Of a stretch of DNA of 64,000 nt, positions 1 to 64,000 are shown piece after piece. The stretch is from Planctomycetota bacterium (GTDB lineage: Bacteria; Planctomycetota; J058). Where the stretch lies: the NCBI GenBank assembly GCA_041402045.1, contig JAWKSZ010000043.1:1-64000 (forward strand), given 5' to 3'. The notes under the pieces were generated by a model. It did not search any database. It saw nothing but the letters and a program-made list of their open reading frames with translations, and had not been told where the DNA came from. A program made the translations under genes and the position numbers. Within the stretch, counting starts at the first letter, position 1. Each line of letters begins with the position of its first letter.

Positions 1-48
1 CGCCCCGCCTTGGCCTGGGCGGGGCGCCGTCTCCTACGTGACAGTGTG

Positions 49-507
49 TTATTGCGCGCGGCGGGCGACGGTCTTGCCGCGGGGGGTCACCCGGGGCTCG
101 ACGTCGATCACCATCCGCGTGAAGCGGTCACCGAAGTCCTCGGTGATCTCGACCCGGCACTCCTCGTCCTCCTTGTAGAGCACGAACTTCTGGGTCTCGA
201 GGCCGTATTTGAAGGCCACCTCCCAGCCCTGGCCGGGGAAGGCCTGCTCCACGAACTCGGCGACCTGGTCCTCGCCGAGGTACTCGTGGCGCTCGTAGAC
301 CAGGTGCAGCTTGCGGTAGGCGCTCCGGTTGTGGCGCCAGCTCGTGGTGCGGTTGAGCGTGAACTCCATGGGAGCGGGCACGTCGTCGTTGACGAGCTTG
401 CCCTTGGCCTCCGGAGTCAACGGAGGGTTGTCCTGAAAATACGCGCAGCCCGTGAACAGCGCGCCGACGAAGGTGATCCACAGGCCCCGGCGAAAGAACG
501 TCTTCAT
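49..507 (-). CDS. lipoprotein (hypothetical); signal peptide MKTFFRRGLWITFVGALFTGC with a lipobox Cys
   Basis: ORF 49..648 trimmed to the internal Met that begins a lipoprotein signal peptide. Natural amino-acid composition (K/E/F/Y-rich), unlike the overlapping R/G/P-rich frames. Confidence 0.6.
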   Translation of the reverse strand: MKTFFRRGLWITFVGALFTGCAYFQDNPPLTPEAKGKLVNDDVPAPMEFTLNRTTSWRHNRSAYRKLHLVYERHEYLGEDQVAEFVEQAFPGQGWEVAFKYGLETQKFVLYKEDEECRVEITEDFGDRFTRMVIDVEPRVTPRGKTVARRAQ

Positions 508-598
508 GCTTCCCTCCAGCCACTCCATCGGCATGGCGCGCGGGACCCTTGAGGAAGAATTTCTGGCCGCGGTAAGGTGCCCGCGAGAGGCAGGTCCC

Positions 599-1048
599 AT
601 GAGCACCGTGATCCACCGCTGGGTCGAAGCCGCCCAACGAGGCACCAACCCCCGCGTCGTGTGCCGGGCGCCCTCGGGCTGGATCGTGCTCGGCGACCCC
701 CAGGTCAGCCGAGGCTACGCCCTCCTGCTCCCGGACCCCGTCGTGCCGCACCTGAACGCCCTGGAGGGACCGGCGCGCGACCAGTTCTGGCGCGACCTGG
801 GCACCCTCGGCGACGCGCTGCTCGAGGTGACCGGCGCCGCGCGGATCAACTACGAGCTGCTCGGGAACCTCGAGCCGGCGCTCCACGGCCACGCCTTCCC
901 CCGCTACCTCGACGAGCCGGAGGCGCTGCGCACGAAGCCGATCTGGTTCCACGACTGGGACGGCGCCCCAGCCTTCGACCCGCAGGCCCACGCCCCCCTG
1001 CTGGGCGCCCTGCGCGCGGCGCTCGCGCGCCGTCTGCCGCCTGCGTGA
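599..1048 (+). CDS. HIT-like domain protein (divergent histidine-triad motif ALHGHAFPRY)
   Basis: Internal start MSTVIHRW of ORF 452..1048, with GAGAGG-like RBS upstream. H-x-H-containing HIT-like C-terminal motif. Divergent from the lipoprotein gene. Confidence 0.5.
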   Translation: MSTVIHRWVEAAQRGTNPRVVCRAPSGWIVLGDPQVSRGYALLLPDPVVPHLNALEGPARDQFWRDLGTLGDALLEVTGAARINYELLGNLEPALHGHAFPRYLDEPEALRTKPIWFHDWDGAPAFDPQAHAPLLGALRAALARRLPPA

Positions 1049-1122
1049 ACGCCGCCCTCCGCCGACCCCAGCGGGTAGCGAAGGCCGCTGCGATCGCGGA
1101 CACTCGCGGGTAGGGGGAGCCC

Positions 1123-1953
1123 ATGCCGATCCCGTTCACCTGCTCCTGCGGCTACTCCGGCGAAGAGGACGACGCGCTCCTCGGCAAGCTCAGCGCATGC
1201 CCGCGTTGCGGGGAGCTGCAACGCGTGGGCGGCGAACAACGCAAGGGCGTGCGCGCGGATCGGCCCCAGCCCCCCGCCTGGGCCGACCGCCCTGCCCCCG
1301 CCCAGGCGAAGCACGACCCCTACGCGCCCCCGGCCTCGACCAGCCCCTACGCGCCGCCCCAGGCCGAGTGGTCCCAGCCAGGCCCTGGGCGCTACGGGGA
1401 CCTGCCGCCCCGCGACCTCGAGCACGAGGCCCACGTGATCGCGATCGGCGCCTGGAACCAGATCGGCGGCGCGCTGCTCGTGGCCTTCGGGCTCCTGGGC
1501 GGGCTCATGTTCCTGGGAGGCGCAGCCGCCTCCAAGGGCCAGGGTCCGGCGTTGATCGCGGTGTTCGGCGCGTTCCTGTTCGTGTTCGTGCTGCTCGGCG
1601 GCGCCATGTTCGTCGTGGGAGCTGGGCTCCGCTCCATGAAGAACTGGGCGCGCTGGGTGACGGGCGTCCTGATCGTGCTCCAGCTCCTGTCGTCGGCGGT
1701 CAACGTGATCCAGCAGCCGTCGGCGATCCTCGGCGCTGGGATCTCGACCGCCTGGAACGTGGCGATCCTCTGGGCCCTGTTCTGCGAGCGGGCCAACGCG
1801 CTGTTCGACGCCAGCTACCAGCAGACCTTCTTGCGCTCGCCCGGTCAGCCTCGCTGGACCGCGAGCCCCTTCTTCTGGCTGCCCTTCGTCATGTGCCTCC
1901 TGGGCTGCTGCCTGGCGGCCGCGGCCGGCGGCATGGTCGGGGCCATGCGCTAG
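1123..1953 (+). CDS. membrane protein with N-terminal CxxC...CxxC zinc-ribbon and about 4 TM helices
   Basis: ORF track. N-terminus CSCG...CPRCG, Pro-rich linker, then hydrophobic helices. GGGGGAG precedes the ATG. Confidence 0.6.
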   Translation: MPIPFTCSCGYSGEEDDALLGKLSACPRCGELQRVGGEQRKGVRADRPQPPAWADRPAPAQAKHDPYAPPASTSPYAPPQAEWSQPGPGRYGDLPPRDLEHEAHVIAIGAWNQIGGALLVAFGLLGGLMFLGGAAASKGQGPALIAVFGAFLFVFVLLGGAMFVVGAGLRSMKNWARWVTGVLIVLQLLSSAVNVIQQPSAILGAGISTAWNVAILWALFCERANALFDASYQQTFLRSPGQPRWTASPFFWLPFVMCLLGCCLAAAAGGMVGAMR

Positions 1954-2079
1954 GCTCTCTCCGCAAACAGGGCCAGCGCGTCTTGCCCTCGTCGCCGCCG
2001 ACTGCGTTGGTCGCCGGCCACGTAACCCCATAACCCGCCCAGGCCTCCCGCCCCCCACCCGCCGGGGTATCGTCCCCGG

Positions 2080-3348
2080 GTGACCGGCGCGACCTGGGAC
2101 CTGCTCAAGCAAAACGGCGACTTCCGCCGCCTGTTCGCGGCGCGCTTGACCAGCCTGTTCGGGGACTGGCTGACGCTCCTGGCGGTGGTCGCCGCGCTGC
2201 GGGACATGCAGGGCGGCGGCGGCGCCAAGGCCTTCGCCTGGGTGCTCGTGCTCAAGACGCTCCCGGTGCTCGTGGTCTCGCCCTGGGCCGGGGTGCTCGT
2301 CGATCGGGTCTCGCGCAAGGGCCTGCTCGTGGCCTCGGACCTGTTCCGCGCGGCGACGGTCGTGGGGCTCCTCGCCGCCAGCCACGGCGGCAGCCCGACC
2401 CTGCTCTACCTGCTGATCTTCGCGCAGACCGTGGGAGTGGGGATCGCCGAGCCGGCGCGCAACGCCGTGGTCCCCGACGTCGTGGCCCCGGAGCACCTCA
2501 GCGCAGCCAACGCGCTCAACGCCGCGGCCTGGTCGACCATGTTCACCCTCGGCACCCTGGTCGGCGGCCCGATCGCGGCCTACGTCGGCCCCGACGCCGC
2601 GTTCGGGATCGACGCCCTGACCTACGGGCTCTCGGCGGCGCTGATCCTGGGGGTCGCGATCCCGCCGCACCCGCCCCGCGAGCCCGAGCCGCGCAGCGTG
2701 GCCTCGCTCCTGGGGATCGCGCAAATGGTCGCGGGCTGGCGCTACCTCTGGCAGCGCCCGCGGGTCCTGACCCTGGCCCTGGCCAAGCCCGGGTGGTCCC
2801 TGGCCGGCGCCACGACGCTCCTGCTCACGCTCCTGGGCGAGGACTTCGGCCGACGCTGGGGCCGCGACGACGGCGTGCTGTGGGTGGCCCTGCTCTGGGG
2901 CGCCCGCGGCCTCGGCACCGGCGTGGGACCGATCCTGGCCCGGCACCTCGCCCGCGACGAGTCGCGGCGCATGGAGTGGCTGATCGGCCTCGCCTACTTC
3001 TGGGGCGCCACGTTCTACGTGCTCCTCGGGTTCAGCGTCGGCTTCGCGACCTCGCTGGTGTGCGTGGTCCTGGCCCACCTCGGGGGCTCGACGGTGTGGG
3101 TCCTGTCCACGATCCGGCTGCAGGAGGAGTCGCCGACCGAGGTCCGCGGGCGGGTGTTCGCCAGCGAGCAAATGACCTGGACCCTGCTCATGGCCACCGC
3201 GACCTTCGCCTTCGCCGTGTGGATCGACGACTTCGGCGGTCAGCTGCGCCCGGCCCTGAGCGCGGTCGGTTGGCTGCTCGTAGCCCCCGGGCTGCTGTGG
3301 CTGCTGCGCATGCGCAGCGGCTGGTCCGCGCCGGCCGAGACCCTCTAG
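2080..3348 (+). CDS. MFS transporter (EntS/enterobactin-exporter-like)
   Basis: 422 aa with 12 predicted TM segments, MFS signature around GVLVDRVSRKG. GTG start. Confidence 0.8.
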   Translation: MTGATWDLLKQNGDFRRLFAARLTSLFGDWLTLLAVVAALRDMQGGGGAKAFAWVLVLKTLPVLVVSPWAGVLVDRVSRKGLLVASDLFRAATVVGLLAASHGGSPTLLYLLIFAQTVGVGIAEPARNAVVPDVVAPEHLSAANALNAAAWSTMFTLGTLVGGPIAAYVGPDAAFGIDALTYGLSAALILGVAIPPHPPREPEPRSVASLLGIAQMVAGWRYLWQRPRVLTLALAKPGWSLAGATTLLLTLLGEDFGRRWGRDDGVLWVALLWGARGLGTGVGPILARHLARDESRRMEWLIGLAYFWGATFYVLLGFSVGFATSLVCVVLAHLGGSTVWVLSTIRLQEESPTEVRGRVFASEQMTWTLLMATATFAFAVWIDDFGGQLRPALSAVGWLLVAPGLLWLLRMRSGWSAPAETL

Positions 3349-4283
3349 TCCAGGGCCAGGATCTCGCCGGAGGGGTCCTCCTCCGCGGCCGCCATGAGCT
3401 CCGGGTCCTCGGCGTCGAGTTCCTCGAGCTCGAGGTCCAGGTCCAGGTTGCCCGAGCGGAAGCGGTCGAGCAGGTCCTGGGTGCGGGTGAACTCGAAGCC
3501 CTCGATCTGGTCGCGCAGCGTGAGCGGGCAGTCGGTGATCACCGACTCCAGGCCCAGGAGGAACAGGCGCTGCATGTCCCGCACCCGGTTCACGGTCCAG
3601 GGCGTAATGAAGGCGTTGGCCTGGCGCATGCTCTCCACCAGGCTCAGGGACAGGCTCTTCCAATAGCAGTCGATCCCGCGCACCCCGTCCAGGCGCACCG
3701 CGCCTCGGGCCTGGCGCTTGGTGATCGTGAGGTAGCTCAGCGGGGTCAGCGGCGAGGCGGCGTGGACCTCGGCCACCCGGCTCGGCTCGCGGCAGATCAC
3801 CACCGCCTGGTCCTGCATGCCGTGGCGCGCCAGAGCCTGGGCCACGCGCTCGCCGGCGTCGGGGGAGCGCTTGCGCTTGACCTTGATCTCGATCATGGGC
3901 ACCGCGCGGCCCTTGAGCAGGTCCAGTACCTCGTCCAGGAGCGGCACGCGCTCGCTGGCGTAGCGCGGGTCGAACCAGGCCCCGGCGGAGACGTCGGCCA
4001 GCGCGGCGGTCGGCGTGCGCGCAATGTCCCCGGTGCCGTCGGTGGTCCGGTCGAGCTTGTCGTCGTGGATCACCGCGACGTCGCCGTCCTGGGTCAGGTG
4101 CACGTCGAACTCGACCAGGTCCGCCCCGTGCTCCAGGGCCAGGGCGAAGGCGGCCAGGGTGTTCTCGGCGCGTTCTGGGAGTCGCCGCGGTGGCCGACCA
4201 CGAGCACCGGGAGCTAGCGGCGGCCGCACGCGGGCGACCACGTCCATGAGCGGGCTGCGGGGCCAGTAGACCGAAGGGGGCAC
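3345..4283 (-). CDS. glycerophosphodiester phosphodiesterase (GDPD); the N-terminal ~45 codons are in the wrong frame (frameshift near 4165)
   Basis: ENTLAAFALALEHGADLVEFDVHLTQDGDVAVIHD is the classic GDPD motif. The canonical VVGHRGDSQNAP motif lies in the adjacent frame just upstream. Confidence 0.7.
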   Translation of the reverse strand: MPPSVYWPRSPLMDVVARVRPPLAPGARGRPPRRLPERAENTLAAFALALEHGADLVEFDVHLTQDGDVAVIHDDKLDRTTDGTGDIARTPTAALADVSAGAWFDPRYASERVPLLDEVLDLLKGRAVPMIEIKVKRKRSPDAGERVAQALARHGMQDQAVVICREPSRVAEVHAASPLTPLSYLTITKRQARGAVRLDGVRGIDCYWKSLSLSLVESMRQANAFITPWTVNRVRDMQRLFLLGLESVITDCPLTLRDQIEGFEFTRTQDLLDRFRSGNLDLDLELEELDAEDPELMAAAEEDPSGEILALD

Positions 4284-4650
4284 GGGGGCAGTGTGTCAGC
4301 CCGGGGAGGTCGAAGCCAGAGGGCCTACTCGTCGCGGAGGTGGCTGGCCGAGCTGTGGGGCGGGGGCCCGTCGTCGCCGCGGTCGAGGGGCGGCGGCGGA
4401 CGTCGGCGCGCGGTGGAGCGCGACGGGCCGCGGACCTCACGCGGCCGAGCCGGCGGCCAGGGAGCTTGGCGCTGGGCGCGCGCTCTCCTGCTCCTCGTCC
4501 TCGCCCTGGTCGCCGCCCAGCCGCCGCCCGGTCTTGGGCGGCTTGAGCGCACGCGGCGCGAGCGCTCGTACTCCAGGTAGTCCTCGAGCACCTTGGCCAG
4601 GCGCTGAGTCACCTGCTGCCCGTCGCGCACGCTCTGGCTCGAGGCGCGGA

Positions 4651-7600
4651 TCAGGGGCTCGACCGCCGCGCGCAGGGCCTGGACCTGCTCGCCCACGACC
4701 CGGGCCAGGGCCAGGTCCCCCAGGTCGACGGCCTCGACGTAACCTGAGGCGGGTTCTCCGCGAGCACGCCCAGGCGCTGGGCGAGCTCGCGCAGCGGGTC
4801 GCCCTCGCCGCCTTGGGCCTTGCCCGCGGCCTGGAGCAGCGCCTCGCGCACGCCCTCGACCTGGGTCCCCAGCGCGCTGAGCTGGCTCGTGACCCGGGTC
4901 ACGGGGTCGTCGTCGCGCCCGCCGAGCAGCCGCTGCCGGCCGAACTCCTTCTTGATCGCCGCCCAGCGCGCGGCCTGCTCGGGGGTCAGCCGCCCGCGCA
5001 GCTCGGCGAGCTTGAGCAGGTTCTGCTCGGCGCCGGTGGTCAGGGTCTGGGACTCGCCGCGGTAGTGGTCGTCGACCAGCGCCTCGAGCTCGTCGGGGGT
5101 CAGGGCCGAGGCCACCTTCTCCGCGAGCTTGTTCATGTTGCGGTAGCTGCCCTGGAGCTTGAAGGGCGGCTCCTCGCGGAACGCGTCGTCCATGCTCGCC
5201 GAGCGCACGTAGAGCCCGTTGACCTTGAGCAGCACGTCCCGCACCCGGAACAGGTGCTTCAGCACCGCGGTGATCTCGTTGAGCTCGACGCCGGAGTAGG
5301 CGTGGGTGAACTCCGTGGTCGGCACCGCCTCGCCCCGGGCCAGGCGCAGCAGCCGGGTCACGTCCTCGGGGTCGCGTCCGGCCAAGGGCGCCAGGGTCGG
5401 GTTCGAGGTCAGCGCGTTCTCGACGTAGCTCAGCGCGAACACCTGGTCCTTGCCCTCGAGCACGTCGCCCAGGTTGTAGGTGTCCGCGCGGTTGGCCAGC
5501 ATGTCCGGGATCTGGAAGGTCTCGCCGCTCTCGGTGTAGGGGTTGCCGGCCATGACCACGCAGAACTTCTTGCCGCGCAGGTCGTAGGTCCGCGTGCGCC
5601 CCTTCCACACGCCCTCGATCCGCCGCTGCCCGTCGCAGAGCGAAATGAACTTCTGCAGGAACTCCGGGTGGGTGTGCTGAATGTCGTCGAGGTAGAGCAT
5701 GACGTTGTTGCCCATCTCGAACGCCAGGTTGACCTTCTCCACCTCCTGCCGCGCCGTGGCGCTGGGCGCCTCCGCCGGGTCCAGCGAGGTCACGCTGTGG
5801 CCCAGGCTCGGACCGTTGACCTTGACGAAGGTCAGCCCCAGGCGGTTCGCCACGTACTCCATGAGCGTGGTCTTGCCGTAGCCCGGCGGCGAGACCAGGA
5901 GCAGGAGCCCCATGAGGTCGGTGCGCTTGCCCTCCCCCGCGGCGCCGATCTGCTTGGCCAGGTTCTCGCCCACGAGCGGGAGGTAGACCTCGTTCACCAG
6001 CCGGTTGCGCACGAAGGAGCTCAGCACCCGCGGGGTGAACTCCTCCAGGCGCAGGCGCTCCTTCTCGCGCTCGAGCAGCTCGCGCACGAGCACGCGGTAG
6101 GCGCGGTAGGCAGGCACCCGCCGGGTCTTGAACGCGCTCAGCCGCCCGAGGAACTCGTCCAGACGCAAGGTCAGGCTGCGGTCGTGGATCCGCGGGTGCT
6201 GCCCCAGGAGTCCAGGGACCTCCGCCTCCAGCGCGGCCGCGCTCGGCTCGTAGGGCAGCGCGCCCTGGGTCAGGATCAGGACGCTGGCCTCGTCGAACAC
6301 CCGCGCTCGCGGGTCGTCGTCGCGCTTGCCGCCGAGGAAGCCCTCGAGCCAGGCGCGGATCAGCCCCACCTGGGCGCCGAGGTCGCCGTCCAGGGCCTGG
6401 AGGTCCTCCTCCAACCCCTGGCGCTCCGGCCCCAGCGCCTGGAGGAAGGCCTCGATCAACTCCAGGGCCTCGCGGCTCTGCACGAAGGCCAGGGTCTCCT
6501 GGGCCAGCTCCTCGGCCAGGTAGCGCCCGGCCTGGGCCAGCTCCGCGGGGTCGATCTCGAAGGACTCCGCGACCTCCGCCGCGAGCTCCTGGGCCAGGGC
6601 GTCCATGGCCGGGGTCGGGCCCAGCCGCGCGGTCAGGCGCCCCAGGCTGCGCGCGCGCAGCAGCCAGCCCTCCTGCTGCTCCTCGTCGCCGTGGGCCCAG
6701 AACAGACACGCGTAGGCGCGCACCCGGGGCGGGAAACGCAGCAGCCCGGCGCCGGTGTAGAGCGCGAGCAAGCGCTCGAGGATCAGCGCCGCGTCGTGGT
6801 CGTGGATCCCGCGCTCGTAGCCCTCGTCGTAGCGATCCTGGGCGTAGCCGCGGACCACCGCGAGCAGCCCGCCCTCCTCGCGCTGGGCGTCGAGCAACCC
6901 CTGCAGGCTGCGCCCGCCGACCCCGCGCTCGGCCTCGTCCAGGATCGTGTAGGCGAGGTACTCGCCGCGGTAGACCTCCGGGGTCTCGCTCACGAGCTGC
7001 TGCTGCCAGAAGGGCTTCGTGGCCTGGAAGCCCTCGTCCTGCACCGGCTCGTAGAAGTCGGTGCCGGTCAGGTGCAGGGCCATGCCCTCGCCCCGGGGCA
7101 CGAGGGTCAGCTCCAGGGGCCGCGTGTTCACGTTGAACGCGTGCCGCCCGAGCTTGATCGTGTTCTCGCCGCCGCTGAACAGGTCGAGGCGATCGCGCAG
7201 GCCGCGCTGCGCGTCCTGCTTCGCGGTCTTCAGCGCGGCGAGGACCTCGTCGGCCTTGACGCTGTCCCCGAGCTCGCCCAGCTCCGCGCTGATCTGCTGC
7301 AGCTTGAGGACCATGGGGTCGGCGGCGAAGTAGGCGTTGAGCTCGTCCAGGGAGGGGAAGTTCTTGGCCCGCCGCCCGACCCCCGCCAGGATCCGCTCCG
7401 CGGCGCCGAACAGGTTCTGGGCCCGGCGCTGGCGCGCGTCGGTCAGGGTCTGACGCTTGGCGTCGAAGGCCTCGTAGACCTCCTCGCGCTTGGCCGCGAG
7501 GTCGGCGAGGAACTCGTCGAACTCGCTGAACCGGCTCTCGAGCTCCTCGAGCTGGAGCAGGACCCGGCTCAGCTGCTCGTCGCAGGCCTCGGGGGTGTCG

Positions 7601-9747
7601 GCCAGCGCGATCGCGCTCTGCACGTTCTGCGAGAACAAGCGGAACTGCGCGGCGAACTCGGCCTGACCCTCCGCCGAGAGCAGCTGCTTGCGCCGCCCGT
7701 CGAGGGTGGCCCGCACCCGGTTCTGCTGGGCGAAGGCCTCGCTGATCCGCTCCAGGACCTCCGTGCGCTGGGTGGGATCCTCGACCTCGAGCCCGCTCAC
7801 GACCTCGGTCAGCACGGTCAGACCCTCGGCCTTGGCCTCGAGCTCGGCGCCCAGGGGCGCGAGGTCCTTGGTCTTGGTCGTGGCCTCGATCTGCTCGAGC
7901 AGCCCGTCGAAGGCCTGCTTGATCGGCTCCAGGGCTGCCGGGCGCAGGAGGAACTCGATCGCGGCGCGGCTGATCCGCTCGAACTGCGCGACGATCTCCT
8001 GCTCCAGGGCCTCGACCCGGGCCACGTCCATGTAGCGCAGGTCCTTGAGCGTGATCGCGCGCCCGCGCTGGGTGCGCAGGCTGCGCAGGGCCTCCATGAA
8101 CGGCTCGACGCTCTGCCAGTCCTCGACGGTCAGCTCGCGCTCGACCTCGCGCTGGGCCTGGAGCGCCTCGGCCAGCGCGCGCTCGGCCTGCTGCCGCAGG
8201 ACCTGGACCTTCTCGAACTCCTCGAGGATCAGCTCGGCGTTCTTGCGCACCCCCTCGATCGGCTGCTTGAGCTCGCCGACCTCGGGGTGGTCCAGCCAGT
8301 AGTAGGCGTCGAGCGCCCGCTGCGCCGCGCGGATCAGGCCCTCGTAGACCTGCCGGTTGGGCGCCTGCTCCTCGACCGCCCGGGCCAGGCTCAGGCTGTC
8401 CGAGATCCCGCGCACGAGGTCGGCGTTGCCGACCTTCGCCAGGAACGAGCCGTCGCTCGGGGCCTGGGCCGCGTGCTCGGGGGTCATGAACGGCGTCTGC
8501 CAGATCTGCATCGGGTGCGTGCGCGTGGGTTCGTCGGAGAGCACCCGAAACACGATCATGGAGCCGTCGTCGAACAGCGTGGACCCGTGGCACTGGATCG
8601 GGGTCTGGACCTCCTTGCGAATCAGGTTGTAGGGGAACAGCACGTAGCTCCCCTCCACCCGGTGGTGGAACACGTAGAGCACGTCCTCGCCGTTGGGCGA
8701 CTTCACGCTGCGCAGGAACTCGAGGTCCTGGTGCGCGCCCTCGAACAGCTTGAACTCGCCCGACTGGAGGAAGTAGCCCCCAGGGAAGATCACCCCGTGG
8801 TCCTCGGGGAGCTGCACGCAGGTCTGCCCGATCGAGTCGACCCGGGTCACCGCCTGCGTCCGCGCGCAGTAGATCAGGTAGCGCCAGGCGACCTCGCCGT
8901 AGGGCAGGATCTTGAGCAGGATCAGGCTCCCGAGCTTGGCGTAGAGGATCTGCCCGTCGTCGAGGCCCTGGTTCGCGTCGTCGACGGGCTCGTTGTAGAT
9001 CCCCTTCCCGTCCTCCGTGTTGTCCTCGACCTTGATCGTGAGGTCGCCGCCCACGGTCTCGACGAAGACCTCGTCCAGGATCGAGACGTGGGGGTGCTGG
9101 CCCTGCACGTGGTCGTCGCGGGTCGTGGCCTTCCACTCGAAGTCGTGGCTCTTGGGGCGGGTGTGGTCGCGCTCGCCGCGGTTGTCGACGTAGCTCGGGC
9201 GCCCCTCGCCGTCGAGGGCCCAGCGAAACACCCGGATCGCCGACGGCCCCTGCCCCGTGCGGAACACCGCGAGGAGCTTGCCGTCCTTGACCCGCAACTG
9301 ATCGAGCTTCGACTCCTTGTAGTACTCGTAGAGCTCGTGGAACTCGCGCTGGAAGCTCTCGGCGTCGAACAGGCCCGGGAGCGCGCTGAAGGGCACGGGC
9401 TCCAGCGACCAGGCCCCGTCCGCGCCCCGGGTCACCTGCTGCAGGCTGAACACGTCCTCGACCCGCGTCTCGCGCTTGAGGCCGATGAACACGTTGTAGC
9501 CGAACAGCAGGTAGCCCCCGACGGTGGCGATATCCCGGGGCACGCAGTTGTTCTCGGTGCGCACCCGCTCGTTGCCGGTCACGACCAGCTCGGTGCCGCC
9601 GAAGGTCTCCTTGCGCCGCTCGTTGAGGGCCTCGGCCTTCTCGCGCACCGTACGCGCCAACCCCACGAGGCGCTCACGGATCACCTCGTAGTTGCCGGTG
9701 TCGAGGCCCTCGGCCCCTGCGCTCGTCTCGGCGGCTTCCTCGCTCAC
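4651..9747 (-). CDS. giant (about 1,700 aa) multidomain protein: N-terminal beta-rich region, long helical/coiled-coil middle, C-terminal P-loop AAA+ (MoxR/AAA_5-like) ATPase; last gene of the NfeD-flotillin operon
   Basis: Walker A LLLVSPPGYGKTTL and Walker B VMLYLDDIQ. Natural composition, unlike the two overlapping R/G/P-rich ORFs (4291..9852 +, 4325..9136 -). The 3' end probably continues to about 4437 through two frame shifts. Confidence 0.8.
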   Translation of the reverse strand: MSEEAAETSAGAEGLDTGNYEVIRERLVGLARTVREKAEALNERRKETFGGTELVVTGNERVRTENNCVPRDIATVGGYLLFGYNVFIGLKRETRVEDVFSLQQVTRGADGAWSLEPVPFSALPGLFDAESFQREFHELYEYYKESKLDQLRVKDGKLLAVFRTGQGPSAIRVFRWALDGEGRPSYVDNRGERDHTRPKSHDFEWKATTRDDHVQGQHPHVSILDEVFVETVGGDLTIKVEDNTEDGKGIYNEPVDDANQGLDDGQILYAKLGSLILLKILPYGEVAWRYLIYCARTQAVTRVDSIGQTCVQLPEDHGVIFPGGYFLQSGEFKLFEGAHQDLEFLRSVKSPNGEDVLYVFHHRVEGSYVLFPYNLIRKEVQTPIQCHGSTLFDDGSMIVFRVLSDEPTRTHPMQIWQTPFMTPEHAAQAPSDGSFLAKVGNADLVRGISDSLSLARAVEEQAPNRQVYEGLIRAAQRALDAYYWLDHPEVGELKQPIEGVRKNAELILEEFEKVQVLRQQAERALAEALQAQREVERELTVEDWQSVEPFMEALRSLRTQRGRAITLKDLRYMDVARVEALEQEIVAQFERISRAAIEFLLRPAALEPIKQAFDGLLEQIEATTKTKDLAPLGAELEAKAEGLTVLTEVVSGLEVEDPTQRTEVLERISEAFAQQNRVRATLDGRRKQLLSAEGQAEFAAQFRLFSQNVQSAIALADTPEACDEQLSRVLLQLEELESRFSEFDEFLADLAAKREEVYEAFDAKRQTLTDARQRRAQNLFGAAERILAGVGRRAKNFPSLDELNAYFAADPMVLKLQQISAELGELGDSVKADEVLAALKTAKQDAQRGLRDRLDLFSGGENTIKLGRHAFNVNTRPLELTLVPRGEGMALHLTGTDFYEPVQDEGFQATKPFWQQQLVSETPEVYRGEYLAYTILDEAERGVGGRSLQGLLDAQREEGGLLAVVRGYAQDRYDEGYERGIHDHDAALILERLLALYTGAGLLRFPPRVRAYACLFWAHGDEEQQEGWLLRARSLGRLTARLGPTPAMDALAQELAAEVAESFEIDPAELAQAGRYLAEELAQETLAFVQSREALELIEAFLQALGPERQGLEEDLQALDGDLGAQVGLIRAWLEGFLGGKRDDDPRARVFDEASVLILTQGALPYEPSAAALEAEVPGLLGQHPRIHDRSLTLRLDEFLGRLSAFKTRRVPAYRAYRVLVRELLEREKERLRLEEFTPRVLSSFVRNRLVNEVYLPLVGENLAKQIGAAGEGKRTDLMGLLLLVSPPGYGKTTLMEYVANRLGLTFVKVNGPSLGHSVTSLDPAEAPSATARQEVEKVNLAFEMGNNVMLYLDDIQHTHPEFLQKFISLCDGQRRIEGVWKGRTRTYDLRGKKFCVVMAGNPYTESGETFQIPDMLANRADTYNLGDVLEGKDQVFALSYVENALTSNPTLAPLAGRDPEDVTRLLRLARGEAVPTTEFTHAYSGVELNEITAVLKHLFRVRDVLLKVNGLYVRSASMDDAFREEPPFKLQGSYRNMNKLAEKVASALTPDELEALVDDHYRGESQTLTTGAEQNLLKLAELRGRLTPEQAARWAAIKKEFGRQRLLGGRDDDPVTRVTSQLSALGTQVEGVREALLQAAGKAQGGEGDPLRELAQRLGVLAENPPQVTSRPSTWGTWPWPGSWASRSRPCARRSSP

Positions 9748-9806
9748 GCCCTGGATCCTTCTGTCTTAGGCCTGCGCGCGCGAGTGGCCGCGCGCGCCGC
9801 TCGCCC

Positions 9807-12044
9807 TCAGCGCTCGGGCGAGAGGGTGTCGATCCCCAGCTCCTTGGCGTAGTCGAGCAGCGCCTGGACCTTGTCCTGGCTGGCGCCGCCCTGGGAGAGC
9901 TTGCCCAGGAACGCGGCCACGCTCAGGCGCTGCAGCGCGCTGGCGTCGAGCCGCGGGTTCTGGAGCACGTCCTTGAGGTCGGCGGGCAGGCTCTTGCTGC
10001 CGTCGAGGTAGTCCCCGAGCACGGTCTTGAGCGCGCTGCTCTGGTCGATCGCGCCGTCGATCGACTTGCCCAGGCTGACCGCGTTCACGAACTTGTCGAA
10101 GAACTGGCCGTCGCCGCCCACGATCTGAATGTTCGCCTTGCTGAAGGCCTCGCGCATGATCTGGGCCTGGGCGAAGGCGATGTCCTTGCGCACGGTGATC
10201 CCGGCCAGCTCGACCTCCTTCTCCTTGTCGAGGCGCAGGCGGAACTCCTCGTGCTCGCGGCCCACGCCGTCGAGCTCGCGCATGGCCGCGGCCTTCTCGG
10301 CGAGGCCCGTGGCCTCGGCGCTGAGCTTCTCCTTGATCGCGGCGGCCTCGGCGAAGCCCGTGCGCTCGATCGCCTGGGCGCGGGCCTCCTCGACCTTGAC
10401 CGTGGCCAGGCCCTTCTGCTCGGCGCCGGTGGCCTCGGCGACCAGCTTCTCGCGGGTGACCTTGGCCTCGGCGGTGCCCTTCTTCTCGATCGCCATGGCC
10501 TCGGCCTCGTGCACGCGCACCGTGGCCAGGCCCTTCTGCTCGTGGCCCTCGGCCTCGGCGACCAGCTTCTCCTTGACCACCCGCGCCTCGGCCATGCCGA
10601 GCTTCTCGGTGGCCTGGGCGTCGGCCTCCTTGACCGTGACTCGGGCCAGGCCCTCCGCCGCGGCCTCGGCGCGCACACCGTCGGCCAGGCGGATCTTGGC
10701 CTGGGCCTGCTTGTCGGCGACCGAGAGCTTGGCCTCGGCGATCGTGAGCTCTTCCTTGGCGCGGAACTTGGCCGCCTGCTCGCTGGCCTCGGCCTTCTTG
10801 ATGTCCTTGACGAGGGCTTCCTGGGCCTCGGCCTCGGCGGTGATCACGATCACCTCCTTCTGGCGCTTGGCGTCGGCGGTGGCGCGCAGGTCCTTGATCG
10901 CCTCCTCCTCGTGAGCCACGGTCTTGTCCACCGCGATCCGGGCGCGGATCACGTCGGCGATCTCCTTCTTCTGGACCTCGAGCTCCTTCTCCTTGGCGAT
11001 CCGCTCGAGCTCCACGGCGCGCTCGCGGCCGATCTCCTCCAGCGCGCGGTCACGCTCGACCTTCTCGGCCTCCACGGCGACCACCCGCTCGCGGTTCTTC
11101 TCGGCGACCTCGACCTGGCGGCGCTTGTTCTCGTCGCCGATCGCGATCTCCTCGTCGGCCTTGAGCCGGGCCAGCTCCGCGCGGCTGCGCTCCTCGGCCT
11201 GCACGCGCTGGGTCTCCGCCAGCTCGCGGGCCTGCATGGTCGTGATCTCGCGCTTCTGCTTGGCCTCGGCGTCCGCCTGCTGGCGTTCGAGCTCGAGGAT
11301 CGTCTCCTCGGCCTCGACGTCCTGCTTCTTGATCGCCTTGCGCTCTTGCTGCTTGAAGTCGTTGGTGAGGATGTTCTGTTGCGAGGTGAGCTCGGTGATC
11401 TTCTTGATGCCCTGGGCGTCGAGGATGTTCTGCTTGTCCAGGTGCTCGAGCGGCGTCTGCTCGAGGTAGTCGATCGCGGCGTCCTCGAGCACGTAGCCGT
11501 TGAGGTCCTGCCCGATCACCTTGATGATCTCGTCCTTGAACTCGTCCCGCTTCTCGTAGAGCTCCACGAAGTCCAGGCGCTTACCGACGGTCTTGAGCGC
11601 CTCGGAGAACTTCGCCATGAACAGCTCCTCGAGGGTCGACTGCTTGGACGCGCGCTCGCAGCCGATCGCCTGCGCCACCTTGAGCACGTCCTCGGCGGTC
11701 TTGTTGACCCGCACGAAGAACGAGACGCGAATGTCGGCGCGGATGTTGTCCTTGCAGATCAAGCCCTCCTTGCCCCGGCGCTCGAGCTCGATCGTCTTGA
11801 GCGAGATCTCCATGACCTCCGCCCGGTGCACGATCGGGAGCACCGTGGCCCCGGTGAAGGTCACCTTGGGCTCGCCGCGCATCTTGTTCACGATCAGGGC
11901 CTGACCCTGATTGACCTTGCGATAGAAGCGCGCGACGAGGATCGCCGCGCCCCCGAGGAACATGGCGACGAACAGGATCACGCCGACCACCGCGAACAAC
12001 GCGGGGGGAATGCCGGCAGCGGCCAGGAGCAGGGTCTGGTTCAC
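9807..12044 (-). CDS. flotillin / SPFH (band-7) domain protein, FloT/YqiK-like, with EA-rich C-terminal repeats
   Basis: N-terminal TM helix, SPFH domain, and repeated KEKLVAEA-type flotillin EA repeats. 745 aa, and 16 nt downstream of the NfeD gene. Confidence 0.85.
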   Translation of the reverse strand: MNQTLLLAAAGIPPALFAVVGVILFVAMFLGGAAILVARFYRKVNQGQALIVNKMRGEPKVTFTGATVLPIVHRAEVMEISLKTIELERRGKEGLICKDNIRADIRVSFFVRVNKTAEDVLKVAQAIGCERASKQSTLEELFMAKFSEALKTVGKRLDFVELYEKRDEFKDEIIKVIGQDLNGYVLEDAAIDYLEQTPLEHLDKQNILDAQGIKKITELTSQQNILTNDFKQQERKAIKKQDVEAEETILELERQQADAEAKQKREITTMQARELAETQRVQAEERSRAELARLKADEEIAIGDENKRRQVEVAEKNRERVVAVEAEKVERDRALEEIGRERAVELERIAKEKELEVQKKEIADVIRARIAVDKTVAHEEEAIKDLRATADAKRQKEVIVITAEAEAQEALVKDIKKAEASEQAAKFRAKEELTIAEAKLSVADKQAQAKIRLADGVRAEAAAEGLARVTVKEADAQATEKLGMAEARVVKEKLVAEAEGHEQKGLATVRVHEAEAMAIEKKGTAEAKVTREKLVAEATGAEQKGLATVKVEEARAQAIERTGFAEAAAIKEKLSAEATGLAEKAAAMRELDGVGREHEEFRLRLDKEKEVELAGITVRKDIAFAQAQIMREAFSKANIQIVGGDGQFFDKFVNAVSLGKSIDGAIDQSSALKTVLGDYLDGSKSLPADLKDVLQNPRLDASALQRLSVAAFLGKLSQGGASQDKVQALLDYAKELGIDTLSPER

Positions 12045-12060
12045 GGGGACCTTCCTCGAA

Positions 12061-12816
12061 TCAGAGGGTGGGGATCGGGGACTCCGTCAGCGGCTTGGTC
12101 CCGCTGGAGAGGCCCTCGTCGGGGTCGAAGGGTTCGATCAGGTAGACGTCGCGCTCGTGGTCGTACTCGACCAGGACCGCGGTCATGCCCTTGCTGGGGG
12201 TCTCGGAGCCGGCGTAGCGCACCTGGAGGATGAGGCCCGCCCCGCCGTCCTTGCACTCGGCCTGCCCGAAGGTCAGGTCGACGCTGTTGGTGGTGATCGT
12301 GCACAGCTTGCCGACCAGGCCCAGCTTGTGGGGCGCGGTCTCGATCTGGAAGAAGCGCGCGAAGGGGCGCACGAGCTGGCCGCTGATCAGAAGCGCGACG
12401 AACAGCGCGGCCAGGAACACCAGCGCGCCCGCCGCGAGCTGACTGATCCAGCGCGTGAGCAGCGGGGTCAGGTAGTAGCTCCCCAGCGAGGAGAACAGCC
12501 AGCTCCACACCGAGACCATGCTCAGGGAGAAGGTCAGCGGGACCTCCTGCACCCCCAGCGCGTGGAACAGGAAGCGCAGGACGCCGCCCTCGTCGGCCCC
12601 GTCGAGGGCGTCTCCCGCGCCGTCGGCGGCGCCCTCGGCCGCCCCGTCGACGGCGCCGTCCAGCGCACCGTCGGCGGCGCCGTCCAGGTCGACGTCCACG
12701 AGGTCCAGGTCGAGGAGCCCGAGGAACACCGTGCACCAGTAGAGCGTGCCGACCCCGAGCATGACGGTGAACACCACCGTGGGGAAGCTCAGAATGACCT
12801 GAAGGAACTCGTGCAT
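12061..12816 (-). CDS. NfeD-like membrane protein (C-terminal OB-fold), flotillin partner
   Basis: Internal start MHEFLQVIL of ORF 12061..12975. TM helices, an acidic DG repeat region, and a C-terminal OB-fold (GKLCTITTNSVDLTFGQAECKDGGAGLILQVRYAG). Confidence 0.75.
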   Translation of the reverse strand: MHEFLQVILSFPTVVFTVMLGVGTLYWCTVFLGLLDLDLVDVDLDGAADGALDGAVDGAAEGAADGAGDALDGADEGGVLRFLFHALGVQEVPLTFSLSMVSVWSWLFSSLGSYYLTPLLTRWISQLAAGALVFLAALFVALLISGQLVRPFARFFQIETAPHKLGLVGKLCTITTNSVDLTFGQAECKDGGAGLILQVRYAGSETPSKGMTAVLVEYDHERDVYLIEPFDPDEGLSSGTKPLTESPIPTL

Positions 12817-12856
12817 GCCCCGCTCGCGGGCCCGAGCGTAAGGGCCATCCCCGGGG

Positions 12857-15043
12857 ATGGCAACGGCCTCCAGGGGGGTGGACTTGTTCGTCGGAGGCGC
12901 CCGGGATACTCCGAAGGAGGTGAGCTGGTCGAGGTCCGAGGTCCCCAACTCCCGCTCGCAGTCCGGCGAGCTCACGCCCTCCCGCTCGGGGAGCGCGCCG
13001 GGTCGGCGTGCCCCGCGCCTGCCTCACGACCGGTTCGAGGTGCTCAACGAGCTCGGCCGCGGCGGCATGGGCGCGGTCTACCACGCCCGGGAGCGGCACA
13101 CCGGACGCGAAGTCGCGCTCAAGGTGATCCTCGACCCCGAGCGGAACCCGCGCCGCCTGGCGCGCTTCCAGCGCGAGGCGCAGCTCGCGGCGTCACTCAC
13201 GCACCCCGGAGTCGTGGCCGTGCACTCGGCGGACCTCGAGGGCTCGCCGCCCTGGATCGCCTACGAGCTGATCAAGGGCGCGCGGACCCTGGATCAGGGG
13301 ATCAAGGTCGCCCCGCCCCGGGTGCGGGTGGGCTGGATCCTGGAGGTCGCGCGGGCGGTGGGCGCCGCCCACGAGCGCGGGATCGTGCACCGCGACCTCA
13401 AGCCGCAGAACGTGCTGATCGACGGCATGGGCCGGGCCATGGTCACCGACTTCGGGCTGGCCGCCCACGAAGAGGCCGAGCGCCTGACCCGCAGCGGGGC
13501 CCTGATCGGGACCCCCCACTACATGGCCCCCGAGCAGATCGGCGCGGACCGCGCCGGCCTCGGCCCGCACACCGACGTGTGGGCGCTGGGGGTCATGCTC
13601 TACGAGGCGATCGTGGGCGAGCGCCCGTTCAACGGCCAGACCGTGCTGGCCCTCGGCGCCCAGATCACGAGCGAGCGGGTGCCGGTCCCCTCCCAGCACG
13701 CCGACGGGGTCCCCCCCTCGTGGGACCACGTGGTGCTCAAGGCCCTGAGCCGCCCCACCGGCCAGCGCTACCGCGACGCCAGCGCCTTCGCCGACGAGCT
13801 GGAGCGCGCGCTCAGCGGCGAGCGCCTGGGCGCCTCGCGCCGGCTGCTGCGGCGCGCCGCGCTCCTGGGCGGGCTCCTGGCCGCCCTCGCGCTGTGCGCC
13901 GTCGCCGTGGACTGGGTGCGCGGGCGCGTCCGCGACCCGGCCGAGCTGGCCGCGCCGCTCCTCGAGCTGGGGAGCCTGCCCGGGGAGACGCCCCGCGACG
14001 CCCTGCTCCTGCGCGGCACCGTGAGCGACGACGTCGAGGCGCTCACGGTCGAGCTCGGCGAGCGAAGCTTCACCCTCCCGGTGCGCGGGGGCCGCTTCCA
14101 GACCGAGGTCGCCCTCGAGCTCGGCGAGAACCATCTGCGTGTGAGCGTCCCCGACGGCGAGGCGCACACCGCGACGGTGATCCGCGTGCCCCCGTGGTGG
14201 CCCGGGCTCTCTCAGCGCCAGCGCCCGCGGCTCCCGCTCCCGCCCGGGCTCAGCTTCGGCGAGGTCGAGGGCGAGTACGTGAACGCCGTCGACGGCTCGC
14301 GCCTGGTGTGGATCCCGCCGGCCGAGGACGTGTCCCTGGGCGGGCGCAGCGGCGACCAGGGGGCGACCCACTTCTTCCGCGACGAGGTCCGCCGCTCGGT
14401 CCCCGGCTTCTTCCTGGGGAAGTTCGAAGTGACCTGGGCCCAGGTGGCGACCTTCTTCGAGGCGACCCAGCAGCAGGTCGACCTGACCCGTCGGCGCACC
14501 TTCCGCTCGGTGGGCACCTCGATCGACGGCTCCCAGCGCACGCTCAAGCGCGCGATGCGGGCCGGCGACGACGAGCCCGCGGTGCGCTTGCAGCTGAGCG
14601 AGGTCCAGGGCTACCTCGAGTGGGCGGGTCTGCGCCTGCCGACCGAGGACGAGTGGGAGTTCGCGGCGCGGGGCGACGAGGGCTTCTACTACCCCTACGG
14701 CGGGGAGCTCGACGAGCGCCGGGTCAACGCCAACGGGACCCTGGACCTCCCCCCGGGGGAGGAGGGCGACCGCTACCTGATCACGGCGCCGGTGGAGACC
14801 TTGAGCGTGGGTCGCTCGCCCTTCGGCTGCTACCACATGGCGGGCAACGCTCAGGAGCTGGTGATCAGCTCGTCGGCGACCGCGGAGTCGAGCAACCAGC
14901 ACACGGTGCTGCAGAACTACGTCGGCCGCGGCGGGAGCTGGGTCAGCCAGCCGCGCTACTGCAGCGGGGTCGTGCGCTTCCCCCTGACCGACGACGTCTC
15001 CACCCAGGAGCTCGGCTTCCGGGTCGCTCGCTCTGCCGATTAG
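12857..15043 (+). CDS. Ser/Thr protein kinase fused to a C-terminal FGE-sulfatase (formylglycine-generating enzyme family) domain
   Basis: Kinase motifs GRGGMGAVY, HRDLKPQN, DFG and APE. TM segment. C-terminal RLPTEDEWEFAARG...GNAQELV...GGSW, which is FGE-like. The exact start is uncertain. Confidence 0.8.
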   Translation: MATASRGVDLFVGGARDTPKEVSWSRSEVPNSRSQSGELTPSRSGSAPGRRAPRLPHDRFEVLNELGRGGMGAVYHARERHTGREVALKVILDPERNPRRLARFQREAQLAASLTHPGVVAVHSADLEGSPPWIAYELIKGARTLDQGIKVAPPRVRVGWILEVARAVGAAHERGIVHRDLKPQNVLIDGMGRAMVTDFGLAAHEEAERLTRSGALIGTPHYMAPEQIGADRAGLGPHTDVWALGVMLYEAIVGERPFNGQTVLALGAQITSERVPVPSQHADGVPPSWDHVVLKALSRPTGQRYRDASAFADELERALSGERLGASRRLLRRAALLGGLLAALALCAVAVDWVRGRVRDPAELAAPLLELGSLPGETPRDALLLRGTVSDDVEALTVELGERSFTLPVRGGRFQTEVALELGENHLRVSVPDGEAHTATVIRVPPWWPGLSQRQRPRLPLPPGLSFGEVEGEYVNAVDGSRLVWIPPAEDVSLGGRSGDQGATHFFRDEVRRSVPGFFLGKFEVTWAQVATFFEATQQQVDLTRRRTFRSVGTSIDGSQRTLKRAMRAGDDEPAVRLQLSEVQGYLEWAGLRLPTEDEWEFAARGDEGFYYPYGGELDERRVNANGTLDLPPGEEGDRYLITAPVETLSVGRSPFGCYHMAGNAQELVISSSATAESSNQHTVLQNYVGRGGSWVSQPRYCSGVVRFPLTDDVSTQELGFRVARSAD

Positions 15044-15510
15044 CGGGCGGCGGGTTCGCGGGCGCCGAAGCGTCGGGCGAGGGCCTCCGCGCGGTAGGCG
15101 AAGATCCGCTCGAGGTCGGGGCGCACGAACCAGCGTTCGATCAGCGGGCCGCCCCAGTGGGCGTAGTCCACGCGATCCAGCACGCGCGTCGTCTCCGCGT
15201 CGAGGGCCTCGAAGGTGTGGGCGTGGCGCCAGAGGGTGTAGGGGCCCTTGATCTGCTCGTCCACGAAGAACCCGGGCGGCTCCCAGGCAGAGATCCGGGT
15301 GCGCCAGCGCAGGGGCACGCCGTGGAGCTTGATCCGGTAGTCGATCAGCGCCCCCTCCTGCATGGGGATCTCGCCCTCGGTCAGGATCTGGAACTGGAGC
15401 CAGGGCGGGGTCAACGCCTCGAGGTTCCGCGCGTCCGCGAAGAACGCGAACACGTCGTCCAGGGAGCAGGGCAGGACCTGCTCTTGCTCAAGCCGTCGGG
15501 TGCGGGGCAT
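15040..15510 (-). CDS. SRPBCC (polyketide cyclase/dehydrase, RatA-like) family protein
   Basis: 156 aa, START/Bet v1-like composition. Overlaps the upstream gene by 23 nt (operon). Confidence 0.7.
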   Translation of the reverse strand: MPRTRRLEQEQVLPCSLDDVFAFFADARNLEALTPPWLQFQILTEGEIPMQEGALIDYRIKLHGVPLRWRTRISAWEPPGFFVDEQIKGPYTLWRHAHTFEALDAETTRVLDRVDYAHWGGPLIERWFVRPDLERIFAYRAEALARRFGAREPAAR

Positions 15511-16423
15511 GGGCGCCTCCTCGCGCGCGCGGGCCGAGGAGGTCGGCGAGCGCCCCCTCCAGCCGGGTGAACTCGAACTCGAAGCCCTGGTCCAGCGCCG
15601 CCTGGGGCACGACGCGCCGGCTGGTGAGCAGCTCGGCGGAGAAGCCGCCCAGGACCAGGCGCAGGGCGGTCTCCGGGACCGGGAGCCAGGCCGGGCGCCC
15701 CAGGGCGGCCGCCAAGGTCCGGGCGAACTCCGCCTGGGTCACGGGCTCGGGCGCGGTGGCGTTCAACGGACCGGCGACCTCAGGCGTCTCCAGCGCCCAC
15801 ACGATCAAGCGCACCAGGTCGTCGGCGTGGATCCAGGACCACCACTGCCGCCCGGAGCCCAGGCGCCCGCCGAGGGCCAGGCGGTAGGGAGTCAGGAGCG
15901 CTTCGAGCGCGCCCCCACGCGGATCGAGCACGAGCCCGATCCGCAGCCGGACCTCGCGCGCGGCGTGGGCTCGTGCCTCCGCCTCCCAGGCCTGACACAC
16001 CTCCGAGAGGAAACCCTCCCCCGCCGACGCGGCCTCGTCCAGGACGGTGTCTCCGCGCTCCCCGTAGTAGCCCATGGCGCTGGCGCAGATCAGGGCCGGC
16101 GGCCGCTCGAGCGCGGCGCAGGCGCTGACCAGCGCCCGTGTGCCGAGCACCCGCGAGTCGCGGATCGCCGCGCGCTTGCTCCGGGTCCAGCGACCGACGA
16201 CGGTCTCCCCGGCGAGGTGGATCAGCGCGTCCGCGCCCTCGAGGGCGGCCGTCGGCGGGGCGCTGCGCGCGTCCCAGCGCAGCGCGTCGACCTCCCGCGG
16301 GAGCTCGCTGCGCGCGCGCTCGGGGTCCCGGGTCAGCGCGCTGACCGAGTGCCCGCGAGCGCAGAGCGCGGGCAGCAGCCGCCCACCCACGAGCCCCGTG
16401 GCCCCGCTGACGACGACCTTCAC
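15488..16423 (-). CDS. TIGR01777/YfcH-family NAD-dependent epimerase/dehydratase
   Basis: N-terminus MKVVVSGATGLVGGRLL (Rossmann fold). C-terminus GFEFEF is typical of the YfcH/DUF1731 family. Confidence 0.75.
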   Translation of the reverse strand: MKVVVSGATGLVGGRLLPALCARGHSVSALTRDPERARSELPREVDALRWDARSAPPTAALEGADALIHLAGETVVGRWTRSKRAAIRDSRVLGTRALVSACAALERPPALICASAMGYYGERGDTVLDEAASAGEGFLSEVCQAWEAEARAHAAREVRLRIGLVLDPRGGALEALLTPYRLALGGRLGSGRQWWSWIHADDLVRLIVWALETPEVAGPLNATAPEPVTQAEFARTLAAALGRPAWLPVPETALRLVLGGFSAELLTSRRVVPQAALDQGFEFEFTRLEGALADLLGPRARGGAHAPHPTA

Positions 16424-16977
16424 GCCTGCTCCCTGGCGACGCCCAGCTCGCGCGCGGCCGCGAGCAGCTCCGCCACCGAGGGGTGATCCCCCGAGCGCTG
16501 GCTCACGTAGTGGTAGCGCAGGACGCCGTCCTGGATCACGACCACCCCGCCGTTCTGCCAGGGGTCGCCCTGGGTGCGGCCCTGACGGAACCCGTCGCGC
16601 CAGGCGCCGATCGCCGAGCCGACGGAGCCGGGTCCCAGCACGCGCAGGATCCCGCGCTTGAAGCCCAGGGCCTGGTAGAGCTCGAGCCCCGGATCGACCA
16701 GGAGCCGCACGTCCGCGGGCAACTCGGCCTCGTCACGAAAGGCCTGCGCCATGGTGGGGGTGCCGCTGCCGACGAACGCCAACCGCACGCCGGCGTCGCG
16801 CAAGGTGGAGTGGTGGGCGCAGACCTGCGCCACCTGTTGGCGGCAGAACAGTCACCCGAAGTGCCGGAGGAAGACCACCAGCGCGGGGGCCTCTGCCCAC
16901 AGCTCCCGGAAGAGCACCTGGGCGCCGTCGTCGGCGGTGAGGACGCGCGCGGCTGCGTCCGCGGGAACAGGGGTCAT
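16420..16977 (-). CDS. candidate selenoprotein: AhpC/TSA (peroxiredoxin-like 2) thiol-disulfide oxidoreductase with an in-frame UGA in the motif FLRHFG-U-LFC (U-x-x-C)
   Basis: ORFs 16852..17064 and 16420..16833 are in the same frame, separated only by TGA at 16852..16854. An fdhF-like SECIS hairpin (GGUC loop) sits 18 nt downstream. Confidence 0.6.
16813..16833 (-). other. bacterial SECIS-like hairpin (GUGGCGCA-GGUC-UGCGCC(C)AC) downstream of the UGA
   Basis: The apical part matches E. coli fdhF SECIS (GCA-GGUC-UGC with a bulge). The loop is 26 nt after the UGA. Confidence 0.5.
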
Positions 16978-17134
16978 GGCGCCTCGCATTCGTCTACAGT
17001 TTGTCCAGATTCTGAAGACATGCAAGCGCCCGGGTGTTTCCTTCCGCAGAGAAAGTTCCCACATGTCCGCAGAGCAGACTACGCTAAGCGGAAGGAGCAG
17101 GAACCTGGACGTGGGCGAGCGCGGAATCTACAAA

Positions 17135-18043
17135 ATGCGCACAATCTCTGAGAGGACGGGAATCTCGCCCTCTCTGCTCCGCGCCTGGGAGCGTCGTCAC
17201 GGGTTGCTCGAGCCCGAGCGCACCGACGGCGGCCACCGCCTCTACACCGAGACCGACCTCCAGGTCCTGCAGCGGATCCGCCAACTCCTGGACCAGGGCC
17301 GCTCGATCGGAGAGCTGGCGAGCCTCGGTCGCAAGGCGCTCCTGAGCCCCAGCCTGCCGCCGCTGGCGGCGCCCAAGGCCCCGCCGCCGCGCCCCCAGCC
17401 GACCGTCGTGGAGCCAGGCCTCTCAGGCCTGCGCGACCGGATCGTCGACGCGGCGGTCGACCTCGAGGAGGCGGAGCTGCAGCGCGCGCTCGACGCCTGC
17501 TTCGCGCAGGTCGCGCCGACGACGGCCCTGGACTACGTGGTGTTCCCTGCCCTGCACGAGGTCGGCGAGCGCTGGGCGCGCGGCGAGTGCAGCGTGGCCG
17601 GCGAACACCTGATCAGCGCCAAGGTCGTGGGTCGCCTGATCAAGCTCCTGGAGGTCGCGAATCCGTCCGCGGGGCCCGACGTGCCCCGCGCGATCTGCGC
17701 CTGCCTCCCCGACGAACAGCACGTGATCGGCGCCCTGGCGGTGGCCTACCACCTGGCGCGCAGGGGCTACCACGTGCACTACCTGGGCGCGGCGATGCCG
17801 CTCCCCGACCTCGAGCGGAGCTGTCAGGTCCTGCGCCCGCGGGTCGTGGCCTTGAGCGTGGTGCGGGCGCCCCTGCTCGGGACCCACCAACCAGGCCTGA
17901 TCGCCTTCGCTGAGCGCGTGATCCCCAACGGGACGCGGGTGCTGGTGGGTGGCCCGGGGGTTCGCGGCGCAGACCCAGCGCTCCCCGCCTCCGGAATCGA
18001 GCTGCTCCAGCCCGAGGCGGACCTGACCAAGGCCTTGGCCTAG
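17135..18043 (+). CDS. MerR-family regulator with C-terminal cobalamin-binding domain (CarH/LitR-like light-responsive repressor)
   Basis: N-terminal MerR HTH (MRTISERTGISPSLLRAWERRHGLL). C-terminal B12-binding region with DEQHVIG and a Rossmann-like GxxxG. AT-richer divergent promoter region upstream. Confidence 0.7.
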   Translation: MRTISERTGISPSLLRAWERRHGLLEPERTDGGHRLYTETDLQVLQRIRQLLDQGRSIGELASLGRKALLSPSLPPLAAPKAPPPRPQPTVVEPGLSGLRDRIVDAAVDLEEAELQRALDACFAQVAPTTALDYVVFPALHEVGERWARGECSVAGEHLISAKVVGRLIKLLEVANPSAGPDVPRAICACLPDEQHVIGALAVAYHLARRGYHVHYLGAAMPLPDLERSCQVLRPRVVALSVVRAPLLGTHQPGLIAFAERVIPNGTRVLVGGPGVRGADPALPASGIELLQPEADLTKALA

Positions 18044-18232
18044 TTCCGTCCCCGCGGCGGGGCGAAATCGCCCGCACAGCTGCAAAAGAACTTACGCATT
18101 TCTTTCAACGCCACGAGGCAGGCGGCCCGGCGTCGCATCGGACAAAACTGTCCCATATCTAGACAAATTTGGCACAGGGTTGTCGGCCGTTCAGATTGCG
18201 TACAGAATGCCGGCGTCAGAAGGAGAGCCCCC

Positions 18233-18697
18233 GTGGTCAACACCCCCCAACTGTTCAAAGACGTCCGTGTCCCCCATATCTCCGAGCGTCGTCCTGCCCC
18301 CCGCTGCGAGGCAGAGGGCTGCCAGGAGACCACCCGCAACGGCAAGCCGTTCTGCACCAACCACGTGGAGCACCTGCCCTACGTGGCCGACCTGATCGAC
18401 ACCCTCGACGCCCGCGACGCCGAGCTCGCGCGGGTGCAGCGCCGTGGCGCGCGCTGCGTCGACCCCACCGGGATCACGGCCCAGGAGATCCTGCTCCAGC
18501 TCAAGCTCTACGGCGGTCGAACCATCGCTCGGCTCTCCCGGGACCTCATGCTCGAGGAGGACGTGGTGGAGTCCTACGGACGCGCCCTGGCCAAGCTCGG
18601 CGCGGTCTCGATCGGCCGTCACCGCCGTGGCCTGCTGCTGCACCCCGAGGACCTCGGCTGCGTGCTGCGCCGTCCCTCCGCCGAGACGGCGGCCTGA
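18233..18697 (+). CDS. hypothetical protein
   Basis: GTG start preceded by GAAGGAGAG RBS. Natural composition, 154 aa. Confidence 0.55.
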   Translation: MVNTPQLFKDVRVPHISERRPAPRCEAEGCQETTRNGKPFCTNHVEHLPYVADLIDTLDARDAELARVQRRGARCVDPTGITAQEILLQLKLYGGRTIARLSRDLMLEEDVVESYGRALAKLGAVSIGRHRRGLLLHPEDLGCVLRRPSAETAA

Positions 18698-18700
18698 TCG

Positions 18701-19615
18701 GTGCCCGCGGCGGGCGCGGTCCTGGTCACTGGCGCGACGGGGTTCGTCGGGCACCGGCTGGTGCCTGCGCTGCTCGCGCGCGGGCACGAGGTCGTGTGCA
18801 CCAGCCGCAACCCTCGCGCGGCGCGCCTGCGCTGGCCAGGCCTGCGCTGGGTCCCGCTCGACGTGCACGACCCGGAGACCCTGGACGTGCTCGCGGGCTG
18901 CCGCGCCGCCTACTACCTGGTGCACTCGATCGGCGAGTCGAGCGACTACGCCGAGCGTGAGCGCCGGGCGGCGGCGCGCTTCGGCGAGGCGGCGGCCCGC
19001 CACGGGCTCGAGCGCCTCGTCTACCTGGGCGGCGTGCGCCCGCCGACCGGCTGTTCCCCGCACCTCCGCGCGCGGCTCGAGGTCGGCCGCGCCCTGCGCG
19101 CGGGCGGCGTGAGCGTCGTCGAGCTGCGCGCCGGCATGCTGATCGGCGCCGGCAGCGCGAGCTGGCAGATCGTGAGCGAGCTCGCTGCGCGCCTGCCGGC
19201 CATGCTCCTCCCGCGCTGGCTCGAGCGGCACTCGTGGCCGGTCGGGATCGAGGACACGGTCCACGCGCTGGTGGCGAGCCTCGAGCTCCCCGAGCGCGAC
19301 GCCGAGAGCTACGCGATCCCGGGGCCTGAGCGGATCTGCCACCGCGAGCTCCTGGCGCGCACCGCCGACGCCCAGGACCGGCACCCGTGGATGCTCGGCG
19401 TCCCGTTCGTGACCCCCACGCTCTCGAGCTACTGGATCGCCGCGGTGACGGGCGTGCCTCTGGGCCTGGTGCAGGAGCTCGTCGCCGGGTTGCTCTACGA
19501 GCTCGACCCGTCGACGCCTGCGCTGTGGCCGCTGATCGGCCACACGCCGCAGCCCTTGGATCAGGCGATCGCCGCCGCGCTGGCCGAGCAGGCCGCGCAG
19601 CGCGACGCCGGCTGA
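18701..19615 (+). CDS. NAD(P)-binding atypical SDR / NmrA-like oxidoreductase
   Basis: VTGATGFVGHRLV Rossmann motif. Starts 4 nt after the upstream stop (operon). Confidence 0.7.
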   Translation: MPAAGAVLVTGATGFVGHRLVPALLARGHEVVCTSRNPRAARLRWPGLRWVPLDVHDPETLDVLAGCRAAYYLVHSIGESSDYAERERRAAARFGEAAARHGLERLVYLGGVRPPTGCSPHLRARLEVGRALRAGGVSVVELRAGMLIGAGSASWQIVSELAARLPAMLLPRWLERHSWPVGIEDTVHALVASLELPERDAESYAIPGPERICHRELLARTADAQDRHPWMLGVPFVTPTLSSYWIAAVTGVPLGLVQELVAGLLYELDPSTPALWPLIGHTPQPLDQAIAAALAEQAAQRDAG

Positions 19616-19685
19616 GGCCCGCTCCCTCCTGACTCACTCGAACCCGGCGCGCCCGAGGGACGCGCCGGGTGGCGCAACCAAACGA

Positions 19686-19712
19686 AAACGGCGCGCCGGA
19701 GGCGCGCCGTTT
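19686..19712. terminator. bidirectional intrinsic terminator hairpin (12-bp perfect stem AAACGGCGCGCC-GGA-GGCGCGCCGTTT) between convergent genes
   Basis: Flanked by T/U-rich runs on both strands. Further GC hairpins lie at 19643..19669 and 19730..19747. Confidence 0.6.
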
Positions 19713-19757
19713 GGCGTTGGACAGCGAGCGGCGCCCCGCGGGGCGCCGTCCTCGAAC

Positions 19758-20369
19758 CTAGCGGCTGAGGAACTCGACGACCTGGTTGATGTCGACCGGG
19801 AGGCTGATCTCGTCGGCGACGGGCAGGCGCGTGATCTTGATCGTCAGCGCGTCCTTGTCGATCGCGAGGAACTCCGCGATGTCGCGGTCGATCTCCTCGA
19901 GGAGCTTGGTGTAGTGAGTCTTGAGGTTGTCGCGGCCGCGCACGGCGATCACGTCCTCGGCGCGCACGATCCGGCTGGGGACCTTGCAGCGCACGCCGTT
20001 GACCATGAAGTGCCCGTGGGCCACGGCCTGGCGCGCCTGGGCGCGGGTCTTGGCGAAGCCAGCGCGCCAGAGCACGTTGTCCATGCGGCGCTCGCACATG
20101 AGCAGCAGGTTCTCGCCCTTGTTGCCCTTCTTGCGGCTGGACTTGGCGAAGAACCGGCGGAGCTGCTTCTCGCTGAGGCCGTAGTAGTGGCGGACGGTCT
20201 GCTTCTCCATGAGCGCCAGGCCGTAGGGGGTCAGCTTGCGGCGGCGCCAGGGGTGCATGCCCGGCTTGAAGGGGCGGCGGCGGGACGCGCGGACGGCGCC
20301 GCTCGAGTCGTAGACGTCGATCCCCAGGCGGCGATTGATGCGAGCCTTGGGTCCGGTGTAGTGAGCCAT
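19758..20369 (-). CDS. rpsD: 30S ribosomal protein S4
   Basis: MAHYTGPKARINRRLG... is the canonical S4 N-terminus. GAGG RBS 7 nt upstream. 203 aa. Confidence 0.9.
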   Translation of the reverse strand: MAHYTGPKARINRRLGIDVYDSSGAVRASRRRPFKPGMHPWRRRKLTPYGLALMEKQTVRHYYGLSEKQLRRFFAKSSRKKGNKGENLLLMCERRMDNVLWRAGFAKTRAQARQAVAHGHFMVNGVRCKVPSRIVRAEDVIAVRGRDNLKTHYTKLLEEIDRDIAEFLAIDKDALTIKITRLPVADEISLPVDINQVVEFLSR

Positions 20370-20552
20370 GAGTGGTCCTCTGCGAGCTGTCTCAGCGCAG
20401 CCCGCTCCGTGTCTAGAACGCGGATGGTTTGCTTGTATGCCCGCTCGCGGTGGGCCGCGAACGAAGGCGCGTAGTTTAGCGTGGGCCGCCGGAGGGGTCC
20501 AGCGCGCGCACAGAAAACCATAACCGGCCAACAACGCGGGACTTGAGCCGAT

Positions 20553-22547
20553 TCATCCGAGCCTCTGCTTGAGGTGCAGATCGTCCAGGGTGCGCACACG
20601 GTCGATCTCGCTCAAGTCCTTCTCGCCGGTGCGGATCCGCACGATCTTGGGGTCGCGCAGCGAGAGCAGGCCGCCCTCGTCGCGCACGACCCCCTCGAAG
20701 CGGACCGTCGCCACGATCCCCGGGCGGAGCTCGACCCCGGCCTTGAGCCCGGTCGAGGTCTGGCGCTCGAGGGTTCGGCCGCTGAGCAAGCCCTCGTCGA
20801 GGATGGCCTGCATGAGCTGGGCCGAGTCCCGGGCGCCGAGGCCCTGGACGCGGCCCACCTCGACCAGCGCCGGCCCGTCCCCCAGCGCAGCGATCAGGTA
20901 GGTCCCGAAGCTGGCCCCGGGGCCGTCGGCGCTCGTGGTGTAGAGCGCGCCGACGACCGCGAGGTCGAGGGTCAGCGCCGGCTTGAGCTTGGTCCAGCGG
21001 TCGGAGCGCCGCCCGAGCTCGTAGGGCGAGTGCGGGTCCTTGGCGATCCCGCCCTCGTGTCCCTGGCTGCGGAACAGCTCGTAGAGCCGGCGCATGCTGG
21101 CCGCGTCCTGGACCAGGTCGCCGTCGGAGAGCGCGACCGGCAGCGGCAGGGGCAGCGCGGCGATCGGGGCCAGGAGCGCGCTCAGCGCCGCGCGGCGCTT
21201 GACCAGCGGCTCGCCGGTCAGGTCGCGCCCGTCGAGGTAGAGCAGGTCGAAGGCGGCGAAGCGGTAGCGCAGGGGCGGCCCCTCGCCGCGCAGGGTCTTG
21301 AGCAGGTCGTAGACCGAGGCCGGGCGCGGCCCGAGCTCGGTGAACACGTGGGCGTGCAGCTCGCCGTCGACGATCGCGTCGCGGCAGGGCAGCGCCCAGG
21401 CCAGGGCCTGGAGCCCGGGGATCTGCTGGGTCCAGTCCAGGCGCCGGCGGGTGAAGGCCGCGCAGCGCACGCCGCCGTGCTCGTTGGTCGCCTTGTGGAC
21501 CATGAGCCGGATCCCGTCGTACTTCGTCTCGAACAGCACCGGGAAGCGCTGGTCACTCGGCACCTCGGGGCCGGCGAGCATGGGGCCCACCGGCGCCAGG
21601 GGCTTGAGCGCCAGGGCCGCGAGCCCGGCGTGGCCCTCCTCCTCGAGCAGGTGCGCGAGCTCGAACATGTCGACCAGCGAGCGGGCCACGTCGAGCCGCG
21701 CGCGCTCGGCGCCGGTGACCTCGGCCAGGGCGTCGATCAGCGCGTCGTCGCCCAGGGTCTGGCCCACCCGGCTGCCCTGGCGGAGGAAGCCCACGAGGAA
21801 GAAGCGCTCGAGGCGTCCGGCGCGGCCGAGGAGCGAGGCCAGGGCGTCGCGCTTGAGCCGGGTCGGCAGGCCCTTGAGCCCGCGCAGGGCGACCAGCACC
21901 TCACGGGTCGTGAGCGGGGGATCGCTCCGGTGCAGCTCTGCGTGGGACACGAACAGCTCGCGCAGGTCGCCGACGCGTCCCAGTGTGTTTCGCAGCGCGC
22001 CGGGGGAGGTCATGCTCACCGTGGCCAGGGCGTCGAGGAGCACGTTCAGGCTCGTGCCCAGCCGACCCCCGGCGAAGGGGTCGCCGCGCACGAGGCACAC
22101 CTTGTCGACCAGGCTCAGCCCGGTGTCGGGCTGGGCCAGGAACCCGCTGACCAGCGCGCGGCGGCCGGCGCCGTCGAGGCGCCCCGGGCCGCGCAGCCCG
22201 AACAGGCGCAGGCTGCGCGCGGGGGCGAGCCCCGCGAGGGGCAGGAGCAGGCCGTAGCACACGTCGTGGAACGGGAGCGAGTCGAGGAAGCCCTCGGGGG
22301 GGACCTCGTGCGGGTCCTCGCGCCAGCGCTGCCACAGCGCGCAGGCGAGGTGGTCGGGCAGGCCGAGCGCGTCCTGGGCCGAGCGCATGCGCGCCAGCTC
22401 GGCCTCCCGCGAGCGGGGCTCGCCCAGGGGCTGGGCCAGGAGCTCCCAGAACCCGCGCACGGGGCCCTGGTCGCGGGCGCGCTCCGCCACGTCGTCGGCG
22501 CCGATCAGGCGCACGGCTGCTGCGAGGTCGCTCACGGGGTCGCCCAC
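20553..22547 (-). CDS. ATP-dependent DNA ligase (N-terminal DNA-binding domain + adenylation KYDG + OB)
   Basis: Motif I FETKYDGIRLMVH. GTG start overlaps the stop of the upstream KaiC-like gene (TAGTG). The first ~250 codons of ORF 20553..23309 were rejected as read-through. Confidence 0.8.
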   Translation of the reverse strand: MGDPVSDLAAAVRLIGADDVAERARDQGPVRGFWELLAQPLGEPRSREAELARMRSAQDALGLPDHLACALWQRWREDPHEVPPEGFLDSLPFHDVCYGLLLPLAGLAPARSLRLFGLRGPGRLDGAGRRALVSGFLAQPDTGLSLVDKVCLVRGDPFAGGRLGTSLNVLLDALATVSMTSPGALRNTLGRVGDLRELFVSHAELHRSDPPLTTREVLVALRGLKGLPTRLKRDALASLLGRAGRLERFFLVGFLRQGSRVGQTLGDDALIDALAEVTGAERARLDVARSLVDMFELAHLLEEEGHAGLAALALKPLAPVGPMLAGPEVPSDQRFPVLFETKYDGIRLMVHKATNEHGGVRCAAFTRRRLDWTQQIPGLQALAWALPCRDAIVDGELHAHVFTELGPRPASVYDLLKTLRGEGPPLRYRFAAFDLLYLDGRDLTGEPLVKRRAALSALLAPIAALPLPLPVALSDGDLVQDAASMRRLYELFRSQGHEGGIAKDPHSPYELGRRSDRWTKLKPALTLDLAVVGALYTTSADGPGASFGTYLIAALGDGPALVEVGRVQGLGARDSAQLMQAILDEGLLSGRTLERQTSTGLKAGVELRPGIVATVRFEGVVRDEGGLLSLRDPKIVRIRTGEKDLSEIDRVRTLDDLHLKQRLG

Positions 22548-23827
22548 TACGCCAGCGGGGGCAGGGCGTAGTCTTCGGGGTGGCTGGGGTGCACGATCAT
22601 GCGCCCGTCCTGGTCGAGCTTGATCCGCACCGGCCGGGGGAAGATCGGCGTGGTCACGCTCTTGATCGCGCGCAGCACGGTGATCTTGTCGCGGTACTTG
22701 CCGCCCCAGAAGTCGGCCATGTCCTTGGAGCCCAGCGCCAGGCTCTCGATCAGGAACACGACGTCGGCGGTGTGCATGAGCGGCTGCCCGCCCACCGGCT
22801 CCCCGGTGTCCTTGACCTGCCCGATCGTGACGCAGGTCACGCCGTGGCTGTGGTTGTAGGTCTTGAGCGTCGCCAGGTTGTCGGCGGTGCGGGTCTTGCT
22901 CGGGTCGAGGGTGTTCAGCGAGTCGACGACGACGAAGCGCACGCCCTCTTGCTCGACCACGTGGCGGTAGCGGCGAATGAAGTCGTCCCAGCTGTGTCCG
23001 CGGTGGTACTGCGCGAGGATGATCAGCACGTTGGGCAGGACCTTCTCGCGCAGCCCCGCCTCGTCGAGGCCGGTGGCGGCCATGGCCAGCTTCACGAAGC
23101 GGCTGCAGAGGTCGTCGCGCCCGCTCTGCTCCTCGTCGCGGAAGCCCTCCTCGGCGACGACGTAGGCGCACTTGGTCCCGCTGGCGGCGACCCGGGCCAC
23201 GGCCTCGAGCATGCTGCGGGTCTTGCCCTTCCCCGGAGGGCCCGCGAAGGCCACGGTGCAGCCCTTGGGGATCCCGCCCAGGGCGGTCTTGGCGTCGGGG
23301 CTCAGGCACAGCCGGTCGAGGACCTGCTGCACGGGGAGCGCCTCTTGCTCCTTGAGCAGGTCCTCGATCAGGGCGGGCTTGACGATGTCCGCCTCGAGCC
23401 CCTGCTCCTCCTCCTCGTTCACCCCGGCGAAGGGCTGCGCCGAGGGGTCGACCCCGCCCATGCCCAGCATGGACTGGGTCATTTGCATCATCTGCATCAT
23501 CTGGGCCATGGGGTTGCCGTAGCCCATGGGCATCATGCCGCCCTGGGCGCCGGGGTAGACCCCGCCCTGCATGCCCATGCCCGGCTGCATGCCGCCCATG
23601 CCCATGCCCTGCATCCCAGGCTGCATGCCCATGCCCGGCTGCATGCCGCCCATGCCCTGCATGCCCATGCCGGGCTGCATGCCGCCCATGCCCATGCCCT
23701 GCATCCCAGGCTGCATGCCGCCCATGCCCGGCTGCATGCCCATGCCCGGTTGCATGGCCTGCGGCTGCGCGGGGGCCTCGGCCTCCGCGACGGCCTTGGT
23801 CTTCTTGGTGGTCTTCTTCTTGGCCAT
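22547..23827 (-). CDS. KaiC/RadA-like RecA-superfamily ATPase with a Met/Gly/Gln/Pro-rich low-complexity N-terminus
   Basis: Start MAKKKTTKKTK with GAGGAG RBS. Walker A AGPPGKGKT and Walker B FVVVDSLN. N-terminal QPGMGMQPGMGGM repeats. Confidence 0.8.
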   Translation of the reverse strand: MAKKKTTKKTKAVAEAEAPAQPQAMQPGMGMQPGMGGMQPGMQGMGMGGMQPGMGMQGMGGMQPGMGMQPGMQGMGMGGMQPGMGMQGGVYPGAQGGMMPMGYGNPMAQMMQMMQMTQSMLGMGGVDPSAQPFAGVNEEEEQGLEADIVKPALIEDLLKEQEALPVQQVLDRLCLSPDAKTALGGIPKGCTVAFAGPPGKGKTRSMLEAVARVAASGTKCAYVVAEEGFRDEEQSGRDDLCSRFVKLAMAATGLDEAGLREKVLPNVLIILAQYHRGHSWDDFIRRYRHVVEQEGVRFVVVDSLNTLDPSKTRTADNLATLKTYNHSHGVTCVTIGQVKDTGEPVGGQPLMHTADVVFLIESLALGSKDMADFWGGKYRDKITVLRAIKSVTTPIFPRPVRIKLDQDGRMIVHPSHPEDYALPPLA

Positions 23828-24260
23828 GACGCTCCTCGGGATCGGGCGGAATCCTAAAGGAGCAGAGGACGTTCGGCCACGACGCCAGACGGCAGACGCT
23901 CGCCCGGTGCAGCTCCGCGAGGTCGGCATCGGCGCGCGGGATCCCTCCGAGATCGAGGAGGTGGAGGGACGGCCCTACCGGGAGCAGCGAGCTGCTCCCC
24001 TACAGGTTTTCTGGCCAAGGGACGGCGGCTGGCTCCGCGAGGTCCAGCTCGTCGCCGGCGCGCCTGCGATCCCGGCACGCCGGCGAGCGGCGTCCGCCGC
24101 GAGCGCGCAGCGAGCGCGCAGCGATCGCCGGCGCGCCCTGCGAGCGGCGTCAGCCGCTCGCGCGCAGGCGGCCGGCGAAGCCGGCCGCGAGCCCTTGGGG
24201 TGAGGCCGAGGGGCTTTGCCCCGAGGCCGAGGGGTCTGGGACAGACCCCCTGAGGCATCA

Positions 24261-24316
24261 GTTCCTTGGGCGGCGCAAGCAGTGACTTCGTCACTGCTTG
24301 CGCCGCCCAAGGAACC
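24261..24316 (-). terminator. perfect 26-bp inverted repeat (3-nt loop) spanning the stop codon of the kinase gene; putative terminator or structured element
   Basis: gttccttgggcggcgcaagcagtgac-ttc-gtcactgcttgcgccgcccaaggaac. Confidence 0.5.
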
Positions 24317-26117
24317 GGCCCAGCAGCGCCTTGGCCTTGAGCTTGCGCTGGCCGGCGCGGAGGAAGCCGTCGAGGTCGCTCTCGAGCTGGCGCGCGCTGG
24401 CGTAGCGATCGTCCTGCGCCTTCTCCATGCAGCGCAGCACGATGTCCGCGACCTTGCGCGGGATCTGGTCGTTGAGCTTGACCGGGTCCTTGGGCGGCTG
24501 GGAGAGCACCTGCTTGATGATCTTGCGCGGGTCGCGGCCCGAGAACGGGGGCTTCCCGGTGAGCAGGAAGTAGAAGGTCGCGCCCAGGGAGTAGATGTCG
24601 CTGGTGGCGTTGATCGAGCCGTGGCCGCCGCGGGGCTGAGCCTGCTCGGGGGGCATGTAGGAGGGCGTGCCCATGATCAGGCCCTTGTCGCGGCTCTTGG
24701 CCTCTTGCTCGGCGACGAGGCCGAAGTCGATCAGCAGGCTGCGGTAGGGCTGGGCCGTGGTGTCGAGCATGATGTTCTGCGGCTTGAGGTCGCGGTGGTA
24801 GATCTTCTGCGCGTGCACGTAGCTCAGCGCCGAGGCGATCTCCTTCACGATCCGGACCGCGAACAGCGCGGGCAGCGGACCCTTGCGCTGGACCTGCTGC
24901 CGGGCCTCGAGGCCCTCGATCAGCTCCATGGAGTAGTAGGTGAGGCCGGCTTCGACGCCGGCGTCGAACATGCGCACGATGTGCGGGTGGTCGAAGCCGA
25001 TCAGCGCGCGCACCTCGTCGAGGAAGCGCTCGGTCTCGGCGTCGGACTGGTGCATCATGACCTTCAAGGCCAGGTTGCCCTCGTAGCCGCGCTGGGTGGC
25101 CATGGACTTGGCCATGCCGGTCGGCTCGACCTCGAGCACCACGCCGAAGGCGCCGCGCGCGATCTCGCGCAGGATCTGGTAGTCGCCGACCTTCAGCCCC
25201 TCGAACTTGGCGCGGGCCTTGAGCCGACGCTGGAACTCGTTGCGGTCGAGGCTCCCCCCCGGCGCCCTCCCCGGCACCAGGGTCGGCTGCGGCCGAGCCA
25301 CCTGGCGCGTGGGCGAGGTCGAGTCGTTCATGATCATGGTCGGCTGGGCGAGGATCTCCTCCTCGGAGTCGGTCAGCCCGCCGCCCTCTTCCTTCACGAT
25401 CATGGTGGGCTGCGCGAGGAGCTCGTCCTCGCTCAGCCCGCCGCCGGGGTCCTGGTCGCTCACGATCATGGTCGGCTGCGCGAACAGCTCGTCCTCGTCG
25501 AGGGCCTCCTCCTCCGCGCGCTTGGCCGCGCGCTGGGCCTGCATGGCCTCGAACTCCGCCTCGCTGAGCATGTCGTCACGGGCCGCGCTCGTGCTGGGCA
25601 CGATCAGGGTCGGCTGCGCGTAGAGGTCGTCGTCGCTGAGGTCCATGCCCCGGGTGTCGGCCACGATCATGGTCGGCTGCGCGTAGAGGTCGTCCTCGCT
25701 CGGGCCGCCGAAGTCGGGCTCGTCGTCGCTGGGCAGGTCGATCGCGGGGAGCGTCGCCGGCGGGCCGAGGGCCGCGCTGGCGTGGGGCGCGAGCTCGGGC
25801 TCGCTGTCGGGCCCCAGGCCGTCGACCTCGTCCTCCATGGGGATCACGAGGGCGTCGGCCTCTTGCTCGAGGACGCTGCTGGGGGTCGGCGCTGGCGGCG
25901 GCTGTTGGCCGCGGGCGGCGGCGGCGGCGCGGCGGAACTCGGCGATCAGCCGCTCCCAGCCGGGTCGATCGAGGAGCCCGGCGCGGACCAGGATCTGGTC
26001 GAAGGTCATGCCCGGCGCGCGCGGAGCGAGCTCCATGGCCCGCTGCAACCCCACCCGATCCACCAGCCCCAGCTTCAGCGCGAGCTGGGCGAGGAGGGTA
26101 TCGCGGGGGTTGAGCAT
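24291..26117 (-). CDS. Ser/Thr protein kinase with N-terminal acidic domain carrying 5 copies of a (D/E)(L/I)(Y/F/L)AQPTMIV repeat
   Basis: Start MLNPRDTLLAQ with GAGG RBS. Kinase motifs HRDLKPQNIML, DFGL and PPEQ. Confidence 0.8.
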   Translation of the reverse strand: MLNPRDTLLAQLALKLGLVDRVGLQRAMELAPRAPGMTFDQILVRAGLLDRPGWERLIAEFRRAAAAARGQQPPPAPTPSSVLEQEADALVIPMEDEVDGLGPDSEPELAPHASAALGPPATLPAIDLPSDDEPDFGGPSEDDLYAQPTMIVADTRGMDLSDDDLYAQPTLIVPSTSAARDDMLSEAEFEAMQAQRAAKRAEEEALDEDELFAQPTMIVSDQDPGGGLSEDELLAQPTMIVKEEGGGLTDSEEEILAQPTMIMNDSTSPTRQVARPQPTLVPGRAPGGSLDRNEFQRRLKARAKFEGLKVGDYQILREIARGAFGVVLEVEPTGMAKSMATQRGYEGNLALKVMMHQSDAETERFLDEVRALIGFDHPHIVRMFDAGVEAGLTYYSMELIEGLEARQQVQRKGPLPALFAVRIVKEIASALSYVHAQKIYHRDLKPQNIMLDTTAQPYRSLLIDFGLVAEQEAKSRDKGLIMGTPSYMPPEQAQPRGGHGSINATSDIYSLGATFYFLLTGKPPFSGRDPRKIIKQVLSQPPKDPVKLNDQIPRKVADIVLRCMEKAQDDRYASARQLESDLDGFLRAGQRKLKAKALLGRFLGRRKQ

Positions 26118-26408
26118 GAACGACCTCGAACTGCAGCATACCGCTTGCCACGGCCCGAGCGTAGTCCTGGTCTCGCGTGGTCTTACGTCCAGGCTTGGGC
26201 TACACTCGAAGCGCACGCACAGCGCGCGGAGGCGCCCCTGACCCAGCCCGAGGGTCCACCTCAGGAGCCCGCCGACGCCAGCTCGGGGCGCGGAGCGATC
26301 AGCTCCAGCGAGACGATCGAGCTGGCCGGCGCCGAGACGACGCCCCCCCGCGGGGGCGGCGACCCCAGCACCGAGACCGGATCCCTCCTGGGCGGGCTGC
26401 GCTCGGGG

Positions 26409-27833
26409 TTGAGCGACCTGCGCCAGCGGGTCAGCGGCGAGTCCGGTGACCCGCCCCCGCCCCTGACCCCGGCCGACGAGTCCCACGCGGTCCTGCCCCC
26501 GGGCACCCAGCTCGGTCGCTACACCCTCGAGGCGACCCTGGGCAAGGGCGGCATGGGCGTGGTCTACAAGGCCCACGACACCTCGCTCAACCGCCACGTC
26601 GCGCTCAAGGTCCTCTCGCAGGACCTCAGCCGCAACAGCCAGTTCACCGCGCGCTTCCGCCGCGAGGCGCAGGCCTGCGCGCAGCTCAGCCACCCGAACA
26701 TTACGCACATTTACACGATCTCCGACGACACCGACCCCTGTCAGTACTTCGTCATGGAGTTCGTCGACGGCCCGACCCTCGCCGAGCGCGTCGAGCGCGA
26801 CGGGCCGCTGCCGGTGGGCGAGATCCTCGAGATCGGGCGCCAGACGGCGCGCGGCCTGCAGGCGGCGGCGCGGCACAAGATCGTGCACCGCGATATCAAG
26901 CCTTCGAACCTCATGCTCACGAGCTCGGGGCAGGTCAAGATCACCGACTTCGGCCTGGCCAAGGCGCGCGCCGACATGGGCCACACCCTCGACCTGACCT
27001 CGACCGGGGTCGTCATGGGCACGCCCTTGTTCATGAGCCCGGAGCAGGGCCGCGGGAAGACGATCGACCACCGCTCGGACATGTACAGCCTGGGCGCGAC
27101 CTTGTTCTTCCTCGCCTACGGCTGCCCGCCGTTCGAGGCGGACTCGCCGGTGGCGATCATTCTGCGCCACATAAACGACCAGGTCGTGTTCCCCGAGACC
27201 CGCGAGGTCCCCGAGTCGTTCAAGGCGCTCCTGCGCTACCTGCTGGCCAAGGACGCCTCGCGCCGGCCCCAGGACTACGACCAGCTCCTCGAGGACATAG
27301 ACCGCGCCGAGCGCGGCGAGACCCTGGCCCAGTCGGCGACGCGGGTCGTGACCCTCTCGCCGCCGCGGAGCACCGCGCGCCGCAGCCTGTTCAAGGCCGG
27401 CAAGCTCGCGGTGGCCCGCACGAACCTCAAGCTCAAGCGCCGCGACAAGGCCGAGGCCCTGCTCGCCGAGGCGATCCAGGACGGGGACCCCAGCCTGAGG
27501 TGCGAGGCCGCGCTGCTCCTGCTCGAGCTGCGCGAATCCGCGGGGGAGCACGGCGACGTCGAGCGCCTGATCCAGATCGTGGCCGAGACCGCGCGGGACC
27601 CGGAGACCAAGGCCTTCGCCGCCTGGAAGCTGGCCGAGCTCGACCAGCGCCGCGCGATCGAGAGCCTGGTGAACGCGGTCGAGCGCCTGCAGGCGATCGA
27701 GCTCGAGCGCCCGCCGGAGCTCCCGGCCGCGCTCCTCGACGAGCAGCTCGTGCGGCTGCGCGAGCAGCTCTCTGCCCTCGAGCGCGAGCAGGGCACGGTG
27801 CGCCTGTTCCTCGGGCGCTCTCCGGGCGCGTGA
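26409..27833 (+). CDS. Ser/Thr protein kinase; N-terminal extent uncertain
   Basis: Kinase motifs GKGGMGVVYKA, HRDIKPSN and DFGLAK. First canonical start is TTG 26409, but high third-position GC in frame back to about 26215 suggests an extension. Divergent from the kinase 24291..26117. Confidence 0.65.
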   Translation: MSDLRQRVSGESGDPPPPLTPADESHAVLPPGTQLGRYTLEATLGKGGMGVVYKAHDTSLNRHVALKVLSQDLSRNSQFTARFRREAQACAQLSHPNITHIYTISDDTDPCQYFVMEFVDGPTLAERVERDGPLPVGEILEIGRQTARGLQAAARHKIVHRDIKPSNLMLTSSGQVKITDFGLAKARADMGHTLDLTSTGVVMGTPLFMSPEQGRGKTIDHRSDMYSLGATLFFLAYGCPPFEADSPVAIILRHINDQVVFPETREVPESFKALLRYLLAKDASRRPQDYDQLLEDIDRAERGETLAQSATRVVTLSPPRSTARRSLFKAGKLAVARTNLKLKRRDKAEALLAEAIQDGDPSLRCEAALLLLELRESAGEHGDVERLIQIVAETARDPETKAFAAWKLAELDQRRAIESLVNAVERLQAIELERPPELPAALLDEQLVRLREQLSALEREQGTVRLFLGRSPGA

Positions 27834-29564
27834 GCCCGCGCCGCTCGCGCCCGCCCCGCTCGGCGCCGGCCTCGGGCAGCCTCGACGACCTGGCCCGGCT
27901 CCTGGAGCGGATCGACGGCCGCCCCTACCCCGCCTACAAGGACGCCCGCGGCAGCTTCCACGAGGACGGGCTGACGCTGCAGATCGACCACGTGCAGGGC
28001 GACCCCTTCGCCGCCCCGAGTCGCCTGCGGGGCGTGCTCGCTCCCTCCGAGGCCGGGCTCCCGCCCTGGGCCCTCGAGACCCCGGCGCGGCGAGTGAGCT
28101 GCGCGGACTTCCTCCTGCGCCGCTTCGTGCGGGCGCTGGACGCCGAGTCCGCGCGGCTGGGGAGCGGCAAGAGCGGCGAGCTCTCGGTCCCGCGCCCAGG
28201 CCCCTGCGTCCTCGCGCGCTCGAGCCTGGTCGTGCACCCCGACGGCGCGGTCGAGGCGCGCTTCCAGGCGGGGCTCCCCGCCCGCGGGCGCCGGGTGCTG
28301 GGCCGCGCCGCCGCCGAGCTGCTGACCGAGCGCGTGCCCGCCGCCCTCGACGCGCTGGGGTTCGCCGAGCTCGATCCGGACGCGCTGCGCGCGCACCTGA
28401 ACGCCGTCGAGGACGCCCAGGCGCTGCGCGCCCAGCTCGCCGAGCGCGGGCTCGTGGCCTTCGTGGCCGAGGGCGCGGTGCTCCCCCGGCGCTCGGGGGT
28501 CGACCCGGGTCCGCTCCAGGGCGCGGTGGCGTTCCGCTCGCCCCCCGCGTTGACGGTCACCCTGGAGACGCCCCACGCCGGCGGCTGCGCGGGCTGGGGG
28601 TCCCCGCGGCGTGACCTTGATCACCGGCGGCGGCTACCACGGGAAGTCGACGCTCCTGCGCGCCCTCGAGCACGGGGTCTACGACCACGTGCCCGGCGAC
28701 GGCCGCGAGCGGGTGGTGAGCCTCGCCGACGCGGTCAAGGTCCGGGCCGAGGACGGCCGCGCGATCGCCGGCGTCGATATCAGCGCGTTCATTGCCGACC
28801 TGCCGGGGGACCACGACACGACGCGCTTCACCAGCGCCGACGCCAGCGGCTCGACCTCCCAGGCCGCGGCGATCGCCGAGGCCCTCGAAGCGGGCAGCGG
28901 CTGCCTGCTGATCGACGAGGACACCTCGGCCACGAACTTCATGATCCGCGACGCGCGCATGCAGGCCCTGGTGCCCACCGCCAAGGAGCCGATCACCCCG
29001 TTCCTCGACCGCGTGCGCCAGCTCGCCGAGGCGGGGATCTCGAGCGTGGTCGTGATCGGCGGCTCGGGGGACTACCTCGACGTGGCGGACACGGTCCTGA
29101 CCCTCGAGGCCTACGTGCCCCACGACGCCACCGCCCGCGCCCGCGAGGTGGCCGCCCGGTTGCCCAGCGCCCGCGAGGTCCTGCCCGGCACCTGGACCCC
29201 GCCCCGCCCCCGCCGGATCCGCCCCCGCTCCCTGGACGCGAGCAAGGGCCGCCGCGACGTCGCGCTCAAGGTCCCGAGCCTCGACCGCCTGCTCTACGGC
29301 AGCGAGGAGGTCCTCGTCGCCGCGGTCGAACAGCTCGTCGAGCCCGGCCAACTGCGCGCGATCGGCGAGGCCCTGGCCTGGATCTCCCGCGCCGACCCCG
29401 CACCCCTCGAGGTCAAGGAGCTCCTGGCCCGCGCGCTGGCCGCCCAGTCCGCGGACGGCCCCGAGGCGTTCCTGCGCGGCGCCCCCAGCGCCGGCCTCAG
29501 CGCCTTCCGCGCTCAGGAGCTGATCGCCGTCCTCGGCCGCCTGCGCGCCCTGGAGCTGGGGTAG
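27830..29564 (+). CDS. ABC_ATPase-family (predicted ATPase of the ABC class) protein; frameshift at the G5 run 28596..28600
   Basis: N-domain (LERIDGRPYPAYKD...) is in one frame and the Walker A part (VTLITGGGYHGKSTLL) in the next. GTG start overlaps the upstream kinase stop (GTGA). Confidence 0.65.
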
Positions 29565-29589
29565 GGGACTCGCTCGCGGGACTCTTCTT

Positions 29590-29620
29590 CGTAGGGGCGC
29601 AGCTCGCCTGCGCCCACCCC
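29590..29620. repeat. REP-like palindromic element (GGGCGCAG-N5-CTGCGCCCCTAC)
   Basis: Inverted copy of the element at 29672..29708. A diverged third copy lies at 23981..24006. Confidence 0.5.
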
Positions 29621-29671
29621 ATTCCAGGAAACGACTCCTCCTGGGCAGAGCGTCGGTGCCCCGTCCGTAGC

Positions 29672-29708
29672 GGGGGTGGGATGGGCGCAGGCAAGCTGCG
29701 CCCCTACA
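29672..29708. repeat. REP-like palindromic element (second copy, opposite orientation)
   Basis: gggatgggcgcaggcaagctgcgcccctacag. The pair of copies explains the spurious small ORFs sharing MGWAQASCAPT. Confidence 0.5.
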
Positions 29709-29790
29709 GAGAGACCCCCTGGCGCCTCGTGCATGACCGCTTCGCAGGCGTCGAGCGAGGCCTCGACTCAGCGCGCCTGCGCAGACGAAA

Positions 29791-30525
29791 CTACCCGTTG
29801 GACCCGGCCGATCCGTCAGGCGCGCACCGTTGCCGCACTGGATCGAAGTAACCCAGCGCCCAGGGGGCAACCTCCTCGCGCAAGCTCGAACACGCCTGGG
29901 GCCAACGCTGCCAGACTGCAGCGTATCCAAGGCCGACATGCGCGAGAGTGGGGACGTGAGCGTCCAGCGAGTGGACACACTTGCAGGCGTATTCTGCGAC
30001 CCGTCCAATCGGCGTCTCCGCGAACCCGTCCAGGGGCATGCCGGTCTCTGGGTGATCGCCCCAGGCCGCCTGACGTGCGTCTTCCTCCGCGAACCGCACC
30101 TCCATGAGGTTCATGTCGGTAGGTTCCAACAACCAGGTTTCCACCGTGCTGAGTGCACGCGACACTCGGCGGAACTCGTCGTCCCATTCCTGCGGCGATC
30201 GATCAGCTATCTGAAACCTGGCCACCGCGAGGACGACGCGCACCAGTGCGTCCCTGGGGAATTGCGCGAGCACCCTGCACCCTGCCTCGATCTTGCGTTT
30301 CGCCCCGGGCGGGATCGGGATCGGAAATTCCTCGATCCGGGACAGGTGTGGGCCTCCCTCACTGGCTGCGCGGGCCCCAGGTTCACCCACCCAATACGCT
30401 AGAGCGAACCTGTCTCGTGATAGGTCGCCCAACCTCAAGCGCTCCCGGAGCAGCGCCGCTTCGTCCCTGACCTCGCCGGAGGCTCGCCACCGGCGTTCCA
30501 ACCTCCGCAGCACCTCGTCCGTCAC
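29791..30525 (-). CDS. hypothetical protein
   Basis: 244 aa with natural composition (MTDEVLRRLERRWRASGEV...). No family recognised. Confidence 0.5.
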   Translation of the reverse strand: MTDEVLRRLERRWRASGEVRDEAALLRERLRLGDLSRDRFALAYWVGEPGARAASEGGPHLSRIEEFPIPIPPGAKRKIEAGCRVLAQFPRDALVRVVLAVARFQIADRSPQEWDDEFRRVSRALSTVETWLLEPTDMNLMEVRFAEEDARQAAWGDHPETGMPLDGFAETPIGRVAEYACKCVHSLDAHVPTLAHVGLGYAAVWQRWPQACSSLREEVAPWALGYFDPVRQRCAPDGSAGSNG

Positions 30526-30658
30526 CCAGCGCCTTCCCTCACCGATTGCCTCCGCAATTGCGTCGCCCCGACCGACCGGTAGGGAGGCAACGCACCGTCG
30601 CGCCCCGGCCGCCGCGTGGTGCTCCCGGCCTCGCGCGAACTCGCCTCAGGTATCCCGC

Positions 30659-31411
30659 TCACGCCGTCGCGCCCTCGGCCGCCTCGACCAGATCGGCGAC
30701 TCGCGACAGGGTGACCTCGGCGGGGCCCTGCACGAACCAGCGCACGATCCCGCGGTGCGTGAGGCCGGTGGCCTCGAGGTCGAGTTGGCAGAGGGTGCCG
30801 CCGGCGGCGAAGGTCAGCTCGGGGAGCTCAGCGGCGGGATAGACCACGGCCGAGGTTCCCACGATCAGGCACACGTCGGCCTCCCGAGCCAGGCTCCGGG
30901 CCTCCTCCAGCACGTCCCGCGGGAGCTCTTCGCCGAAGAGCACCACGTCGGGCTTGAGCACGGCGTCGCAGCGCGCGCAGCGCGGAACCTCGGCCGGCAC
31001 GAGCGCAGCCCGGGGCGTAACCTCGTCGCAGTCGAGGCAGCGCAGGCGCTCCCCGCTCCCGTGGAGCTCGAGCACCCGGGTCGACCCCGCGCGCTGGTGC
31101 AAGCGATCCACGTTCTGGGTGATCACGGCGTGCAGGCGGCCCGCGCGCTCGAGGCGCACCAGGGCTTCGTGGGCGGGGTTGGGCACGACCTCGGCGAAGG
31201 ACGCCTCCAGCGCGCGGTGGAACGCCCACCACCCGACCGGGTCGCGGCGGAACGCGTCCACGGTGCCGAACTCTTCGGGGGGATAGCGCTCCCAGATCCC
31301 GCCCTTGCTGCGGAAGTCGGGGATCCCGCTGGGCACGGACACGCCCGCGCCGGTGAGGACGATCACCCGCTCGGCCTCGAGCAGGGCGTCGCGAATGCCG
31401 TAGACGCTCAT
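30659..31411 (-). CDS. cobB: NAD-dependent protein deacylase, Sir2 family
   Basis: GAGVSVPSGIPDFRS, the Zn-binding CxxC...CxxC pair, and GTSAVVYPAA. Confidence 0.85.
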   Translation of the reverse strand: MSVYGIRDALLEAERVIVLTGAGVSVPSGIPDFRSKGGIWERYPPEEFGTVDAFRRDPVGWWAFHRALEASFAEVVPNPAHEALVRLERAGRLHAVITQNVDRLHQRAGSTRVLELHGSGERLRCLDCDEVTPRAALVPAEVPRCARCDAVLKPDVVLFGEELPRDVLEEARSLAREADVCLIVGTSAVVYPAAELPELTFAAGGTLCQLDLEATGLTHRGIVRWFVQGPAEVTLSRVADLVEAAEGATA

Positions 31412-31465
31412 GCTCCTACGGTGGCGTGGTCACCGGCGACGTGCACGTCCGCCGACTCGCCCGCC

Positions 31466-31906
31466 TTACCCCAGCGAGTCGAGCAGGGCCCGGGGGTGGG
31501 TCTTGGGGTTCACGCCTTCGTGCACGCCCTCGATCGTGCCCTCGCCCGAGATCACGTAGGTGTTGCGGTTGGGGTAGGGCTGGCCGTCGACGTAGGCGCC
31601 GTAGGCCTTGGCGATCGAGTGGTCGGTGTCCGAGAGCAGCGGGTAGCTGAAGCGATACTTGGTGTGGAAGGCCTTGTTCGCGCCCGGGGTGTCGTAGCTC
31701 ACGCCGAGGATCTGGGTGCCCTGATCGGCGTAGCGCTCGGCGAGGTCGCGGTAGTTGCAGCCCTCGCGGGTGCAGCCCGGGGTGTCGGCCTTGGGATAGA
31801 ACCAGAGCACCACGCGCTTGCCGGCGAAGTCGGCGAGGGAGACCGGGTTCCCCTCCTGATCCTGGGTGCTGAAGGCGGGGGCGGTGTCTCCGACCTTGAC
31901 GCTCAT
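31466..31906 (-). CDS. bcp: thiol peroxidase Bcp (peroxiredoxin, AhpC/TSA family)
   Basis: FYPKADTPGCTRE active site. Start MSVKVGD with AAGGAG RBS. 146 aa. Confidence 0.85.
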   Translation of the reverse strand: MSVKVGDTAPAFSTQDQEGNPVSLADFAGKRVVLWFYPKADTPGCTREGCNYRDLAERYADQGTQILGVSYDTPGANKAFHTKYRFSYPLLSDTDHSIAKAYGAYVDGQPYPNRNTYVISGEGTIEGVHEGVNPKTHPRALLDSLG

Positions 31907-31920
31907 GAGGGCTCCTTTGC

Positions 31921-33771
31921 TCAGCGCGGGGTGAGGCTGTCGAGCCAGCGGGCGGTCCCCAGGGGGTCGCTGGCGAACTGGGTCTGAAACTGCTCCCACA
32001 AGGCCTCGGGGTCCTCGGTGAACCAGACCACGGACTCGGGGCCGTGGCGCACCGCGAGGATCGAGTGGGTGTCCAGGCGCTCGGGGCGCTCTGCGCGCTC
32101 GCCCGCGGCCCAGGCCAGGAGCGACGCGTGCTCGAAGTACTTGGGCACGACGACGTGCTCGATGTGGTCGAGCTGGGCGACGACGGGCTCGGAGCGCCAG
32201 AAGGGGACCTCGCAGCTGAACAGCTCGCGGAGCTCGGGGTCCGCGTCCTCGATCAGCTCGCCCAGGGCCAGGAGCGTGGCGTTGTTGCGCGTGATCCGGT
32301 CCGGATCGAGCAGCGCCTCGCCGCCGTGCTCCTGGATCGCGTCCAGGACCTCGCGGGGGGTGTGCTCGCCGTGGAGCAGGAGCGCGTAGAACGTGCGCGA
32401 GCACACGCCGAACAGCACCCGCAGCACGTTGCGGCGCACGAGGGTGCGCCGGGTCTCCTCGGGGGAGGTGTGGATCGAGTCCAAGGGGAACAGCTCGACC
32501 TCGGAGCGCCACGCCTCGCGCAGGGTGTGGCCCGGGATCGGGTCCACGTCCGCCGAGGCGCGCTCGTCGTAGCGCAGCTCGTCCTTGTGCTTGAACAGGT
32601 CCGCGCCGGGGTAGAAGCGCAGGGACGCGGTCGAGACGTCGCCGCGGATCGCGGGGTGCGCGCGCCAGCGCGCGGCGGCGAGGAGCGTCTCGTTGAGCTC
32701 CTCGTCGGTCTCCTCGGGGAAGCCAATGATGATCCCGGTGCTCGGCTTTATGTGCTGCCGCGCGGTGACCTCGACCGCCTCGTGGATCTTGGCCGGCTTG
32801 AGCTTCTTGCCCGTCCAGGCCTGGCGCTCGACGCTCAGGCTCTCGATCCCGAAGAAGATCGAGGTGCAGCCCGCGAGGAACATGGCCTCGGCCAGCTCCT
32901 CGGTCAGGTTGTCGGTGCGCGAGGTGCAGCTCCACTCCACGTCGAGGTTCCGCTCGCGGATCTCCTGGCAGAGCTCGAGCACGTAGCTCTTCTTGGCCAC
33001 CAGGTTGTCGTGCAGGAGCTCGAAGCGGTTCGTGCCCAGGTGCTCGATCCCCCAGGCGATCTCGTCCACCAGCCGCGGCGCCGACTTCACCCGGTACTTG
33101 CGCTGGAACATGTTCGTGGTCGAGCAGAAGTTGCAGTTGTAGGGGCAGCCGCGGCCGGCCTCGAGGGGGATCACCGGGTTGCAGGCCAGGTAGTCCCGGG
33201 GCTCGACCAGGTGGTAGGCCGGGAGCGGGAGCGCGTCCAGGTCCTCGATCACCCCCCCCGAGGGGTTGCGCACGACCTCGCCCCCGCGCCGCCAGGTCAG
33301 CCCGGGGATCAGCGCCAGCTTCTGCGGCGGGTCCGCGTATTCGAGGGCGCGCAGGAGCTGGGGGAAGGTGCGGTCGCCCTCGTCGCGCAGCACGTAGTCC
33401 ACGCTCGGGAACTGCTCGAGCACCTGGGTGTCGACGAAGGTCACGTGGGGGCCGCCGAGCACGATCGGCACCTGGGGGTGCTTGCGCTTGACCTCCTCCA
33501 CGAACTCCATGGTGATCCCGAAGTTGTAGGACCAGGTCGTGATCCCGATCAGGTCGATCTCTTTGCTCCGCCGCGGCAGGCGCCGGAGGAACTGGGTGCG
33601 GAACGAGCGCTGGGGGTCGAAGTCGCCGGCCTTCACGAACAGGTTCAGGTCGACGACGTGGGGCTCGTGCCCCTCGGCCTCGAGGATCGCGCCCAGGAGC
33701 AGGAGCCCCAGCGGCGGTTGGACGTCGCTCGCGATCCCCAGGTAGGGGGGCTGCACCAGATAGACCTGCAT
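31921..33771 (-). CDS. B12-binding domain-containing radical SAM protein
   Basis: N-terminal B12-binding-like region. Radical SAM cluster motif GRGCPYNCNFC. Confidence 0.8.
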   Translation of the reverse strand: MQVYLVQPPYLGIASDVQPPLGLLLLGAILEAEGHEPHVVDLNLFVKAGDFDPQRSFRTQFLRRLPRRSKEIDLIGITTWSYNFGITMEFVEEVKRKHPQVPIVLGGPHVTFVDTQVLEQFPSVDYVLRDEGDRTFPQLLRALEYADPPQKLALIPGLTWRRGGEVVRNPSGGVIEDLDALPLPAYHLVEPRDYLACNPVIPLEAGRGCPYNCNFCSTTNMFQRKYRVKSAPRLVDEIAWGIEHLGTNRFELLHDNLVAKKSYVLELCQEIRERNLDVEWSCTSRTDNLTEELAEAMFLAGCTSIFFGIESLSVERQAWTGKKLKPAKIHEAVEVTARQHIKPSTGIIIGFPEETDEELNETLLAAARWRAHPAIRGDVSTASLRFYPGADLFKHKDELRYDERASADVDPIPGHTLREAWRSEVELFPLDSIHTSPEETRRTLVRRNVLRVLFGVCSRTFYALLLHGEHTPREVLDAIQEHGGEALLDPDRITRNNATLLALGELIEDADPELRELFSCEVPFWRSEPVVAQLDHIEHVVVPKYFEHASLLAWAAGERAERPERLDTHSILAVRHGPESVVWFTEDPEALWEQFQTQFASDPLGTARWLDSLTPR

Positions 33772-33878
33772 GGGGCCGATCCTACTTCCTCGGGCCGAGG
33801 CGAGCACGCGCCCGCGGGCCCGCCCCGTGTGTCGCGCGAGCGGGCCCCGGCAACTATCCTCGGAGGCTGGAGGAGCCC

Positions 33879-34190
33879 GTGCTGGACCCGTTCTTGACCC
33901 GCGCCCTGGCCAAGAGCTCCGCGCTGCGCGCGGTGGTGGAGGGAGAGCTCGCGCGGCTCGCGGGCGAGGGCTTCCTCTCCGCCGAGGACGCCGAGGCCCT
34001 GCGCAGCGAGCACGCCGAGCGCCTGCGCGAGCTCACCGAGGGCGCGGGGGAGCAGGCGAGCGCCCTGCTCTCCGGGCTCGCGAGCGGGCTGCGCCAGGCG
34101 CTGGACCTCCCCAGCCGAGCCGAGGTCGTGGCCCTGACCGAGGAGCTGCGCCAGGCCCGGCAGCGGGCGGAGGAGGCGTCCGGCCCCTGA
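33879..34190 (+). CDS. small helical (phasin-like) ORF; possibly the N-terminus of the next gene, separated from it by a 1-nt frame change
   Basis: GTG start with GGAGGAG RBS. Ends inside a CCCC run, and the downstream frame continues with a coherent sequence. Confidence 0.45.
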   Translation: MLDPFLTRALAKSSALRAVVEGELARLAGEGFLSAEDAEALRSEHAERLRELTEGAGEQASALLSGLASGLRQALDLPSRAEVVALTEELRQARQRAEEASGP

Positions 34191-34222
34191 CCCCTCGCGA
34201 CGCGCGCCTGCTCGAGCTCCTC

Positions 34223-37200
34223 GTGGCCACCGACCACCTGTCCCCCGAGGGGGCGGCGGCGTGCCGCGCGGACTACGACCGCGCCCGCAAGGCGCGGCCC
34301 GAGCTGCGCTTTCGCCGGTTCCTGCGCGACGGCGACTACGTCTCGCCGGAGGTGCTCGAGGAGTTCGTGGGCGACGACGAGCTCGTCCCCCGCTCGGGGC
34401 TGGGCGTCGTGCCCGCGCCCACCGGGGTCGAGGCGCTGCTCGAGGAGGCGGTGCCCCACGACGACGACTCCCCCGCCGCCCGGCGCTCGGGCTCGCGCCC
34501 GGTGCGCCTCGAGGCGCCGCCGCCGCGCGGCGACGTCACCGACGAGGACTCCACCCAGCGCGTGGAGCGCGAGGTCCTGGCCCGGGCCTCGGCGCGCACG
34601 TTGAAGGAGCTCGCGACCCCGGGCAGGCTCGCGGGCGACGAGGGCACGAGCCGCTTCGACGGCTCGACCAAGCGCTTCGACGCCGACGCGCTGGCGGCGG
34701 CCTCCCAGCGCCACGGCGCGCCCGGCGCGCTCCTGGCCCTGCTCGTGGGCGGGGCGCTGGTCGCCGGCGGGGGCGTGCTCATGCTCGTCTACGGCGGCGG
34801 CGCGGAGCCCGCGATCGCCGTGACCCCCGGCGAGACCGACCCCCTGCCGAGCGAGGTCGTGACCCCGGACCGCGACCCGCCGCCGGAGGCGACCCCCGGG
34901 CAGGAGGAGCAGCGCGCCCTCGCGGCCCAGCTCCGGCGGGCGACCCAGCTCCAGGAGACCGAGGACTACCAGGGCGCGCTGCAGGTGCTCGCGACCCTCG
35001 CCCCCAAGCTGCGGGTGGCGCACACCGAACGGATCAAGACCCTCGAAGCCGAGCTGCGCGCGGCCGCGGCCTTCCGCCGCGAGGCCGACCGCGCGCTGGC
35101 CTTCCTCGACGAGCTCAACCCCGAGGCCCAACGCAACGTGGGCCTCGAGCAGCTCCAGGCCGCTCTGGCCGAGCAGCCCGGCCCCGCGGCCAAGGCGACG
35201 GCGCTGCGGCTCGAGGCGCGAATCGCCGAGCTGAAGGCGCCCCTCCCCGAGCCCGGGCCCGCGGAGCGCGACCCCGAGGCGGAGCCCCCCGAGCGCACCG
35301 CCTATTACGCCAAGCTCGGCGAGCAGGGGCGCTCGGTGGTCGAGGCCCTGCGCCGGCGGATCGACGAGGAGCAGGCCGCCCGCGCCGACCGCTCGGGGGC
35401 GGCGGTCGACGTCGCCCGCGCGCGCACCGAGCGCAAGCCGCTGCGCCTGAGCCTGCCCTCGGGCTACCGGATCGACCGCGGCACGATCGTGGGCATGGAC
35501 GACGCCGGCATGACCGTGGCCGACGGGGCCGACCGGATCCCGGTGTCCTGGGACGTGCTCTCCCCCAAGCAGGCCTACACCCTGCGCCGGCTGGCGGTGC
35601 GCGACGACGAGGCCGAGGACCACCTCAAGCTCGGGGTGTGGTGCCTGACCCAGCGCCAGTTCGACGCGGCCCGCGAGGCCTTCGGGCGCGCGATCGAGCT
35701 CGACGCAGGGCTCCGTCAGCGGATCCCCTCGGTCAACCGGATCGAGGCCGAGGGCCAGGTGTTCGGCGGACGCCTCGACCGCCGCGGGGGCACGATCAAG
35801 GTCGACTACCGCTTCACCTCCCCCGAGGAGTTCCGCGACTGGCAGGCGGAGGTCGGCTCGCAGCTCAAGGCCGGGGACGGGCGGATCGAGGTCGCCGGGC
35901 AGGGCATGTTCCTGGCCGGGCTGAAGGAGGTCGGGTTCGAGGATCAGGTGACCGTGGAGGTCGGCCTGGGCGCGGTGAGCAAGGGCAGCCAGGTCCTGTG
36001 CGGGCTCCTGTTCTCGCCGGGGACCGCCGACGAGAAGGCCTACCTCGTGGGGCTCTCGGCCCGCGGGCAGCCGACGCTCCTCGTGCGCAAGGACCGCCAC
36101 CTGCGCAAGCTCGCGCGCTCCACGACCCCGATCAAGGGCGACACCCTGCGGATCGTGCTCCGCGACAACCGGCTCAAGGTGCGCTCGGGCGCCCGCGACC
36201 TGATCAACCAGAAGGTCAGCCCGACCTGGGACGGCGTGCGCGTGCTCCTGGGCGGGCTCGCGGTGCGCAAGACCGACCCCGGCACCGCGGACTACACCCG
36301 GGTCGTGGTCCAGGGTCGGGTGCGGATCGACTGGCTGCGCAAGGCCTTCGGCGCGCTGGACGACCTGCTCCAGGGCAGCCTCGACGCGCTGGACGAGCTC
36401 CCGGTGTTCCGCCGCCCGCGCGGGACCCTCGCGCCTCCGGACCTCAGCGCCGAGGACGCCTTCGGCATGCGCGACGTCCCCGACCGCGCGCGGGCGGAGT
36501 ACGCGCGCGGGGTCGAGGCCTGGAACCAGGAGACCGCCGACGGCCTGGCGCAGGCGAACCAGGCCTTCGACCGCGCGGTCGAGCTCGCCCCGCGCTTCGC
36601 CGCCGCGCTGTATCGCCGCGGGCTGGCCCGCGAGCGCCTGGGCCGCACGCGGCTGGCGCTGGCCGACGCCGAGGACGCGCTCGAGGCCTGCCCGCACTTC
36701 TACGAGGCGGAGACCCTGATCAGCCGGCTGCTGCGGGTCCAGGGTCGGCTGGAGGACGCGCTCGCCGCCGCCACCCGCGCGCTGGAGACGCGCCCCGACT
36801 ACGCCGACGCGCGCCTCTCCCGGGGCGCGATCCTGTTCGCCCAGGGCGACCTCCAGGCGGCGCTCACCGACCTCGAGCTGGCCAACGCGCTCAACCCCTG
36901 GGACGAGACCGCGCGCCGCCTGCGGCGCAACGTGGCCACCGTGCTCGCGGGCCCTAGCTGGAGCAAGCGCAGCTTCAGCGTGGAGTCCAAGCACTTCGTG
37001 GTCGAGACCGACACGACCCACGACCGCGCCGAGGGCTTCCTCGAGCAGCTCGAGGCGGTGCACGCCCACTACGGGACCCTGTTCGGCGTCGACCCCAACG
37101 CCGAGCGCCCGCGCTCGAAGGTCCTGATCTTCGACACCCGCGAGGGCTTCCTCTCCTACGCCGCGCTGAGCACCAACGACCGCGTGGAGTCCTTGCTCGG

Positions 37201-37717
37201 CTGCTACCTCCCGCGCTACCGCCAGCTGCTCCTGTTCGAGGACAAGAACGCGACCGAGGAGCAGACCCTGCGCGTGCTGTTCCACGAGGGCTTCCACCAG
37301 TTCATAGACCCGGTGGTCCCGGAGCTCCCGCTGTGGCTGAACGAGGGCCTGGCCGAGTTCTTCTCCACGCTGCGCGTCGAGCGCGACGGCGTGCGCGGCG
37401 AGGGCGGCCCGATCCCGAGCCGCTCCCGCGACCTGGCGCGGTTCCTGGCCCAGGGCGGCCCGGTGCCCTTCGAGCAGCTCATGAACCAGACCCCGGGCGA
37501 GTTCTACTCGGGGCCCGTCGCCTTCAAGTACGCCCAGGCGTGGTCCATGGTCCGCTTCTTCCTCGACCGCCGCACCTCGCCGGACCTGCGCAAGCGCTTC
37601 CTGAGCTACCTCAGCGACCTGCGCGGCGGGGCCAGCCCGCGGCGGGCGTTCCTCGAGGCCTGGGACGGGACCGACTGGCGGGCGTGCGAGGCCGAGTGGC
37701 GCAAGAGCCTGGAGTAG
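34223..37717 (+). CDS. large TM/TPR-repeat protein with C-terminal DUF1570-like HExxH (HEGFH...NEGLAEFF) putative peptidase domain
   Basis: Real part of ORF 33770..37717. One TM, TPR-like repeats, C-terminal HEGFH motif. The start is uncertain (GTG 34223, or fusion with 33879..34190). Confidence 0.7.
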   Translation: MATDHLSPEGAAACRADYDRARKARPELRFRRFLRDGDYVSPEVLEEFVGDDELVPRSGLGVVPAPTGVEALLEEAVPHDDDSPAARRSGSRPVRLEAPPPRGDVTDEDSTQRVEREVLARASARTLKELATPGRLAGDEGTSRFDGSTKRFDADALAAASQRHGAPGALLALLVGGALVAGGGVLMLVYGGGAEPAIAVTPGETDPLPSEVVTPDRDPPPEATPGQEEQRALAAQLRRATQLQETEDYQGALQVLATLAPKLRVAHTERIKTLEAELRAAAAFRREADRALAFLDELNPEAQRNVGLEQLQAALAEQPGPAAKATALRLEARIAELKAPLPEPGPAERDPEAEPPERTAYYAKLGEQGRSVVEALRRRIDEEQAARADRSGAAVDVARARTERKPLRLSLPSGYRIDRGTIVGMDDAGMTVADGADRIPVSWDVLSPKQAYTLRRLAVRDDEAEDHLKLGVWCLTQRQFDAAREAFGRAIELDAGLRQRIPSVNRIEAEGQVFGGRLDRRGGTIKVDYRFTSPEEFRDWQAEVGSQLKAGDGRIEVAGQGMFLAGLKEVGFEDQVTVEVGLGAVSKGSQVLCGLLFSPGTADEKAYLVGLSARGQPTLLVRKDRHLRKLARSTTPIKGDTLRIVLRDNRLKVRSGARDLINQKVSPTWDGVRVLLGGLAVRKTDPGTADYTRVVVQGRVRIDWLRKAFGALDDLLQGSLDALDELPVFRRPRGTLAPPDLSAEDAFGMRDVPDRARAEYARGVEAWNQETADGLAQANQAFDRAVELAPRFAAALYRRGLARERLGRTRLALADAEDALEACPHFYEAETLISRLLRVQGRLEDALAAATRALETRPDYADARLSRGAILFAQGDLQAALTDLELANALNPWDETARRLRRNVATVLAGPSWSKRSFSVESKHFVVETDTTHDRAEGFLEQLEAVHAHYGTLFGVDPNAERPRSKVLIFDTREGFLSYAALSTNDRVESLLGCYLPRYRQLLLFEDKNATEEQTLRVLFHEGFHQFIDPVVPELPLWLNEGLAEFFSTLRVERDGVRGEGGPIPSRSRDLARFLAQGGPVPFEQLMNQTPGEFYSGPVAFKYAQAWSMVRFFLDRRTSPDLRKRFLSYLSDLRGGASPRRAFLEAWDGTDWRACEAEWRKSLE

Positions 37718-37840
37718 CCGGTCCCCACGCGGCGTCTGGCCCGCCGCAGGCGCCGCGGCAGCGGAGGCTGCCGCGGCAGAAACAGCGTCGGTCGGGGTGC
37801 CCGGCGCAGCCCGACGGGCTACACTCAGGGCTGATCTGAC

Positions 37841-40800
37841 GTGGCAAGTCCTTACGACATAACCTTCCTCCGCTTGCTCATGGATCGCCAGTTGGCTCAA
37901 AAGCCGCAGGCGATGCAGTGCATAGCCGAGATCGACTCGCAGGCCCAGCAAGGGCGCACCGTGTCGGCCGCGCAGCTCGTCGTGCAGTTCGGGCTCGTCG
38001 ACGTCGACCTGGCGCGCGAGGTCGACGCCCTCGCGCGCCAGGAGCTCTCGCGGGCCAACGGCGCCAACGGCTCCGGCGCGCCGCCGCCGCCCCCGCCGCT
38101 CCCCGGCGGGCCGCCCCCGGCGCCCGGCGCGCTCCCGCCCACCCCCGGCGCGCTCCCGCCCATGCCCGGCGGGCTGCCCCCGACCCCCGCTGCGCTCCCG
38201 CCCACCCCGGCGGCGCTGCCCCCACGCCGACGACGCTCCCGCCCACCCCCGGCGCGCTCCCGCCGCCCCCCGCCGCGCTCCCCGGGTCCGCCGCCGTCGC
38301 TGCCTCCGGCGCCGGGCGGACTCCGCCCATGCCGGCGCTGCCGCCGACCCCGCCCCGCGCCCCTGGCGTCCGACGACGGCGGCGGCGACGACGAGGCCTA
38401 CTACGCGCTGGAGGGCTCGCTCTCGGGCTACGAGACCGGCCCCAAGCTCGGCCGCGGCCCGGTGGGGACGAGCTACGCCGGCCGCCGCGCCGACGGCTCA
38501 CCGGTGGTGGTCAAGGCGCTGAGCAAGCGCTTCGCCAAGCACCCCGACGTCGTGCGTCAGGTCGAGGACGACCTCTCGCGCTGGAAGGGCTTCGCGCACC
38601 CGACCGCGGTCAGCGTGTTCGACGTCGGCACGAGCAACGAGCGCACGGTGATCGTCTACAGCCGCGCCCGCGGCGAGAACCTGGCGGACCTGATCGAGGC
38701 CACCGGGCCCCTGGCGCCGACCCTCGCCATGCGCGTGGTCTACGACGTGGCCCTGGCGCTGGCCTCGGCCAAGGAGAAGGTCAACCTCGCCTGCGGCGAC
38801 GTGCGCGCGCAGAAGATCTACTTCGACGGGAAGCGCGCGCAGATCGCCGACCTCGGCCAGTGGCGCGCGTCGTGCCTCGGCAACGGCTTCGGCAAGCACG
38901 GGCTGACCTTCGGGCACCCGGCCTACCTGGCGCCCGAGGTCCTGCAGGAGGGGCAGGCCCAGCCCAACCCGTCGGCCGACGTCTACGCGCTGGGGATCCT
39001 GTTCTACGAGCTCCTGTGCGGGCAGCAGCCCTTCCGCGGCGAGGTCGTGGACGTGCTCAGCCAGCACATGGAGGCCCCGCTCCCGCCGCCCCCGGGGGAG
39101 GTGCGCTTCAGCGCCAAGCTCGCCGCGCTGATCCTGCGCATGACCGCCAAGAGCCCTGCCTCCCGGCTCCCCGACGCCGCGGCGGTGGTCGAGTCGATCA
39201 CCGCGCTGCTCGAGGGCAAGGGGCTCCCGCCGCAGCAGGCCAAGGCCAACGCGGTCACCGCCGACGAGTGGGAGAAGACCCAGGCCCAGAACCGCGCCAC
39301 CGGGCGCTGGAGCCGCTCGCGGATCGACGCCGCGCCGGCGATCGGCCCCTCCGAGCTCGGGCGCGCCATGGACCTCGGCGCCGCGAGCTCGGTCAGCGGC
39401 ATGCTGCCCTCGACGGTCCGGCCCAAGGAGGCCGGGGTCGAGATCTCGCTGGGCAAGAAGATCGGCCGAGGGAGCGCGGGCACCGCCTACGAGGGCACCC
39501 ACACCAAGTTCCCGGGCAAGCTCGCGATCAAGGTGCTCACCAAGCGCTTCGCCCAGCACCAGGACCTGCTGGCGGAGATCAAGGGCGGGCTGCGGCGCGT
39601 GGTCGGGGTCAAGCTCCCGGGGGTCGTGCCGGTCCTCGCGCTCGAGGAGTCCGGCGGCCGCGACCTGGTGGTCTCGCCCCTGATCCCGCATGCCCAGAGC
39701 CTGCGCCAGCGGCTCGAGACCCAGGGCGCGTTCCTGCCCTCGGTCGCCACCGGGTTCATGAAGGCCGTGGTCCAGGCGCTGGCCGCCGCGGACCGCGCCG
39801 GGCTGCACCACGGCGACCTGCGCCCGGACAAGATCCTGGTCGACGGCGAGGGCCAGGCGCACCTCGTGGACTTCGGCCTCGCGCGCGCGTCGTGCTTGGG
39901 CGCGGGCTACGGCAAGGTCGGCCTGCCCTTCGGGCACCCGGAATACCTCGCCCCCGAGGTCGTGCAGGAGTCCCGCAAGCAGCCCTCCCGCGAGTCGGAC
40001 ATGTACTCGCTGGGGATCACCTACTACGAGCTGATCTGCGGGCGCGCGCCGTATCAGAGCCCGGACCTCAAGGAGATCCTGCGCCAGCACCTCGAGGAGC
40101 CGCTGCCGCGCCCGCCGGACGAGGTCAGCCTGCCCGGCGCCGTGGCCAACCTGATCACGGCCCTGACCCACAAGAACCCCGAGGTCCGCCCCGAGACCTG
40201 GGAGGAGGTCCAGCAGGAGCTCGAGAGCTGCCTGGGCCTGGACGGCTCGGCCTTCGACCGCCCCTCGGCGCAGATCGAGGAGTTCGACCCCCTCGCCGAC
40301 GACGACGAGCCCCTGGTCGAGGTGTGGGAGCAGACCTCCGAGATCCTGGCCAAGCCCGCGATCGCCTGGGACAAGTCCAAGATCACCCAGCCCAAGCGCG
40401 TCGGCCCCGACGACCTCGCCGCGGGCACGGTCGACCTCGCCGCGAGCGAGGGCGAGAACCTCGTGGCCGCGGCGATCAAGGCCGCCGCCGCCAGCGAGAA
40501 CCCCGCGACCAGCAGCACCCGCAAGCGCGGCAAGCCCAAGGCCAAGGGCGCTGCGGCGGGCGGCGGCAAGGACGAGGGCGGCGGCAACGGCAAGCAGCTC
40601 GTGCTCGCGCTGGTCGGGCTCCTGGGCGTCGTGGGCGTGATCGCGTTCCTGGCCCTGGGCAGCGGGGACGGCGGCGGCAGCGGCAAGCCCCCCAAGCCCA
40701 ACCCCAACGGCGGCGGCACGGGCGGCGGCGGCACCGGCGGCACCGGCGGCGGGGGCACGGACAAGCCGCCCCCCGAGACCCCCGACGCCTCGAAGTGGGC

Positions 40801-41548
40801 CCAGGTCGCCAAGGACCTCGAGCGCGAGGTCGAGAGCCAGCTCCGCTCGGAGGACTACAAGGACGCCCTCGACGCGCTGAAGGAGGTCTCCTCCGAGGCG
40901 CTCAAGCAGGGCGTCGTCAGCGACGCGGTCAACCGGCTGAAGACCGAGGTCGACGGGCGCTACCGCGACGCGCTGGCCAAGGCCGAGAGCACGCTGCTCG
41001 AGCACGTGCGCCAGGGTCGCGTGCGCGACGCCCACCGCGTCGCCGGCCGCGTCGCCGGCTGGGCGGTGAACCCGGACGACGCCAAGGCGCTCAAGGAGCG
41101 GATCGACCAGGAGCTGCGCACCATGCACGGCGTGGTCGCCGAGCTCGCTCCCCGACGCGCCCCAAGGTCTCGCAGCTCGAGGAGCGCCTGCGCGAGACCC
41201 TCGCCGGCTGGAAGGAGTACGAGTCGAGCTGCCTCGCCTTCGAGGGCGGCGGCGTGGTGGTGCGTTACCCCGACGGCGGCGGCTCGGCCCCCGACGACTG
41301 GGAGGTGCTCCAGGGCGAGGCCCCCAAGCTCGACACGCTGCCCAGCGGCGGGCGCGGGCTGCGCCTGTTCGCCGCGGCGGAGCCCACGATCCTGCGCTTC
41401 AAGCTCCCGTTCAGGAAGCTGGTCGACGTGCGCCTCAAGTTCGTGCTCGGCGCCGAGGCCAAGCCGGGCTCGCGGTTCACCGTGGTGCCCCTGCTCGAGG
41501 ACCCCGGCGACAAGGGCGGCGGCCTCGACTGGGGCCTCTACGCCATGA
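37841..41548 (+). CDS. membrane-anchored tandem kinase-like protein: two degenerate Ser/Thr kinase domains, proline-rich repeat linker, TM helix, Gly-rich segment
   Basis: Domain 1 lacks HRD and DFG (CGDVRAQKIYF and DLG). Domain 2 has HHGDLRPDKILV and DFG. A frame change near 41153 lets the extracytoplasmic C-terminal domain continue to 41829. Confidence 0.75.
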   Translation: MASPYDITFLRLLMDRQLAQKPQAMQCIAEIDSQAQQGRTVSAAQLVVQFGLVDVDLAREVDALARQELSRANGANGSGAPPPPPPLPGGPPPAPGALPPTPGALPPMPGGLPPTPAALPPTPAALPPRRRRSRPPPARSRRPPPRSPGPPPSLPPAPGGLRPCRRCRRPRPAPLASDDGGGDDEAYYALEGSLSGYETGPKLGRGPVGTSYAGRRADGSPVVVKALSKRFAKHPDVVRQVEDDLSRWKGFAHPTAVSVFDVGTSNERTVIVYSRARGENLADLIEATGPLAPTLAMRVVYDVALALASAKEKVNLACGDVRAQKIYFDGKRAQIADLGQWRASCLGNGFGKHGLTFGHPAYLAPEVLQEGQAQPNPSADVYALGILFYELLCGQQPFRGEVVDVLSQHMEAPLPPPPGEVRFSAKLAALILRMTAKSPASRLPDAAAVVESITALLEGKGLPPQQAKANAVTADEWEKTQAQNRATGRWSRSRIDAAPAIGPSELGRAMDLGAASSVSGMLPSTVRPKEAGVEISLGKKIGRGSAGTAYEGTHTKFPGKLAIKVLTKRFAQHQDLLAEIKGGLRRVVGVKLPGVVPVLALEESGGRDLVVSPLIPHAQSLRQRLETQGAFLPSVATGFMKAVVQALAAADRAGLHHGDLRPDKILVDGEGQAHLVDFGLARASCLGAGYGKVGLPFGHPEYLAPEVVQESRKQPSRESDMYSLGITYYELICGRAPYQSPDLKEILRQHLEEPLPRPPDEVSLPGAVANLITALTHKNPEVRPETWEEVQQELESCLGLDGSAFDRPSAQIEEFDPLADDDEPLVEVWEQTSEILAKPAIAWDKSKITQPKRVGPDDLAAGTVDLAASEGENLVAAAIKAAAASENPATSSTRKRGKPKAKGAAAGGGKDEGGGNGKQLVLALVGLLGVVGVIAFLALGSGDGGGSGKPPKPNPNGGGTGGGGTGGTGGGGTDKPPPETPDASKWAQVAKDLEREVESQLRSEDYKDALDALKEVSSEALKQGVVSDAVNRLKTEVDGRYRDALAKAESTLLEHVRQGRVRDAHRVAGRVAGWAVNPDDAKALKERIDQELRTMHGVVAELAPRRAPRSRSSRSACARPSPAGRSTSRAASPSRAAAWWCVTPTAAARPPTTGRCSRARPPSSTRCPAAGAGCACSPRRSPRSCASSSRSGSWSTCASSSCSAPRPSRARGSPWCPCSRTPATRAAASTGASTP

Positions 41549-41829
41549 GCTTCAACGGCCGGCGCAAGACCCTCGACGCCAAGCGCACCGGGCAGCGCGA
41601 CCTGAAGCTGCTCCCGGCGTTGGAGCCGCTCGAGATCAAGCTGGTCGTCCCCGGCAACAAGGCCACGGGCGCCCTGATCCCGGCCAAGGGCCGCGCGACC
41701 AAGGGCGATGCCCAGATCGACGTCGACCCCAAGGGCGGCTACGTGACCCTGGTCCTGGTCGACACCGAGCTGTGGCTGACCGACCTGGAGCTGCGCGGGC
41801 TGTTCGACCTCGCGCGGACCGCCAAGTGA
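41150..41829 (+). CDS. C-terminal domain fragment of the tandem kinase-like protein (out of frame relative to 37841..41548)
   Basis: Natural-composition tail PKVSQLEERLRETLAGWKEYE...LFDLARTAK in frame +2. Best explained by a single-base deletion in a CCCC run near 41153. Confidence 0.5.
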
Positions 41830-41842
41830 GCGCCGCGACGGC

Positions 41843-43166
41843 ATGAGCCAGACGGTGGGTCCGATCGAGCTCCCCCGCAACTCGCGGGTGGTCCTCCTGA
41901 GCCTCGTCCCGGGGCTGGGGCACTTCTACCTCGACCGCTTCGCCATGGGCTCGCTCCTGTTCGCGGGCTTCGTGACCGCGCTCAACGCGTGGTTCCTGGG
42001 GAGCATGCTGCACTCGCTGGAGAACCCCGAGCTCCTGCGCAACGTGGCCGGGGTGACCGTGGTCCTGATCTGGGCGGCGGGCATGTATCACGCCTACCGC
42101 CTGTCCTACGGCACCGACCGCGTGGCCCTGGCCAAGGAGCGCCGCGAGCTGATCCGGCGCGCGCTGATCCACTACCTGCGCGACGAGCTGGAGGAGGCGC
42201 GCAAGCTCCTGGCCCACGCCGTGGACCTGGACGTGGACTGGGTCGACCCGGACCCGTTGTTCCACCTGGGGGTGGTCCTGGCGCGGCTCGCGGAGCGCGC
42301 GGCGCTGCGCAGCGCGAGCGAGGCCCGCGGGCTGCGGCGGCGCGCGCTGAGCGTTCAAGGCCTGCCAGAGCCGGGACCCCGACGACAAGTGGGCGCGCGA
42401 GATCGCCGTCGAGAGCCGCCGGCTCTCGCGGCGCGAGTCGCGCCGCCAGCGCGACACCTCGTCCTTGAACGTGCAGGCGTCGCTCCCCTTGGGCGGCGAG
42501 TCGACGGACATGCTGCCCGCCCTGGCCCAGCTCTCGCAGTCGGGGGAGCACCTGGTGGTGGGCAAGGCCCTGGAGCGGGCCCCGCCCGATGACCCCGGAG
42601 CCCGAGACCGAGCCCGAGCTCGAGCGAAGCCGAGGCGCCCGCCGCTCAGGAGAGCGACGCCGAGCGCTATCCGTCCGAGTCCGCGGCGTTCCGCAAGCTC
42701 CCTGTTCGGCGACGGCAAGGCGCCGCCGGTCGAGGTCGACCTGATCGACCCCGAGGACTCGCTCCCGCCGAACCGCCCGCGCTCGCGGCGCCTGACCAGC
42801 CGGCGCCTGGCCAAGGCGCGGCTGCTGGAGCGGCTGGAGAGCGAGACCGAGCTGGAGGCCGTCGACGACGCCCCCGGGAGCGTGCCCCCGCGCCTGAGCG
42901 AGGAGGCCGCGCGCGCGCCGACGGCGTCCTACGGCGTGGCCGCTCCGGACGAGGCCGAGACCGAGGCCTGGAGGGCGAGCGACGAGCTCGACGCGAGCGG
43001 GGACGCCGAGGTCGACCCCTCCGCCGACGCCGAGGAGATCCTGGAGCCCGACGCCCTGGACGAGCTCGACGCGCCCCCGGCGGCGCCAGACGACGACCCC
43101 GAGGACGCGACCTCCGCGACCTCCCCCCCCAACCGGCCGAGCGGCCGGAGAGAGGACGAACCGTGA
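41843..43166 (+). CDS. membrane/TPR-like protein with acidic C-terminal region; frame-disrupted at about 4 positions (about 42350, 42596, 42630, 42697)
   Basis: ORFs 41843..42592 and 42465..43166 plus two short out-of-frame segments all have high third-position GC only in alternating frames. The terminal frame is translationally coupled to purF. Confidence 0.55.
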
Positions 43167-44584
43167 GCGCCGAGGACGCCCCGCGCGAGGCCTGCGGGCT
43201 GTTCGGAGTCCACGGGGACCCCGAAGCCGTAGCCAAGACCTACTACGGCCTGTTCGCGCTCCAGCACCGCGGGCAGGAGAGCGCCGGGATCGCCAGCGTC
43301 GTGGAGGGCGAGATCGTGCGCCACCGCGGCATGGGCACGGTCCCCAACGTGTTCGACACCGCGACCCTCGAGCGCCTGCGCAGCTCGATCGCGATCGGGC
43401 ACACCCGCTACTCGACCACCGGGAAGAGCAGCCTGGTCAACGCCCAGCCCCTGGCGGCCAACACGCGCTGGGGCAGCTTCGCGGTGGCCCACAACGGGAA
43501 CCTGGTGAACGCCCCCGAGCTGCGCCAGCGCTTCGAGGAGGCGGGCTCGATCTTCCAGACCACCGCGGACAGCGAGGTCGTGCTGCACCTCCTGGCCCAG
43601 GCCAGCGGGACCCCGGACCCCGTGGCCCGGGTCGTCGAGGCCTGCCGCGAGCTGCAGGGCGCCTACTCGCTCTTGTTCCTGACCCCGGACGCCATGATCG
43701 GGGTGCGCGACCCTCAGGGCCTGCGCCCGCTGTGGCTGGGTCGCACCGCCGACGGCGCCTACGCCTTCGCGTCCGAGACCCCGGCCTTCGACCTCACCCG
43801 GATCGAGGCCGTGCGCGAGGTCCCCCCGGGGACGGCGGTCGTGGTCGACGCCCAGGGGGTGCGCGAGCTGCGCTTCGCCGACCCCCAGCCAGCCCAGTGC
43901 ATGTTCGAGCACGTCTACTTCTCGCGGCCCGACGGTGTGGTGTTCGGCGACCCCGTCGAGCAGGTGCGGATCGAGCTGGGTCGCGTCCTGGCCCGGGAGC
44001 ACCCGGCGGACGCCGACCTCGTGATCGCGATCCCCGACTCGGGCAACGCCGCGGCGCTGGGCTTCAGCCGCGAGAGCGGGATCCCCCTGGGGCACGGGTT
44101 CATTCGCAACCACTACGTGGGCCGCAGCTTCATGCAGCCCTCCCAGGAGTCGCGAGCGCTGGTCGCGGACCTCAAGCTGAACGTGGTGCGCTGGGCGGTC
44201 GAGGGCAAGCGGGTGGTCGTCGTCGACGACTCGGTGGTGCGCGGCACGACGGCGCGCAACCGCTGCCGCTACCTGCGCCAGGCCGGCGCGCGGGAGGTGC
44301 ACCTGCGGGTGAGCTGCCCCCCGATCCGCTTCCCCTGCTTCTACGGCGTCGACTTCCAGTCCAAGGGCGAGCTGATCGCCTCGGGGAACTCCCTGGACGC
44401 GATCGCGCAGAAGCTCGAGGTCGACTCCCTGGGCTACCTCTCGGTGGAGGGCATGCTCTCCACCGTCAGCGGCCCGCCCGGCCACTACTGCACCGCCTGC
44501 TGGTCCGGGGACTACCCGGTCCCGATCCCTGAGGGGCTGGGCAAGAAGAGCTGCGGCGAGCTGCCCCTGCCCTCGCGCACCTGA
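43163..44584 (+). CDS. purF: amidophosphoribosyltransferase (glutamine PRPP amidotransferase), B. subtilis type with N-terminal propeptide and Fe-S Cys ligands
   Basis: Propeptide then CGLFGV (the catalytic Cys). PRTase motif VVVVDDSVVRGTT. C-terminal CTACWSGDYP. GTG start overlaps the upstream stop (GTGA). Confidence 0.9.
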   Translation: MSAEDAPREACGLFGVHGDPEAVAKTYYGLFALQHRGQESAGIASVVEGEIVRHRGMGTVPNVFDTATLERLRSSIAIGHTRYSTTGKSSLVNAQPLAANTRWGSFAVAHNGNLVNAPELRQRFEEAGSIFQTTADSEVVLHLLAQASGTPDPVARVVEACRELQGAYSLLFLTPDAMIGVRDPQGLRPLWLGRTADGAYAFASETPAFDLTRIEAVREVPPGTAVVVDAQGVRELRFADPQPAQCMFEHVYFSRPDGVVFGDPVEQVRIELGRVLAREHPADADLVIAIPDSGNAAALGFSRESGIPLGHGFIRNHYVGRSFMQPSQESRALVADLKLNVVRWAVEGKRVVVVDDSVVRGTTARNRCRYLRQAGAREVHLRVSCPPIRFPCFYGVDFQSKGELIASGNSLDAIAQKLEVDSLGYLSVEGMLSTVSGPPGHYCTACWSGDYPVPIPEGLGKKSCGELPLPSRT

Positions 44585-44615
44585 GGCCCGGGCTCGAACG
44601 CGACCCTCGAAGTGG

Positions 44616-45560
44616 ATGATAGCGCCGCGCTGCGGCGCGGGTCACGGTGCAGGCATGCACGACGCCGACGCACTGCCCTGCTCCGCCTGCGGAGCCCACG
44701 TTCACGCCCGCCGCACGCGCTGCCCGCACTGCGGCGCCCCGCTGGGCGCCTCGGGAGGAGCGAGCTGGACCCCGCAGGCGCGCCCAGGCCCTCGCGGCGC
44801 GGGCGGGGGCTCGCCGCTGGTCCCGATCGTCCTCGGCCTCGCGGCGCTGGGGGTCCTGGCTCTGGTGGCTGCGGCGCTCCGCCCCCGTCCGCGGCGGGTG
44901 CCGCCCGGTCCTCCTCCGGCGCTGGCGGGCTCGATCCTGCGTCCGGTGTTCCACACCCGCAGCGAAGGTCCGATCGAGGCGGGGACGGCCTTCGTGGTTC
45001 GGGTGCCCGGGCTCGAGCGCAACGTGCTGCTCACCGCGCTGCACCTCCTGGGCCCCGACGGCGGCATGTCGCGCGCGGTCCCCGCTGCCGAGGTCTCGGC
45101 GGAGGTCGAGGCCGTGAGCCTCACCGACGCCTTCACGGGCTACGGGGCGTTCGAGGCCGAGGAGGCGATCCTGATCCCCTCGGCGAGCCTCGCCTCGAAC
45201 AGCACGCCGGGGGACGTGCTCGCGTTCTGGGTGGCGCGGGGCGAGGGGAGCCCGCTGACCCTGGCCCCCGAGGCGGCGCGAGTCGGGCAGAGGGTGTGGC
45301 TCTCGGCCAAGCTCGTCGACGGCAGCGACACGCAGCTCCACCCCGCGCGCGTCGTCGAGCTCGCTCCCGGGACGTTCTACTACGAGTACCTCGGGCGCGG
45401 CCCGGAGCTCCAGGCGACCAGTGGCGCGCCCGTGCTCGACGGCGCGGGAGAGGTCGTGGGGATCAACCTCGGCGGTGGGGTGTACGAGGGCAAGCCCTTC
45501 GGCATGGGCAACCCGATCGACAACTGGCGCCCCGCCCTGGAGCGCGCGCTCGCGCGCTGA
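44616..45560 (+). CDS. trypsin-like (S1/DegP-like) serine protease with N-terminal zinc-ribbon and TM anchor
   Basis: CSACG...CPHCG zinc ribbon, then TM. Catalytic His near LLTALHLL and Ser in TSGAPVLD. An alternative start is ATG 44655. Confidence 0.7.
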   Translation: MIAPRCGAGHGAGMHDADALPCSACGAHVHARRTRCPHCGAPLGASGGASWTPQARPGPRGAGGGSPLVPIVLGLAALGVLALVAAALRPRPRRVPPGPPPALAGSILRPVFHTRSEGPIEAGTAFVVRVPGLERNVLLTALHLLGPDGGMSRAVPAAEVSAEVEAVSLTDAFTGYGAFEAEEAILIPSASLASNSTPGDVLAFWVARGEGSPLTLAPEAARVGQRVWLSAKLVDGSDTQLHPARVVELAPGTFYYEYLGRGPELQATSGAPVLDGAGEVVGINLGGGVYEGKPFGMGNPIDNWRPALERALAR

Positions 45561-45573
45561 GCTAGCGGCTCAG

Positions 45574-45605
45574 GCGGCGCGTACGGTCTTCACGTTGACG
45601 AAGGG
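45574..45605. repeat. 30-bp direct repeat copying the 3' end of the aldehyde dehydrogenase gene (second copy 49062..49093)
   Basis: Shared core gtcttcacgttgacgaagg. The pair brackets a lower-GC 3.5-kb segment. Confidence 0.55.
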
Positions 45606-45788
45606 AGCGGCCCGTCGTGATCCGGGGCGACGCCGACATGGCGTTCCCGCGACCCAGCGCCTGCGCGGAGGCCCGGCGCCTTAGGCTCCGCGTGAGGCCT
45701 CGTCCACCAGGCTATGCGGTTCGGCTGGAGCCGGAGGATCTCGTGGCGTCGGGGGAGGACAGCACTCCAGTCGGGGCCAGACAGAGGC

Positions 45789-46610
45789 CTAGAAGGAGGG
45801 GGTGAGCTGTCCCATGGCGCCCCGACGGTAGCGCTGTACCGCCGCTTCCAGCTCGGCAGCACTCGTCATGGCGAACGGACCGCTCCACATGACGGGCTGC
45901 TCGAGAGGCAGGCCTGCGAAGACGGCGCCTCGCCAAGGGTGTGCGGGCCCGGCCTCCAGCTCGATGCTGTCGTGGCTCCTGCCTAGCAGGAGGACCCCCA
46001 GCCCGCTCAGGGTCACGCCGGCACAAGCGGCGACTCCGCCGATCGAGAACACGAAGGTGTTCGCCCTGGCGACCTCGAGTTCTACCTTTGCTCCGGGGTC
46101 GAGGGAAACGTCGAGGAGGGTCACGGGTGTTTGCAGGTCGGTGAGGGGGGAACACCGACCTGCATGCTCGCCCGCTACCACGCGTACCGTTGCGCCTTGA
46201 TTGGAGAGGCTTGGAATCTCCTCGACGGCGGCGTGGAATGCCCGTGGCTCTGCTGCCTTGTTCTTCAGATCGACGAAGATCTGAAAGCCCCGACACTCAG
46301 TCCCCGGGGATTCGGGGACCTCCTCGTGCATCATGCCAGCGCCGGCCTGGGTCCAGTGGACGGATCCCGGTCGAATCCTGCTGTGATCCCCAAAGCTGTC
46401 GCGGTTCACGAAGGCCCCAGGGGATTCGGGCAGCATGTAGGTGACCGCCGAGAACCCTGCGTGGGGGTGGGGCGGGAAGGTCGGCTGCGACATGCGGAAC
46501 AGGTCGACGTTCAAGAACGGGTCGAGGTTCGCCTCACGCCCATGACGAATGCCGGCGCTCTGGAAGCCGGCCGACATGCTTCGCTCGGCGAGTGGAATCC
46601 AACTCGTCAT
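45789..46610 (-). CDS. pirin family protein
   Basis: HPHAGFSAVTYML cupin motif. 273 aa. Confidence 0.85.
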   Translation of the reverse strand: MTSWIPLAERSMSAGFQSAGIRHGREANLDPFLNVDLFRMSQPTFPPHPHAGFSAVTYMLPESPGAFVNRDSFGDHSRIRPGSVHWTQAGAGMMHEEVPESPGTECRGFQIFVDLKNKAAEPRAFHAAVEEIPSLSNQGATVRVVAGEHAGRCSPLTDLQTPVTLLDVSLDPGAKVELEVARANTFVFSIGGVAACAGVTLSGLGVLLLGRSHDSIELEAGPAHPWRGAVFAGLPLEQPVMWSGPFAMTSAAELEAAVQRYRRGAMGQLTPSF

Positions 46611-47518
46611 GCACCCCGCTCCAGCTGAGCGACGTAGTCGGCAATCGACATCGGCTCAACGCCCGGAAAGCGGCGGTTGTGCAGCTCAGGCGCCTTCCCC
46701 TTGCCGTTGAGCATGCCCCGCCAATACATCAGCGACAGGTAGCTGAACAGATCCTCCGGAGCGGCGGCCTGCCGCTCAGCGATCGTGCGGTCGAGGTCGG
46801 CGAGCGAACCACGACGAACGATCTCGAGGGGCTCTCCAGTGCCGCGTTCGATCTCGCGCGCCAGGCCCGCAACGTCGAGAACCGCGCCGGATACAAAGAG
46901 GCGGTCGGGAACTTCGCCTTCGGCCAGGAGCGCCTCCGCCGTGAACGCCGCCGTGTCGCGAAAGGTGGTGAAGTCCATGGGCTCGAGGCCGTCGCCCCAC
47001 AGCTCGAGCTTGCTGGAGGCTAGGTCCACGGCGCCAAGGAAGCCGAAGAGCACCTCGCGATCGATGAAACACCCGTTCATGACGTGAACGACTTGGACCT
47101 CGCCAGCCACACCGACCGCTGCCTCGGCAAACTCTCGCCGCCAATCCGAGTTTGGGTTGTCCCCCGGTGCGAGCGCGAAGAAGTTGAACGAGAAGTCGGA
47201 GGGAAAGAAGCGTCTCACGCCTTGCTCTTCGCAGGCCTGAAGCAGGGCTAGCTGGCCGTCGACGATCGTCTCGGGGCCGCCCTGCACCGCGGACACGACC
47301 CCCATGGCTCCAGCGCACACGGCGCCCAGCGTATTGGGGTCGCTCAAGTCCGCAGAGACGACTTCGACGCGCTCGGGCCAGGCGTCTGCGACGGTCCCCT
47401 CGCGCCCAGGCCGCACGACCGCGCGGACGTGGGCACCCCGGCGCAAGAGCTCGTCGACCAGCAAACTGCCTAGTTTGCCGTTGGCACCGACGACCGAAAC
47501 CGTATTCGAGTCGCTCAT
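46607..47518 (-). CDS. NmrA-like NAD(P)-binding protein
   Basis: VVGANGKLG Rossmann motif. 4-nt overlap with the pirin gene. Confidence 0.8.
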   Translation of the reverse strand: MSDSNTVSVVGANGKLGSLLVDELLRRGAHVRAVVRPGREGTVADAWPERVEVVSADLSDPNTLGAVCAGAMGVVSAVQGGPETIVDGQLALLQACEEQGVRRFFPSDFSFNFFALAPGDNPNSDWRREFAEAAVGVAGEVQVVHVMNGCFIDREVLFGFLGAVDLASSKLELWGDGLEPMDFTTFRDTAAFTAEALLAEGEVPDRLFVSGAVLDVAGLAREIERGTGEPLEIVRRGSLADLDRTIAERQAAAPEDLFSYLSLMYWRGMLNGKGKAPELHNRRFPGVEPMSIADYVAQLERGA

Positions 47519-47952
47519 CCGTTCCCTTCCATGAGCTTCTGGAACCCGGGGTCGACATCCATGCTACGGCTACGGAAACGCCAGCCTTGCGCCGTCTTCT
47601 CCGCGACGCTGTCGCGGTAGATCGCTGTGGCAACGATGTGTGGGACGTCGACGACCTCCATGACAACCATGTAAGTGGTGACCAGCGCTTGGTTGGGCAG
47701 TTCACCTGGACGAATGATCACGTTGCCGAGCAGGTGTCGCTTGCCGATGGCCATGCCGCGGTGGACGTGCTCGTCCTCGAACTCCCGGATCGCCGCACGA
47801 CCTTGGAAGTTCCCGAAGGCGCTGTTGAACGTGATGTCGTCGTCCTCGACCCAGCAGTCCATGAAGCCGTCGACGTCTTTCTCGTCGGTGGACACGTAGT
47901 AGCGGGCGCAGAGGTCTTGGATCTCGAGGCGGTCAAGTGCAGACAGGGGCAT
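47515..47952 (-). CDS. SnoaL-like / NTF2-like domain protein
   Basis: Start MPLSALDRL with GGAAGGAGAG RBS. 4-nt overlap with the NmrA gene. Confidence 0.7.
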   Translation of the reverse strand: MPLSALDRLEIQDLCARYYVSTDEKDVDGFMDCWVEDDDITFNSAFGNFQGRAAIREFEDEHVHRGMAIGKRHLLGNVIIRPGELPNQALVTTYMVVMEVVDVPHIVATAIYRDSVAEKTAQGWRFRSRSMDVDPGFQKLMEGNG

Positions 47953-48054
47953 AGGGGCTCTCCTTCCGGGGCCTGGTTCAATCGCAAGGCTAGTCCGCCC
48001 GTCAGGCGGGACAATGGGCCCGTAAGCTGACACACTGTCAACGTGAGTGAGCAT

Positions 48055-48948
48055 ATGGATCCCGCAGCCCTATTGACCTTCGCGGAAGTAGCGCGGACGG
48101 GGAGCTTCAGCGCCGCGGCGCGTAAGAGTGGGCGTTCCAGGCAGTCGGTAAACCGACAAGTCGCAGCTCTCGAGGCCCGGTTGGGACTGCGACTCTTCGA
48201 GCGCTCGACACGCAGGCTACGAATCACCGACGTGGGGCAGCGACTGCTCCTACACGCCGAGCGATTGCGGCGGGACGTGCTGGCAGCTACGGACGAAATG
48301 CGCGCCGCACGCTCCGCTCCGGGCGGGACCCTGCGGGTTACAGCGCCGGGTCTCCTGGGTGAGGAGTTCGTAAGCCCAACCATCGCCTCGTTCTTGAGTC
48401 TCTATCCAGAGGTGAGGATCGAAGAGGTGCTTTCGCTCGAGCGCGTCGACCTGCTCGAGCAGCGTTTCGATCTGGCGATTCGAGCGGGCCGGCTCGAGGA
48501 CAGCCCCCTCATTTCACGCCTGCTTGGACACGCCGTCGTTGTGTGTTGCGCTTCGCCAGCGCTCTTGGCTTCGGCCCCACCGATCGAGGTGCCGGGCGAC
48601 CTGCTCGACTTGCCGACGATCCACTACGGACGCCACCAGATCGGACCCGAAGTGACCTGGCGGTTTGGAGACACCGCAGTGAGAGTCCTTCCGCGACTTG
48701 CCTCAACAAGCACCCGCACCGCATGCAACGCCGCGGTTCACGGACTGGGGGTCGTCCGCCTTCCGCTCCTTGCTTGCCAGGCTGAGCTCGAGTCGGGCGC
48801 CTTGGTGGAGGTCTTGGTGGCCTGGCGAGACGAAACCGTTCCAATTCAAGCGGTCTACGCCAGCCCCTCAGCGACGAACCCCACCCTTCAAGCGTTCGTC
48901 GGCGCCTTGCTGGACGCCGCCCAACAGGCCACATGGCTTGTGCGCTGA
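48055..48948 (+). CDS. LysR-family transcriptional regulator, divergent from the SnoaL-NmrA-pirin operon
   Basis: N-terminal HTH (LLTFAEVARTGSFSAAARKSGRSRQSVNRQVAALE) and LysR substrate-binding domain. Confidence 0.85.
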   Translation: MDPAALLTFAEVARTGSFSAAARKSGRSRQSVNRQVAALEARLGLRLFERSTRRLRITDVGQRLLLHAERLRRDVLAATDEMRAARSAPGGTLRVTAPGLLGEEFVSPTIASFLSLYPEVRIEEVLSLERVDLLEQRFDLAIRAGRLEDSPLISRLLGHAVVVCCASPALLASAPPIEVPGDLLDLPTIHYGRHQIGPEVTWRFGDTAVRVLPRLASTSTRTACNAAVHGLGVVRLPLLACQAELESGALVEVLVAWRDETVPIQAVYASPSATNPTLQAFVGALLDAAQQATWLVR

Positions 48949-49058
48949 ATCCGAAGCCTCCAAAGGGAGCGAGCACTCGATTCGCTGGGTCGATTTGGGG
49001 GTTCTAGCCTGAGGAGTCCTACCCAGGCTTCGCCCACCAGGCGGGTGGCCTCGCGCAC

Positions 49059-50429
49059 CTAGGCCGCGTAGACCGTCTTCACGTTGACGAAGGCCAGGAT
49101 CCCCTGGCGCCCCAGCTCGCGGCCGTAGCCGCTGTCCTTGATCCCGCCGCAGGGCAGGCGCGGGTCCGAGCGCACGCGGTCGTTCACGAAGCAGGACCCG
49201 GCCTCGAGCTCGTCGCGGGCGATCTGCCAGCCGCGCTCCACGTCGCGAGTGAACACCGCCGCGCCCAGCCCGAAGGAGCCGGTGTTGGCGACCTCGATCG
49301 CCTCCTGGGCGTCGACCACCGGCACGATCGCCGCGACGGGCCCGAACAGCTCCTCGGAGAACGCGGGCATGCCCGCCACGACTCGGGTCAGCACGGTGGG
49401 GGGGTAGTAGGCGCCGGGCAGGTCGCGGGGGACGTAGCCCCCGAGCAGGCAGCTCGCGCCCAGGGCGACGCTGGCCCGGACCTGGTCGTGCAGGGCGTCC
49501 CGCGCGGCGACGCTGGCCAGGGGCCCGAGCTCGCAGCTCGGCTGGGTCGGGGGCTGCATGCGCGCGCGGCGCATGCGCTCGACGACGAGGGCCTCGAAGG
49601 CCTCCCGCACCGGCTCGACCACGATGAACCGCTTGGCGGCGGTGCAGCTCTGTCCGCTGTTCTCGAGCCGGCTGGTGACGCAGGCGTCGGCGGCGAGCTC
49701 GAGGTCCGCGTCCTCGAGGATCAGGTAGGGGTCGCTGCCGCCGAGCTCCAGCACGCTGGGCTTGATCGCCTTCCCCGCGGCCTCGGCCACCTCGCTGCCT
49801 GCGGCGGCGGTCCCGGTGAACGTCACGCCGCGCACCAGGGGGTGCTCGATCAGCCCGCGCACGGCGTCGGACCCGGTGAGCAAGGTCTGGAACACGCCCT
49901 CGGGGACGCCGGCGGCCGCGCACAGGCGCTCGATCGCCAGCGCGCAGCGGGGCACGTTGCTCGCGTGCTTGAGCAGGCAGGCGTTGCCCGCGGCCAGGGC
50001 AGGGGCGGCGAAGCGGAACACCTGCCAGAAGGGCTCGTTCCAGGGCATGACCCCCAGGACCAGGCCCAGCGGGCGGTGCACGACCTCGCTGCGCGCGGCG
50101 CCGGCACCGACGGGGCGGCTGGCGAGGAACTCGGCGGCGTGGCGCGCGTAGAACTCGCACACCTCCGCGCAGCGGTCGATCTCGGCCTCGCCCTGGAACA
50201 CGGGCTTGCCCATTTCGCGGGCCATGGTCACCGAGAGGTTCACGCGTCGCGCGCGGAGGACGACCGCCAGCTCGCGCAAATGGTCGCAGCGCCGGCCGAC
50301 GTCGAGGCGCCGCCAGCGCAGGAACGAGCGGTGCCCGCGTTGGATCGCGGCGCCGAGCTCCGCGCGGCCCGGGGGCTCGAAGGCTTCGATCAGGGTCCCC
50401 GTGCTGGGGTCGACGGTGGCCACGGACAT
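49059..50429 (-). CDS. NAD(P)-dependent aldehyde dehydrogenase (succinate-semialdehyde dehydrogenase-like)
   Basis: ELGGSDPYLI and catalytic Cys in SGQSCTAAKR. 456 aa. Confidence 0.9.
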   Translation of the reverse strand: MSVATVDPSTGTLIEAFEPPGRAELGAAIQRGHRSFLRWRRLDVGRRCDHLRELAVVLRARRVNLSVTMAREMGKPVFQGEAEIDRCAEVCEFYARHAAEFLASRPVGAGAARSEVVHRPLGLVLGVMPWNEPFWQVFRFAAPALAAGNACLLKHASNVPRCALAIERLCAAAGVPEGVFQTLLTGSDAVRGLIEHPLVRGVTFTGTAAAGSEVAEAAGKAIKPSVLELGGSDPYLILEDADLELAADACVTSRLENSGQSCTAAKRFIVVEPVREAFEALVVERMRRARMQPPTQPSCELGPLASVAARDALHDQVRASVALGASCLLGGYVPRDLPGAYYPPTVLTRVVAGMPAFSEELFGPVAAIVPVVDAQEAIEVANTGSFGLGAAVFTRDVERGWQIARDELEAGSCFVNDRVRSDPRLPCGGIKDSGYGRELGRQGILAFVNVKTVYAA

Positions 50430-50495
50430 GCTTCGCTCCTTCCACGGAGGTTCCCCTGGGTGAGCGCCGGAGAGGCAGACGCGCGTCGCCGCGAA

Positions 50496-50867
50496 CTAGG
50501 CGGTCTTGGCGACGTCGGGGTGGGCCCAGGACCAGTCGAGCTGCTCGGGGTGCTGCACGTACTTCCATGGGTCCCGGATCACCCGCTCGAGGTGGCCCCG
50601 CGGGATCCGCCACTCGAGGCCGGGGGCGCCGTCGGCGGGCGGGGAGGCGCGCAAGCAGCCGTGCTCCAGGCGCACCCCCAGCGGGGTCGGCGGGCTGCCG
50701 TCGTGGTGGGTGATTTCACAGACCACCGTGCGGTCGCCCAGGTTCGTCTCTGCGGCCAGCAAGCGTTGGAGCATGCGGCGCTGGCTGCGGTGGACCTCGA
50801 TGCTCCGGTTCACGACGTCGAGATATCGAGCGAGGAGTGCCGAGTCGTCGGCGAGGGCTGCCATCAT
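50496..50867 (-). CDS. hypothetical protein, first gene of an operon with the aldehyde dehydrogenase
   Basis: Start MMAALADD with AGGAGG RBS 5 nt upstream. A motif array lies upstream. Confidence 0.5.
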   Translation of the reverse strand: MMAALADDSALLARYLDVVNRSIEVHRSQRRMLQRLLAAETNLGDRTVVCEITHHDGSPPTPLGVRLEHGCLRASPPADGAPGLEWRIPRGHLERVIRDPWKYVQHPEQLDWSWAHPDVAKTA

Positions 50868-51002
50868 GTGCACCTCCTAGGCACAGAGGCAGTGCAAGTC
50901 GAGGTCCGGGGGCGTCTCGGGCGCGGGCGCTGGATCACGGCTGCCACAACACGGTGTCCAGTCAACCTTCGAGGCTCGAGGGGGCGCTCGGACTGCAACG
51001 CG

Positions 51003-51075
51003 GGCGAGGGGACAGTGGGCGGATCTGTCCCGTGGGATGGGACAGGCGTGTCAGGGCCCCGACAGACGTGTCCCC
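51003..51075. promoter_or_regulatory. array of GGGACAG / GTGTC half-sites (GGGGACAG-N9-CTGTCCC; GTGTC-N8-GACAG) upstream of 50496..50867
   Basis: Resembles CRP-family (MrpC-like GTGTC-N8-GACAC) operators. A weak sigma-54-like GG-N10-GC element lies at about 50895..50915 on the minus strand. Confidence 0.4.
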
Positions 51076-51176
51076 TTCCAAGATTCCACACGCCTGGAAA
51101 ACACCTGGAGAACGCTCCTGAGCGGGGGATCCGCAGACTGTGGGGACGCGTGCCAACCTGATCCTGCCTTCGGTTT

Positions 51177-51560
51177 TTACAGCACCATGCACAGCGCGGC
51201 GGCGCCCACGCTGAGGCCGGCGCAGAGCCAACCGCCGATCCGGCGCAGGCGTTGGGCCCGGCGTCGCCGGCGCAGGTAGGGGAACAGGGCGTCGAAGTCG
51301 CGGGCCCGGATCCAGCGCAGGCGTTCGGACTCGATCCGACCGCGCTGCATGTCGCGTTGGCGGCCCGACCACAGGGGGTCGTCCACCGCCTCGGGCGGCA
51401 CGATGGTTCCGTCCTCGAGCACGAGGTCCCCGGTGTCGGGGTCGATCGCCCGAATGAACACGGGCCAGCCGTCGTCGGCGCGGAACACGAGCTGACCCGC
51501 GCGCAGCGGAGGGAGGGGGGTGCGGCGAAAGGAAGGGCGGACGGACCACAGGGAAGGCAT
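51177..51560 (-). CDS. small hypothetical protein with C-terminal TM helix
   Basis: C-terminal real part of ORF 51177..52553, starting MPSLWSV. Confidence 0.45.
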   Translation of the reverse strand: MPSLWSVRPSFRRTPLPPLRAGQLVFRADDGWPVFIRAIDPDTGDLVLEDGTIVPPEAVDDPLWSGRQRDMQRGRIESERLRWIRARDFDALFPYLRRRRRAQRLRRIGGWLCAGLSVGAAALCMVL

Positions 51561-51679
51561 AGGGGGCTCGCTTGGGTCTAGGTCGATCGCGTCGATTCCC
51601 CTGCGGCGCGACCTGGGTTGTTGAATCGGGTGCCTCGCGCTGCGGGGCTTCCCCGGGCCCCGCGCTGCGCTGTGGAGCG

Positions 51680-52366
51680 CTAGCTGCCCTGGCCGCCGCG
51701 GTCGCGGAAGTGGGCCTCGGTCAGCCAGGTCAGGACGGCGCGCTCGTGGGCGCGGGCGCTCTGGATCCAGGCCAGCAGGTCCTCGCGCAAGGCCTCGATC
51801 GCGCGCCGCCGGGCGGCGGACGCGCTGGCCCAGCTCGGCTCGAGCACGCGCTCCCAGAGGTGGCAGAGCCCGGCGACCAGCTCGCCTTGCTCGGCGCGCA
51901 GCTGCTCGACGCGGGCGGCGAGGGTCACGTCGGCCTCCAGGATCTCGCCCAGGACCTCGCGGTTGACGCGCAGGTTCGCGCTCCAGGCCTGCTCGGCCTG
52001 GGGCAGGAGCTGAGTCAGCTCGCGCAGGTAGTCGCTCTCGCGGCCGGGGACCACGTCGCCGAGGAGGAAGCCCTCCAGGCGCTCGAGCCAGCGCTCGCAC
52101 TCCGCGGCCGCCGAGTTGACGCCGTTGGCGTTGGCCAGGGCCTGGCGGGTGAGGTCGGCCAGGAGCCCCTCGGGCGCGGGCCGCAGGCGGTCCAGGGCGG
52201 CCACCCGCAGCGCGGCGTGCAGCCCGCCGCGCGCCAGGAGGCGTGAGGTCACGGCCTTGCCGTCTTGCACACTCAGGATCACGCACAGGGACTCGACGGT
52301 GGGGGGGCGGGCGTCGTCGACGACCAGCGCGCCGATCTCGAGTTCCTTGAGTTCCGTGAGCTTCAT
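51680..52366 (-). CDS. hypothetical protein
   Basis: Start MKLTELKELEIG with GGAGG RBS 7 nt upstream. 228 aa, helical. Confidence 0.55.
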   Translation of the reverse strand: MKLTELKELEIGALVVDDARPPTVESLCVILSVQDGKAVTSRLLARGGLHAALRVAALDRLRPAPEGLLADLTRQALANANGVNSAAAECERWLERLEGFLLGDVVPGRESDYLRELTQLLPQAEQAWSANLRVNREVLGEILEADVTLAARVEQLRAEQGELVAGLCHLWERVLEPSWASASAARRRAIEALREDLLAWIQSARAHERAVLTWLTEAHFRDRGGQGS

Positions 52367-52539
52367 GGGGGACCTCCGTTCCACCCCCAAGAGCGCACGC
52401 CGCATGCCGGGGGCGCTGCGGGCAGAACTCGGGCGCGAGCGGGCGACGCCGCGTCGCGTCGCGACAGCGCTGTCGGCGCCGTGGACAGCTCTGACCCCCA
52501 GCCGTGGGGGCGCGCCGCGCGATCGCGTAGGCTGAGCGG

Positions 52540-55242
52540 GTGACCAAGCGCAAGCTGCGTCCTAGCCAGGACGTCTACCATCGGATTCGCTGGGACCCGC
52601 GGCTCGAGCCCACGGAGTTCGAGGTCGTGCACCGCGAGCGCTCGGGGCGCTTCGAGGCCACGCCCCTGGTGGAGTTCGTCCCCGGCGGGCGGATCCCCTG
52701 GTCCCGGGTCTACCGCGTGCGCCGCCGCGACGGGTTGGTGGTGTGGGACCGCGAGGCGCGGCGCGACCTGTTGTTTGGCTCCGGCGACACCGCCCCCGAG
52801 GAGCGCCTCGAGCCCACCCGCGGCGCCGAGCCCGACGACGGGTTCCTCGTGCCCCTGGTCCCCTGGCGCCACGGCGCCGAGGGCTGGCGCGAGGACCGCG
52901 CCCCCGCCGCGCCGCTCCCGCGCCGCCCGCTCTCGGTCCTCAGCTACAACGTGCTGTTCGAGCGCTTCCGCGCCGAGCACCTGCGCACCGCCGAGCGGCG
53001 CCCGGCCCAGCTCGCGCTCCTGGGCGCGCAGCAGGCGGACCTGATCGCGCTGCAGGAGGTCACGCCGCCCTACCTCGAGGCGCTCCTCGCCGAGCCCTGG
53101 GTCCAGCGCGACTACTGGGTCAGCGCCGGGCCCGGGAGCGAGGTCGTGGAGCCCAACGGCCAGGTCCTGCTCTCGCGGGTGGCCCCCGCGCGGCTCGGAC
53201 TCCACGCCTACAGCGGGCGCAAGCACGTGCTGGTGGCCCGCTTCGCCGACGGCGTCGGCGGGCTGTGGGTCGCGGTGGTGCACCTCACGAGCAACATGAC
53301 CCCCAACGCCCCCGAGGTCCGGGTGGGTCAGCTCGCGGCGCTGCGCGGGTTCCTCGAGCGCAACGCGCGGGAGGCGACCTGGCTCGTCGTCGGGGACTTC
53401 AACCAGCGCGAGGGGGAGCCCCTGGGTGGGCTCGTCGAGGCCGGGGCGCTGGACCTCTGGCCCGCGCTGCACCCGGGCGACCCGGGCTACACCTTCGACC
53501 CCGGCGCCAACGCCCTCGCCGCCGAGCTCAGCAGCAGCCCGCACCCGGTGCGCTACGACCGCGTGCTCCTGCGCGCGACCGCCGACCGCTGGCGCGGCGC
53601 GGCCCTCGAGCGCTTCGCCTGCGACCCGGTCCCCGGGGTCGAGCCGCCGCTGTTCCTCTCGGACCACTTCGGCCTGACCCTCGAGCTGCGCCCGGGGGAC
53701 GGGAGCCAGGGTCAGCCGGTGCACACCAGCGCGCTGGCGGTGGTCCCCCCGCCGGGGGCCTGGCCCGCGCTCCAGGCCCTGCGCCGGGCGCACGACCCGC
53801 GGCACCGGCGCTGGCCCCCGCACGTGAGCGTGCTCTACGGGTTCGTGGCCGCCCCGCACCTGGAGGCGGCCACGAGCGCCGCGCGCGAGGCGCTGCGCGG
53901 GCACGCGCCGTTTCGCCTGAGCCTCGACGGCCTCGAGCGCTTCGCCCACCGCCGCCGCGCGTCGGTGTGGCTGCGCCCCGAGCCCGCCGAGCCCCTGCGC
54001 GCGCTGGAGGCCGACCTCCTGCGCGCGTTCCCCGCCTGCAGCGAGCAGCGCCACAAGGGGACCGCGGGCTACACCCCGCACCTGACCGTGGCCCAGGTCT
54101 CCCTCGCCGAGACCCCGAGCTTCCTGAGCGAGGTCGGGCGCGGCTGGACCCCGCTCGCGTTCGAGGTCGACGCGCTGTGCGCGCTGACCCGGGAGCAGGG
54201 CACGGGCTTCGACCTCCAGGCCGCGATCCCTCTGGGGGCCCCGCGCTCGCTGGAGCAGGCGACCGCGGCCTCGGGCCTCCTGGGGGAAGGCCCGCCCCCG
54301 GGGCTGGAGGCCCTGCGCCGGGCGAGCCCGCTCGAGCTCGCGGTGTTCGGCTCCTGGGCCCTGGACGCGGCGCTTACCTCCAGCGACCTCGACCTGGGCG
54401 CGACCCTCGGTCCCGGCCAGGAGCCCCTGGCCTACTACGAGCTGGTCGCGGAGAGCCTCGAGCGCGCGGGCAGCCTCCGCGAGCGGCGCGTCGTCCCCGG
54501 CGAGCTCCCGCTCCTGCGGCTGGAGCTCGAGGGCGGCGCCAAGGTCGACCTCCTGGCGAGCGTCGGCGCCCCGCCGCCCCAGGCGGGGGTCCCCGCCTTG
54601 CTGCGGACGGCGGCGGGCGCGCGCTGGGAGCTGGCCCGCGCGACCCTGCGCGCGCTCCGCGCCTGGGCCTCGGCCCGGCAGCTCGACGCCCAGGCCCTGG
54701 GCGGCCTCGGCGGCGTGGCCTGGGCGGCGCTGGCGGTCGAGGCGACGCGCGGCGCCGCGAGCGCTCCCGAGGCGCTGGAGGCGAGCCTCGCCGCCCTGGC
54801 CCAGGACGGCGCCGACGCCGTGCGCGCGGCCAGCGCGCGGCTCGCGATCCCGGGGGAGCCGACCAAGGGGCTCACGCCCTCGACCCGCGCGCTCCTCGCC
54901 CGCGAGGCGCGCCGCGCCCTGGGGTTGGCTCAGGCCGCGCGCCGCGGCGAGGGGGCCTGGAGCGGGCTGTTCTACCCGGCGCCGCTCCCGCCGGAGCCGG
55001 TGGTGTGGATCGAGCCTGCGCGCGAGGGACCCGGGGTCGAGGGCGCGCTCCTGGGGATCGCCCAGCGCGTGATCGCGGCGCTGGAAGAGAGCGGGGCCAC
55101 GGTGCGGCCCTGCCCGCAGCGCGAGCCGCGGGGCTGGGCCTTCGGGGTCGACGTGCTGGGGCCGAGCCAGGCCCGGGCCGTCGAGCGCGCGCTGCGCCCG
55201 GCGCGCGAGCTGCGCGCGGCCTTCGAGCCCGAGCCCGACTGA
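52540..55242 (+). CDS. multidomain RNA-repair-like enzyme: N-terminal DUF504/MJ1316-type cyclic-end recognition domain, EEP (endonuclease/exonuclease/phosphatase) domain, 2H/LigT-like phosphoesterase (HVSV...HLTV), C-terminal polymerase-beta-type nucleotidyltransferase (GSW...DLDL)
   Basis: DVYHRIRWD...RIPWSRVYRV. EEP motifs LSYNVL, LQEV and SDHFGL. Two H-x-S/T-x motifs. GS-x(n)-D-x-D motif. 900 aa. Confidence 0.75.
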   Translation: MTKRKLRPSQDVYHRIRWDPRLEPTEFEVVHRERSGRFEATPLVEFVPGGRIPWSRVYRVRRRDGLVVWDREARRDLLFGSGDTAPEERLEPTRGAEPDDGFLVPLVPWRHGAEGWREDRAPAAPLPRRPLSVLSYNVLFERFRAEHLRTAERRPAQLALLGAQQADLIALQEVTPPYLEALLAEPWVQRDYWVSAGPGSEVVEPNGQVLLSRVAPARLGLHAYSGRKHVLVARFADGVGGLWVAVVHLTSNMTPNAPEVRVGQLAALRGFLERNAREATWLVVGDFNQREGEPLGGLVEAGALDLWPALHPGDPGYTFDPGANALAAELSSSPHPVRYDRVLLRATADRWRGAALERFACDPVPGVEPPLFLSDHFGLTLELRPGDGSQGQPVHTSALAVVPPPGAWPALQALRRAHDPRHRRWPPHVSVLYGFVAAPHLEAATSAAREALRGHAPFRLSLDGLERFAHRRRASVWLRPEPAEPLRALEADLLRAFPACSEQRHKGTAGYTPHLTVAQVSLAETPSFLSEVGRGWTPLAFEVDALCALTREQGTGFDLQAAIPLGAPRSLEQATAASGLLGEGPPPGLEALRRASPLELAVFGSWALDAALTSSDLDLGATLGPGQEPLAYYELVAESLERAGSLRERRVVPGELPLLRLELEGGAKVDLLASVGAPPPQAGVPALLRTAAGARWELARATLRALRAWASARQLDAQALGGLGGVAWAALAVEATRGAASAPEALEASLAALAQDGADAVRAASARLAIPGEPTKGLTPSTRALLAREARRALGLAQAARRGEGAWSGLFYPAPLPPEPVVWIEPAREGPGVEGALLGIAQRVIAALEESGATVRPCPQREPRGWAFGVDVLGPSQARAVERALRPARELRAAFEPEPD

Positions 55243-55307
55243 ACGGAGCTCCGCGACGCTGCGGGATCGCGCGAGCCGGGGCTGGGAAGACGCGGCCCGC
55301 TTCCGTT

Positions 55308-55425
55308 GAAGCGAAGCCTCTCCTAGGAGCCGGAGTCACGATCCTGAGCGGGCGAGGGACCTCCGGCGCGGCGACGACCGTCCACGACCCTCGCCCGCTC
55401 AGGATCGTGAACTCCGGCTCTTAGC
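55308..55425. repeat. about 115-bp structured repeat: conserved 5' flank (aagcgaagcctctNctag) plus long imperfect hairpin (about 28-bp arms); copy 1
   Basis: Arms ccggagtcacgatcctgagcgggcgaggg / ccctcgcccgctcaggatcgtgaactccgg. Second copy at 61958..62074 with compensatory changes. Both copies lie between convergent gene ends. Confidence 0.6.
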
Positions 55426-55780
55426 GGCCGGTCGGGGGCCCGGTGAACTCGATCACGTCGGCGGTGATGATCACCGAGTCGCCGCTCACGATCCCTACGT
55501 TGTAGCTGGAGACGTCCTCGGAGACGTTGATCAGCGCCCGGGGCCGGTCGTCGAGCTCGGCCAGGATCCGGACCTTCTCCAGCGCCTTGGCGTACTGGGC
55601 GTTGATCCCGATCCCGAACACCTTGAACCCGGAGTCCGAGCCGCGCACGCCGGTCTGGATCACGCGGTAGTTGTTCGAGGTCAAGGTCACGTTGGTGACG
55701 TTGTTGCCGCGAAAGGCGCCGTCGGAGGTGCAGGCGCTGAGGGCGCAGCAGGCGGCGAGGACGAGGAGACGCACGTTCAT
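55421..55780 (-). CDS. small lipoprotein (hypothetical)
   Basis: Start MNVRLLVLAACCALSAC with GGAG RBS. Lower-GC region. Confidence 0.55.
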   Translation of the reverse strand: MNVRLLVLAACCALSACTSDGAFRGNNVTNVTLTSNNYRVIQTGVRGSDSGFKVFGIGINAQYAKALEKVRILAELDDRPRALINVSEDVSSYNVGIVSGDSVIITADVIEFTGPPTGR

Positions 55781-55836
55781 GGATCGCTCCGTGCCGGGCA
55801 GGGGCGGGGAGTTGGGTGGGTTGGAAGGAAGCAGGA

Positions 55837-56532
55837 TTACTCGGCGACCAGGCGCTTGCGCAGGTCCGGGATCAGGCTCTCGGTCTCCTGGAAGATCCGG
55901 GGGTATTCGATCTGCTCGCCGTTGTCGTCGAGGATCGACTTGATCTGGACCTTGTAGATCAGCGGGTTGCGCGAGGTGATCGAGCAGAAGAACTGGTTGG
56001 TCAGCGCGACGGTCTTGGTCGGGCCGCGGCGCAGGGACTTGGTCTTGCTCTTGCTCGCGATGTACCCGGCCTGGTTGTCCTGGTTGTCCAGCTCGGGGTA
56101 GTAGCGGGTGAGGGTGTCGATCAGGACGTCCCACACCTGGTCCTCGTCCATGTCGCTGTTGACCTCGAGCTCGAGCCAGGTGTTCGAGGCGTCCGAGGGC
56201 ACGGTGTGGGTCCACACCTCGTCCTCGTGGAGCTTGATCTCAATGAACTCCTTGCCGTCCTCGACCCCGTTGCGCTCGCTGAAGGCGTCGATCGTGAGCT
56301 GGTGCACGAGCTTGGTGGAGCGGACGTAGCCCTCCTTCGTCGCCGCGACCTTGTAGCGGGTCTCGGGGTCGGCGAAGTCGAAGCCGTAGAGCACGGGCGA
56401 CACGCCGATCGGCTTGTCGTCGACCGAGATCTCGGCGCCCTCCTCGGGCACGGTGCGGATCTCGACCTGGCGCACGGTCTCGCAGCCGCAGAGCAGGGTC
56501 AGGGCGAGGGTCAGGGCAACGGTACGGGTCAT
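55837..56532 (-). CDS. lipoprotein (hypothetical)
   Basis: Start MTRTVALTLALTLLCGC with AGGAGG RBS 6 nt upstream. Lower-GC region. Confidence 0.6.
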   Translation of the reverse strand: MTRTVALTLALTLLCGCETVRQVEIRTVPEEGAEISVDDKPIGVSPVLYGFDFADPETRYKVAATKEGYVRSTKLVHQLTIDAFSERNGVEDGKEFIEIKLHEDEVWTHTVPSDASNTWLELEVNSDMDEDQVWDVLIDTLTRYYPELDNQDNQAGYIASKSKTKSLRRGPTKTVALTNQFFCSITSRNPLIYKVQIKSILDDNGEQIEYPRIFQETESLIPDLRKRLVAE

Positions 56533-56633
56533 GCCGGCCTCCTGGGATCGAGCGGCGCACGGTAGCACGGGAGCCCAGGGGCTGCGAGCGCTCTCCTAGA
56601 GGGCTGCAGTGCAACGGAGGCCCGGCAGGCCCG

Positions 56634-59600
56634 CTACTCGGGCAGCTCGAGGAGCACGCGGAAGCCGACGTCGTCGTAGCCCTTGATCGTGCGCCCGCGG
56701 CGCGAGGTCGCCCGCGTGTCCTGGAGCGGGGTGCAGAAGCTGCCCCCGCGGTAGATCCCGGCGCTGCCCGAGGCCTCGAAGGGGTCCGTGAGCTCGGTGG
56801 TGCTGTCGAGGGGGTAGGCGGTGAAGCCGTCGCGCACCCACTCCGCCGCGTTCCCGATCGTGTCGTAGAGCCCGAAGGGGTTGGGCGCGACGCCCTCGCG
56901 CCCGACCGCGGCGAGGAGCGTGGCCCCGTCGCTGCAGCCGAAGTACTCCTGCCCGCGGCCCTGGAGCTTGGGGGCGTAGGCCTCGACGTAGTCGTCGTCC
57001 TTGACGTTGGCGCGGTCCCGCGCCCCGGCGACGGACTTGCCCCAGAACCACGGACCCCGCGTGCCCGCGCGGCAGGCGTACTCCCACTCGGCCTCGGTGG
57101 GCAGGCGCAGGCGCCCGGCGAGGCCGGCCGCCTCCCCGAGCTTCGCGCAGAAGCTCGAGGCATCGATCCGGGTGACGCCCACCGCGGGCCAGGCGGGGTC
57201 CTCGAGGCTGAGGGTCGGCGGCTCGGCGAGCCCGGCGCGCCCCTCGTGGGGGGTGAACTCGGGGGCGGTGTAGGCGCCCATGACCGCCGCGTACTGCGCC
57301 TGGCTGACCTCCCACGCGCTGAGGTAGAAGCCGCGGGTCAGGCGCACGAGGTGCGGCCGCGCGTCGTCGTCCCGCGCGCGGAAGAAGGGGTCGTCCTCGG
57401 GGTTGGAGCCGCGGGAGTAGACCCCCGGCGGGATCAGCACGAACTCGATCCCCTCGACGGTCTTCGTCAGCGGCTGGTTGTGATCCTTGGCGAAGCTCTC
57501 CTGCGCCGGGGTCACCGTCCACCAGGCGCCCTCGAGGACCTTGGGGGCCTTGCGGGTGACCTGGGCCTCGCCGCGGCCCTCGTTGCCCACGTCGTCGGTG
57601 GCCGCGACGGCGAAGGTGTAGGTCCCTTCGGAGTCGATCTTGATCCCCTTCCACACCCACACGCTGCCCACCCGCTGCGGGGGGCCCTGCTGCACGGTCC
57701 CGGCCCCGCGCTTCTCCAGGGTCACGGCGCTCGGCGGCTGGGCCTCGCCGGAGATCCGCACCTGGACGTCCACCTGGGTGATCGCCTCGGGGTCGCCCTC
57801 GGGCCAGGCGGTGGGCACGACCTCGACCTCGACGGTCGGCGGGGTCGCGTCGCGCACCGCGACCAGCTCCAGGCGCGTCTCGTTGCCCACCTCGTCGCGG
57901 GCCACCACCGCCGCGGTGTGCTCGCCCTCGCTGCCGAGGGCCCAGCTCCCGCGGAACACGCCGTCGGCCGCGGCCTCGAGGGCCACCCCGTCGAGGGTCA
58001 CCCCCGCCAGGTCGTGGTCCTGGGCGCGGACCTCGACCGGCACGGCCGCGTCGCGGGTGCGCAGGGGCGCGCCGTCGGGGGACTGGGGCGGGAGCCGGAG
58101 CTGGAGCGTCGGCGGCTGGCGCAGGAGCTCCTCGCGCTCGGCCGCGAGCCGCTTCTGCTCTTCCTCGCTCTCCGTCTCCTGGTCCTTGACCACCTGCTCG
58201 CGGTCGCGGAGCTCGGCCTGCTGGCGCTCGAGCTCGCGCTGGTGCCGCGCGCGGCTGAAGAAGGCCAGCGCCCCGTAGGTCACCCCCGCGAACACCAGCA
58301 CCAAGGTCAGCGCCGTGAGCGCCGCGGGCTTGGGGTTGCGCCGCACCCAGCGCCGGAGCTGCTCCAGCGCGCTCGGGCGCTGGGCCACGATCTTCGTGCT
58401 GGCCTGGTAGCGGCGCAGGTCCTCCGCCAGGGTCTCCATGCTCGGGTAGCGGTGGCCGACCTCCTTCTCCAGGCAGTGGAGCACGATCGTCTCCAGGTCC
58501 TCGGGCACCTCCGCGCGCTGGCGGCGCAGCGTGGGCGGGCTCTTGGAGAGCACCTGGTGGATCACCGCGCCCACGGTCTTGCCTACGAAGGGCGGGCGCC
58601 CGACGAGCGCGTAGTAGAGGGTCGCCCCCGCGCCGTAGACGTCGGCGCGGGCGTCGACCGGCGCGGCCATGCCCGCCTGCTCCGGCGGCATGTAGCCCGG
58701 GGTGCCCAGCAGGGTGAAGCCCTGGGTCAGCCCCTGGCTCGGGTCCTCCTCGAGCAGCTTGGCCAGGCCGAAGTCGGTGAGGCGCACCGTGCCTTCGCGG
58801 TCGAGCATGACGTTGTGCGGCTTGACGTCGCGGTGCAGCACGTTCTGCGCGTGGGCGTAGCCCAGGGCGTCCGCCAGCGCCGCGCCGATCTCGGCGGCGC
58901 GCGCCGGGGGCAGCGGGCCTTCGCGCTCGACGAGGTCGTGGAGGGTCTCGCCCTCGACGAGCTCCATGGCCATGTACCACAGCTGGCTGCGCTCGTCCTG
59001 CTCGAGGTCGAGCACGCTCACCAGGTTCTTGTGGCTCAAGCGTCCGGCGGCGCGGCCCTCGACCAGGAAGCGCTGGACCCCGGTCTCGGCGCCCGGGGGC
59101 GCGCGCAGGACCTTGAGCGCGACCTTGCGGTCGGTGCGCAGGTGCACGGCCTCGTAGACCGCGCCCATGCCGCCGGCGCCCAGGGCCTTGAGCAGGCGGT
59201 AGGGCCCCAGGCGCGAGGGGATCGCCGAGCCCGGCTTGCCGCGGGGGATCGTGGCCTGGCTCTGCTGGAGCTGGCTGCCCTGGCTGGCCTGGGTCGGCGG
59301 GTCGACCTGGGTGTCGCCAGGGCCGGCCGACGCCGGCCCTTCGCGGGTGTGTTCGGCCCGGGTCTGCTCGTCGCCGCCGTGGCTCGACGCCGCGGGGGGC
59401 GGCGGCGGGGTCAGCCCGGGGTGCGCCCCGGTGTGGGAGCCCGTCTGCGAGCCGTGCTGCCAGCCGGGTTGGGAGTGGAACCCGCCCACCCGCGAGTCGA
59501 AGGCGTTGGGGTGCGCGGCCACGTTCGAGTCCGAGAGCGTGCGCGCCGCGCGCACGTCGCCCCCGTCGCTGAAGGTCGAGTCGGGGCCCTCGCTGAAGTC

Positions 59601-60080
59601 GGGGAGCGCGATCGGCCCCGACTGGTTGAGCGTGCTCTCCAGGTCCGAGGGCGCCCCGGCCAGGGTCCGCGCGTCGCGGTCGAAGGCCGCCAGCGGCGGC
59701 TCGTCGTCCTGAGGCGGCGGGCTGTAGAGCGTGGGCGCGTTGGGGTCGAGGGGCTGGTCCAGGGCGCTGGGGCGAGCGCCGACCCCCGGCGGGAGCGGGG
59801 CCTCGGCGAAGGTCATGGCGCCCCGGTCCACCGACGGCGGCGCGGGCGCGGCCTCGGCGAAGGTCATGGCGTCCCGGTCCACCGACGGCGGCGGCGGCGC
59901 GGCCTCGGCGAAGGTCATGGCGTCCCGGTCCACCGACGGCGGCGGCGGCGCGGCCTCGGCGAAGGTCATGGCGTCCCGGTCCACCGGCGGCGGCGGCGGC
60001 GCGGGGGGCGGCGGGTCCGGGTGCAGGGGCTGACCCGAGGGGTCGAAGGGCTGCTCGTCGTCGGGAGGGGTGCCGCTCAC
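56634..60080 (-). CDS. Ser/Thr protein kinase with N-terminal PPPPSVDRDAMTFAEAA x4 repeats, TM helix, Ig-like region and C-terminal FGE-sulfatase domain
   Basis: Kinase motifs GAGGMGAVYEA, HRDVKPHNVML and DFGLAK. C-terminal RLPTEAEWEYACRAG...GNAAEWV...RGGSF. 1,148 aa. Confidence 0.8.
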   Translation of the reverse strand: MSGTPPDDEQPFDPSGQPLHPDPPPPAPPPPPVDRDAMTFAEAAPPPPSVDRDAMTFAEAAPPPPSVDRDAMTFAEAAPAPPSVDRGAMTFAEAPLPPGVGARPSALDQPLDPNAPTLYSPPPQDDEPPLAAFDRDARTLAGAPSDLESTLNQSGPIALPDFSEGPDSTFSDGGDVRAARTLSDSNVAAHPNAFDSRVGGFHSQPGWQHGSQTGSHTGAHPGLTPPPPPAASSHGGDEQTRAEHTREGPASAGPGDTQVDPPTQASQGSQLQQSQATIPRGKPGSAIPSRLGPYRLLKALGAGGMGAVYEAVHLRTDRKVALKVLRAPPGAETGVQRFLVEGRAAGRLSHKNLVSVLDLEQDERSQLWYMAMELVEGETLHDLVEREGPLPPARAAEIGAALADALGYAHAQNVLHRDVKPHNVMLDREGTVRLTDFGLAKLLEEDPSQGLTQGFTLLGTPGYMPPEQAGMAAPVDARADVYGAGATLYYALVGRPPFVGKTVGAVIHQVLSKSPPTLRRQRAEVPEDLETIVLHCLEKEVGHRYPSMETLAEDLRRYQASTKIVAQRPSALEQLRRWVRRNPKPAALTALTLVLVFAGVTYGALAFFSRARHQRELERQQAELRDREQVVKDQETESEEEQKRLAAEREELLRQPPTLQLRLPPQSPDGAPLRTRDAAVPVEVRAQDHDLAGVTLDGVALEAAADGVFRGSWALGSEGEHTAAVVARDEVGNETRLELVAVRDATPPTVEVEVVPTAWPEGDPEAITQVDVQVRISGEAQPPSAVTLEKRGAGTVQQGPPQRVGSVWVWKGIKIDSEGTYTFAVAATDDVGNEGRGEAQVTRKAPKVLEGAWWTVTPAQESFAKDHNQPLTKTVEGIEFVLIPPGVYSRGSNPEDDPFFRARDDDARPHLVRLTRGFYLSAWEVSQAQYAAVMGAYTAPEFTPHEGRAGLAEPPTLSLEDPAWPAVGVTRIDASSFCAKLGEAAGLAGRLRLPTEAEWEYACRAGTRGPWFWGKSVAGARDRANVKDDDYVEAYAPKLQGRGQEYFGCSDGATLLAAVGREGVAPNPFGLYDTIGNAAEWVRDGFTAYPLDSTTELTDPFEASGSAGIYRGGSFCTPLQDTRATSRRGRTIKGYDDVGFRVLLELPE

Positions 60081-60120
60081 GCTGGCGAGTGTAGCGCGTA
60101 GGCGGGGGCTTGTCGGCCTC

Positions 60121-61233
60121 TTACGCCTCCCCTGCGGGCTTCGAGGGTGCGTTGGGGTCGGTGACGCTCCCCTCGGCCCGAGGCGCGTTGAGCTGGGTCG
60201 GCGGCGCCGGGCGCTTGGGCCGGAGCCCGAGGAACACCAGGCTCAAGATCCGCGAGCGCAGGAGCGCCTTCTCGATCACGAGCGGGACCCCGAGCCCGAA
60301 GCCGAGGGACAGGAAGAACAGCCCGAGCCCGGCCTCCAGCCCCAGGACCTTCTTGGCCACGATCCTCGAGCCGGCGGTGCCGAACACGTGGAACAGGTAG
60401 ATCCCGTAGGAGTAGAAGCCGAGCCGCGCGAGCCAGGGGGTCTCCCAGCGGATCCGGAACAGGATCAGGCACCCGGTGAGCCCCACCAGCATGCCCAGGG
60501 CGGCGCCGCGGTATTCGGTGTCCATGCGCTCGAGCAGCGGGAGCGGCCAGCCGTACCACGACCCCTGCTGCCACACCAGCCCGAGGAGCAGGATCGCCGC
60601 CGCGGGCAGGACCACGGCCGGCCCGCGCAGCAGCGCCTCGAAGCGCCCGAGACCGACGCCGAGCAGGAAGAACGGGAGCAGGTAGAGGAACGCGGGGAAG
60701 GAGAAGAACGCGGTGACCGGGAACGGCGGGCTCCAGCGGATCAAAGCGGCGACGAGGAGCACGCCGGCCCAGCGCGCGGGGGTCTTCAGGGCCTGCACCC
60801 GCTCGAGGGCGGTCACCGTGAGGAACACGAGGAAGATCGCCTGCAAGAACCAGAAGTGGTCGAAGGAGAACAGGTAGATCCGCCAGATCTGCGAGAGCTC
60901 GACGCGGGCGTTGGTCCCGGGCACGGCCCAGCGCATGAGGAACTCGAGGGTCGCGACCGCCGCCATGGGCAGCAGGATCCGCCGCGCCTTGCCCCGCAGG
61001 AAGCCCAGGCTCTTGCCCGCGGCGACCGGGCGCAGGGTGTAGACGAACCCCGAGATCACGGTGAACAGGGGCATGCGGAAGAACTGCAGCGAGTAGTAGA
61101 AGTGGCGGAACTCGGAGTCCGCGGCGACCTTCATGCCGTTGGTCGCTTTGTCCCCGATCACGTGCCCGGCGACCATGAGAATGATCGCGAGCCCGCGCAG
61201 GGTCTCGATCGACTGATCCTTCCGCTTCGGCAC
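60121..61233 (-). CDS. acyltransferase family 3 (OpgC/OatA-like) membrane protein
   Basis: LRGLAIILMVAGHV N-terminal motif and about 10 TM helices. GTG start. Confidence 0.8.
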   Translation of the reverse strand: MPKRKDQSIETLRGLAIILMVAGHVIGDKATNGMKVAADSEFRHFYYSLQFFRMPLFTVISGFVYTLRPVAAGKSLGFLRGKARRILLPMAAVATLEFLMRWAVPGTNARVELSQIWRIYLFSFDHFWFLQAIFLVFLTVTALERVQALKTPARWAGVLLVAALIRWSPPFPVTAFFSFPAFLYLLPFFLLGVGLGRFEALLRGPAVVLPAAAILLLGLVWQQGSWYGWPLPLLERMDTEYRGAALGMLVGLTGCLILFRIRWETPWLARLGFYSYGIYLFHVFGTAGSRIVAKKVLGLEAGLGLFFLSLGFGLGVPLVIEKALLRSRILSLVFLGLRPKRPAPPTQLNAPRAEGSVTDPNAPSKPAGEA

Positions 61234-61391
61234 GGCGCGGAGGATACCCAGCCTGTGCAGCGACGTCTCGCCTCGGGTGACGCCCGTGGGGCGCGCCCGG
61301 GTAAACCGCTTCCCGCGCGAACGCTAACTCCTTGTGTCGGATCTCGGCCCGGGGCGTGCACTGCGTCCGCCCGCGGGGAAGGAGGCGAGGC

Positions 61392-61817
61392 ATGTCGAGC
61401 AAGAAGCGGTTGGCGCTGTTCCTGGCGGTGTTCGTGGGCGGGGCGCTGTGGTTCGGGCTCCCCTTCGCCCGGGCCCTGCGCTACCGCAACGACTGCCAGC
61501 TCCTGGTGGACGAGGTCGCCCGAGACCCCGTCCCCGAGGGGCTGTTCGCGCTCCCCGAGCGCGCTCGCGCCCTGGCGCCGGCGGCGGGGATCGACCCCGC
61601 GGTCGTCCGCCTCGAGGTCGGCCTGCGGCGCCTGGGCCTGCCCGAGGCGCCCCGCTACCGCGTGGAGCTGAACATGGTCCACGGCCCCTGGGACGACCGC
61701 GTGGTCGCGGGGATCGACGGCCAGCGCGTCGACTTGGACTACCTGGAGGCGCTGGTCGAGGGCGGCGTGGAGCTGCGCGGCATGGCGGAGGAGTCCGCCG
61801 AGCTCGAGGCCCGCTAA
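61392..61817 (+). CDS. hypothetical membrane-anchored protein
   Basis: Start MSSKKRLALFLAVFVGG with GGAGG RBS. Internal part of ORF 61332..61817. Confidence 0.5.
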   Translation: MSSKKRLALFLAVFVGGALWFGLPFARALRYRNDCQLLVDEVARDPVPEGLFALPERARALAPAAGIDPAVVRLEVGLRRLGLPEAPRYRVELNMVHGPWDDRVVAGIDGQRVDLDYLEALVEGGVELRGMAEESAELEAR

Positions 61818-61957
61818 ACGGAAGTGCGCGATTCTGAGTGGTCAGCACTGAGACCACGTGCTGACCCTCCACCGAATCGCGCCTTCCGTGTAGCTACTGG
61901 AAGCTCTGCCTGGGCGCTAGCGTTCGGGAGACTCGGCGCTGCAGGACACGTCACGGC

Positions 61958-62074
61958 CAAGCGAAGCCTCTACTAGAAACCAGAGTCACGATCCTGAGCG
62001 GGCGAGCGAGCGCCAGATCGCTGACGACATGGGAGCCACTCTCGCCCGCTCAGAATCGTGAACTCTGGTTTAGC
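61958..62074. repeat. structured hairpin repeat, copy 2 (arms ccagagtcacgatcctgagcgggcgag / ctcgcccgctcagaatcgtgaactctgg)
   Basis: Same element as 55308..55425. Base changes between copies preserve pairing (ccgg/ccgg versus ccag/ctgg). Sits between convergent gene ends. Confidence 0.6.
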
Positions 62075-62079
62075 AGCTG

Positions 62080-62613
62080 TTAGACGAGCGCCGAGAGCGT
62101 GGTCAAGGACTCGAAGCGGTAGCCCGCCTCCTCGATCCGCTCGCGGCCGCCGGCCTCGCGATCGACCATGCACCACACCCCGAGCACCGTCGCCTGCTCG
62201 GCGACGCGCTCGGCGGCCTTGAGCACCGAGCCGCCGGAGGTGACCACGTCCTCGACCAGGACCACGCGGTCGTCGGCGCCGAGGCTCGCGCCCTCGATCG
62301 CCTTGCCCAGCCCGTGCCCCTTGGGGGTCGGGCGCACGTAGACGAGCTTGAGGGGCACGCCGTCCTGGGCGGCGAGCACCCCGGTGGCGGACACCAGCGG
62401 GCAGGCGCCGGTGACCGGCCCCGCGAGGCAGGTCGCGCCCCAGCGCTGGGCCATGGCCAGGATCTCGCGCCCGAGGAGCAAGGACCCCAGCGGGTCCAGG
62501 CTCACCTTGCGCCCGTCGACGTAGACGGTGCTGGTGCCGCCGGAGGCGAGCTGGATCGGGGGGCCGTGCGCCACGCTCCGGCGCAAGTGCTGAAGGAGTT
62601 CGCTGTCGCTCAT
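62080..62613 (-). CDS. pyrE: orotate phosphoribosyltransferase
   Basis: PRTase motif VVLVEDVVTSGGS. 177 aa, the short OPRTase type. Confidence 0.85.
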   Translation of the reverse strand: MSDSELLQHLRRSVAHGPPIQLASGGTSTVYVDGRKVSLDPLGSLLLGREILAMAQRWGATCLAGPVTGACPLVSATGVLAAQDGVPLKLVYVRPTPKGHGLGKAIEGASLGADDRVVLVEDVVTSGGSVLKAAERVAEQATVLGVWCMVDREAGGRERIEEAGYRFESLTTLSALV

Positions 62614-62671
62614 GGCGCGATCTTACGCGCTGGCGGGCGAGGGGTAGAATTCCCCCGAAGGGGAGGTCCGG

Positions 62672-64000
62672 GTGGCCGCGCTCCAGACACGGGACAGCGA
62701 GCTCGTCGAGCTCGGCGGGGTGTGGGTCGCGCGCAGCGTCCCCGGGCTCTACCAGCGCTGGGTGCGCGAGCACGCCCACGAGCCGGTGGTCTACCGCCGC
62801 GCCGCCGGCGCCTGGCACGGGATCACCGCGCTGGCCCAGGCGGAGCAGGTCGAGCGCCTCGCTCGGGGCCTGATCGCCCTCGAGGTGGCCCCCGGCGACC
62901 GGGTGGGGATCCTGGCCGAGACGTCGGCCGAGTGGGCGGTGGCGGACCAGGCAATCCTGCACGTGGGCGGGGTGACGGTCGGGGTCTACCCCACGCTCCT
63001 CGGGCCGCAGGTGGCCTACCAGCTCGACCACGCCCAGGTGCGCGTGCTGTTCGTCTCCGACGTGGCGCAGCTGACCAAGGTCCGCGCGATCCGCGAGCAG
63101 GTCCCGAGCCTGGAGCGGATCGTGCTCTTCACCCCGGGGGTCGGGCAGCAGAGCGCGCCGAGCGACGCCCTGGACCTCGCCGCCCTCGAGGCGCTGGGCG
63201 CCAGCGTGTCCCCCGACGAGGTCGAGGCGCGCTGGCGCGCCCTGGGCCCCGACGACCTCGCGACCCTGATCTACACCTCGGGCACCACCGGGCAGCCCAA
63301 GGGCGCGGAGCTGACCCACGGCAACCTGACCTTCACCGCGGTGGCGGCGGCGACCGCGCACCCGCCCGGCGTCGACGAGCGCACCGTGGTGTTCCTGCCC
63401 CTGGCCCACGTGCTCCAGCGCTGGATCTGCTACGCCGCGCTGACCCGCGGCGCGGTGCAGTACTTCGCGGCCTCGCACCACACGATCATGGACGACCTGC
63501 GCACCGCCGAGCCGAACTTCCAGGTCTCGGTCCCGCGGATCTGGGAGAAGGTCCACGCGCGGATCCTCGAGCGCCTGGGCCAGGCGCCCAAGCACCGCCA
63601 GCGGCTGTTCGCCTGGGCGCTGGGGGTCGGGCGGCGCGCGATCCCCTACCGCGAGCGCCAGGCCACGCTCCCGCTGCGCCTGCGGCTCGAGGCCGCGGTC
63701 GCCTCGCGGGTGGTGTGGAGCCCGCTCAAGGCGCGGCTGTTCGGCACGCGCCTGCAGTACCTCAGCTCGGGGGGCGCGCCGATCGGGCGCGCGCTGCTCG
63801 AGTTCTTCCTGTCCCTCGACGTGTTGATCCTCGAGGGCTGGGGCCTGACCGAGACCTCGGCCCCGGCCACGATCAACCGCCCGCTGGCCTTCCGCCTGGG
63901 CAGCGTGGGCCAGCCCTTGCCCGGGGTCGAGATCAAGGTCGCCCCCGACGGCGAGCTCTGCGTGCGCGGCCCCGGCGTGTTCCGCGGCTACCACCTCGAC
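62672..64000 (+). CDS. AMP-dependent synthetase/ligase (long-chain fatty-acid-CoA ligase-like), 3' partial at the window end
   Basis: Not in the ORF track because there is no stop before the window end. GTG start with GGGGAGG RBS. AMP-binding motif IYTSGTTGQPKG. Confidence 0.8.
   Translation, partial: MAALQTRDSELVELGGVWVARSVPGLYQRWVREHAHEPVVYRRAAGAWHGITALAQAEQVERLARGLIALEVAPGDRVGILAETSAEWAVADQAILHVGGVTVGVYPTLLGPQVAYQLDHAQVRVLFVSDVAQLTKVRAIREQVPSLERIVLFTPGVGQQSAPSDALDLAALEALGASVSPDEVEARWRALGPDDLATLIYTSGTTGQPKGAELTHGNLTFTAVAAATAHPPGVDERTVVFLPLAHVLQRWICYAALTRGAVQYFAASHHTIMDDLRTAEPNFQVSVPRIWEKVHARILERLGQAPKHRQRLFAWALGVGRRAIPYRERQATLPLRLRLEAAVASRVVWSPLKARLFGTRLQYLSSGGAPIGRALLEFFLSLDVLILEGWGLTETSAPATINRPLAFRLGSVGQPLPGVEIKVAPDGELCVRGPGVFRGYHLD

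Follow-up and report, generated by a model that had tools for sequence, protein, structure and literature searches.

The ATPase and ATP-dependent DNA ligase encoded side by side in this planctomycete DNA probably constitute a DNA repair module that is undescribed within the literature we searched. Both genes lie on the minus strand of the window, the 64,000-nt stretch of contig that was analyzed, with the same ends as in the first-pass annotation, and the pair has been passed on together in Planctomycetota, Myxococcota, other bacteria, and Asgard archaea. On balance, we favor the view that it is a dedicated system for the repair of DNA breaks or gaps whose two genes are co-transcribed and probably co-translated. 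The genes and their junction are:

22547..23827, minus strand: ATPase gene, RecA superfamily (KaiC/"RAD55" type), 426 aa (Pfam, sequence)
20553..22547, minus strand: gene for an ATP-dependent DNA ligase of 664 aa (start GTG 22547) or 660 aa (start GTG 22535) (Pfam, NCBIfam)
22535..22549, minus strand: junction, with TAG 22549..22547, the overlapping GTG 22547..22545, and a second in-frame GTG 22535..22533 (sequence)

The ATPase starts at ATG 23827, with GAGGAG 6 nt upstream and a "MAKKK" N-terminus that is kept in homologues, and ends at TAG 22549..22547. The first-pass annotation took the ligase to start within this stop codon (TAGTG). The overlap is literally present, and GTG 22547..22545 is in frame with the ligase, but it is probably not the start in use: the NCBI ligase protein (P0121, 660 aa, 100% identical) begins at the second GTG, 22535, which aligns with the ATG start of an 88%-identical relative that carries GAGGAG within its 16-nt spacer. 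We therefore favor the GTG 12 nt downstream. The genes are spaced by −1 or +11 nt depending on the start, and they are tightly coupled in either case. The co-expression proposed from the overlap is supported by related loci, as 39 of 52 junctions either overlap (17) or are separated by a spacer of 0–16 nt (22).

The pairing itself, which might have been accidental, proved to be conserved when synteny was checked. Of 88 informative related loci, 62 have the ligase downstream of the ATPase and on its strand, and so do all 13 loci of the window's own clade (these counts take in some duplicate contigs from overlapping collections). Furthermore, the identities of the two proteins to their counterparts in the window are correlated (r = 0.86, n = 50), showing that they co-diverge. 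The ATPase is distributed over Heimdall-, Hod-, Kari-, Thor-, and Hermodarchaeota, myxobacteria, and planctomycetes; it forms an operon with the same long ligase in Thorarchaeota and Heimdallarchaeota LC_2, and the pair is also present in MAGs labelled Alpha- and Deltaproteobacteria. At Promethearchaeota-type loci, the ligase is convergent to a distant ATPase homologue. The presence of the module in Asgard archaea lay beyond what the first-pass annotation could know. Approximately 30% of informative loci have no ligase within 8 kb, including those of a whole subclade (0/10) and of Ca. Uabimicrobium, so that the ATPase may be encoded away from a ligase, or function without one. No alternative partner is shared among these loci, where unrelated housekeeping genes lie downstream; examples are genes for a histidine kinase, a ketoacyl synthase, a cation efflux protein, and a gluconolactonase.

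As a single-domain motor of the RecA superfamily, the ATPase belongs to the ring-forming KaiC/archaeal RadA-paralogue/RadA-Sms type, and by this kinship it would be expected to assemble as a ring. The RecA/KaiC-like core recognized in the first-pass annotation is borne out by a match to the Pfam KaiC-type ATPase family (PF06745, 35.7 bits, cut-off 26.6), by a fold comparison, and by the catalytic Glu and the Walker motifs:

23219..23242, minus strand: Walker A, GPPGKGKT, aa 196–203 (invariant columns in 108 homologues; aligns with the RecA P-loop region)
22913..22939, minus strand: Walker B strand, RFVVVDSLN, aa 297–305 (invariant in 108 homologues)

All of D302, S303, L304, and N305 in Walker B are invariant, as are an EE pair and a sensor Gln. 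Because these elements and the ligase motifs described below are unchanged among homologues, both proteins look like active enzymes, as judged from sequence. In the fold comparison the ring-forming KaiC, PH0284, SSO2452, Sms, T7 gp4, and Twinkle rank first, with Rad51, RecA, and RadB behind them, and the fold is nearest to KaiC-like archaeal RadA paralogues and RadA/Sms. At the level of sequence, solved proteins resemble the ATPase over only ~55 residues around the P-loop, and the family is compact and isolated, a search of 1.84 billion representatives giving only 121 matches at E ≤ 1e-3.

Membership in KaiC proper does not hold. Circadian KaiC carries CI and CII, a tandem pair of RecA-like domains, on a chain of ~500 aa, whereas the 426-aa ATPase has one ATPase domain, matched by Pfam in a single stretch, and scores 11.2 bits against the NCBIfam KaiC model PRK09302 (cut-off 408). 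No KaiA or KaiB partner is indicated by the genes listed at the retrieved loci, among which there is no KaiB-type Pfam family. The protein also falls outside RecA, RadA, and RadB, scoring 26.4 bits with RecA model TIGR02012 (cut-off 325) and 25.5 bits with RadB model TIGR02237 (cut-off 172), and its N-terminus is low in complexity rather than HhH. SSO2452 (PDB 2w0m) and PH0284 (PDB 2dr3), which are of the aRadC type, resemble it in sequence only at the P-loop region; they lack the basic/Met-rich tail and the DPSAxPF motif described below, and no linkage to a ligase has been described for them. As for Rad51 paralogues (Rad55–Rad57, XRCC3, RAD51C/D), the name "RAD55" reflects a broad COG and not orthology, and the window ATPase has no adjacent partner paralogue and is linked to a ligase instead of a recombinase.

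The N-terminal tail of the ATPase is made up of the following elements:

23777..23827, minus strand: basic/charged N-terminus MAKKKTTKKTKAVAEAE, aa 1–17 (its "MAKKK..." start is kept in bacterial and Asgard homologues)
23450..23776, minus strand: uncharged Met/Gly/Gln/Pro low-complexity region of imperfect tandem repeats, aa 18–126 (TRF, composition)
23453..23515, minus strand: conserved Met/Gln-rich motif NPMAQMMQMMQMTQSMLGMGG, aa 105–125 (N105, M113, and neighbors invariant or nearly so)
23429..23449, minus strand: DPSAxPF motif, aa 127–133, followed by an acidic stretch (D127, A130, and F133 invariant in 21 and 108 sequences)

A low-charge N-terminus of about 150 residues had been proposed; the low complexity stands, but the region spans only ~110 residues (18–126), as the first 17 are charged. 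It consists of 26% Met, 27% Gly, 14% Gln, and 10% Pro, with no charged residues, and its coding stretch has TRF periods of 27, 54, and 90, the 90-nt unit being present in 1.9 copies as assembled (95% match). This depletion of charge would suit a prion-like domain, but the label is imprecise, since the tail is rich in Met, Gly, Pro, and Gln (Asn is ~2% in the pooled family tail), unlike Q/N-rich classical prion-like domains. Collapse of repeats during assembly, a possible artefact, is ruled out by independent assemblies from many phyla: each of the 104 homologues examined has a tail, with 27.6% Met when pooled, and these tails differ in length and sequence while their composition is constant. 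Among stop-free 60-residue windows in all six frames of the 64 kb, at least 10% Met occurs only here and in the region's own antisense. The G+C content of the window is 72%, and the use of ATG in the tail goes against this base composition. Pfam returned nothing meaningful for the isolated tail.

The Met/Gln-rich motif NPMAQMMQMMQMTQSMLGMGG, probably a helix, is present in 90 of 109 family members, and Asgard members carry the related DQMAMFSQMMQSFQSMM, with "SSQPF" at the place of DPSAxPF. An architecture of tip, linker, helix, and xPF is thus common to Asgard and bacterial members, the Asgard tails having the same layout without the repeat expansion. We conclude that a tail rich in Met, Pro, Gly, and Gln marks this family and is a conserved functional element. 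Met-rich low-complexity domains are known from yeast Pbp1/ataxin-2 and TDP-43 (PMC8394241). Like the ATPase tail, these are low in complexity, unusually rich in Met, and poor in aromatic and charged residues, and TDP-43 has a Met-rich helical segment inside its disordered domain (PMC8394241); however, they are parts of RNA-binding proteins of eukaryotes, with a Met content far below the 26–30% of the ATPase tails.

The ligase consists of a clade-specific helical extension followed by DNA-binding, nucleotidyltransferase, and OB domains, and by its motifs it is a catalytically complete nick-sealing enzyme of the archaeal/Lig1 type. Two of its features are:

21522..21524, minus strand: codon for K342, the lysine predicted to be adenylylated, in motif I, KYDGIR (motif I conservation)
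22068..22547, minus strand: N-terminal helical extension, ~aa 1–160 (precedes the part that aligns with solved ligases)

Pfam DNA_ligase_A_M (PF01068) matches with E = 5.5e-25 (88.7 bits, cut-off 26.2). The nucleotidyltransferase has its motif I lysine (KxDGxR) as well as motifs III–V: across 38 ligase sequences, K342-YDGIR, FDLLY, EGGIAK, and WTKLKP are conserved, and E340, K342, Y343, D344, G345, and R347 are invariant. The flanking DNA-binding and OB domains are identified by phmmer, which aligns aa 132–660 with residues 25–554 of the P. furiosus ligase (2cfm), by an AF2 model (pLDDT 87.8) with helical, NTase, and OB parts, and by Foldseek, whose top matches are archaeal ligases and human LIG1 with E around 1e-30. 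Pfam A_N scores below its cut-off (20.9 vs 24.6) and A_C is undetected in the window ligase; both are detected in clade relatives. The extension is confidently helical in the AF2 model and has no Pfam match; its motifs LGLPDHLA, SIPFHDLCYGLLLPL, and GDPF recur in the 38 clade members and in the Thorarchaeota ligase. This extra domain is found only in this ligase clade, whose members score at least 420 bits before a drop to 100 bits for every other ligase. The Thorarchaeota partner ligase is 30% identical to the window ligase over aa 53–651 (E = 7e-53).

Known operons of bacterial ATP-dependent ligases are LigD–Ku, LigC–PrimPolC, and LigB–Lhr–MPE–exonuclease (PMC7470946). The present pair resembles them in that an accessory ATP-dependent ligase is encoded with a dedicated repair partner, and its ligase shares with LigB a DBD–NTase–OB layout that resembles archaeal ligases. 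It differs in its partner, a RecA-superfamily ATPase being absent from that review's list (PMC7470946), and in its ligase, which has the additional clade-specific helical domain of ~130–160 aa and is well separated in sequence from LigB, LigC, and LigD. The polymerase and phosphoesterase domains of LigD are absent (TIGR02776, 109.9 bits, cut-off 373). Nor does the LigB operon fit: TIGR04120 scores 64.2 bits (cut-off 400), the window ligase is accompanied by the ATPase, rpsD, and a Ser/Thr kinase, and a cluster of Lhr, metallophosphoesterase, and exonuclease was seen in none of the related loci listed. The first-pass annotation did not recognize a KaiC-like ATPase as a ligase partner, and likewise we found no paper in the literature searched that describes a RecA-type ATPase in this role.

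The reading of the pair as a break-repair module fits its recurrent neighbors. In 11 loci a PolX gene lies upstream of the pair in divergent orientation, and in 7 SbcC is close by; both flank the pair in a bacterial subclade. The Promethearchaeota pair is surrounded by a Rad50-like SMC, NurA, HerA, and a UvrD/PD-(D/E)XK protein. These four neighbors (PolX, SbcC, NurA, and HerA) occur only in subclades, and a search of the 64-kb window revealed no PolX or SbcC; NurA and HerA are likewise absent from it. Induction as part of an SOS response was not borne out: no LexA-type box could be recognized ahead of the ATPase gene, and the spacer there, which is much shorter in close relatives, is not conserved. 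Specifically, 23828..24295 contains no E. coli-type, Gram-positive, alphaproteobacterial, or Myxococcus-type LexA box, although these consensi may not be the phylum's own. Only a trivial CTG-N10-CAG occurs in this interval. A consensus promoter scan returned nothing, and neither did Rfam and tRNA searches across the window. A known anti-phage defense system was ruled out, as neither protein has a PADLOC match at E ≤ 0.01.

In the mechanism we propose, the ATPase would assemble on broken or gapped DNA, spend ATP to hold or remodel the ends, and recruit or position its cognate ligase, plausibly by way of the clade-specific N-terminal domain of the ligase. The module would thereby complete repair after end processing (by SbcCD, or by Mre11–Rad50/NurA–HerA) and gap filling by PolX. 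The tail, with its basic tip, Met/Pro/Gly/Gln linker, Met/Gln-rich helix, and DPSAxPF motif, most likely serves in self-association or partner recruitment.

Alternatively, the ATPase could be a hexameric branch-migration helicase like RadA/Sms, in a module for homologous recombination whose ligase merely seals nicks in the products. We consider this unlikely. Bacterial RadA/Sms has a C4 zinc finger, a KNRFG motif, and a Lon-like C-terminal domain, and the ATPase has none of these: it contains no Cys clusters, reads KSVTTP where KNRFG would sit, and ends ~35 aa past the core, which alone is matched by the RadA/Sms model TIGR00416 (22.9 bits, cut-off 403). Additionally, the PolX, SbcC, and NurA/HerA neighbors fit end processing and joining equally well, and mere nick sealing needs no ligase-specific docking domain.

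It is more doubtful still that the pair is a viral or mobile cassette for replication or genome maintenance (for instance a ligase with a loader, joining Okazaki fragments or concatemers) that was later domesticated. Relatives of 45–50% identity do occur on contigs of many small ORFs with PHROG matches, where they adjoin a minimal 206–207-aa ligase nucleotidyltransferase, and one such contig has an intein-containing gene. However, three scans of 2.9 million IMG/VR contigs found no member, and bacterial replication normally uses the NAD-dependent LigA. The cellular loci lie among housekeeping genes, with rpsD adjoining the window pair in a gene order that is the same in the closest relative, and no integrase or repeats flank the pair in the window.

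That a KaiC-like signaling ATPase merely happens to sit beside an accessory ligase was already disfavored and is scarcely credible. Archaeal KaiC-like ATPases are often signaling proteins and the ligase-less loci noted above would fit, but same-strand adjacency is retained across two domains of life at only 30–45% protein identity, reading frames overlap in many lineages, the two proteins co-diverge, and the ligase clade is specific to the ATPase context. Repair of RNA is equally implausible, as the RNA 3'-phosphate cyclase (RtcA) gene divergently upstream of the pair in Heimdallarchaeota LC_2 is a single observation, whereas the ligase has the DNA-binding domain and overall fold of a DNA ligase and the other recurrent neighbors are DNA enzymes.

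If the break-repair reading is true, a RecA-superfamily ATPase as private partner would define a further ligase-centered pathway beside those in which accessory ATP-dependent ligases work with Ku, PrimPol, or Lhr/MPE partners (PMC7470946), and would give a function to the "RAD55 family ATPase," which is widespread in Planctomycetota, Myxococcota, and Asgard archaea. The ligase adds an unannotated N-terminal domain, and the ATPase tail is among the most Met-rich conserved tails known to us in a prokaryotic protein, despite 72% G+C. The module bears on how a ligase reaches DNA breaks where Ku is lacking and on a possible role of Met-rich low-complexity regions as redox-sensitive assembly elements in prokaryotes, and its distribution over Asgard archaea, myxobacteria, and planctomycetes is relevant to gene exchange among lineages discussed in eukaryogenesis. 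A more speculative version, to which we give little credence, is an ancient repair system of Asgard archaea and bacteria in which the ring ATPase would be a platform at DNA ends or nicks for its private ligase, and the tail a reversible Met-oxidation switch or condensate scaffold that gates ligation by oxidative stress, as a bacterial counterpart of the redox-sensitive low-complexity domains of Pbp1 and TDP-43. In this version, since the Asgard layout is without it, the repeat expansion would be an addition made by bacteria to an archaeal core. The Met count of the tail reaches about 40 in 150 residues.

The pairing of the RecA-superfamily ATPase with the ATP-dependent DNA ligase extends well beyond the window, whose closest relatives are Planctomycetota metagenome-assembled genomes. 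Among 100 related loci retrieved for comparison, the ligase lies on the ATPase locus in 62, no ligase is found within the available 1.5–8 kb downstream in 26, and 12 are too short to judge; these frequencies are approximate, since some loci are duplicated across overlapping collections. The ligase is present in all 13 loci of the window's own clade and missing throughout one 11-locus subclade (0 of 10 informative loci), as it is from a Ca. Uabimicrobium locus (CP165719), and the downstream genes of ligase-less loci are unrelated. Chondromyces crocatus likewise has an ATPase gene unlinked to the ligase. Of the 52 junctions at which the genes are adjacent, 17 have the earliest possible ligase start overlapping with the ATPase stop (as ATGA, TGATG, TAGTG or GTGA) and a further 22 have it 0–16 nt past the stop, and the identities of the two proteins to those of the window are correlated across loci (r = 0.86, n = 50). 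Together, these observations settle a concern raised in the first-pass annotation, as a pairing kept in this way in relatives is not accidental. Five loci carry an unrelated insert between the two genes, and genes of the defence or toxin type seem to be accepted at the junction, or drawn to it.

Inserts between the ATPase and ligase genes (NACHT/SNaCT5 protein, ParE toxin or unknown ORFs)
L073, 2413..4437
L076, 1803..2189
L071, 8906..10352
L080, 8920..9759

In the window, which has a G+C content of 72%, the ligase frame follows the ATPase gene directly, and rpsD lies 183 nt downstream of the pair.

The ATPase–ligase junction in the window
22547..23827, minus strand: ATPase gene, ATG at 23827 and stop TAG at 22549..22547, 426 residues, with GAGGAG six bases before the ATG
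20553..22547, minus strand: ligase frame, open from GTG 22547, which has one base in common with the ATPase stop (TAGTG)
22535, minus strand: alternative in-frame ligase GTG, the start of the NCBI protein for this ligase (P0121, 660 aa, 100% identical)

The TAGTG overlap described in the first-pass annotation is thus present, but the real ligase start is more probably 11 nt past the ATPase stop than at the overlapping GTG, because P0121 begins there and an 88%-identical relative has an ATG, preceded by GAGGAG, at the position equivalent to GTG 22535. Whichever start is used, the packing of the two genes is that of an operon.

The ATPase had been described as having a KaiC/RadA-like core, and residues 183–358 do score above the cut-off for the KaiC-type ATPase family; membership of the KaiC and Sms families themselves does not hold. 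KaiC is ruled out by the single domain, and Sms by the missing zinc finger, KNRFG and Lon domain. Scores against the RecA, RadB, Sms and KaiC equivalog models all fall far under the cut-offs, which for RecA and RadB also rules out a RecA/RadA recombinase. Over 108 homologues, the Walker A motif (GPPGKGKT), the glutamate pair of AEEGF, the GRDDLCSR motif, the Walker B motif (VVDSLN) and a GQ sensor followed by PVGGxxLxHTAD are all invariant. Likeness to solved proteins is limited to a stretch of about 55 residues surrounding the P-loop, and a ranking of fold relatives places ring-forming members on top by a margin that is not wide. When 1.84 billion cluster representatives were searched exhaustively with phmmer, only 121 proteins reached E ≤ 1e-3, and by these sequence comparisons the family forms a branch that is compact and isolated within the RecA superfamily.

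The ligase contains a nucleotidyltransferase domain (PF01068, E = 5.5e-25) with the full set of catalytic motifs, including K342 in KYDGIR, and its residues 132–660 can be aligned with replicative ligases of archaea from end to end. In an AlphaFold model (pLDDT 87.8), the N-terminal region is helical and the nucleotidyltransferase and OB domains come after it, and Foldseek matches the ligase to archaeal ligases and human LIG1 (E ~1e-30). Upstream of the canonical DNA-binding domain, the model has an extra segment of about 130–160 residues, confidently helical, which carries the conserved motifs LGLPDHLA, SIPFHDLCYGLLLPL and GDPF and has no match in Pfam. The clade to which the ligase belongs comprises 38 proteins of 636–667 aa and one 367-aa fragment, each scoring at least 420 bits in a homology search in which ligases outside the clade reached at most 100 bits. 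The ATPase and this clade-specific ligase are apparently both active.

The most unusual part of the ATPase is its N-terminus, where a charged, basic segment (residues 1–17, MAKKKTTKKTKAVAEAE) is followed by a tail with no charged residues at all (residues 18–126; Met 26%, Gly 27%, Gln 14%, Pro 10%), encoded by imperfect 27/54/90-nt repeats whose length here is as assembled. At its end, the tail has a conserved NPMxQMMQMMQM...GG motif and an invariant DPSAxPF, and an acidic stretch comes next. It was found in all 104 scorable homologues (median 83 aa, range 19–153), with a pooled composition of 27.6% Met, 17.1% Pro, 17.1% Gly, 13.1% Gln, about 2% acidic and about 3% basic residues; a few members have Tyr-containing PGY repeats in place of Met. 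Outside this stretch and its antisense, no reading frame of the 64-kb window reaches even 10% Met over 60 residues. The composition kept in 104 homologues, and the lack of anything comparable elsewhere in the window, argue that the tail is a selected, composition-conserved feature, and exclude the collapsed-repeat artefact that had been considered. Pfam gives no match to the tail. By composition alone, what has been described nearest to it is the type of Met-rich low-complexity domain found in Pbp1 and TDP-43, where methionine oxidation reversibly governs self-association (PMC8394241).

The exhaustive search also placed Asgard archaeal proteins among the divergent ATPase relatives. In one Thorarchaeota genome, a 44%-identical ATPase gene stands 17 nt ahead of the gene for a 650-aa ligase that aligns with residues 53–651 of the window ligase (30% identity, E = 7e-53), the N-terminal extension included. 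The arrangement is the same in Heimdallarchaeota LC_2 (L100). There, the ligase gene probably begins directly behind the ATPase gene (region 8167..8416), and the annotated protein would lack part of its N-terminus, since a tblastn alignment with the Thorarchaeota ligase begins at 8218, ahead of the public start at 8416. A Thorarchaeota-seeded search added archaeal members from Hodarchaeales, Kariarchaeaceae, Heimdallarchaeota and Hermodarchaeota, and bacterial ones from Chondromyces crocatus, C. apiculatus, Ca. Brocadiae and an Acidobacteriota MAG. The Asgard ATPases share the N-terminal layout, which opens with a basic MAKKK tip and runs through a linker, a Met/Gln-rich helix motif and xQPF to an acidic stretch, with the core behind it; long PGM repeats are absent from them, so the tip–linker–helix–xPF architecture looks ancestral and the repeat expansion bacterial. 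At Promethearchaeota-type loci, a 28–31%-identical homologue with an N-terminal winged-helix-like fusion is convergent to a 612–662-aa ligase, and the two are surrounded by a Rad50-like SMC protein, NurA, HerA and a UvrD/PD-(D/E)XK protein. Within one bacterial subclade, 11 loci have a divergent upstream gene for PolX, a polymerase with HHH_8, thumb and PHP domains, and 7 have SbcC near the pair; neither gene is present in the window, and PADLOC defence models match neither the ATPase nor the ligase.

The pair is therefore co-inherited, tightly coupled and repeatedly found beside break-processing and gap-filling genes. We consider it reasonably likely that the two proteins form a dedicated DNA repair module: the ATPase, most likely assembled into a ring, would bind or remodel damaged DNA and deliver or position its cognate ligase. 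The private N-terminal domain of the ligase would be the obvious candidate docking site, and the tail may act in self-association, in the capture of partners or in redox control. A plausible though distinctly less probable reading, hard to tell apart from ligase delivery, is Sms-like branch migration with the ligase sealing the recombination products. The ligase partnerships named in a review (Ku/LigD, PrimPolC/LigC and Lhr-MPE-exonuclease/LigB) do not include a RecA-type partner (PMC7470946), whereas here the partner is a RecA-superfamily ATPase. A ligase-centred repair operon is itself a known type, and what is new is the partner class and the unusual tail; the full-text literature, as far as its incomplete coverage extends, yielded no description of the pairing in bacteria or Asgard archaea, and one paper on Asgard viruses has ligases but no partner of this kind.

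That the pair is a replication cassette of viral origin appears unlikely. Two small-ORF-rich, virus-like contigs carry a 45–50%-identical ATPase adjoining or near a minimal ligase; three scans of IMG/VR turned up no member.

Regions of virus-like contigs with a minimal ligase (206–207 aa, nucleotidyltransferase part alone)
L099, 6678..9628
L093, 3306..3929

A 776-aa ORF carrying intein and LAGLIDADG domains precedes the minimal ligase of L099, and these ligases may be split or intein-interrupted. A meaningless adjacency is disfavoured as very improbable given the conservation of the pair, and a role in RNA repair is equally improbable, its sole basis being one neighbour, a divergent RtcA (RNA 3'-phosphate cyclase) gene upstream of the pair in Heimdallarchaeota LC_2 (L100, 5789..6832).

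Public records are likely to under-represent the tail, as its many in-frame ATG codons probably lead gene callers to shorten it, and short family members may be gene calls cut at internal ATGs. Two Chondromyces proteins (P0371 and P0355) and other 320–350-aa database entries start within the Met-rich motif (MGGNPMMAMMQMM...). The exact 426-aa or 460-aa ATPase product of the window was not found in the protein collection searched. Antisense to the repeat, an ORF of 210 aa rich in Met, Pro and Cys (MPMPGCMPPMPMPC...) is open at 23571..24203 on the plus strand because the CATG-rich repeats give ATG on both strands; it is unsupported as a gene and a trap for ORF callers.

Upstream of the ATPase gene in the window, where a search for LexA or other SOS boxes had been proposed, we found neither a known LexA-type box nor a sigma-70 consensus, and the spacer is not conserved among relatives.

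Features upstream of the ATPase gene
23828..24290: kinase–ATPase spacer, about 460 nt (about 110–150 nt in the closest relatives, with which it does not align)
24261..24315: perfect 26-nt inverted repeat with a 3-nt loop (GTTCCTTGGGCGGCGCAAGCAGTGAC / GTCACTGCTTGCGCCGCCCAAGGAAC), spanning the kinase stop at 24291..24293 (minus strand)
24291..27833: two large divergent Ser/Thr protein kinase genes, on the minus strand (end 24291) and the plus strand (end 27833)

In L001, L012 and L016, the closest relatives, the minus-strand kinase gene likewise lies upstream of the ATPase gene, and this order looks like clade-level synteny only. The spacer contains GC-rich direct repeats (24080–24110 and 24137–24167, 87% identical) and several imperfect inverted repeats. 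The perfect inverted repeat has no T-run, and may form an RNA hairpin or terminator, or serve as a protein-binding palindrome.

Follow-up and report, generated by a model that had tools for sequence, protein, structure and literature searches.

A repeat-bracketed four-gene islet at the 3' end of an aldehyde dehydrogenase gene in an uncultured Planctomycetota bacterium

A regulator-enzyme cassette of atypical composition

The window, a stretch of 64,000 nt from the genome of an uncultured high-GC Planctomycetota bacterium, carries a four-gene islet between a peptidase gene and an aldehyde dehydrogenase gene that converge on each other (Table 1). Within the islet, a LysR-family regulator gene is divergent from a SnoaL_4-NmrA-pirin operon and convergent with the dehydrogenase, and the SnoaL_4/NmrA and NmrA/pirin junctions are 4-nt overlaps. 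A preliminary description of the locus had proposed this divergent arrangement, and Pfam searches confirmed its gene content. The SnoaL_4 start was picked from the sequence and from a 147-aa homologue on a metagenome contig, L086; its ATG lies at 47952, with GGAAGGAGA upstream.

The T-N11-A dyad in the divergent control region, together with a CATTGTC block, is conserved in the equivalent region of L086. With its HTH_1 and LysR_substrate domains, divergent operon and predicted T-N11-A site, the cassette has the appearance of a LysR-type regulated operon. NCBIfam gave no equivalog-level name to any islet protein. We consider the cassette most likely to be a small-molecule, quinone or redox detoxification module.

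Table 1. Features of the islet and its flanking genes, with coordinates as positions in the window.
Feature	Coordinates	Strand	Remarks
Zinc-ribbon and trypsin-like peptidase gene, left neighbour	44616..45560	+	Pfam Trypsin_2 and Zn_ribbon_3, below curated cut-offs
Left copy of dehydrogenase 3' end	45570..45604	-	Diverged 16-nt tail 45570-45585; core 45586-45604
Left spacer, repeat to pirin stop	45605..45788		184 nt; GC 0.734
Pirin-family gene, third in operon	45789..46610	-	Pfam Pirin 2.6e-17, Pirin_C 2e-14; GC3 0.78
NmrA-like NAD(P)H-binding gene, second in operon	46607..47518	-	Pfam NmrA 1.9e-17; GC3 0.80
SnoaL_4 (NTF2-like) gene, first in operon	47515..47952	-	Pfam SnoaL_4 4.2e-20
Divergent control region	47953..48054		LysR-type T-N11-A dyad TGACACACTGTCA at 48028-48040
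LysR-family regulator gene	48055..48948	+	Pfam HTH_1 1.9e-18, LysR_substrate 1.7e-32; GC3 0.72, z = -4.4
Right spacer	48949..49058		GC 0.645, islet-like
Right copy of dehydrogenase 3' end, in use	49059..49093	-	16-nt tail 49059-49074; core 49075-49093
NAD(P)-dependent aldehyde (succinate-semialdehyde-type) dehydrogenase gene, target	49059..50429	-	Pfam Aldedh 4.9e-123

Base composition sets the islet apart from its surroundings. The interval 45605-49058 (3,454 nt) has a GC content of 0.655, ranging from 0.61 to 0.68 in 500-nt windows, whereas the two 10-kb flanks have 0.74 and the whole window 0.724. The drop is therefore real, as first described, but smaller than the 60-63% against about 72% then claimed. 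The GC3 of the four islet genes is 0.72-0.81, whereas that of the host is 0.935 +/- 0.048; measured against 35 other genes, their z-scores run from -2.6 to -4.4. Their codon-usage distances (0.17-0.22, against a background of 0.08 +/- 0.04) likewise make all four genes outliers against every neighbour.

The flanking genes are native in composition. The protease gene has a GC3 of 0.92-0.98 in its 3' half. The dehydrogenase, whose best NCBIfam match is a succinic semialdehyde dehydrogenase below the cut-off, has a GC3 of 0.94-1.0 in every 50-codon block and is native up to its last codon. The composition break coincides, to the nucleotide, with the dehydrogenase stop and the right repeat; the last dehydrogenase block has a GC3 of 1.0. 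On the left, the spacer beyond the pirin gene has a host-like GC content; within the gene block, windows of the same 184-nt length attain it in only 1% of cases. It contains no gene, coding periodicity, ORF of note or similarity to the dehydrogenase. A hidden gene or RNA in this spacer was considered and rejected, as it shows no periodicity and folds worse than shuffled sequence (z = +1.6). An 18-mer in the left spacer (AGGCCTCGTCCACCAGGC, 45695-45712) and one in the right spacer (AGGCTTCGCCCACCAGGC, 49025-49042) are identical at 16 of 18 positions, a level reached in 1 of 300 shuffles; as a search motif, the spacer 18-mer is AGGCYTCGYCCACCAGGC. Scans for promoters and terminators gave chance-level results.

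Two copies of the dehydrogenase 3' end

The last 11 codons and the stop of the dehydrogenase gene recur, in frame and in the same orientation, at the left edge of the islet. This direct repeat had been recognized in the preliminary description; its homology reaches 2-3 nt beyond the limits given there and takes in both stop codons, and the left copy begins 9 nt, not 14 bp, past the protease stop (45558-45560). Read on the minus strand, the left copy encodes PFVNVKTVRAA-stop (stop tca at 45570-45572) and the right copy AFVNVKTVYAA-stop (stop cta at 49059-49061). Alignment of 45572-45604 with 49061-49093 gave 85% identity over 33 nt, and both copies contain a perfect 19-nt core, GTCTTCACGTTGACGAAGG. 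Beyond the core the homology ends abruptly at 45605, with 3 matches in the following 10 nt. We read the left copy as a displaced, non-functional dehydrogenase 3' end.

We assessed how often such a match might arise by chance. A 20-nt probe allowing up to 2 mismatches matched the window in two places, the repeat copies themselves, and this two-match outcome occurred in 0 of 100 dinucleotide shuffles. Exact repeats of at least 19 nt that are dispersed and non-tandem number only three pairs in the window, the core among them, and the 33-35-nt in-frame match that includes the stop had no equal among the shuffles. Shorter imperfect repeats are common in the window, with 348 pairs matching at 15 of 17 positions.

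The two copies differ at seven positions, all of them within the stop-proximal 16 of the 35 nt (P = 0.0017). Five of the seven differences are silent or exchange one stop for another, and codon meaning is kept in 5 of 6 cases, stop included (P about 3-5e-4 for 7 random substitutions). Because the mismatches are stop-proximal and mostly silent and the stop is kept, the two tails look like separately evolved coding ends and not like a fresh target duplication. Such a placement is what a common crossover core joined to arms of different origin would produce. An identical core with silently diverged arms is a useful criterion to distinguish integration with a replacement end from simple target duplication.

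Comparison with homologous dehydrogenases suggests a source for the left copy. Most homologue tails end in an aromatic residue, then V, I or L, and then any residue; an AA ending is found in only 2 of 117, the query's own YAA and one WVAA. The left copy has the same rare xAA-stop ending as the resident dehydrogenase, which points to the resident gene lineage as its origin rather than a random paralogue. Members of this dehydrogenase subfamily share the conserved C-terminal motif EFVN[VI]KT[VI], and dehydrogenases only 65% identical in protein differ from the 19-nt core by a single nucleotide (18/19), so core identity alone is no proof of recent shared origin. The left tail carries a GTA (Val) codon, which has a frequency of 0.00 in host genes and 0.09 in islet genes, and an Arg at a position that is aromatic in the family. 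Host-versus-donor codon log-likelihood ratios for the tails were +1.6 and -0.6, values that at 10 codons are too weak to use.

Homologues of the locus and signals of mobility

We searched for the cassette in other sequences. The complete arrangement of LysR with SnoaL_4-NmrA-pirin was found on one other contig only, the unrelated metagenome contig L086, where it lies in a different context and encodes proteins 80% (SnoaL_4), 64% (NmrA), 60% (pirin) and 59% (LysR) identical to those of the islet. That NmrA protein is the best homologue outside the source contig, and a metagenome scan with an NmrA alignment returned 64 loci, of which none is closer and none lies beside a dehydrogenase. The L086 flanks contain no dehydrogenase tail and no core-like sequence, and among 68 loci with NmrA or cassette homologues, none adjoins a dehydrogenase of this family. 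LysR and NmrA(-pirin) pairs recur across many metagenome loci. These comparisons of gene order support a cassette that is a portable, self-contained unit. LysR-regulated NmrA/pirin modules are widespread accessory redox or quinone-response gene pairs, and the islet resembles them in having a divergent LysR gene with a T-N11-A box upstream of NmrA-like and pirin genes; in contrast, the full SnoaL_4-NmrA-pirin trio with LysR was found only here and on L086.

Homologues of the flanking genes are distant. A protein search with the dehydrogenase returned the source contig at 100% identity and a next-best match at 65%, and the best protease homologue outside the source contig was 42% identical; judged by these homologues, the collections searched contain no close relative of the source species. 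The contig index yielded no exact match to the window's dehydrogenase. Scanning contigs with the dehydrogenase identified 78 loci, the best at 62% (on the 7-kb contig L027) and the others at or below 59%, with no protease or islet genes nearby except for LysR-family matches in three. Dehydrogenases at 65% identity have different neighbours and no synteny. A displaced tail downstream of the dehydrogenase was seen at 0 of 85 other loci, and no element family using this target was visible among them.

No integrase, recombinase, transposase or excisionase domain was detected by Pfam in the four islet proteins or in about 45 other ORFs of the window; the preliminary description had advised looking for an integrase elsewhere, and none was found within these 64 kb. 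The window contains no tRNA or tmRNA, and no Rfam family was matched. The islet ends (45605-45684 and 48979-49058) have no terminal inverted repeats above shuffle level. Searches by blastn gave no phage match and weak plasmid matches at the level of single genes, and the 19-nt core is absent from IMG/VR viral contigs. The islet thus has the repeat and the distinct composition of an integrative element and lacks its recombinase gene. Nor does it resemble a transposon or insertion sequence, having no transposase, no inverted repeats and a repeat that is 35 nt long and imperfect. The absence of mobility genes between flanking repeats is the configuration of a CIME, and the repeats would then be putative att sites.

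Origin of the islet

We propose, with a probability of roughly 0.55, that a horizontally acquired four-gene cassette was inserted Campbell-style at the 3' end of the resident dehydrogenase gene, replacing its tail. In a Campbell-type event, a single crossover would have joined circular DNA to the chromosome. The incoming DNA would have brought its own version of the dehydrogenase tail, and the crossover site would lie within the 19-nt stretch identical in both copies. The incoming tail (...KTVYAA-stop, 49059-49074) would now form the end of the dehydrogenase, and the original host tail (...KTVRAA-stop, 45570-45585) would have been displaced to become the dead fragment beside the protease stop. 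Joining may have been carried out by a site-specific recombinase or by short-homology recombination. A recombinase, if one acted, would since have been lost, leaving a decayed, integrase-less islet that kept its attL-/attR-like repeats. We infer such a decayed or CIME-like remnant because the 64 kb contain no integrase, transposase, tRNA or terminal inverted repeats.

If 45605-49093 is removed, the dehydrogenase is whole again and ends 9 nt away from the stop of the protease; closely spaced or overlapping ends of convergent genes are usual in the window (3345/3348, 15040/15043). The predicted empty site, with the protease joined to the dehydrogenase, would read ...GCGCTGAGCTAGCGGC-TCAGGCGGCGCGTACG-GTCTTCACGTTGACGAAGG-CCAGGATCCCC..., and the predicted circular or excised form ...CCTCGCGCAC-CTAGGCCGCGTAGACC-GTCTTCACGTTGACGAAGG-GAGCGGCCCGTCG.... 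Several observations count against integration. No integrase or recombinase was found in the 64 kb, no relative in the collections searched offers an empty site, none of the 85 other dehydrogenase loci has a displaced tail, and the core is nearly identical even in distant dehydrogenases. The left spacer, assigned by topology to the incoming element, has host-like GC, and the presumed host-derived left tail carries the GTA and Arg codons, which could be post-displacement decay.

An unlikely alternative to integration is that the left copy is what remains of a second dehydrogenase gene, either a tandem paralogue or a cassette-borne xenologue, that lay between the pirin and protease genes and was deleted to its last 35 nt. 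The resemblance of the tails would then reflect family conservation and GC-rich codon bias, not insertion. The conserved C-terminal motif and the near-identical core of diverged GC-rich homologues fit this history, the silent-site differences fit two long-functional genes equally well, and the host-like left spacer could be a deletion scar. However, it requires the coincidence that same-orientation tails lie at both exact islet edges, and the spacer retains no dehydrogenase trace. The 0/68 NmrA or cassette loci adjoining such a dehydrogenase also argue against it, as does the shared rare AA-stop ending, which points to the same gene lineage. Quite improbable, in our estimation, is the copying of about 35 nt of target at insertion, through a long target-site duplication or staggered-break repair, followed by neutral decay of the left copy. 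The preliminary description had proposed an insertion that duplicated its target at this site; the foreign composition of the block and the direct repeats that bracket it are in keeping with that proposal, and the GTA and Arg codons of the left copy look like decay. The mismatch pattern argues against the duplication and decay, because neutral changes should scatter over the 35 nt and instead all seven fall within 16 nt, mostly silent and with the stop kept. Transposase target-site duplications are typically 2-14 nt, far below 35 nt, and neither a transposase nor terminal inverted repeats accompany the islet.

We see very little likelihood in an assembly artefact, in which the lower-GC block would be a chimeric join with another organism's DNA. 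The window comes from a MAG, on a contig of 67,563 nt, and composition changes sharply at the islet edges; a chimeric insert would, however, need two false joins. The junction regions share no exact match longer than 19 nt, and the usual assemblers work with k-mers above this length. The repeat copies differ, which excludes a single collapsed repeat, and the displaced tail is in frame exactly where integration would leave one. Least credible of all is that no insertion took place and that native genes of unusual composition happen to lie beside a chance match. Lowish GC3 does occur elsewhere in the window (0.75 for the gene at 29791-30645), and short imperfect repeats are abundant; yet the in-frame match with its stop was unequalled among shuffles, four consecutive genes are all outliers, and on the right side the edge of the outlier block is the repeat. 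A more elaborate variant of integration would make the islet a still functional representative of tiny, integrase-free islands, an undescribed class, at ...FVNVKTV-coding dehydrogenase 3' ends; these would be mobilised in trans by a recombinase whose gene lies elsewhere in the genome, with the spacer 18-mers as arm-type sites around the 19-nt core; we regard this as a long shot.

Integration with a replacement tail has close parallels. In Escherichia coli K-12, the element e14 (and phage 21) inserts within the 3' end of icd, which encodes a metabolic enzyme. It supplies an alternative, mostly synonymous C-terminal end that leaves the enzyme intact, and the displaced end persists beyond the element's other border as the icdC C-terminal pseudogene, the two ends making up an imperfect direct repeat (PMC13626634, citing Hill et al. 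1989). Unlike the islet, e14 is 15 kb long, has its own integrase and excisionase, and has been shown to excise; the islet spans 3.45 kb, with regulator and enzyme genes only, no recombinase, and a 35-nt repeat with a 19-nt core. CIMEs are decayed ICE/IME remnants flanked by attL and attR, which they keep after losing their integration genes (PMC5704250), and often lie at the 3' ends of protein-coding genes, such as fda in streptococci. Their definition, however, calls for an identifiable ICE or IME as ancestor and for att sites that the integrase of a related element still recognises, whereas no element related to the islet was found in our searches and its host is an uncultured high-GC Planctomycetota bacterium rather than a Firmicute. 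Islands that target tRNA genes follow the same logic. They integrate into a conserved gene at its 3' end, leave that gene restored on one flank and a partial 3' copy as a direct repeat on the opposite flank, and have atypical GC. The islet differs from them in its protein-coding target, the absence of a tRNA from the window and the lack of an adjacent P4-type integrase.

The repeat-bracketed islet is best read as a classic but ordinary footprint of integration into a gene 3' end. The principle is already known from e14 at icd and from tRNA-targeting islands, and the locus opens no new question. It would offer a clean, small example of an accessory regulator and enzyme cassette entering the genome of an uncultured high-GC bacterium while leaving a housekeeping-type gene unbroken. 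Nothing pointing to a recurrent insertion mechanism was found at the low-GC3 gene at 29791-30645. A 15-of-17 repeat lies around the low-GC3 region 18044-18697 and may be a chance match.

Composition and content of the islet

The islet, the lower-GC block between two copies of the 3' end of the aldehyde (succinate-semialdehyde-type) dehydrogenase gene, has a GC content of 0.655, against 0.74 in the 10 kb on either side. The drop described previously is therefore real, and the 60-63% then given was slightly low. The four islet genes have GC3 values of 0.72-0.81 (z = -2.6 to -4.4, relative to 35 other genes of the window with a mean of 0.935 and sd of 0.048). Codon usage likewise marks them as deviant, with distances to the host profile of 0.17-0.22 versus a host mean of 0.08 (sd 0.04). 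The dehydrogenase keeps a GC3 of 0.94-1.0 in each 50-codon block through its final codon, and its stop codon is the right-side composition break. The left spacer, incoming DNA in the Campbell-type account given below, has a host-typical GC content of 0.734, which just 1% of windows of that size in the gene block attain; it might be a deletion scar from GC-rich backbone.

Pfam assignments upheld the gene calls of a LysR regulator divergent from a three-gene operon with 4-nt overlaps.

Features of the islet and its borders
Feature	Coordinates	Strand	Remark
Protease gene	44616-45560	+	left neighbour
Left copy of dehydrogenase tail	45570-45604	-	
Left spacer	45605-45788		184 nt, gene-free
Pirin	45789-46610	-	Pfam
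Pirin/NmrA-like overlap	46607-46610		4 nt
NmrA-like	46607-47518	-	Pfam
NmrA-like/SnoaL_4 overlap	47515-47518		4 nt
SnoaL_4	47515-47952	-	Pfam
Divergent control region, operon/LysR			102 nt
LysR	48055-48948	+	Pfam
Right spacer	48949-49058		110 nt, gene-free
Right copy of dehydrogenase tail	49059-49093	-	end in use
Dehydrogenase gene	49059-50429	-	

A related module occupies positions 82-3257 of L086, a metagenome contig (Logan SRR23848399, GC 0.71), with LysR and SnoaL_4-NmrA-pirin in the same order and orientation and with overlapping or abutting gene junctions. Protein identities to the islet are 59% (LysR), 80% (SnoaL_4), 64% (NmrA) and 60% (pirin), and the two divergent control regions have in common a T-N11-A dyad, TGACA-N3-TGTCA (48028-48040 in the window), and a CATTGTC block. 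The L086 module is followed by an unknown 135-aa ORF and an HTH_31/MLTR_LBD regulator; no dehydrogenase tail was found at its ends. Since the four genes also occur together in this unrelated GC-rich contig, they evidently travel or persist as a unit, and the cassette is a recognisable one. Reduced modules of LysR and NmrA, with or without pirin, occur at many metagenome loci; in none of 68 loci did a dehydrogenase of this family lie beside a LysR/NmrA(-pirin) module.

Two dehydrogenase tails at the islet borders

The direct repeat of the dehydrogenase 3' end, noted in the preliminary description, was recovered by a repeat search of the window as 33 nt at 85% identity (45572-45604 and 49061-49093). 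Its right-hand part is a 19-nt core, GTCTTCACGTTGACGAAGG, identical at 45586-45604 and 49075-49093. With up to 2 mismatches allowed, a 20-nt probe matched the two repeat sites and nothing else in 64 kb, and two probe matches arose in 0 of 100 dinucleotide shuffles; tandem and in-gene repeats aside, the window holds only two other dispersed exact repeats of at least 19 nt. We find a chance resemblance scarcely credible.

Read on the minus strand, each copy is in frame and closes with a stop codon. The dehydrogenase C-terminus ends in ILAFVNVKTVYAA (stop at 49059-49061), and the left copy in AAPFVNVKTVRAA (stop at 45570-45572). The protease stop lies at 45558-45560, so the left copy begins 9 nt past it, not the 14 bp first reported, as the copy includes its own stop codon. 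Because the subfamily has a conserved C-terminus, EFVN[VI]KT[VI] plus three residues, the left copy is unmistakably a dehydrogenase tail. In the 120 best homologues, KT[VI] nearly always precedes an aromatic residue, one of V/I/L and a residue of any kind, and an AA ending was seen in only 2 of 117 scored tails, YAA in the query itself and WVAA in one other. That the left copy has the AA ending too links it to this dehydrogenase lineage rather than to a random paralogue.

The 19-nt core is free of differences between the copies: all seven lie in the stop-proximal 16 nt (P = 0.0017). Synonymous changes at third positions account for three of them, a TAG-to-TGA conversion (stop to stop) for two and the replacement of Tyr by Arg for two. 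By a test devised after the data were seen, the probability that 7 random substitutions in the stop-proximal 18 nt preserve the meaning of 5 or more of the 6 codons, stop included, is 3-5 x 10^-4; a gapped tail alignment (two 2-nt indels and three mismatches) is about equally parsimonious. Beyond the core on the other side, homology ends abruptly (3 of the next 10 nt match). The copies thus look like two coding ends that evolved separately: they have a core in common, flanked on one side by arms that diverged at silent sites and on the other by unrelated sequence. A replacement tail plus a displaced one describes the repeat better than a duplicated target does. In the left copy, presumed to be the host tail, there is a GTA codon, essentially absent from host genes, and an Arg at the conserved aromatic position; decay after displacement is the simplest reading of both.

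Between the flanking repeats, and close to them, each spacer has one copy of an 18-mer, AGGCYTCGYCCACCAGGC (45695-45712 and 49025-49042). The pair is identical at 16 of 18 positions, a level matched in 1 of 300 shuffles, and could represent a recombinase arm site, or chance.

Probable origin of the islet as an insertion

We conclude, with a probability of about 0.85, that the islet is a horizontally acquired insertion. In a Campbell-type account, a DNA circle bearing the cassette plus a site resembling the dehydrogenase tail would have recombined once with the chromosomal dehydrogenase, within the 19-nt core. The resulting order would be dehydrogenase body, core, incoming tail (YAA and stop), right spacer, LysR through pirin, left spacer, core, original tail (RAA and stop), 9 nt and protease. 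Deletion of 45605-49093 rebuilds an intact dehydrogenase gene, and the 9 nt between its stop and that of the protease are unremarkable in a window where the genes of other convergent pairs have 4-nt overlaps (3345/3348, 15040/15043). The same arrangement, a gene running into an element with a displaced C-terminal end at the far side, is seen in E. coli e14, where icd continues into the element and a C-terminal pseudogene, icdC, lies at the element's other end (PMC13626634). The islet would then be a fresh case of a well-known kind of event. Taken in its entirety, the Campbell-type account is the reading towards which we lean somewhat; joining by a site-specific recombinase instead of by short-homology recombination is a tentative suggestion.

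Pfam searches of the islet and ~45 further ORFs covering the window revealed no integrase, recombinase, transposase or excisionase domain. The window contains no tRNA, tmRNA or Rfam family, and the islet no terminal inverted repeats. Phage records gave no match and plasmid records only weak gene-level matches; the 19-nt core did not occur in IMG/VR contigs. None of 85 other dehydrogenase loci carried a displaced tail downstream. In the collections searched, the closest other dehydrogenase is 65% identical and has different neighbours, and no protease homologue exceeds 42% identity. Near related dehydrogenases, protease, pirin, NmrA and SnoaL genes were found at 0 of 78 genome loci and a LysR-family gene at 3 of 78.

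Alternatively, the left copy could be the remnant of a second, paralogous dehydrogenase gene. The silent-site pattern of differences would fit, and 18 of the 19 core nucleotides are common to GC-rich homologues only 65% identical in protein; however, the same orientation at both edges of a compositional block would be a coincidence, and the left spacer lacks any trace of dehydrogenase sequence, so we regard a remnant as unlikely. The preliminary description favoured an insertion that duplicated its target. Composition and the bracketing tails make a foreign insertion at the dehydrogenase 3' end likely, but duplication followed by decay is disfavoured by the mismatch pattern and by the absence of transposon features, and appears improbable. 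The window comes from a MAG contig of 67,563 nt, labelled Planctomycetota bacterium at NCBI. A chimeric assembly would require two false joins at junctions whose longest common exact word is only 19 nt, and is very improbable.

Other features of the window

A further gene of odd composition, 29791-30645 (-), has a GC3 of 0.75 and no Pfam family, and adjoins a Sir2-family gene; no direct repeat was found flanking it. An imperfect direct repeat (18036-18061 and 18691-18714, 15/17, copies preceded by GGCCTAG or GGCCTGA) exactly flanks a 653-nt unit between a MerR/B12-binding regulator gene and an epimerase/NmrA-like gene, whose 5' end is the second copy. The unit comprises a 189-nt lower-GC leader (0.59) and a 154-aa ORF (18233-18697, GC3 0.89, no Pfam match). 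It could represent another small insertion that has duplicated gene ends; as the window holds 348 repeat pairs of such quality, this repeat may be chance.

An intergenic element of ~110 nt occurs twice (55309-55417 and 61959-62068), the copies being 83-90% identical and at a distance of 6,650 nt from each other. They sit in gaps of lower GC (0.68 and 0.615) on either side of the gene block 55837-61817. Each copy contains a long hairpin, that of copy 1 having 23-nt arms (55336-55358 and 55388-55410, 100% complementary) and a 29-nt loop. The element has no Rfam match; candidate identities are a REP/MITE-like repeat, a terminator and a small RNA.

One long ORF, 52531-55242 (+), combines MJ1316 RNA cyclic-end recognition, endonuclease/exonuclease/phosphatase, 2'-5' RNA ligase and poly(A) polymerase central domains, and is an unusual RNA-repair-like fusion. 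The region 4651-13023 (-) encodes a 1,704-aa protein with DUF3686 ('ATPase involved in DNA repair'), DUF7902 and AAA domains, adjoined by two large ORFs without Pfam match (9807-12086 and 12061-13023); together these may form an uncharacterised multi-gene system. The window has at least 5 Ser/Thr kinase genes, one of them, with an FGE-sulfatase domain, containing four copies of a 51-nt tandem repeat (59787-60041), and another starting with proline-rich repeats at a GC content of 0.85 (38000-38500).

Follow-up and report, generated by a model that had tools for sequence, protein, structure and literature searches.

The plus-strand gene at 52540..55242 of the window, that is, of the whole 64,000-nucleotide stretch of Planctomycetota DNA analysed here, encodes a 900-aa protein built of four modules: an MJ1316/DUF504 domain, an endonuclease/exonuclease/phosphatase (EEP) domain, a 2H phosphoesterase domain, and a canonical eukaryote-type poly(A) polymerase (PAP). 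On balance, we lean towards a stand-alone RNA 3'-end 'heal-and-tail' enzyme belonging to the MJ1316-EEP-2H-PAP family. This reading is supported by four intact and ordered modules, conserved catalytic residues, a confident fold, the occurrence of reordered module sets, and the linkage of actinobacterial members to a ligase/kinase gene. The points against it are an EEP domain nearest to TDP2, a 2H motif (HLTVAQ) lacking the Arg of ThpR, lost PAP segments, and an MJ1316 binding activity that is itself a prediction.

Gene and domain organization

The open reading frame is complete in the ORF list, with a GTG start and 900 codons followed by a stop. The GTG at 52540 is the earliest possible start, because a TAG closes the frame four codons before it, and the N-terminus of the product (MTKRKLRPSQ) lines up with those of the homologues. 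Gene calls within the window were made by GC3 analysis, and in this frame only the composition is that of coding DNA (GC1/2/3 of 0.82/0.56/0.98). An identical 900-aa protein has been deposited as 'MAG: RNA repair domain-containing protein [Planctomycetota bacterium]', and the gene for the four-module protein is genuine. The AlphaFold (AF2) model has a pLDDT of 92.5 and a pTM of 0.83, and therefore predicts a compact fold with a fixed arrangement of the domains. Scans for Rfam families, tRNAs, promoters and terminators around the gene gave no matches. At ~72% GC, the long overlapping ORFs of other frames are to be expected.

The preliminary description had named four domains and their order, and the modules lie accordingly: MJ1316 at aa 7-71, EEP at aa 131-385, 2H at aa 397-564, and the nucleotidyltransferase at aa 589-900. 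In the domain search that it had recommended, MJ1316, Exo_endo_phos and 2_5_RNA_ligase2 all score above the Pfam gathering cut-offs. The motifs that it had quoted, H428-V-S and H514-L-T in the 2H domain and G604-S605 and D616-L-D618 in the nucleotidyltransferase, are present and invariant across homologues, and the catalytic residues are intact, being invariant in alignments of 14 and 62 sequences.

The MJ1316/DUF504 domain (52558..52752, plus strand) matches PF04457 with 41.2 bits against a gathering cut-off of 26.3, with aa 7-71 covering model positions 2-75 of 75. In this region P53, W54, R56, W69, R71, and D76 are invariant in the 62 sequences, and R17, D19, and D70 are conserved in at least 90% of them. 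The domain is a predicted binder of RNA 2',3'-cyclic phosphate ends; this activity is a published prediction only (PMC6514570, citing Burroughs & Aravind 2016, Mazumder et al. 2002). When the domain alone (83 aa) served as query, one match was returned, the word index being too coarse for that length. A linker (aa 72-130; 52753..52929, plus strand) follows, forming a small beta-hairpin around the invariant W116, with strands predicted at residues 109-118 in the model. Residues 93-96 are the sole stretch with a pLDDT below 50, and the linker has the lowest mean identity to homologues along the protein (0.25-0.36).

The EEP domain (aa 131-385; 52930..53694, plus strand) belongs to its superfamily both by an above-threshold match to Exo_endo_phos (PF03372; aa 134-376, 37.5 bits against a cut-off of 24.5) and by its four-layer alpha/beta sandwich fold. 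The catalytic and metal-binding set is complete, with N137, E173, H248, D286, N288, D340, D375, and H376 invariant in the 62 sequences. Its subtype is TDP2-like: TDP2, a 5'-tyrosyl phosphodiesterase, is the best match in both sequence and structure and lies closer than the CCR4/ANGEL clade, but the identity is only 17-23% and the residues in common are generic to EEP enzymes. The TDP2 match is also what favours a role in DNA-end processing, with the EEP domain clearing 5'-tyrosyl or other adducts from DNA and the polymerase serving as a terminal transferase. We regard this as the least probable of the readings considered, given a TDP2 identity of ~21-23% based on the generic EEP catalytic set, and given that MJ1316, 2H, the canonical PAP, and the actinobacterial partner with its RNA ligase and Pnkp-type kinase all have RNA precedents. 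For a heal-and-tail enzyme, the EEP domain is best taken as a probable terminal 2'/3'-phosphomonoesterase.

The 2H phosphoesterase domain (aa 397-564; 53728..54231, plus strand) is YjcG/LigT-like. It has the two H-x-T/S motifs and the duplicated alpha+beta fold of the 2H superfamily (PF13563), and its 2_5_RNA_ligase2 match at aa 403-554 reaches 128 bits against a cut-off of 27. It falls outside the ThpR/LigT equivalog (TIGR02258), scoring 27.1 bits against the NCBIfam cut-off of 65.7. In the second motif, HLTVAQ, a Gln replaces the Arg of the ThpR HxTxxR, which is essential in ThpR, a 2H 'LigT' protein that is a cyclic phosphodiesterase (PMC4201822). The domain thus differs from Escherichia coli ThpR and Bacillus subtilis YjcG in this motif, in its sub-cut-off ThpR score, and in being embedded in a multidomain protein. 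We infer that it is an RNA 2',3'-cyclic phosphodiesterase. Of the activities first proposed, RNA end healing and tailing remain the best-supported reading, and ligation falls away, since 'LigT' domains of the 2H type act as cyclic phosphodiesterases and not as ligases.

The fourth module had been described as a polymerase-beta-type nucleotidyltransferase. The fold and the GS...DxD signature bear this out, but the label is too general: within that class the module is a canonical poly(A) polymerase of the eukaryotic type, made up of a catalytic domain, a central domain, and a truncated RNA-binding domain. The nucleotidyltransferase palm (aa 589-680; 54304..54579, plus strand) contains G604-S605, D616-x-D618, and D670; the first four of these residues are invariant in the 62 sequences and D670 is conserved in at least 90%. 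A profile of the clade aligns to residues 95-427 of PAP gamma (E 6e-17). The central domain (aa 681-812; 54580..54975, plus strand) is PAP-specific, with a PF04928 match at aa 700-732 and conserved W709, A710, G721, G725, and W728, but is reduced relative to canonical PAPs. In the alignment to PAP gamma, the window clade has lost the RSLNGxRVTD segment and its MPIITP..NST..NVS segment is degenerate, whereas Myxococcaceae members keep both. Asp716 of the window clade aligns with the Tyr of the PAP gamma RGIYSN motif, a residue that stacks on adenine. Nucleotide choice, and even processivity, are uncertain for the PAP of this clade because of the lost segments and the Asp in place of the Tyr.

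The C-terminal alpha/beta domain (aa 813-900; 54976..55239, plus strand) corresponds to the beginning of the RNA-binding domain of PAPs. Here the profile alignment continues into PAP gamma residues ~400-427, and the model has a beta-alpha-beta-beta-alpha unit with a pLDDT of 75-90. Only ~88 residues are left, against ~150 in PAPs. Pfam gives no PF04926 (PAP_RNA-bind) match in the window protein, and this family is matched at the equivalent place in relatives from Pelomyxa and metagenomes. Compared with the canonical eukaryotic enzymes (PAP alpha and gamma, yeast Pap1, Schizosaccharomyces pombe Pla1), the window protein therefore differs in its reduced central domain, its truncated RNA-binding domain, and the Asp at the RGIYSN Tyr; it is also a bacterial protein and carries fused healing modules.

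Another reading is 3'-tail editing or turnover, in which the polymerase would add tails and the EEP domain (CCR4-like) and/or the 2H domain (USB1-like) would act as an exonuclease that trims them, leaving a cyclic phosphate to be bound by MJ1316. Such a protein would control the stability of particular RNAs and would not serve repair; we consider this improbable.

The family and its gene neighbourhoods

The architecture is not novel; it defines a catalogued family of which the window gene is a further, somewhat reduced member. The distribution check suggested earlier was run and finds ~270 clusters at 50% identity that share MJ1316-EEP-2H-PAP. They come from the Myxococcota, Actinomycetota, and Planctomycetota, from a cyanobacterial plasmid, and from a Clostridia MAG. 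The four modules are also present in protists, Capsaspora and Pelomyxa among them, the eukaryotic members having been found by exhaustive phmmer search and cluster-name look-up. Members include proteins of Myxococcus fulvus, Nannocystis punicea and many Streptomyces, 'thpR_2' of Calothrix brevissima plasmid2, and Capsaspora CAOG_08076. The names given by pipelines (PGAP, IMG, UniRef) are 'poly(A) polymerase', 'RNA repair domain-containing protein', and 'DUF504 domain-containing protein', and a literature search found no paper on the family and no assayed member.

The window protein is 34-67% identical to other members over its full length and has all four modules, all catalytic residues, and the order seen in bacteria and Capsaspora. 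It belongs to a shorter Planctomycetota clade of ~890-1000 aa, compared with mostly 930-1080 aa in Myxococcota and Actinomycetota. Elsewhere the order is 2H-EEP-PAP-MJ1316 (Pelomyxa and two metagenomic proteins), and two amoebozoan transcripts have MJ1316-2H-EEP. This recurrence of the same module set in differing orders argues that the four modules work together.

In 44 of 49 actinobacterial loci, a gene for an RNA_ligase+AAA_33 protein lies directly upstream on the same strand. Its stop overlaps the start codon of the four-domain gene, so that the two form a translationally coupled, two-gene operon. The ligase is of the PF09414 type and the kinase part is similar to that of bacterial Pnkp; no PDB sequence relative of the partner was found at E<0.01. 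Because an RNA-ligase/5'-kinase gene adjoins so many of these loci, the family is tied to the repair of RNA breaks. The same pairing occurs in one Polyangiaceae MAG, and a divergent ligase-like ORF adjoins the member in a Myxococcaceae MAG.

These neighbours favour a different emphasis, in which the protein would serve as healing subunit in an RNA repair system with a ligase and 5'-kinase encoded elsewhere in the genome, sealing being the main outcome and the polymerase an auxiliary that, for example, replaces lost 3' nucleotides or marks failed repair. The strictness of the operon and the Pnkp-like kinase speak for it, as does the fact that ligase, kinase, and 2H together make up the enzyme set of Trl1 (PMC7145591). 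However, tblastn gives no ligase/kinase match at E<1e-5 within the 64-kb window or the loci of the two closest Planctomycetota relatives, and none was found within 8 kb of these relatives or of Myxococcaceae/Nannocystaceae members. No other neighbour is conserved. The catalytic triad of the polymerase is, moreover, equally strictly conserved with or without a ligase partner. We consider the ligase-based alternative somewhat unlikely for the window protein. The 900-aa protein itself contains neither a ligase nor a 5'-kinase, and the 'all-in-one' RNA repair enzyme of the preliminary description has to be given up.

Three small minus-strand genes upstream (50496-50873, 51177-51560, and 51680-52366) had been pointed out as neighbours. 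They are real, with GC3 values of 0.89-0.97, but have no link to 52540..55242. None has a Pfam or PADLOC match, and a common system with the four-module gene is rejected, as they do not recur beside any homologue. The other genes near it in the window are unrelated metabolic, housekeeping, or regulatory genes. A check for conserved neighbours finds none in the window or in its Planctomycetota relatives, and clustering of the neighbours at 19 ligase-less loci yields only generic kinase/response-regulator domains and Myxococcaceae synteny.

A defence or counter-defence setting, also suggested at first, finds no support. PADLOC returns only a 14.5-bit match (E 0.0077), no defence-island signal was found, and a collection of 50,697 phage records contains no homologue. 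The few matches in the plasmid collection are one cyanobacterial conjugative plasmid and, with partial coverage, actinobacterial records that range from 0.13 to 11.9 Mb. Anti-phage defence or counter-defence is thus unsupported by PADLOC, by the phage and plasmid collections, and by the neighbouring genes. A related reading is nucleotide signalling or defence, in which 2'-5'-linked or cyclic oligonucleotides would be made as by OAS/CD-NTases and degraded by the 2H domain as a 2',5'-phosphodiesterase; we judge it very unlikely.

Proposed mechanism and relation to known systems

RNA 2',3'-cyclic phosphate ends are the product of metal-independent ribonucleases and ribotoxins. As a heal-and-tail enzyme, the protein would dock on such an end through its N-terminal MJ1316 domain, and the 2H domain would open the cyclic phosphate to a 2'-phosphomonoester in the manner of ThpR-type 2H enzymes. 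The metal-dependent EEP domain would then strip the 2'-monoester (or a 3'-phosphate), leaving a 2',3'-diol, and the canonical-PAP-type polymerase would add an untemplated tail to the new 3'-OH. In bacteria the tail would most plausibly pass the fragment to 3'-exonucleases for disposal or quality control, while in lineages with an adjacent ligase/kinase gene the healed end could be sealed instead. We infer the substrate, how 2H and EEP divide the work, which nucleotide is added, and what becomes of the tailed RNA; the choice between decay and stabilisation of that RNA is pure conjecture.

More tentatively, the family may represent an unrecognised bacterial RNA surveillance pathway. RNAs cut by cyclic-phosphate-forming RNases (toxins, stress RNases) would be recognised, dephosphorylated, and tailed, with the ligase-less versions serving disposal and the actinobacterial operon offering a choice between sealing and tailing. 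The tail added by the window clade may not be poly(A), because of the Asp at the canonical PAP Tyr and the loss of PAP-specific segments.

Several known systems resemble parts of this scheme. Fungal and plant tRNA ligase Trl1 and phage T4 Pnkp plus Rnl are alike in the 2H-type opening of an RNA 2',3'-cyclic phosphate as a healing step, which the window protein probably shares. Trl1 consists of ligase, kinase, and 2H CPD domains (PMC7145591). Its activity set is reproduced over two genes in Actinomycetota, where the adjacent gene supplies an ATP-dependent RNA ligase and a P-loop 5'-kinase, although the partner ligase is not Trl1-type. Trl1 lacks the EEP phosphatase-type module and the polymerase of the window protein, and the window gene, in turn, lacks ligase and kinase. 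Bacterial Pnkp/Hen1 couples the healing of 2',3'-cyclic phosphate ends with modification of the repaired 3' end (PMC3675462). This concept is common to the window family, but the folds are unrelated (a calcineurin-type phosphatase and the Hen1 methyltransferase), and no Pnkp or Hen1 homologue was found near the window gene.

The CCR4-family EEP protein ANGEL2 is a 2',3'-cyclic phosphatase that acts upstream of the mitochondrial poly(A) polymerase MTPAP. The resemblance is one of functional analogy and not of membership: the two activities reside in separate proteins, the EEP domain of the window protein is nearer to TDP2 than to ANGEL2, and MTPAP is non-canonical whereas the window PAP is canonical-like.

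The three well-studied bacterial systems for RNA 2',3'-cyclic phosphate ends are RtcB, Pnkp/Hen1, and phage T4 Pnkp/Rnl. If the proposed reading is true, heal then tail would stand beside them as a fourth logic, and the family would be a case of a canonical poly(A) polymerase of the eukaryotic type at work in bacteria; some lineages with the family, Streptomyces among them, are not known to have a dedicated PAP I. The window gene, which comes from the MAG of an uncultured Planctomycetota bacterium, is of modest individual value. The survey provides further handles in the actinobacterial ligase/kinase operon, the ligase-less Myxococcota and Planctomycetota versions, the permuted protist versions, and defined residues for point mutants.

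Identity and integrity of the four modules

The four-domain gene (52540..55242, plus strand) comprises 900 codons and a stop, with GTG as start in the ORF listing. The GC content of the window is ~72% and long ORFs overlap in several frames, so ORF length alone is no proof of the gene; two spurious ORFs, one of 893 aa in a different plus frame and one of 572 aa on the antisense strand, lie over it (entries 52540-55424 and 52363-54081). Such ORFs are typical of GC-rich DNA, and length-based calls elsewhere in the window deserve the same caution. The gene itself is real. Its frame alone carries the coding signature of high-GC genomes (GC1/2/3 of 0.82/0.56/0.98), a TAG lies in frame four codons 5' of the GTG, its N-terminal residues align one to one with those of homologues, and a deposited record, 'MAG: RNA repair domain-containing protein [Planctomycetota bacterium]', is an identical protein of 900 aa.

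Three modules exceed their Pfam cut-offs: the RNA-end domain MJ1316 (aa 7-71, 41.2 bits, cut-off 26.3), the endonuclease/exonuclease/phosphatase (EEP) domain Exo_endo_phos (aa 134-376, 37.5 bits, cut-off 24.5) and the 2H phosphoesterase domain 2_5_RNA_ligase2 (aa 403-554, 128 bits, cut-off 27). The fourth yields only sub-threshold fragments, NTP_transf_2 (aa 591-626) and PAP_central (aa 700-732), and its identity as a polymerase was therefore tested further. A search with a profile built from 14 diverse members of the family hit canonical eukaryotic poly(A) polymerases (PAPs) across the catalytic and central domains (PAP gamma, E 2.8e-62; PAP alpha, 1e-56; yeast Pap1, 6e-53). As that profile consists mostly of Myxococcota and Actinomycetota sequences, the search was repeated with one built solely from the clade of the window protein; PAP gamma still ranks first (E 6e-17), in an alignment that begins in the palm, spans the central domain and reaches the start of the RNA-binding domain. 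The four-module reading proposed in the preliminary description is thus right, by Pfam for three modules and by PAP profile matches for the fourth.

All catalytic signatures are present when conservation is scored in 14 and then in 62 homologues. Invariant in both sets are N137, E173, H248, D286, N288, D340, D375 and H376 of the EEP module, H428 (H-x-S/T/N) and H514 (H-x-T/S) of the 2H module, and G604-S605 and D616-x-D618 of the polymerase. At D670, its third acidic residue, conservation is at least 90%, and one Myxococcus sequence has Glu instead. Because of this conservation, all three enzymatic modules look active. ThpR orthology was considered for the 2H module and rejected: the second motif of the module, HLTVAQ, lacks the Arg of the extended ThpR motif HxTxxR, which is essential in ThpR (PMC4201822), and the module reaches 27 bits with the ThpR equivalog model (cut-off 65.7). 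It is nonetheless a 2H enzyme.

The polymerase of the window clade is reduced. It lacks the RSLNGxRVTD-type segment common to Myxococcaceae members and eukaryotic PAPs, and its MPIITP..NST..NVS segment is present in degenerate form. Opposite the Tyr of PAP gamma RGIYSN, a residue that stacks on the adenine of ATP, it has Asp716; the added nucleotide is therefore not assumed to be A. The polymerase part also evolves faster, with a mean identity of 0.30-0.36 for the palm and 0.44-0.56 for MJ1316 and EEP.

A ligase/kinase partner and its absence from the window

By tblastn across the fetched loci, a ligase/kinase gene lies immediately upstream of the four-domain gene, in the same orientation, in almost all Actinomycetota and in a single Polyangiaceae MAG. 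In Streptomyces this gene encodes RNA_ligase (PF09414, KxDG motif) and AAA_33 and shares one base with the start of the four-domain gene. Neighbour clustering finds it in 44 of the 49 actinobacterial loci (L004:6208-8001 and 43 others, e.g. L013, L016-L018, L020-L031), translationally coupled, and its median end position coincides with the start codon; no other neighbour occurs in more than eight. The kinase part resembles the bacterial Pnkp kinase domain, and a PDB search returned no sequence relative of the partner at E<0.01. The pair forms a strict two-gene operon for putative RNA repair, with ligase, 5'-kinase, 2H, phosphatase-type and polymerase activities predicted, and ties the family to repair of 5'-OH / 2',3'-cyclic phosphate breaks. 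A SIR2-family gene lies directly upstream in two Corallococcus species (L008:7029-7820, L009:1566-2345) and farther away in Pyxidicoccus and Myxococcus, probably mere Myxococcaceae synteny.

The preliminary description proposed to examine conserved neighbours; an all-against-all comparison of 19 ligase-less loci found none. By tblastn, no ligase/kinase occurs near L001 and L002 (the closest Planctomycetota relatives), near Myxococcaceae/Nannocystaceae members or anywhere in the 64-kb window, and neither ligation nor 'all-in-one' repair is supported at this locus. The window protein belongs to a reduced, ligase-less Planctomycetota clade. The suggested defence context fares no better: PADLOC gives no meaningful match in the window, and searches found no phage homologue.

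The gene is monocistronic in an unremarkable chromosomal neighbourhood, with no recognisable sigma-70 promoter or intrinsic terminator nearby and no tRNA or Rfam match in the window. Upstream, three minus-strand genes (50496-50873, 125 aa; 51177-51560, 127 aa; 51680-52366, 228 aa) are real by GC3 (0.89-0.97). To these the preliminary description had drawn attention, and they proved irrelevant, having no Pfam or PADLOC match and recurring beside no homologue. The product of 51177-51560 has a hydrophobic segment at its end that probably spans the membrane. Downstream, two convergent lipoprotein-like genes (minus strand; 55421-55780, 119 aa, LSAC lipobox, GC3 0.97; 55837-56568, 243 aa, weak PEGA-domain match) together fill the 594-bp gap there. 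They are followed by a Ser/Thr kinase fused to Ig-like and FGE-sulfatase domains (56634-60080, minus strand, 1148 aa), within which a 51-bp tandem repeat (59787-60004, 4.3 copies, 95% identity) encodes the N-terminal 17-aa repeat DRDAMTFAEAAPPPPSV. Other flanks are an aldehyde dehydrogenase and a LysR regulator and, farther out, a second kinase, amidotransferase, pirin, NmrA, SnoaL and acyltransferase.

A predicted heal-and-tail route

The best-supported reading, towards which we lean slightly, is an enzyme that heals and tails RNA 3' ends. MJ1316 would read the cyclic phosphate end, a prediction made in PMC6514570. The 2H module would convert RNA with a 2',3'-cyclic phosphate end to RNA with a 2'-phosphate, for which ThpR is a direct precedent (PMC4201822). 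The EEP module would remove the terminal phosphate, 2' or other, since removal must precede extension and EEP is the sole candidate phosphomonoesterase in the protein. ANGEL2, an EEP enzyme, hydrolyses terminal 2',3'-cyclic phosphates in vitro, and in mitochondria lacking it 3' phosphates build up on transcripts and block polyadenylation (PMC9525292). Nocturnin, for which the same source cites a role in NADP(H)/NAD(H) interconversion, superimposes on the EEP domain, as does ANGEL2. Nucleotide signalling, tail editing and DNA-end processing are minor alternatives; the relative strengths of the matches and the linkage to a ligase/kinase speak against them.

The polymerase would then tail the resulting 3'-OH; a high pTM suggests that the modules keep fixed positions relative to one another. 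Tails on bacterial RNA generally recruit 3'-exonucleases, and for this reason disposal of the tailed fragment would be the favoured outcome in ligase-less members such as this one. The main rival, which we consider rather improbable, is that the protein heals ends for a ligase/kinase as in Actinomycetota, here encoded at an unlinked site.

The family has the 2H healing step in common with Trl1, as well as the ligase and kinase where Actinomycetota are concerned, and differs from it by the additional EEP and PAP modules. ANGEL2/MTPAP share its logic, not its lineage; canonical PAPs share the fold and catalytic core, but the polymerase here is reduced and fused.

Distribution and architectural variants

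The protein belongs to an existing family that annotation pipelines already recognise, and the Pfam names of its domains encode the RNA-repair prediction. Members are called 'poly(A) polymerase', 'RNA repair domain-containing protein' or 'DUF504 domain-containing protein', and no experimental work on a member turned up in the literature searched. The architecture has been catalogued before, and this copy is ordinary, isolated and from an uncultured organism; the family is an attractive biochemical target, for which the survey sharpens hypotheses. A first homology search found the same architecture in 157 proteins from Myxococcota (Myxococcus, Corallococcus, Pyxidicoccus, Nannocystis), many Actinomycetota (including Streptomyces, Kitasatospora, Nonomuraea and Streptosporangium) and Planctomycetota MAGs. 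Exhaustive phmmer over 1.84 billion cluster representatives gave 267 at E <= 1e-30, mostly of 850-1100 aa, and a scan of one genome per species gave 112 relatives (79 loci kept). Full four-domain homologues also occur in a Clostridia MAG (L015:258-3263) and on the 208-kb conjugative plasmid2 of the cyanobacterium Calothrix brevissima NIES-22 (AP018209.1, L086:6992-9967, 991 aa), where the annotation is simply thpR_2 and the surrounding genes are hypothetical; this patchy pattern is consistent with lateral transfer.

Eukaryotic representatives come from Capsaspora owczarzaki (CAOG_08076), Pelomyxa schiedti and the amoebozoans Nematostelium and Soliformovum (transcripts). The Capsaspora protein (P0216) keeps the bacterial order MJ1316-EEP-2H-PAP and is collinear with Myxococcaceae proteins (~34% identity), which suggests horizontal transfer. 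The order is 2H-EEP-PAP-MJ1316 in Pelomyxa (P0206) and two metagenomic proteins (P0244, P0237), and MJ1316-2H-EEP in amoebozoan transcripts (P0215, P0202); an additional RWD domain stands at the N-terminus in one amoebozoan transcript. That a single set of modules recurs in varied order is classic evidence for the predicted activities acting on a common substrate. Among further variants (L072:7905-10205, L077:8001-8807, L083:8001-8783, L076:5283-8528), a protein from Saccharothrix combines MJ1316, EEP and PAP_central, with no 2H domain detected, two Streptomyces loci pass directly from MJ1316 to 2H without EEP, and an Archangium protein of 1081 aa shares only a related C-terminal 2H domain.
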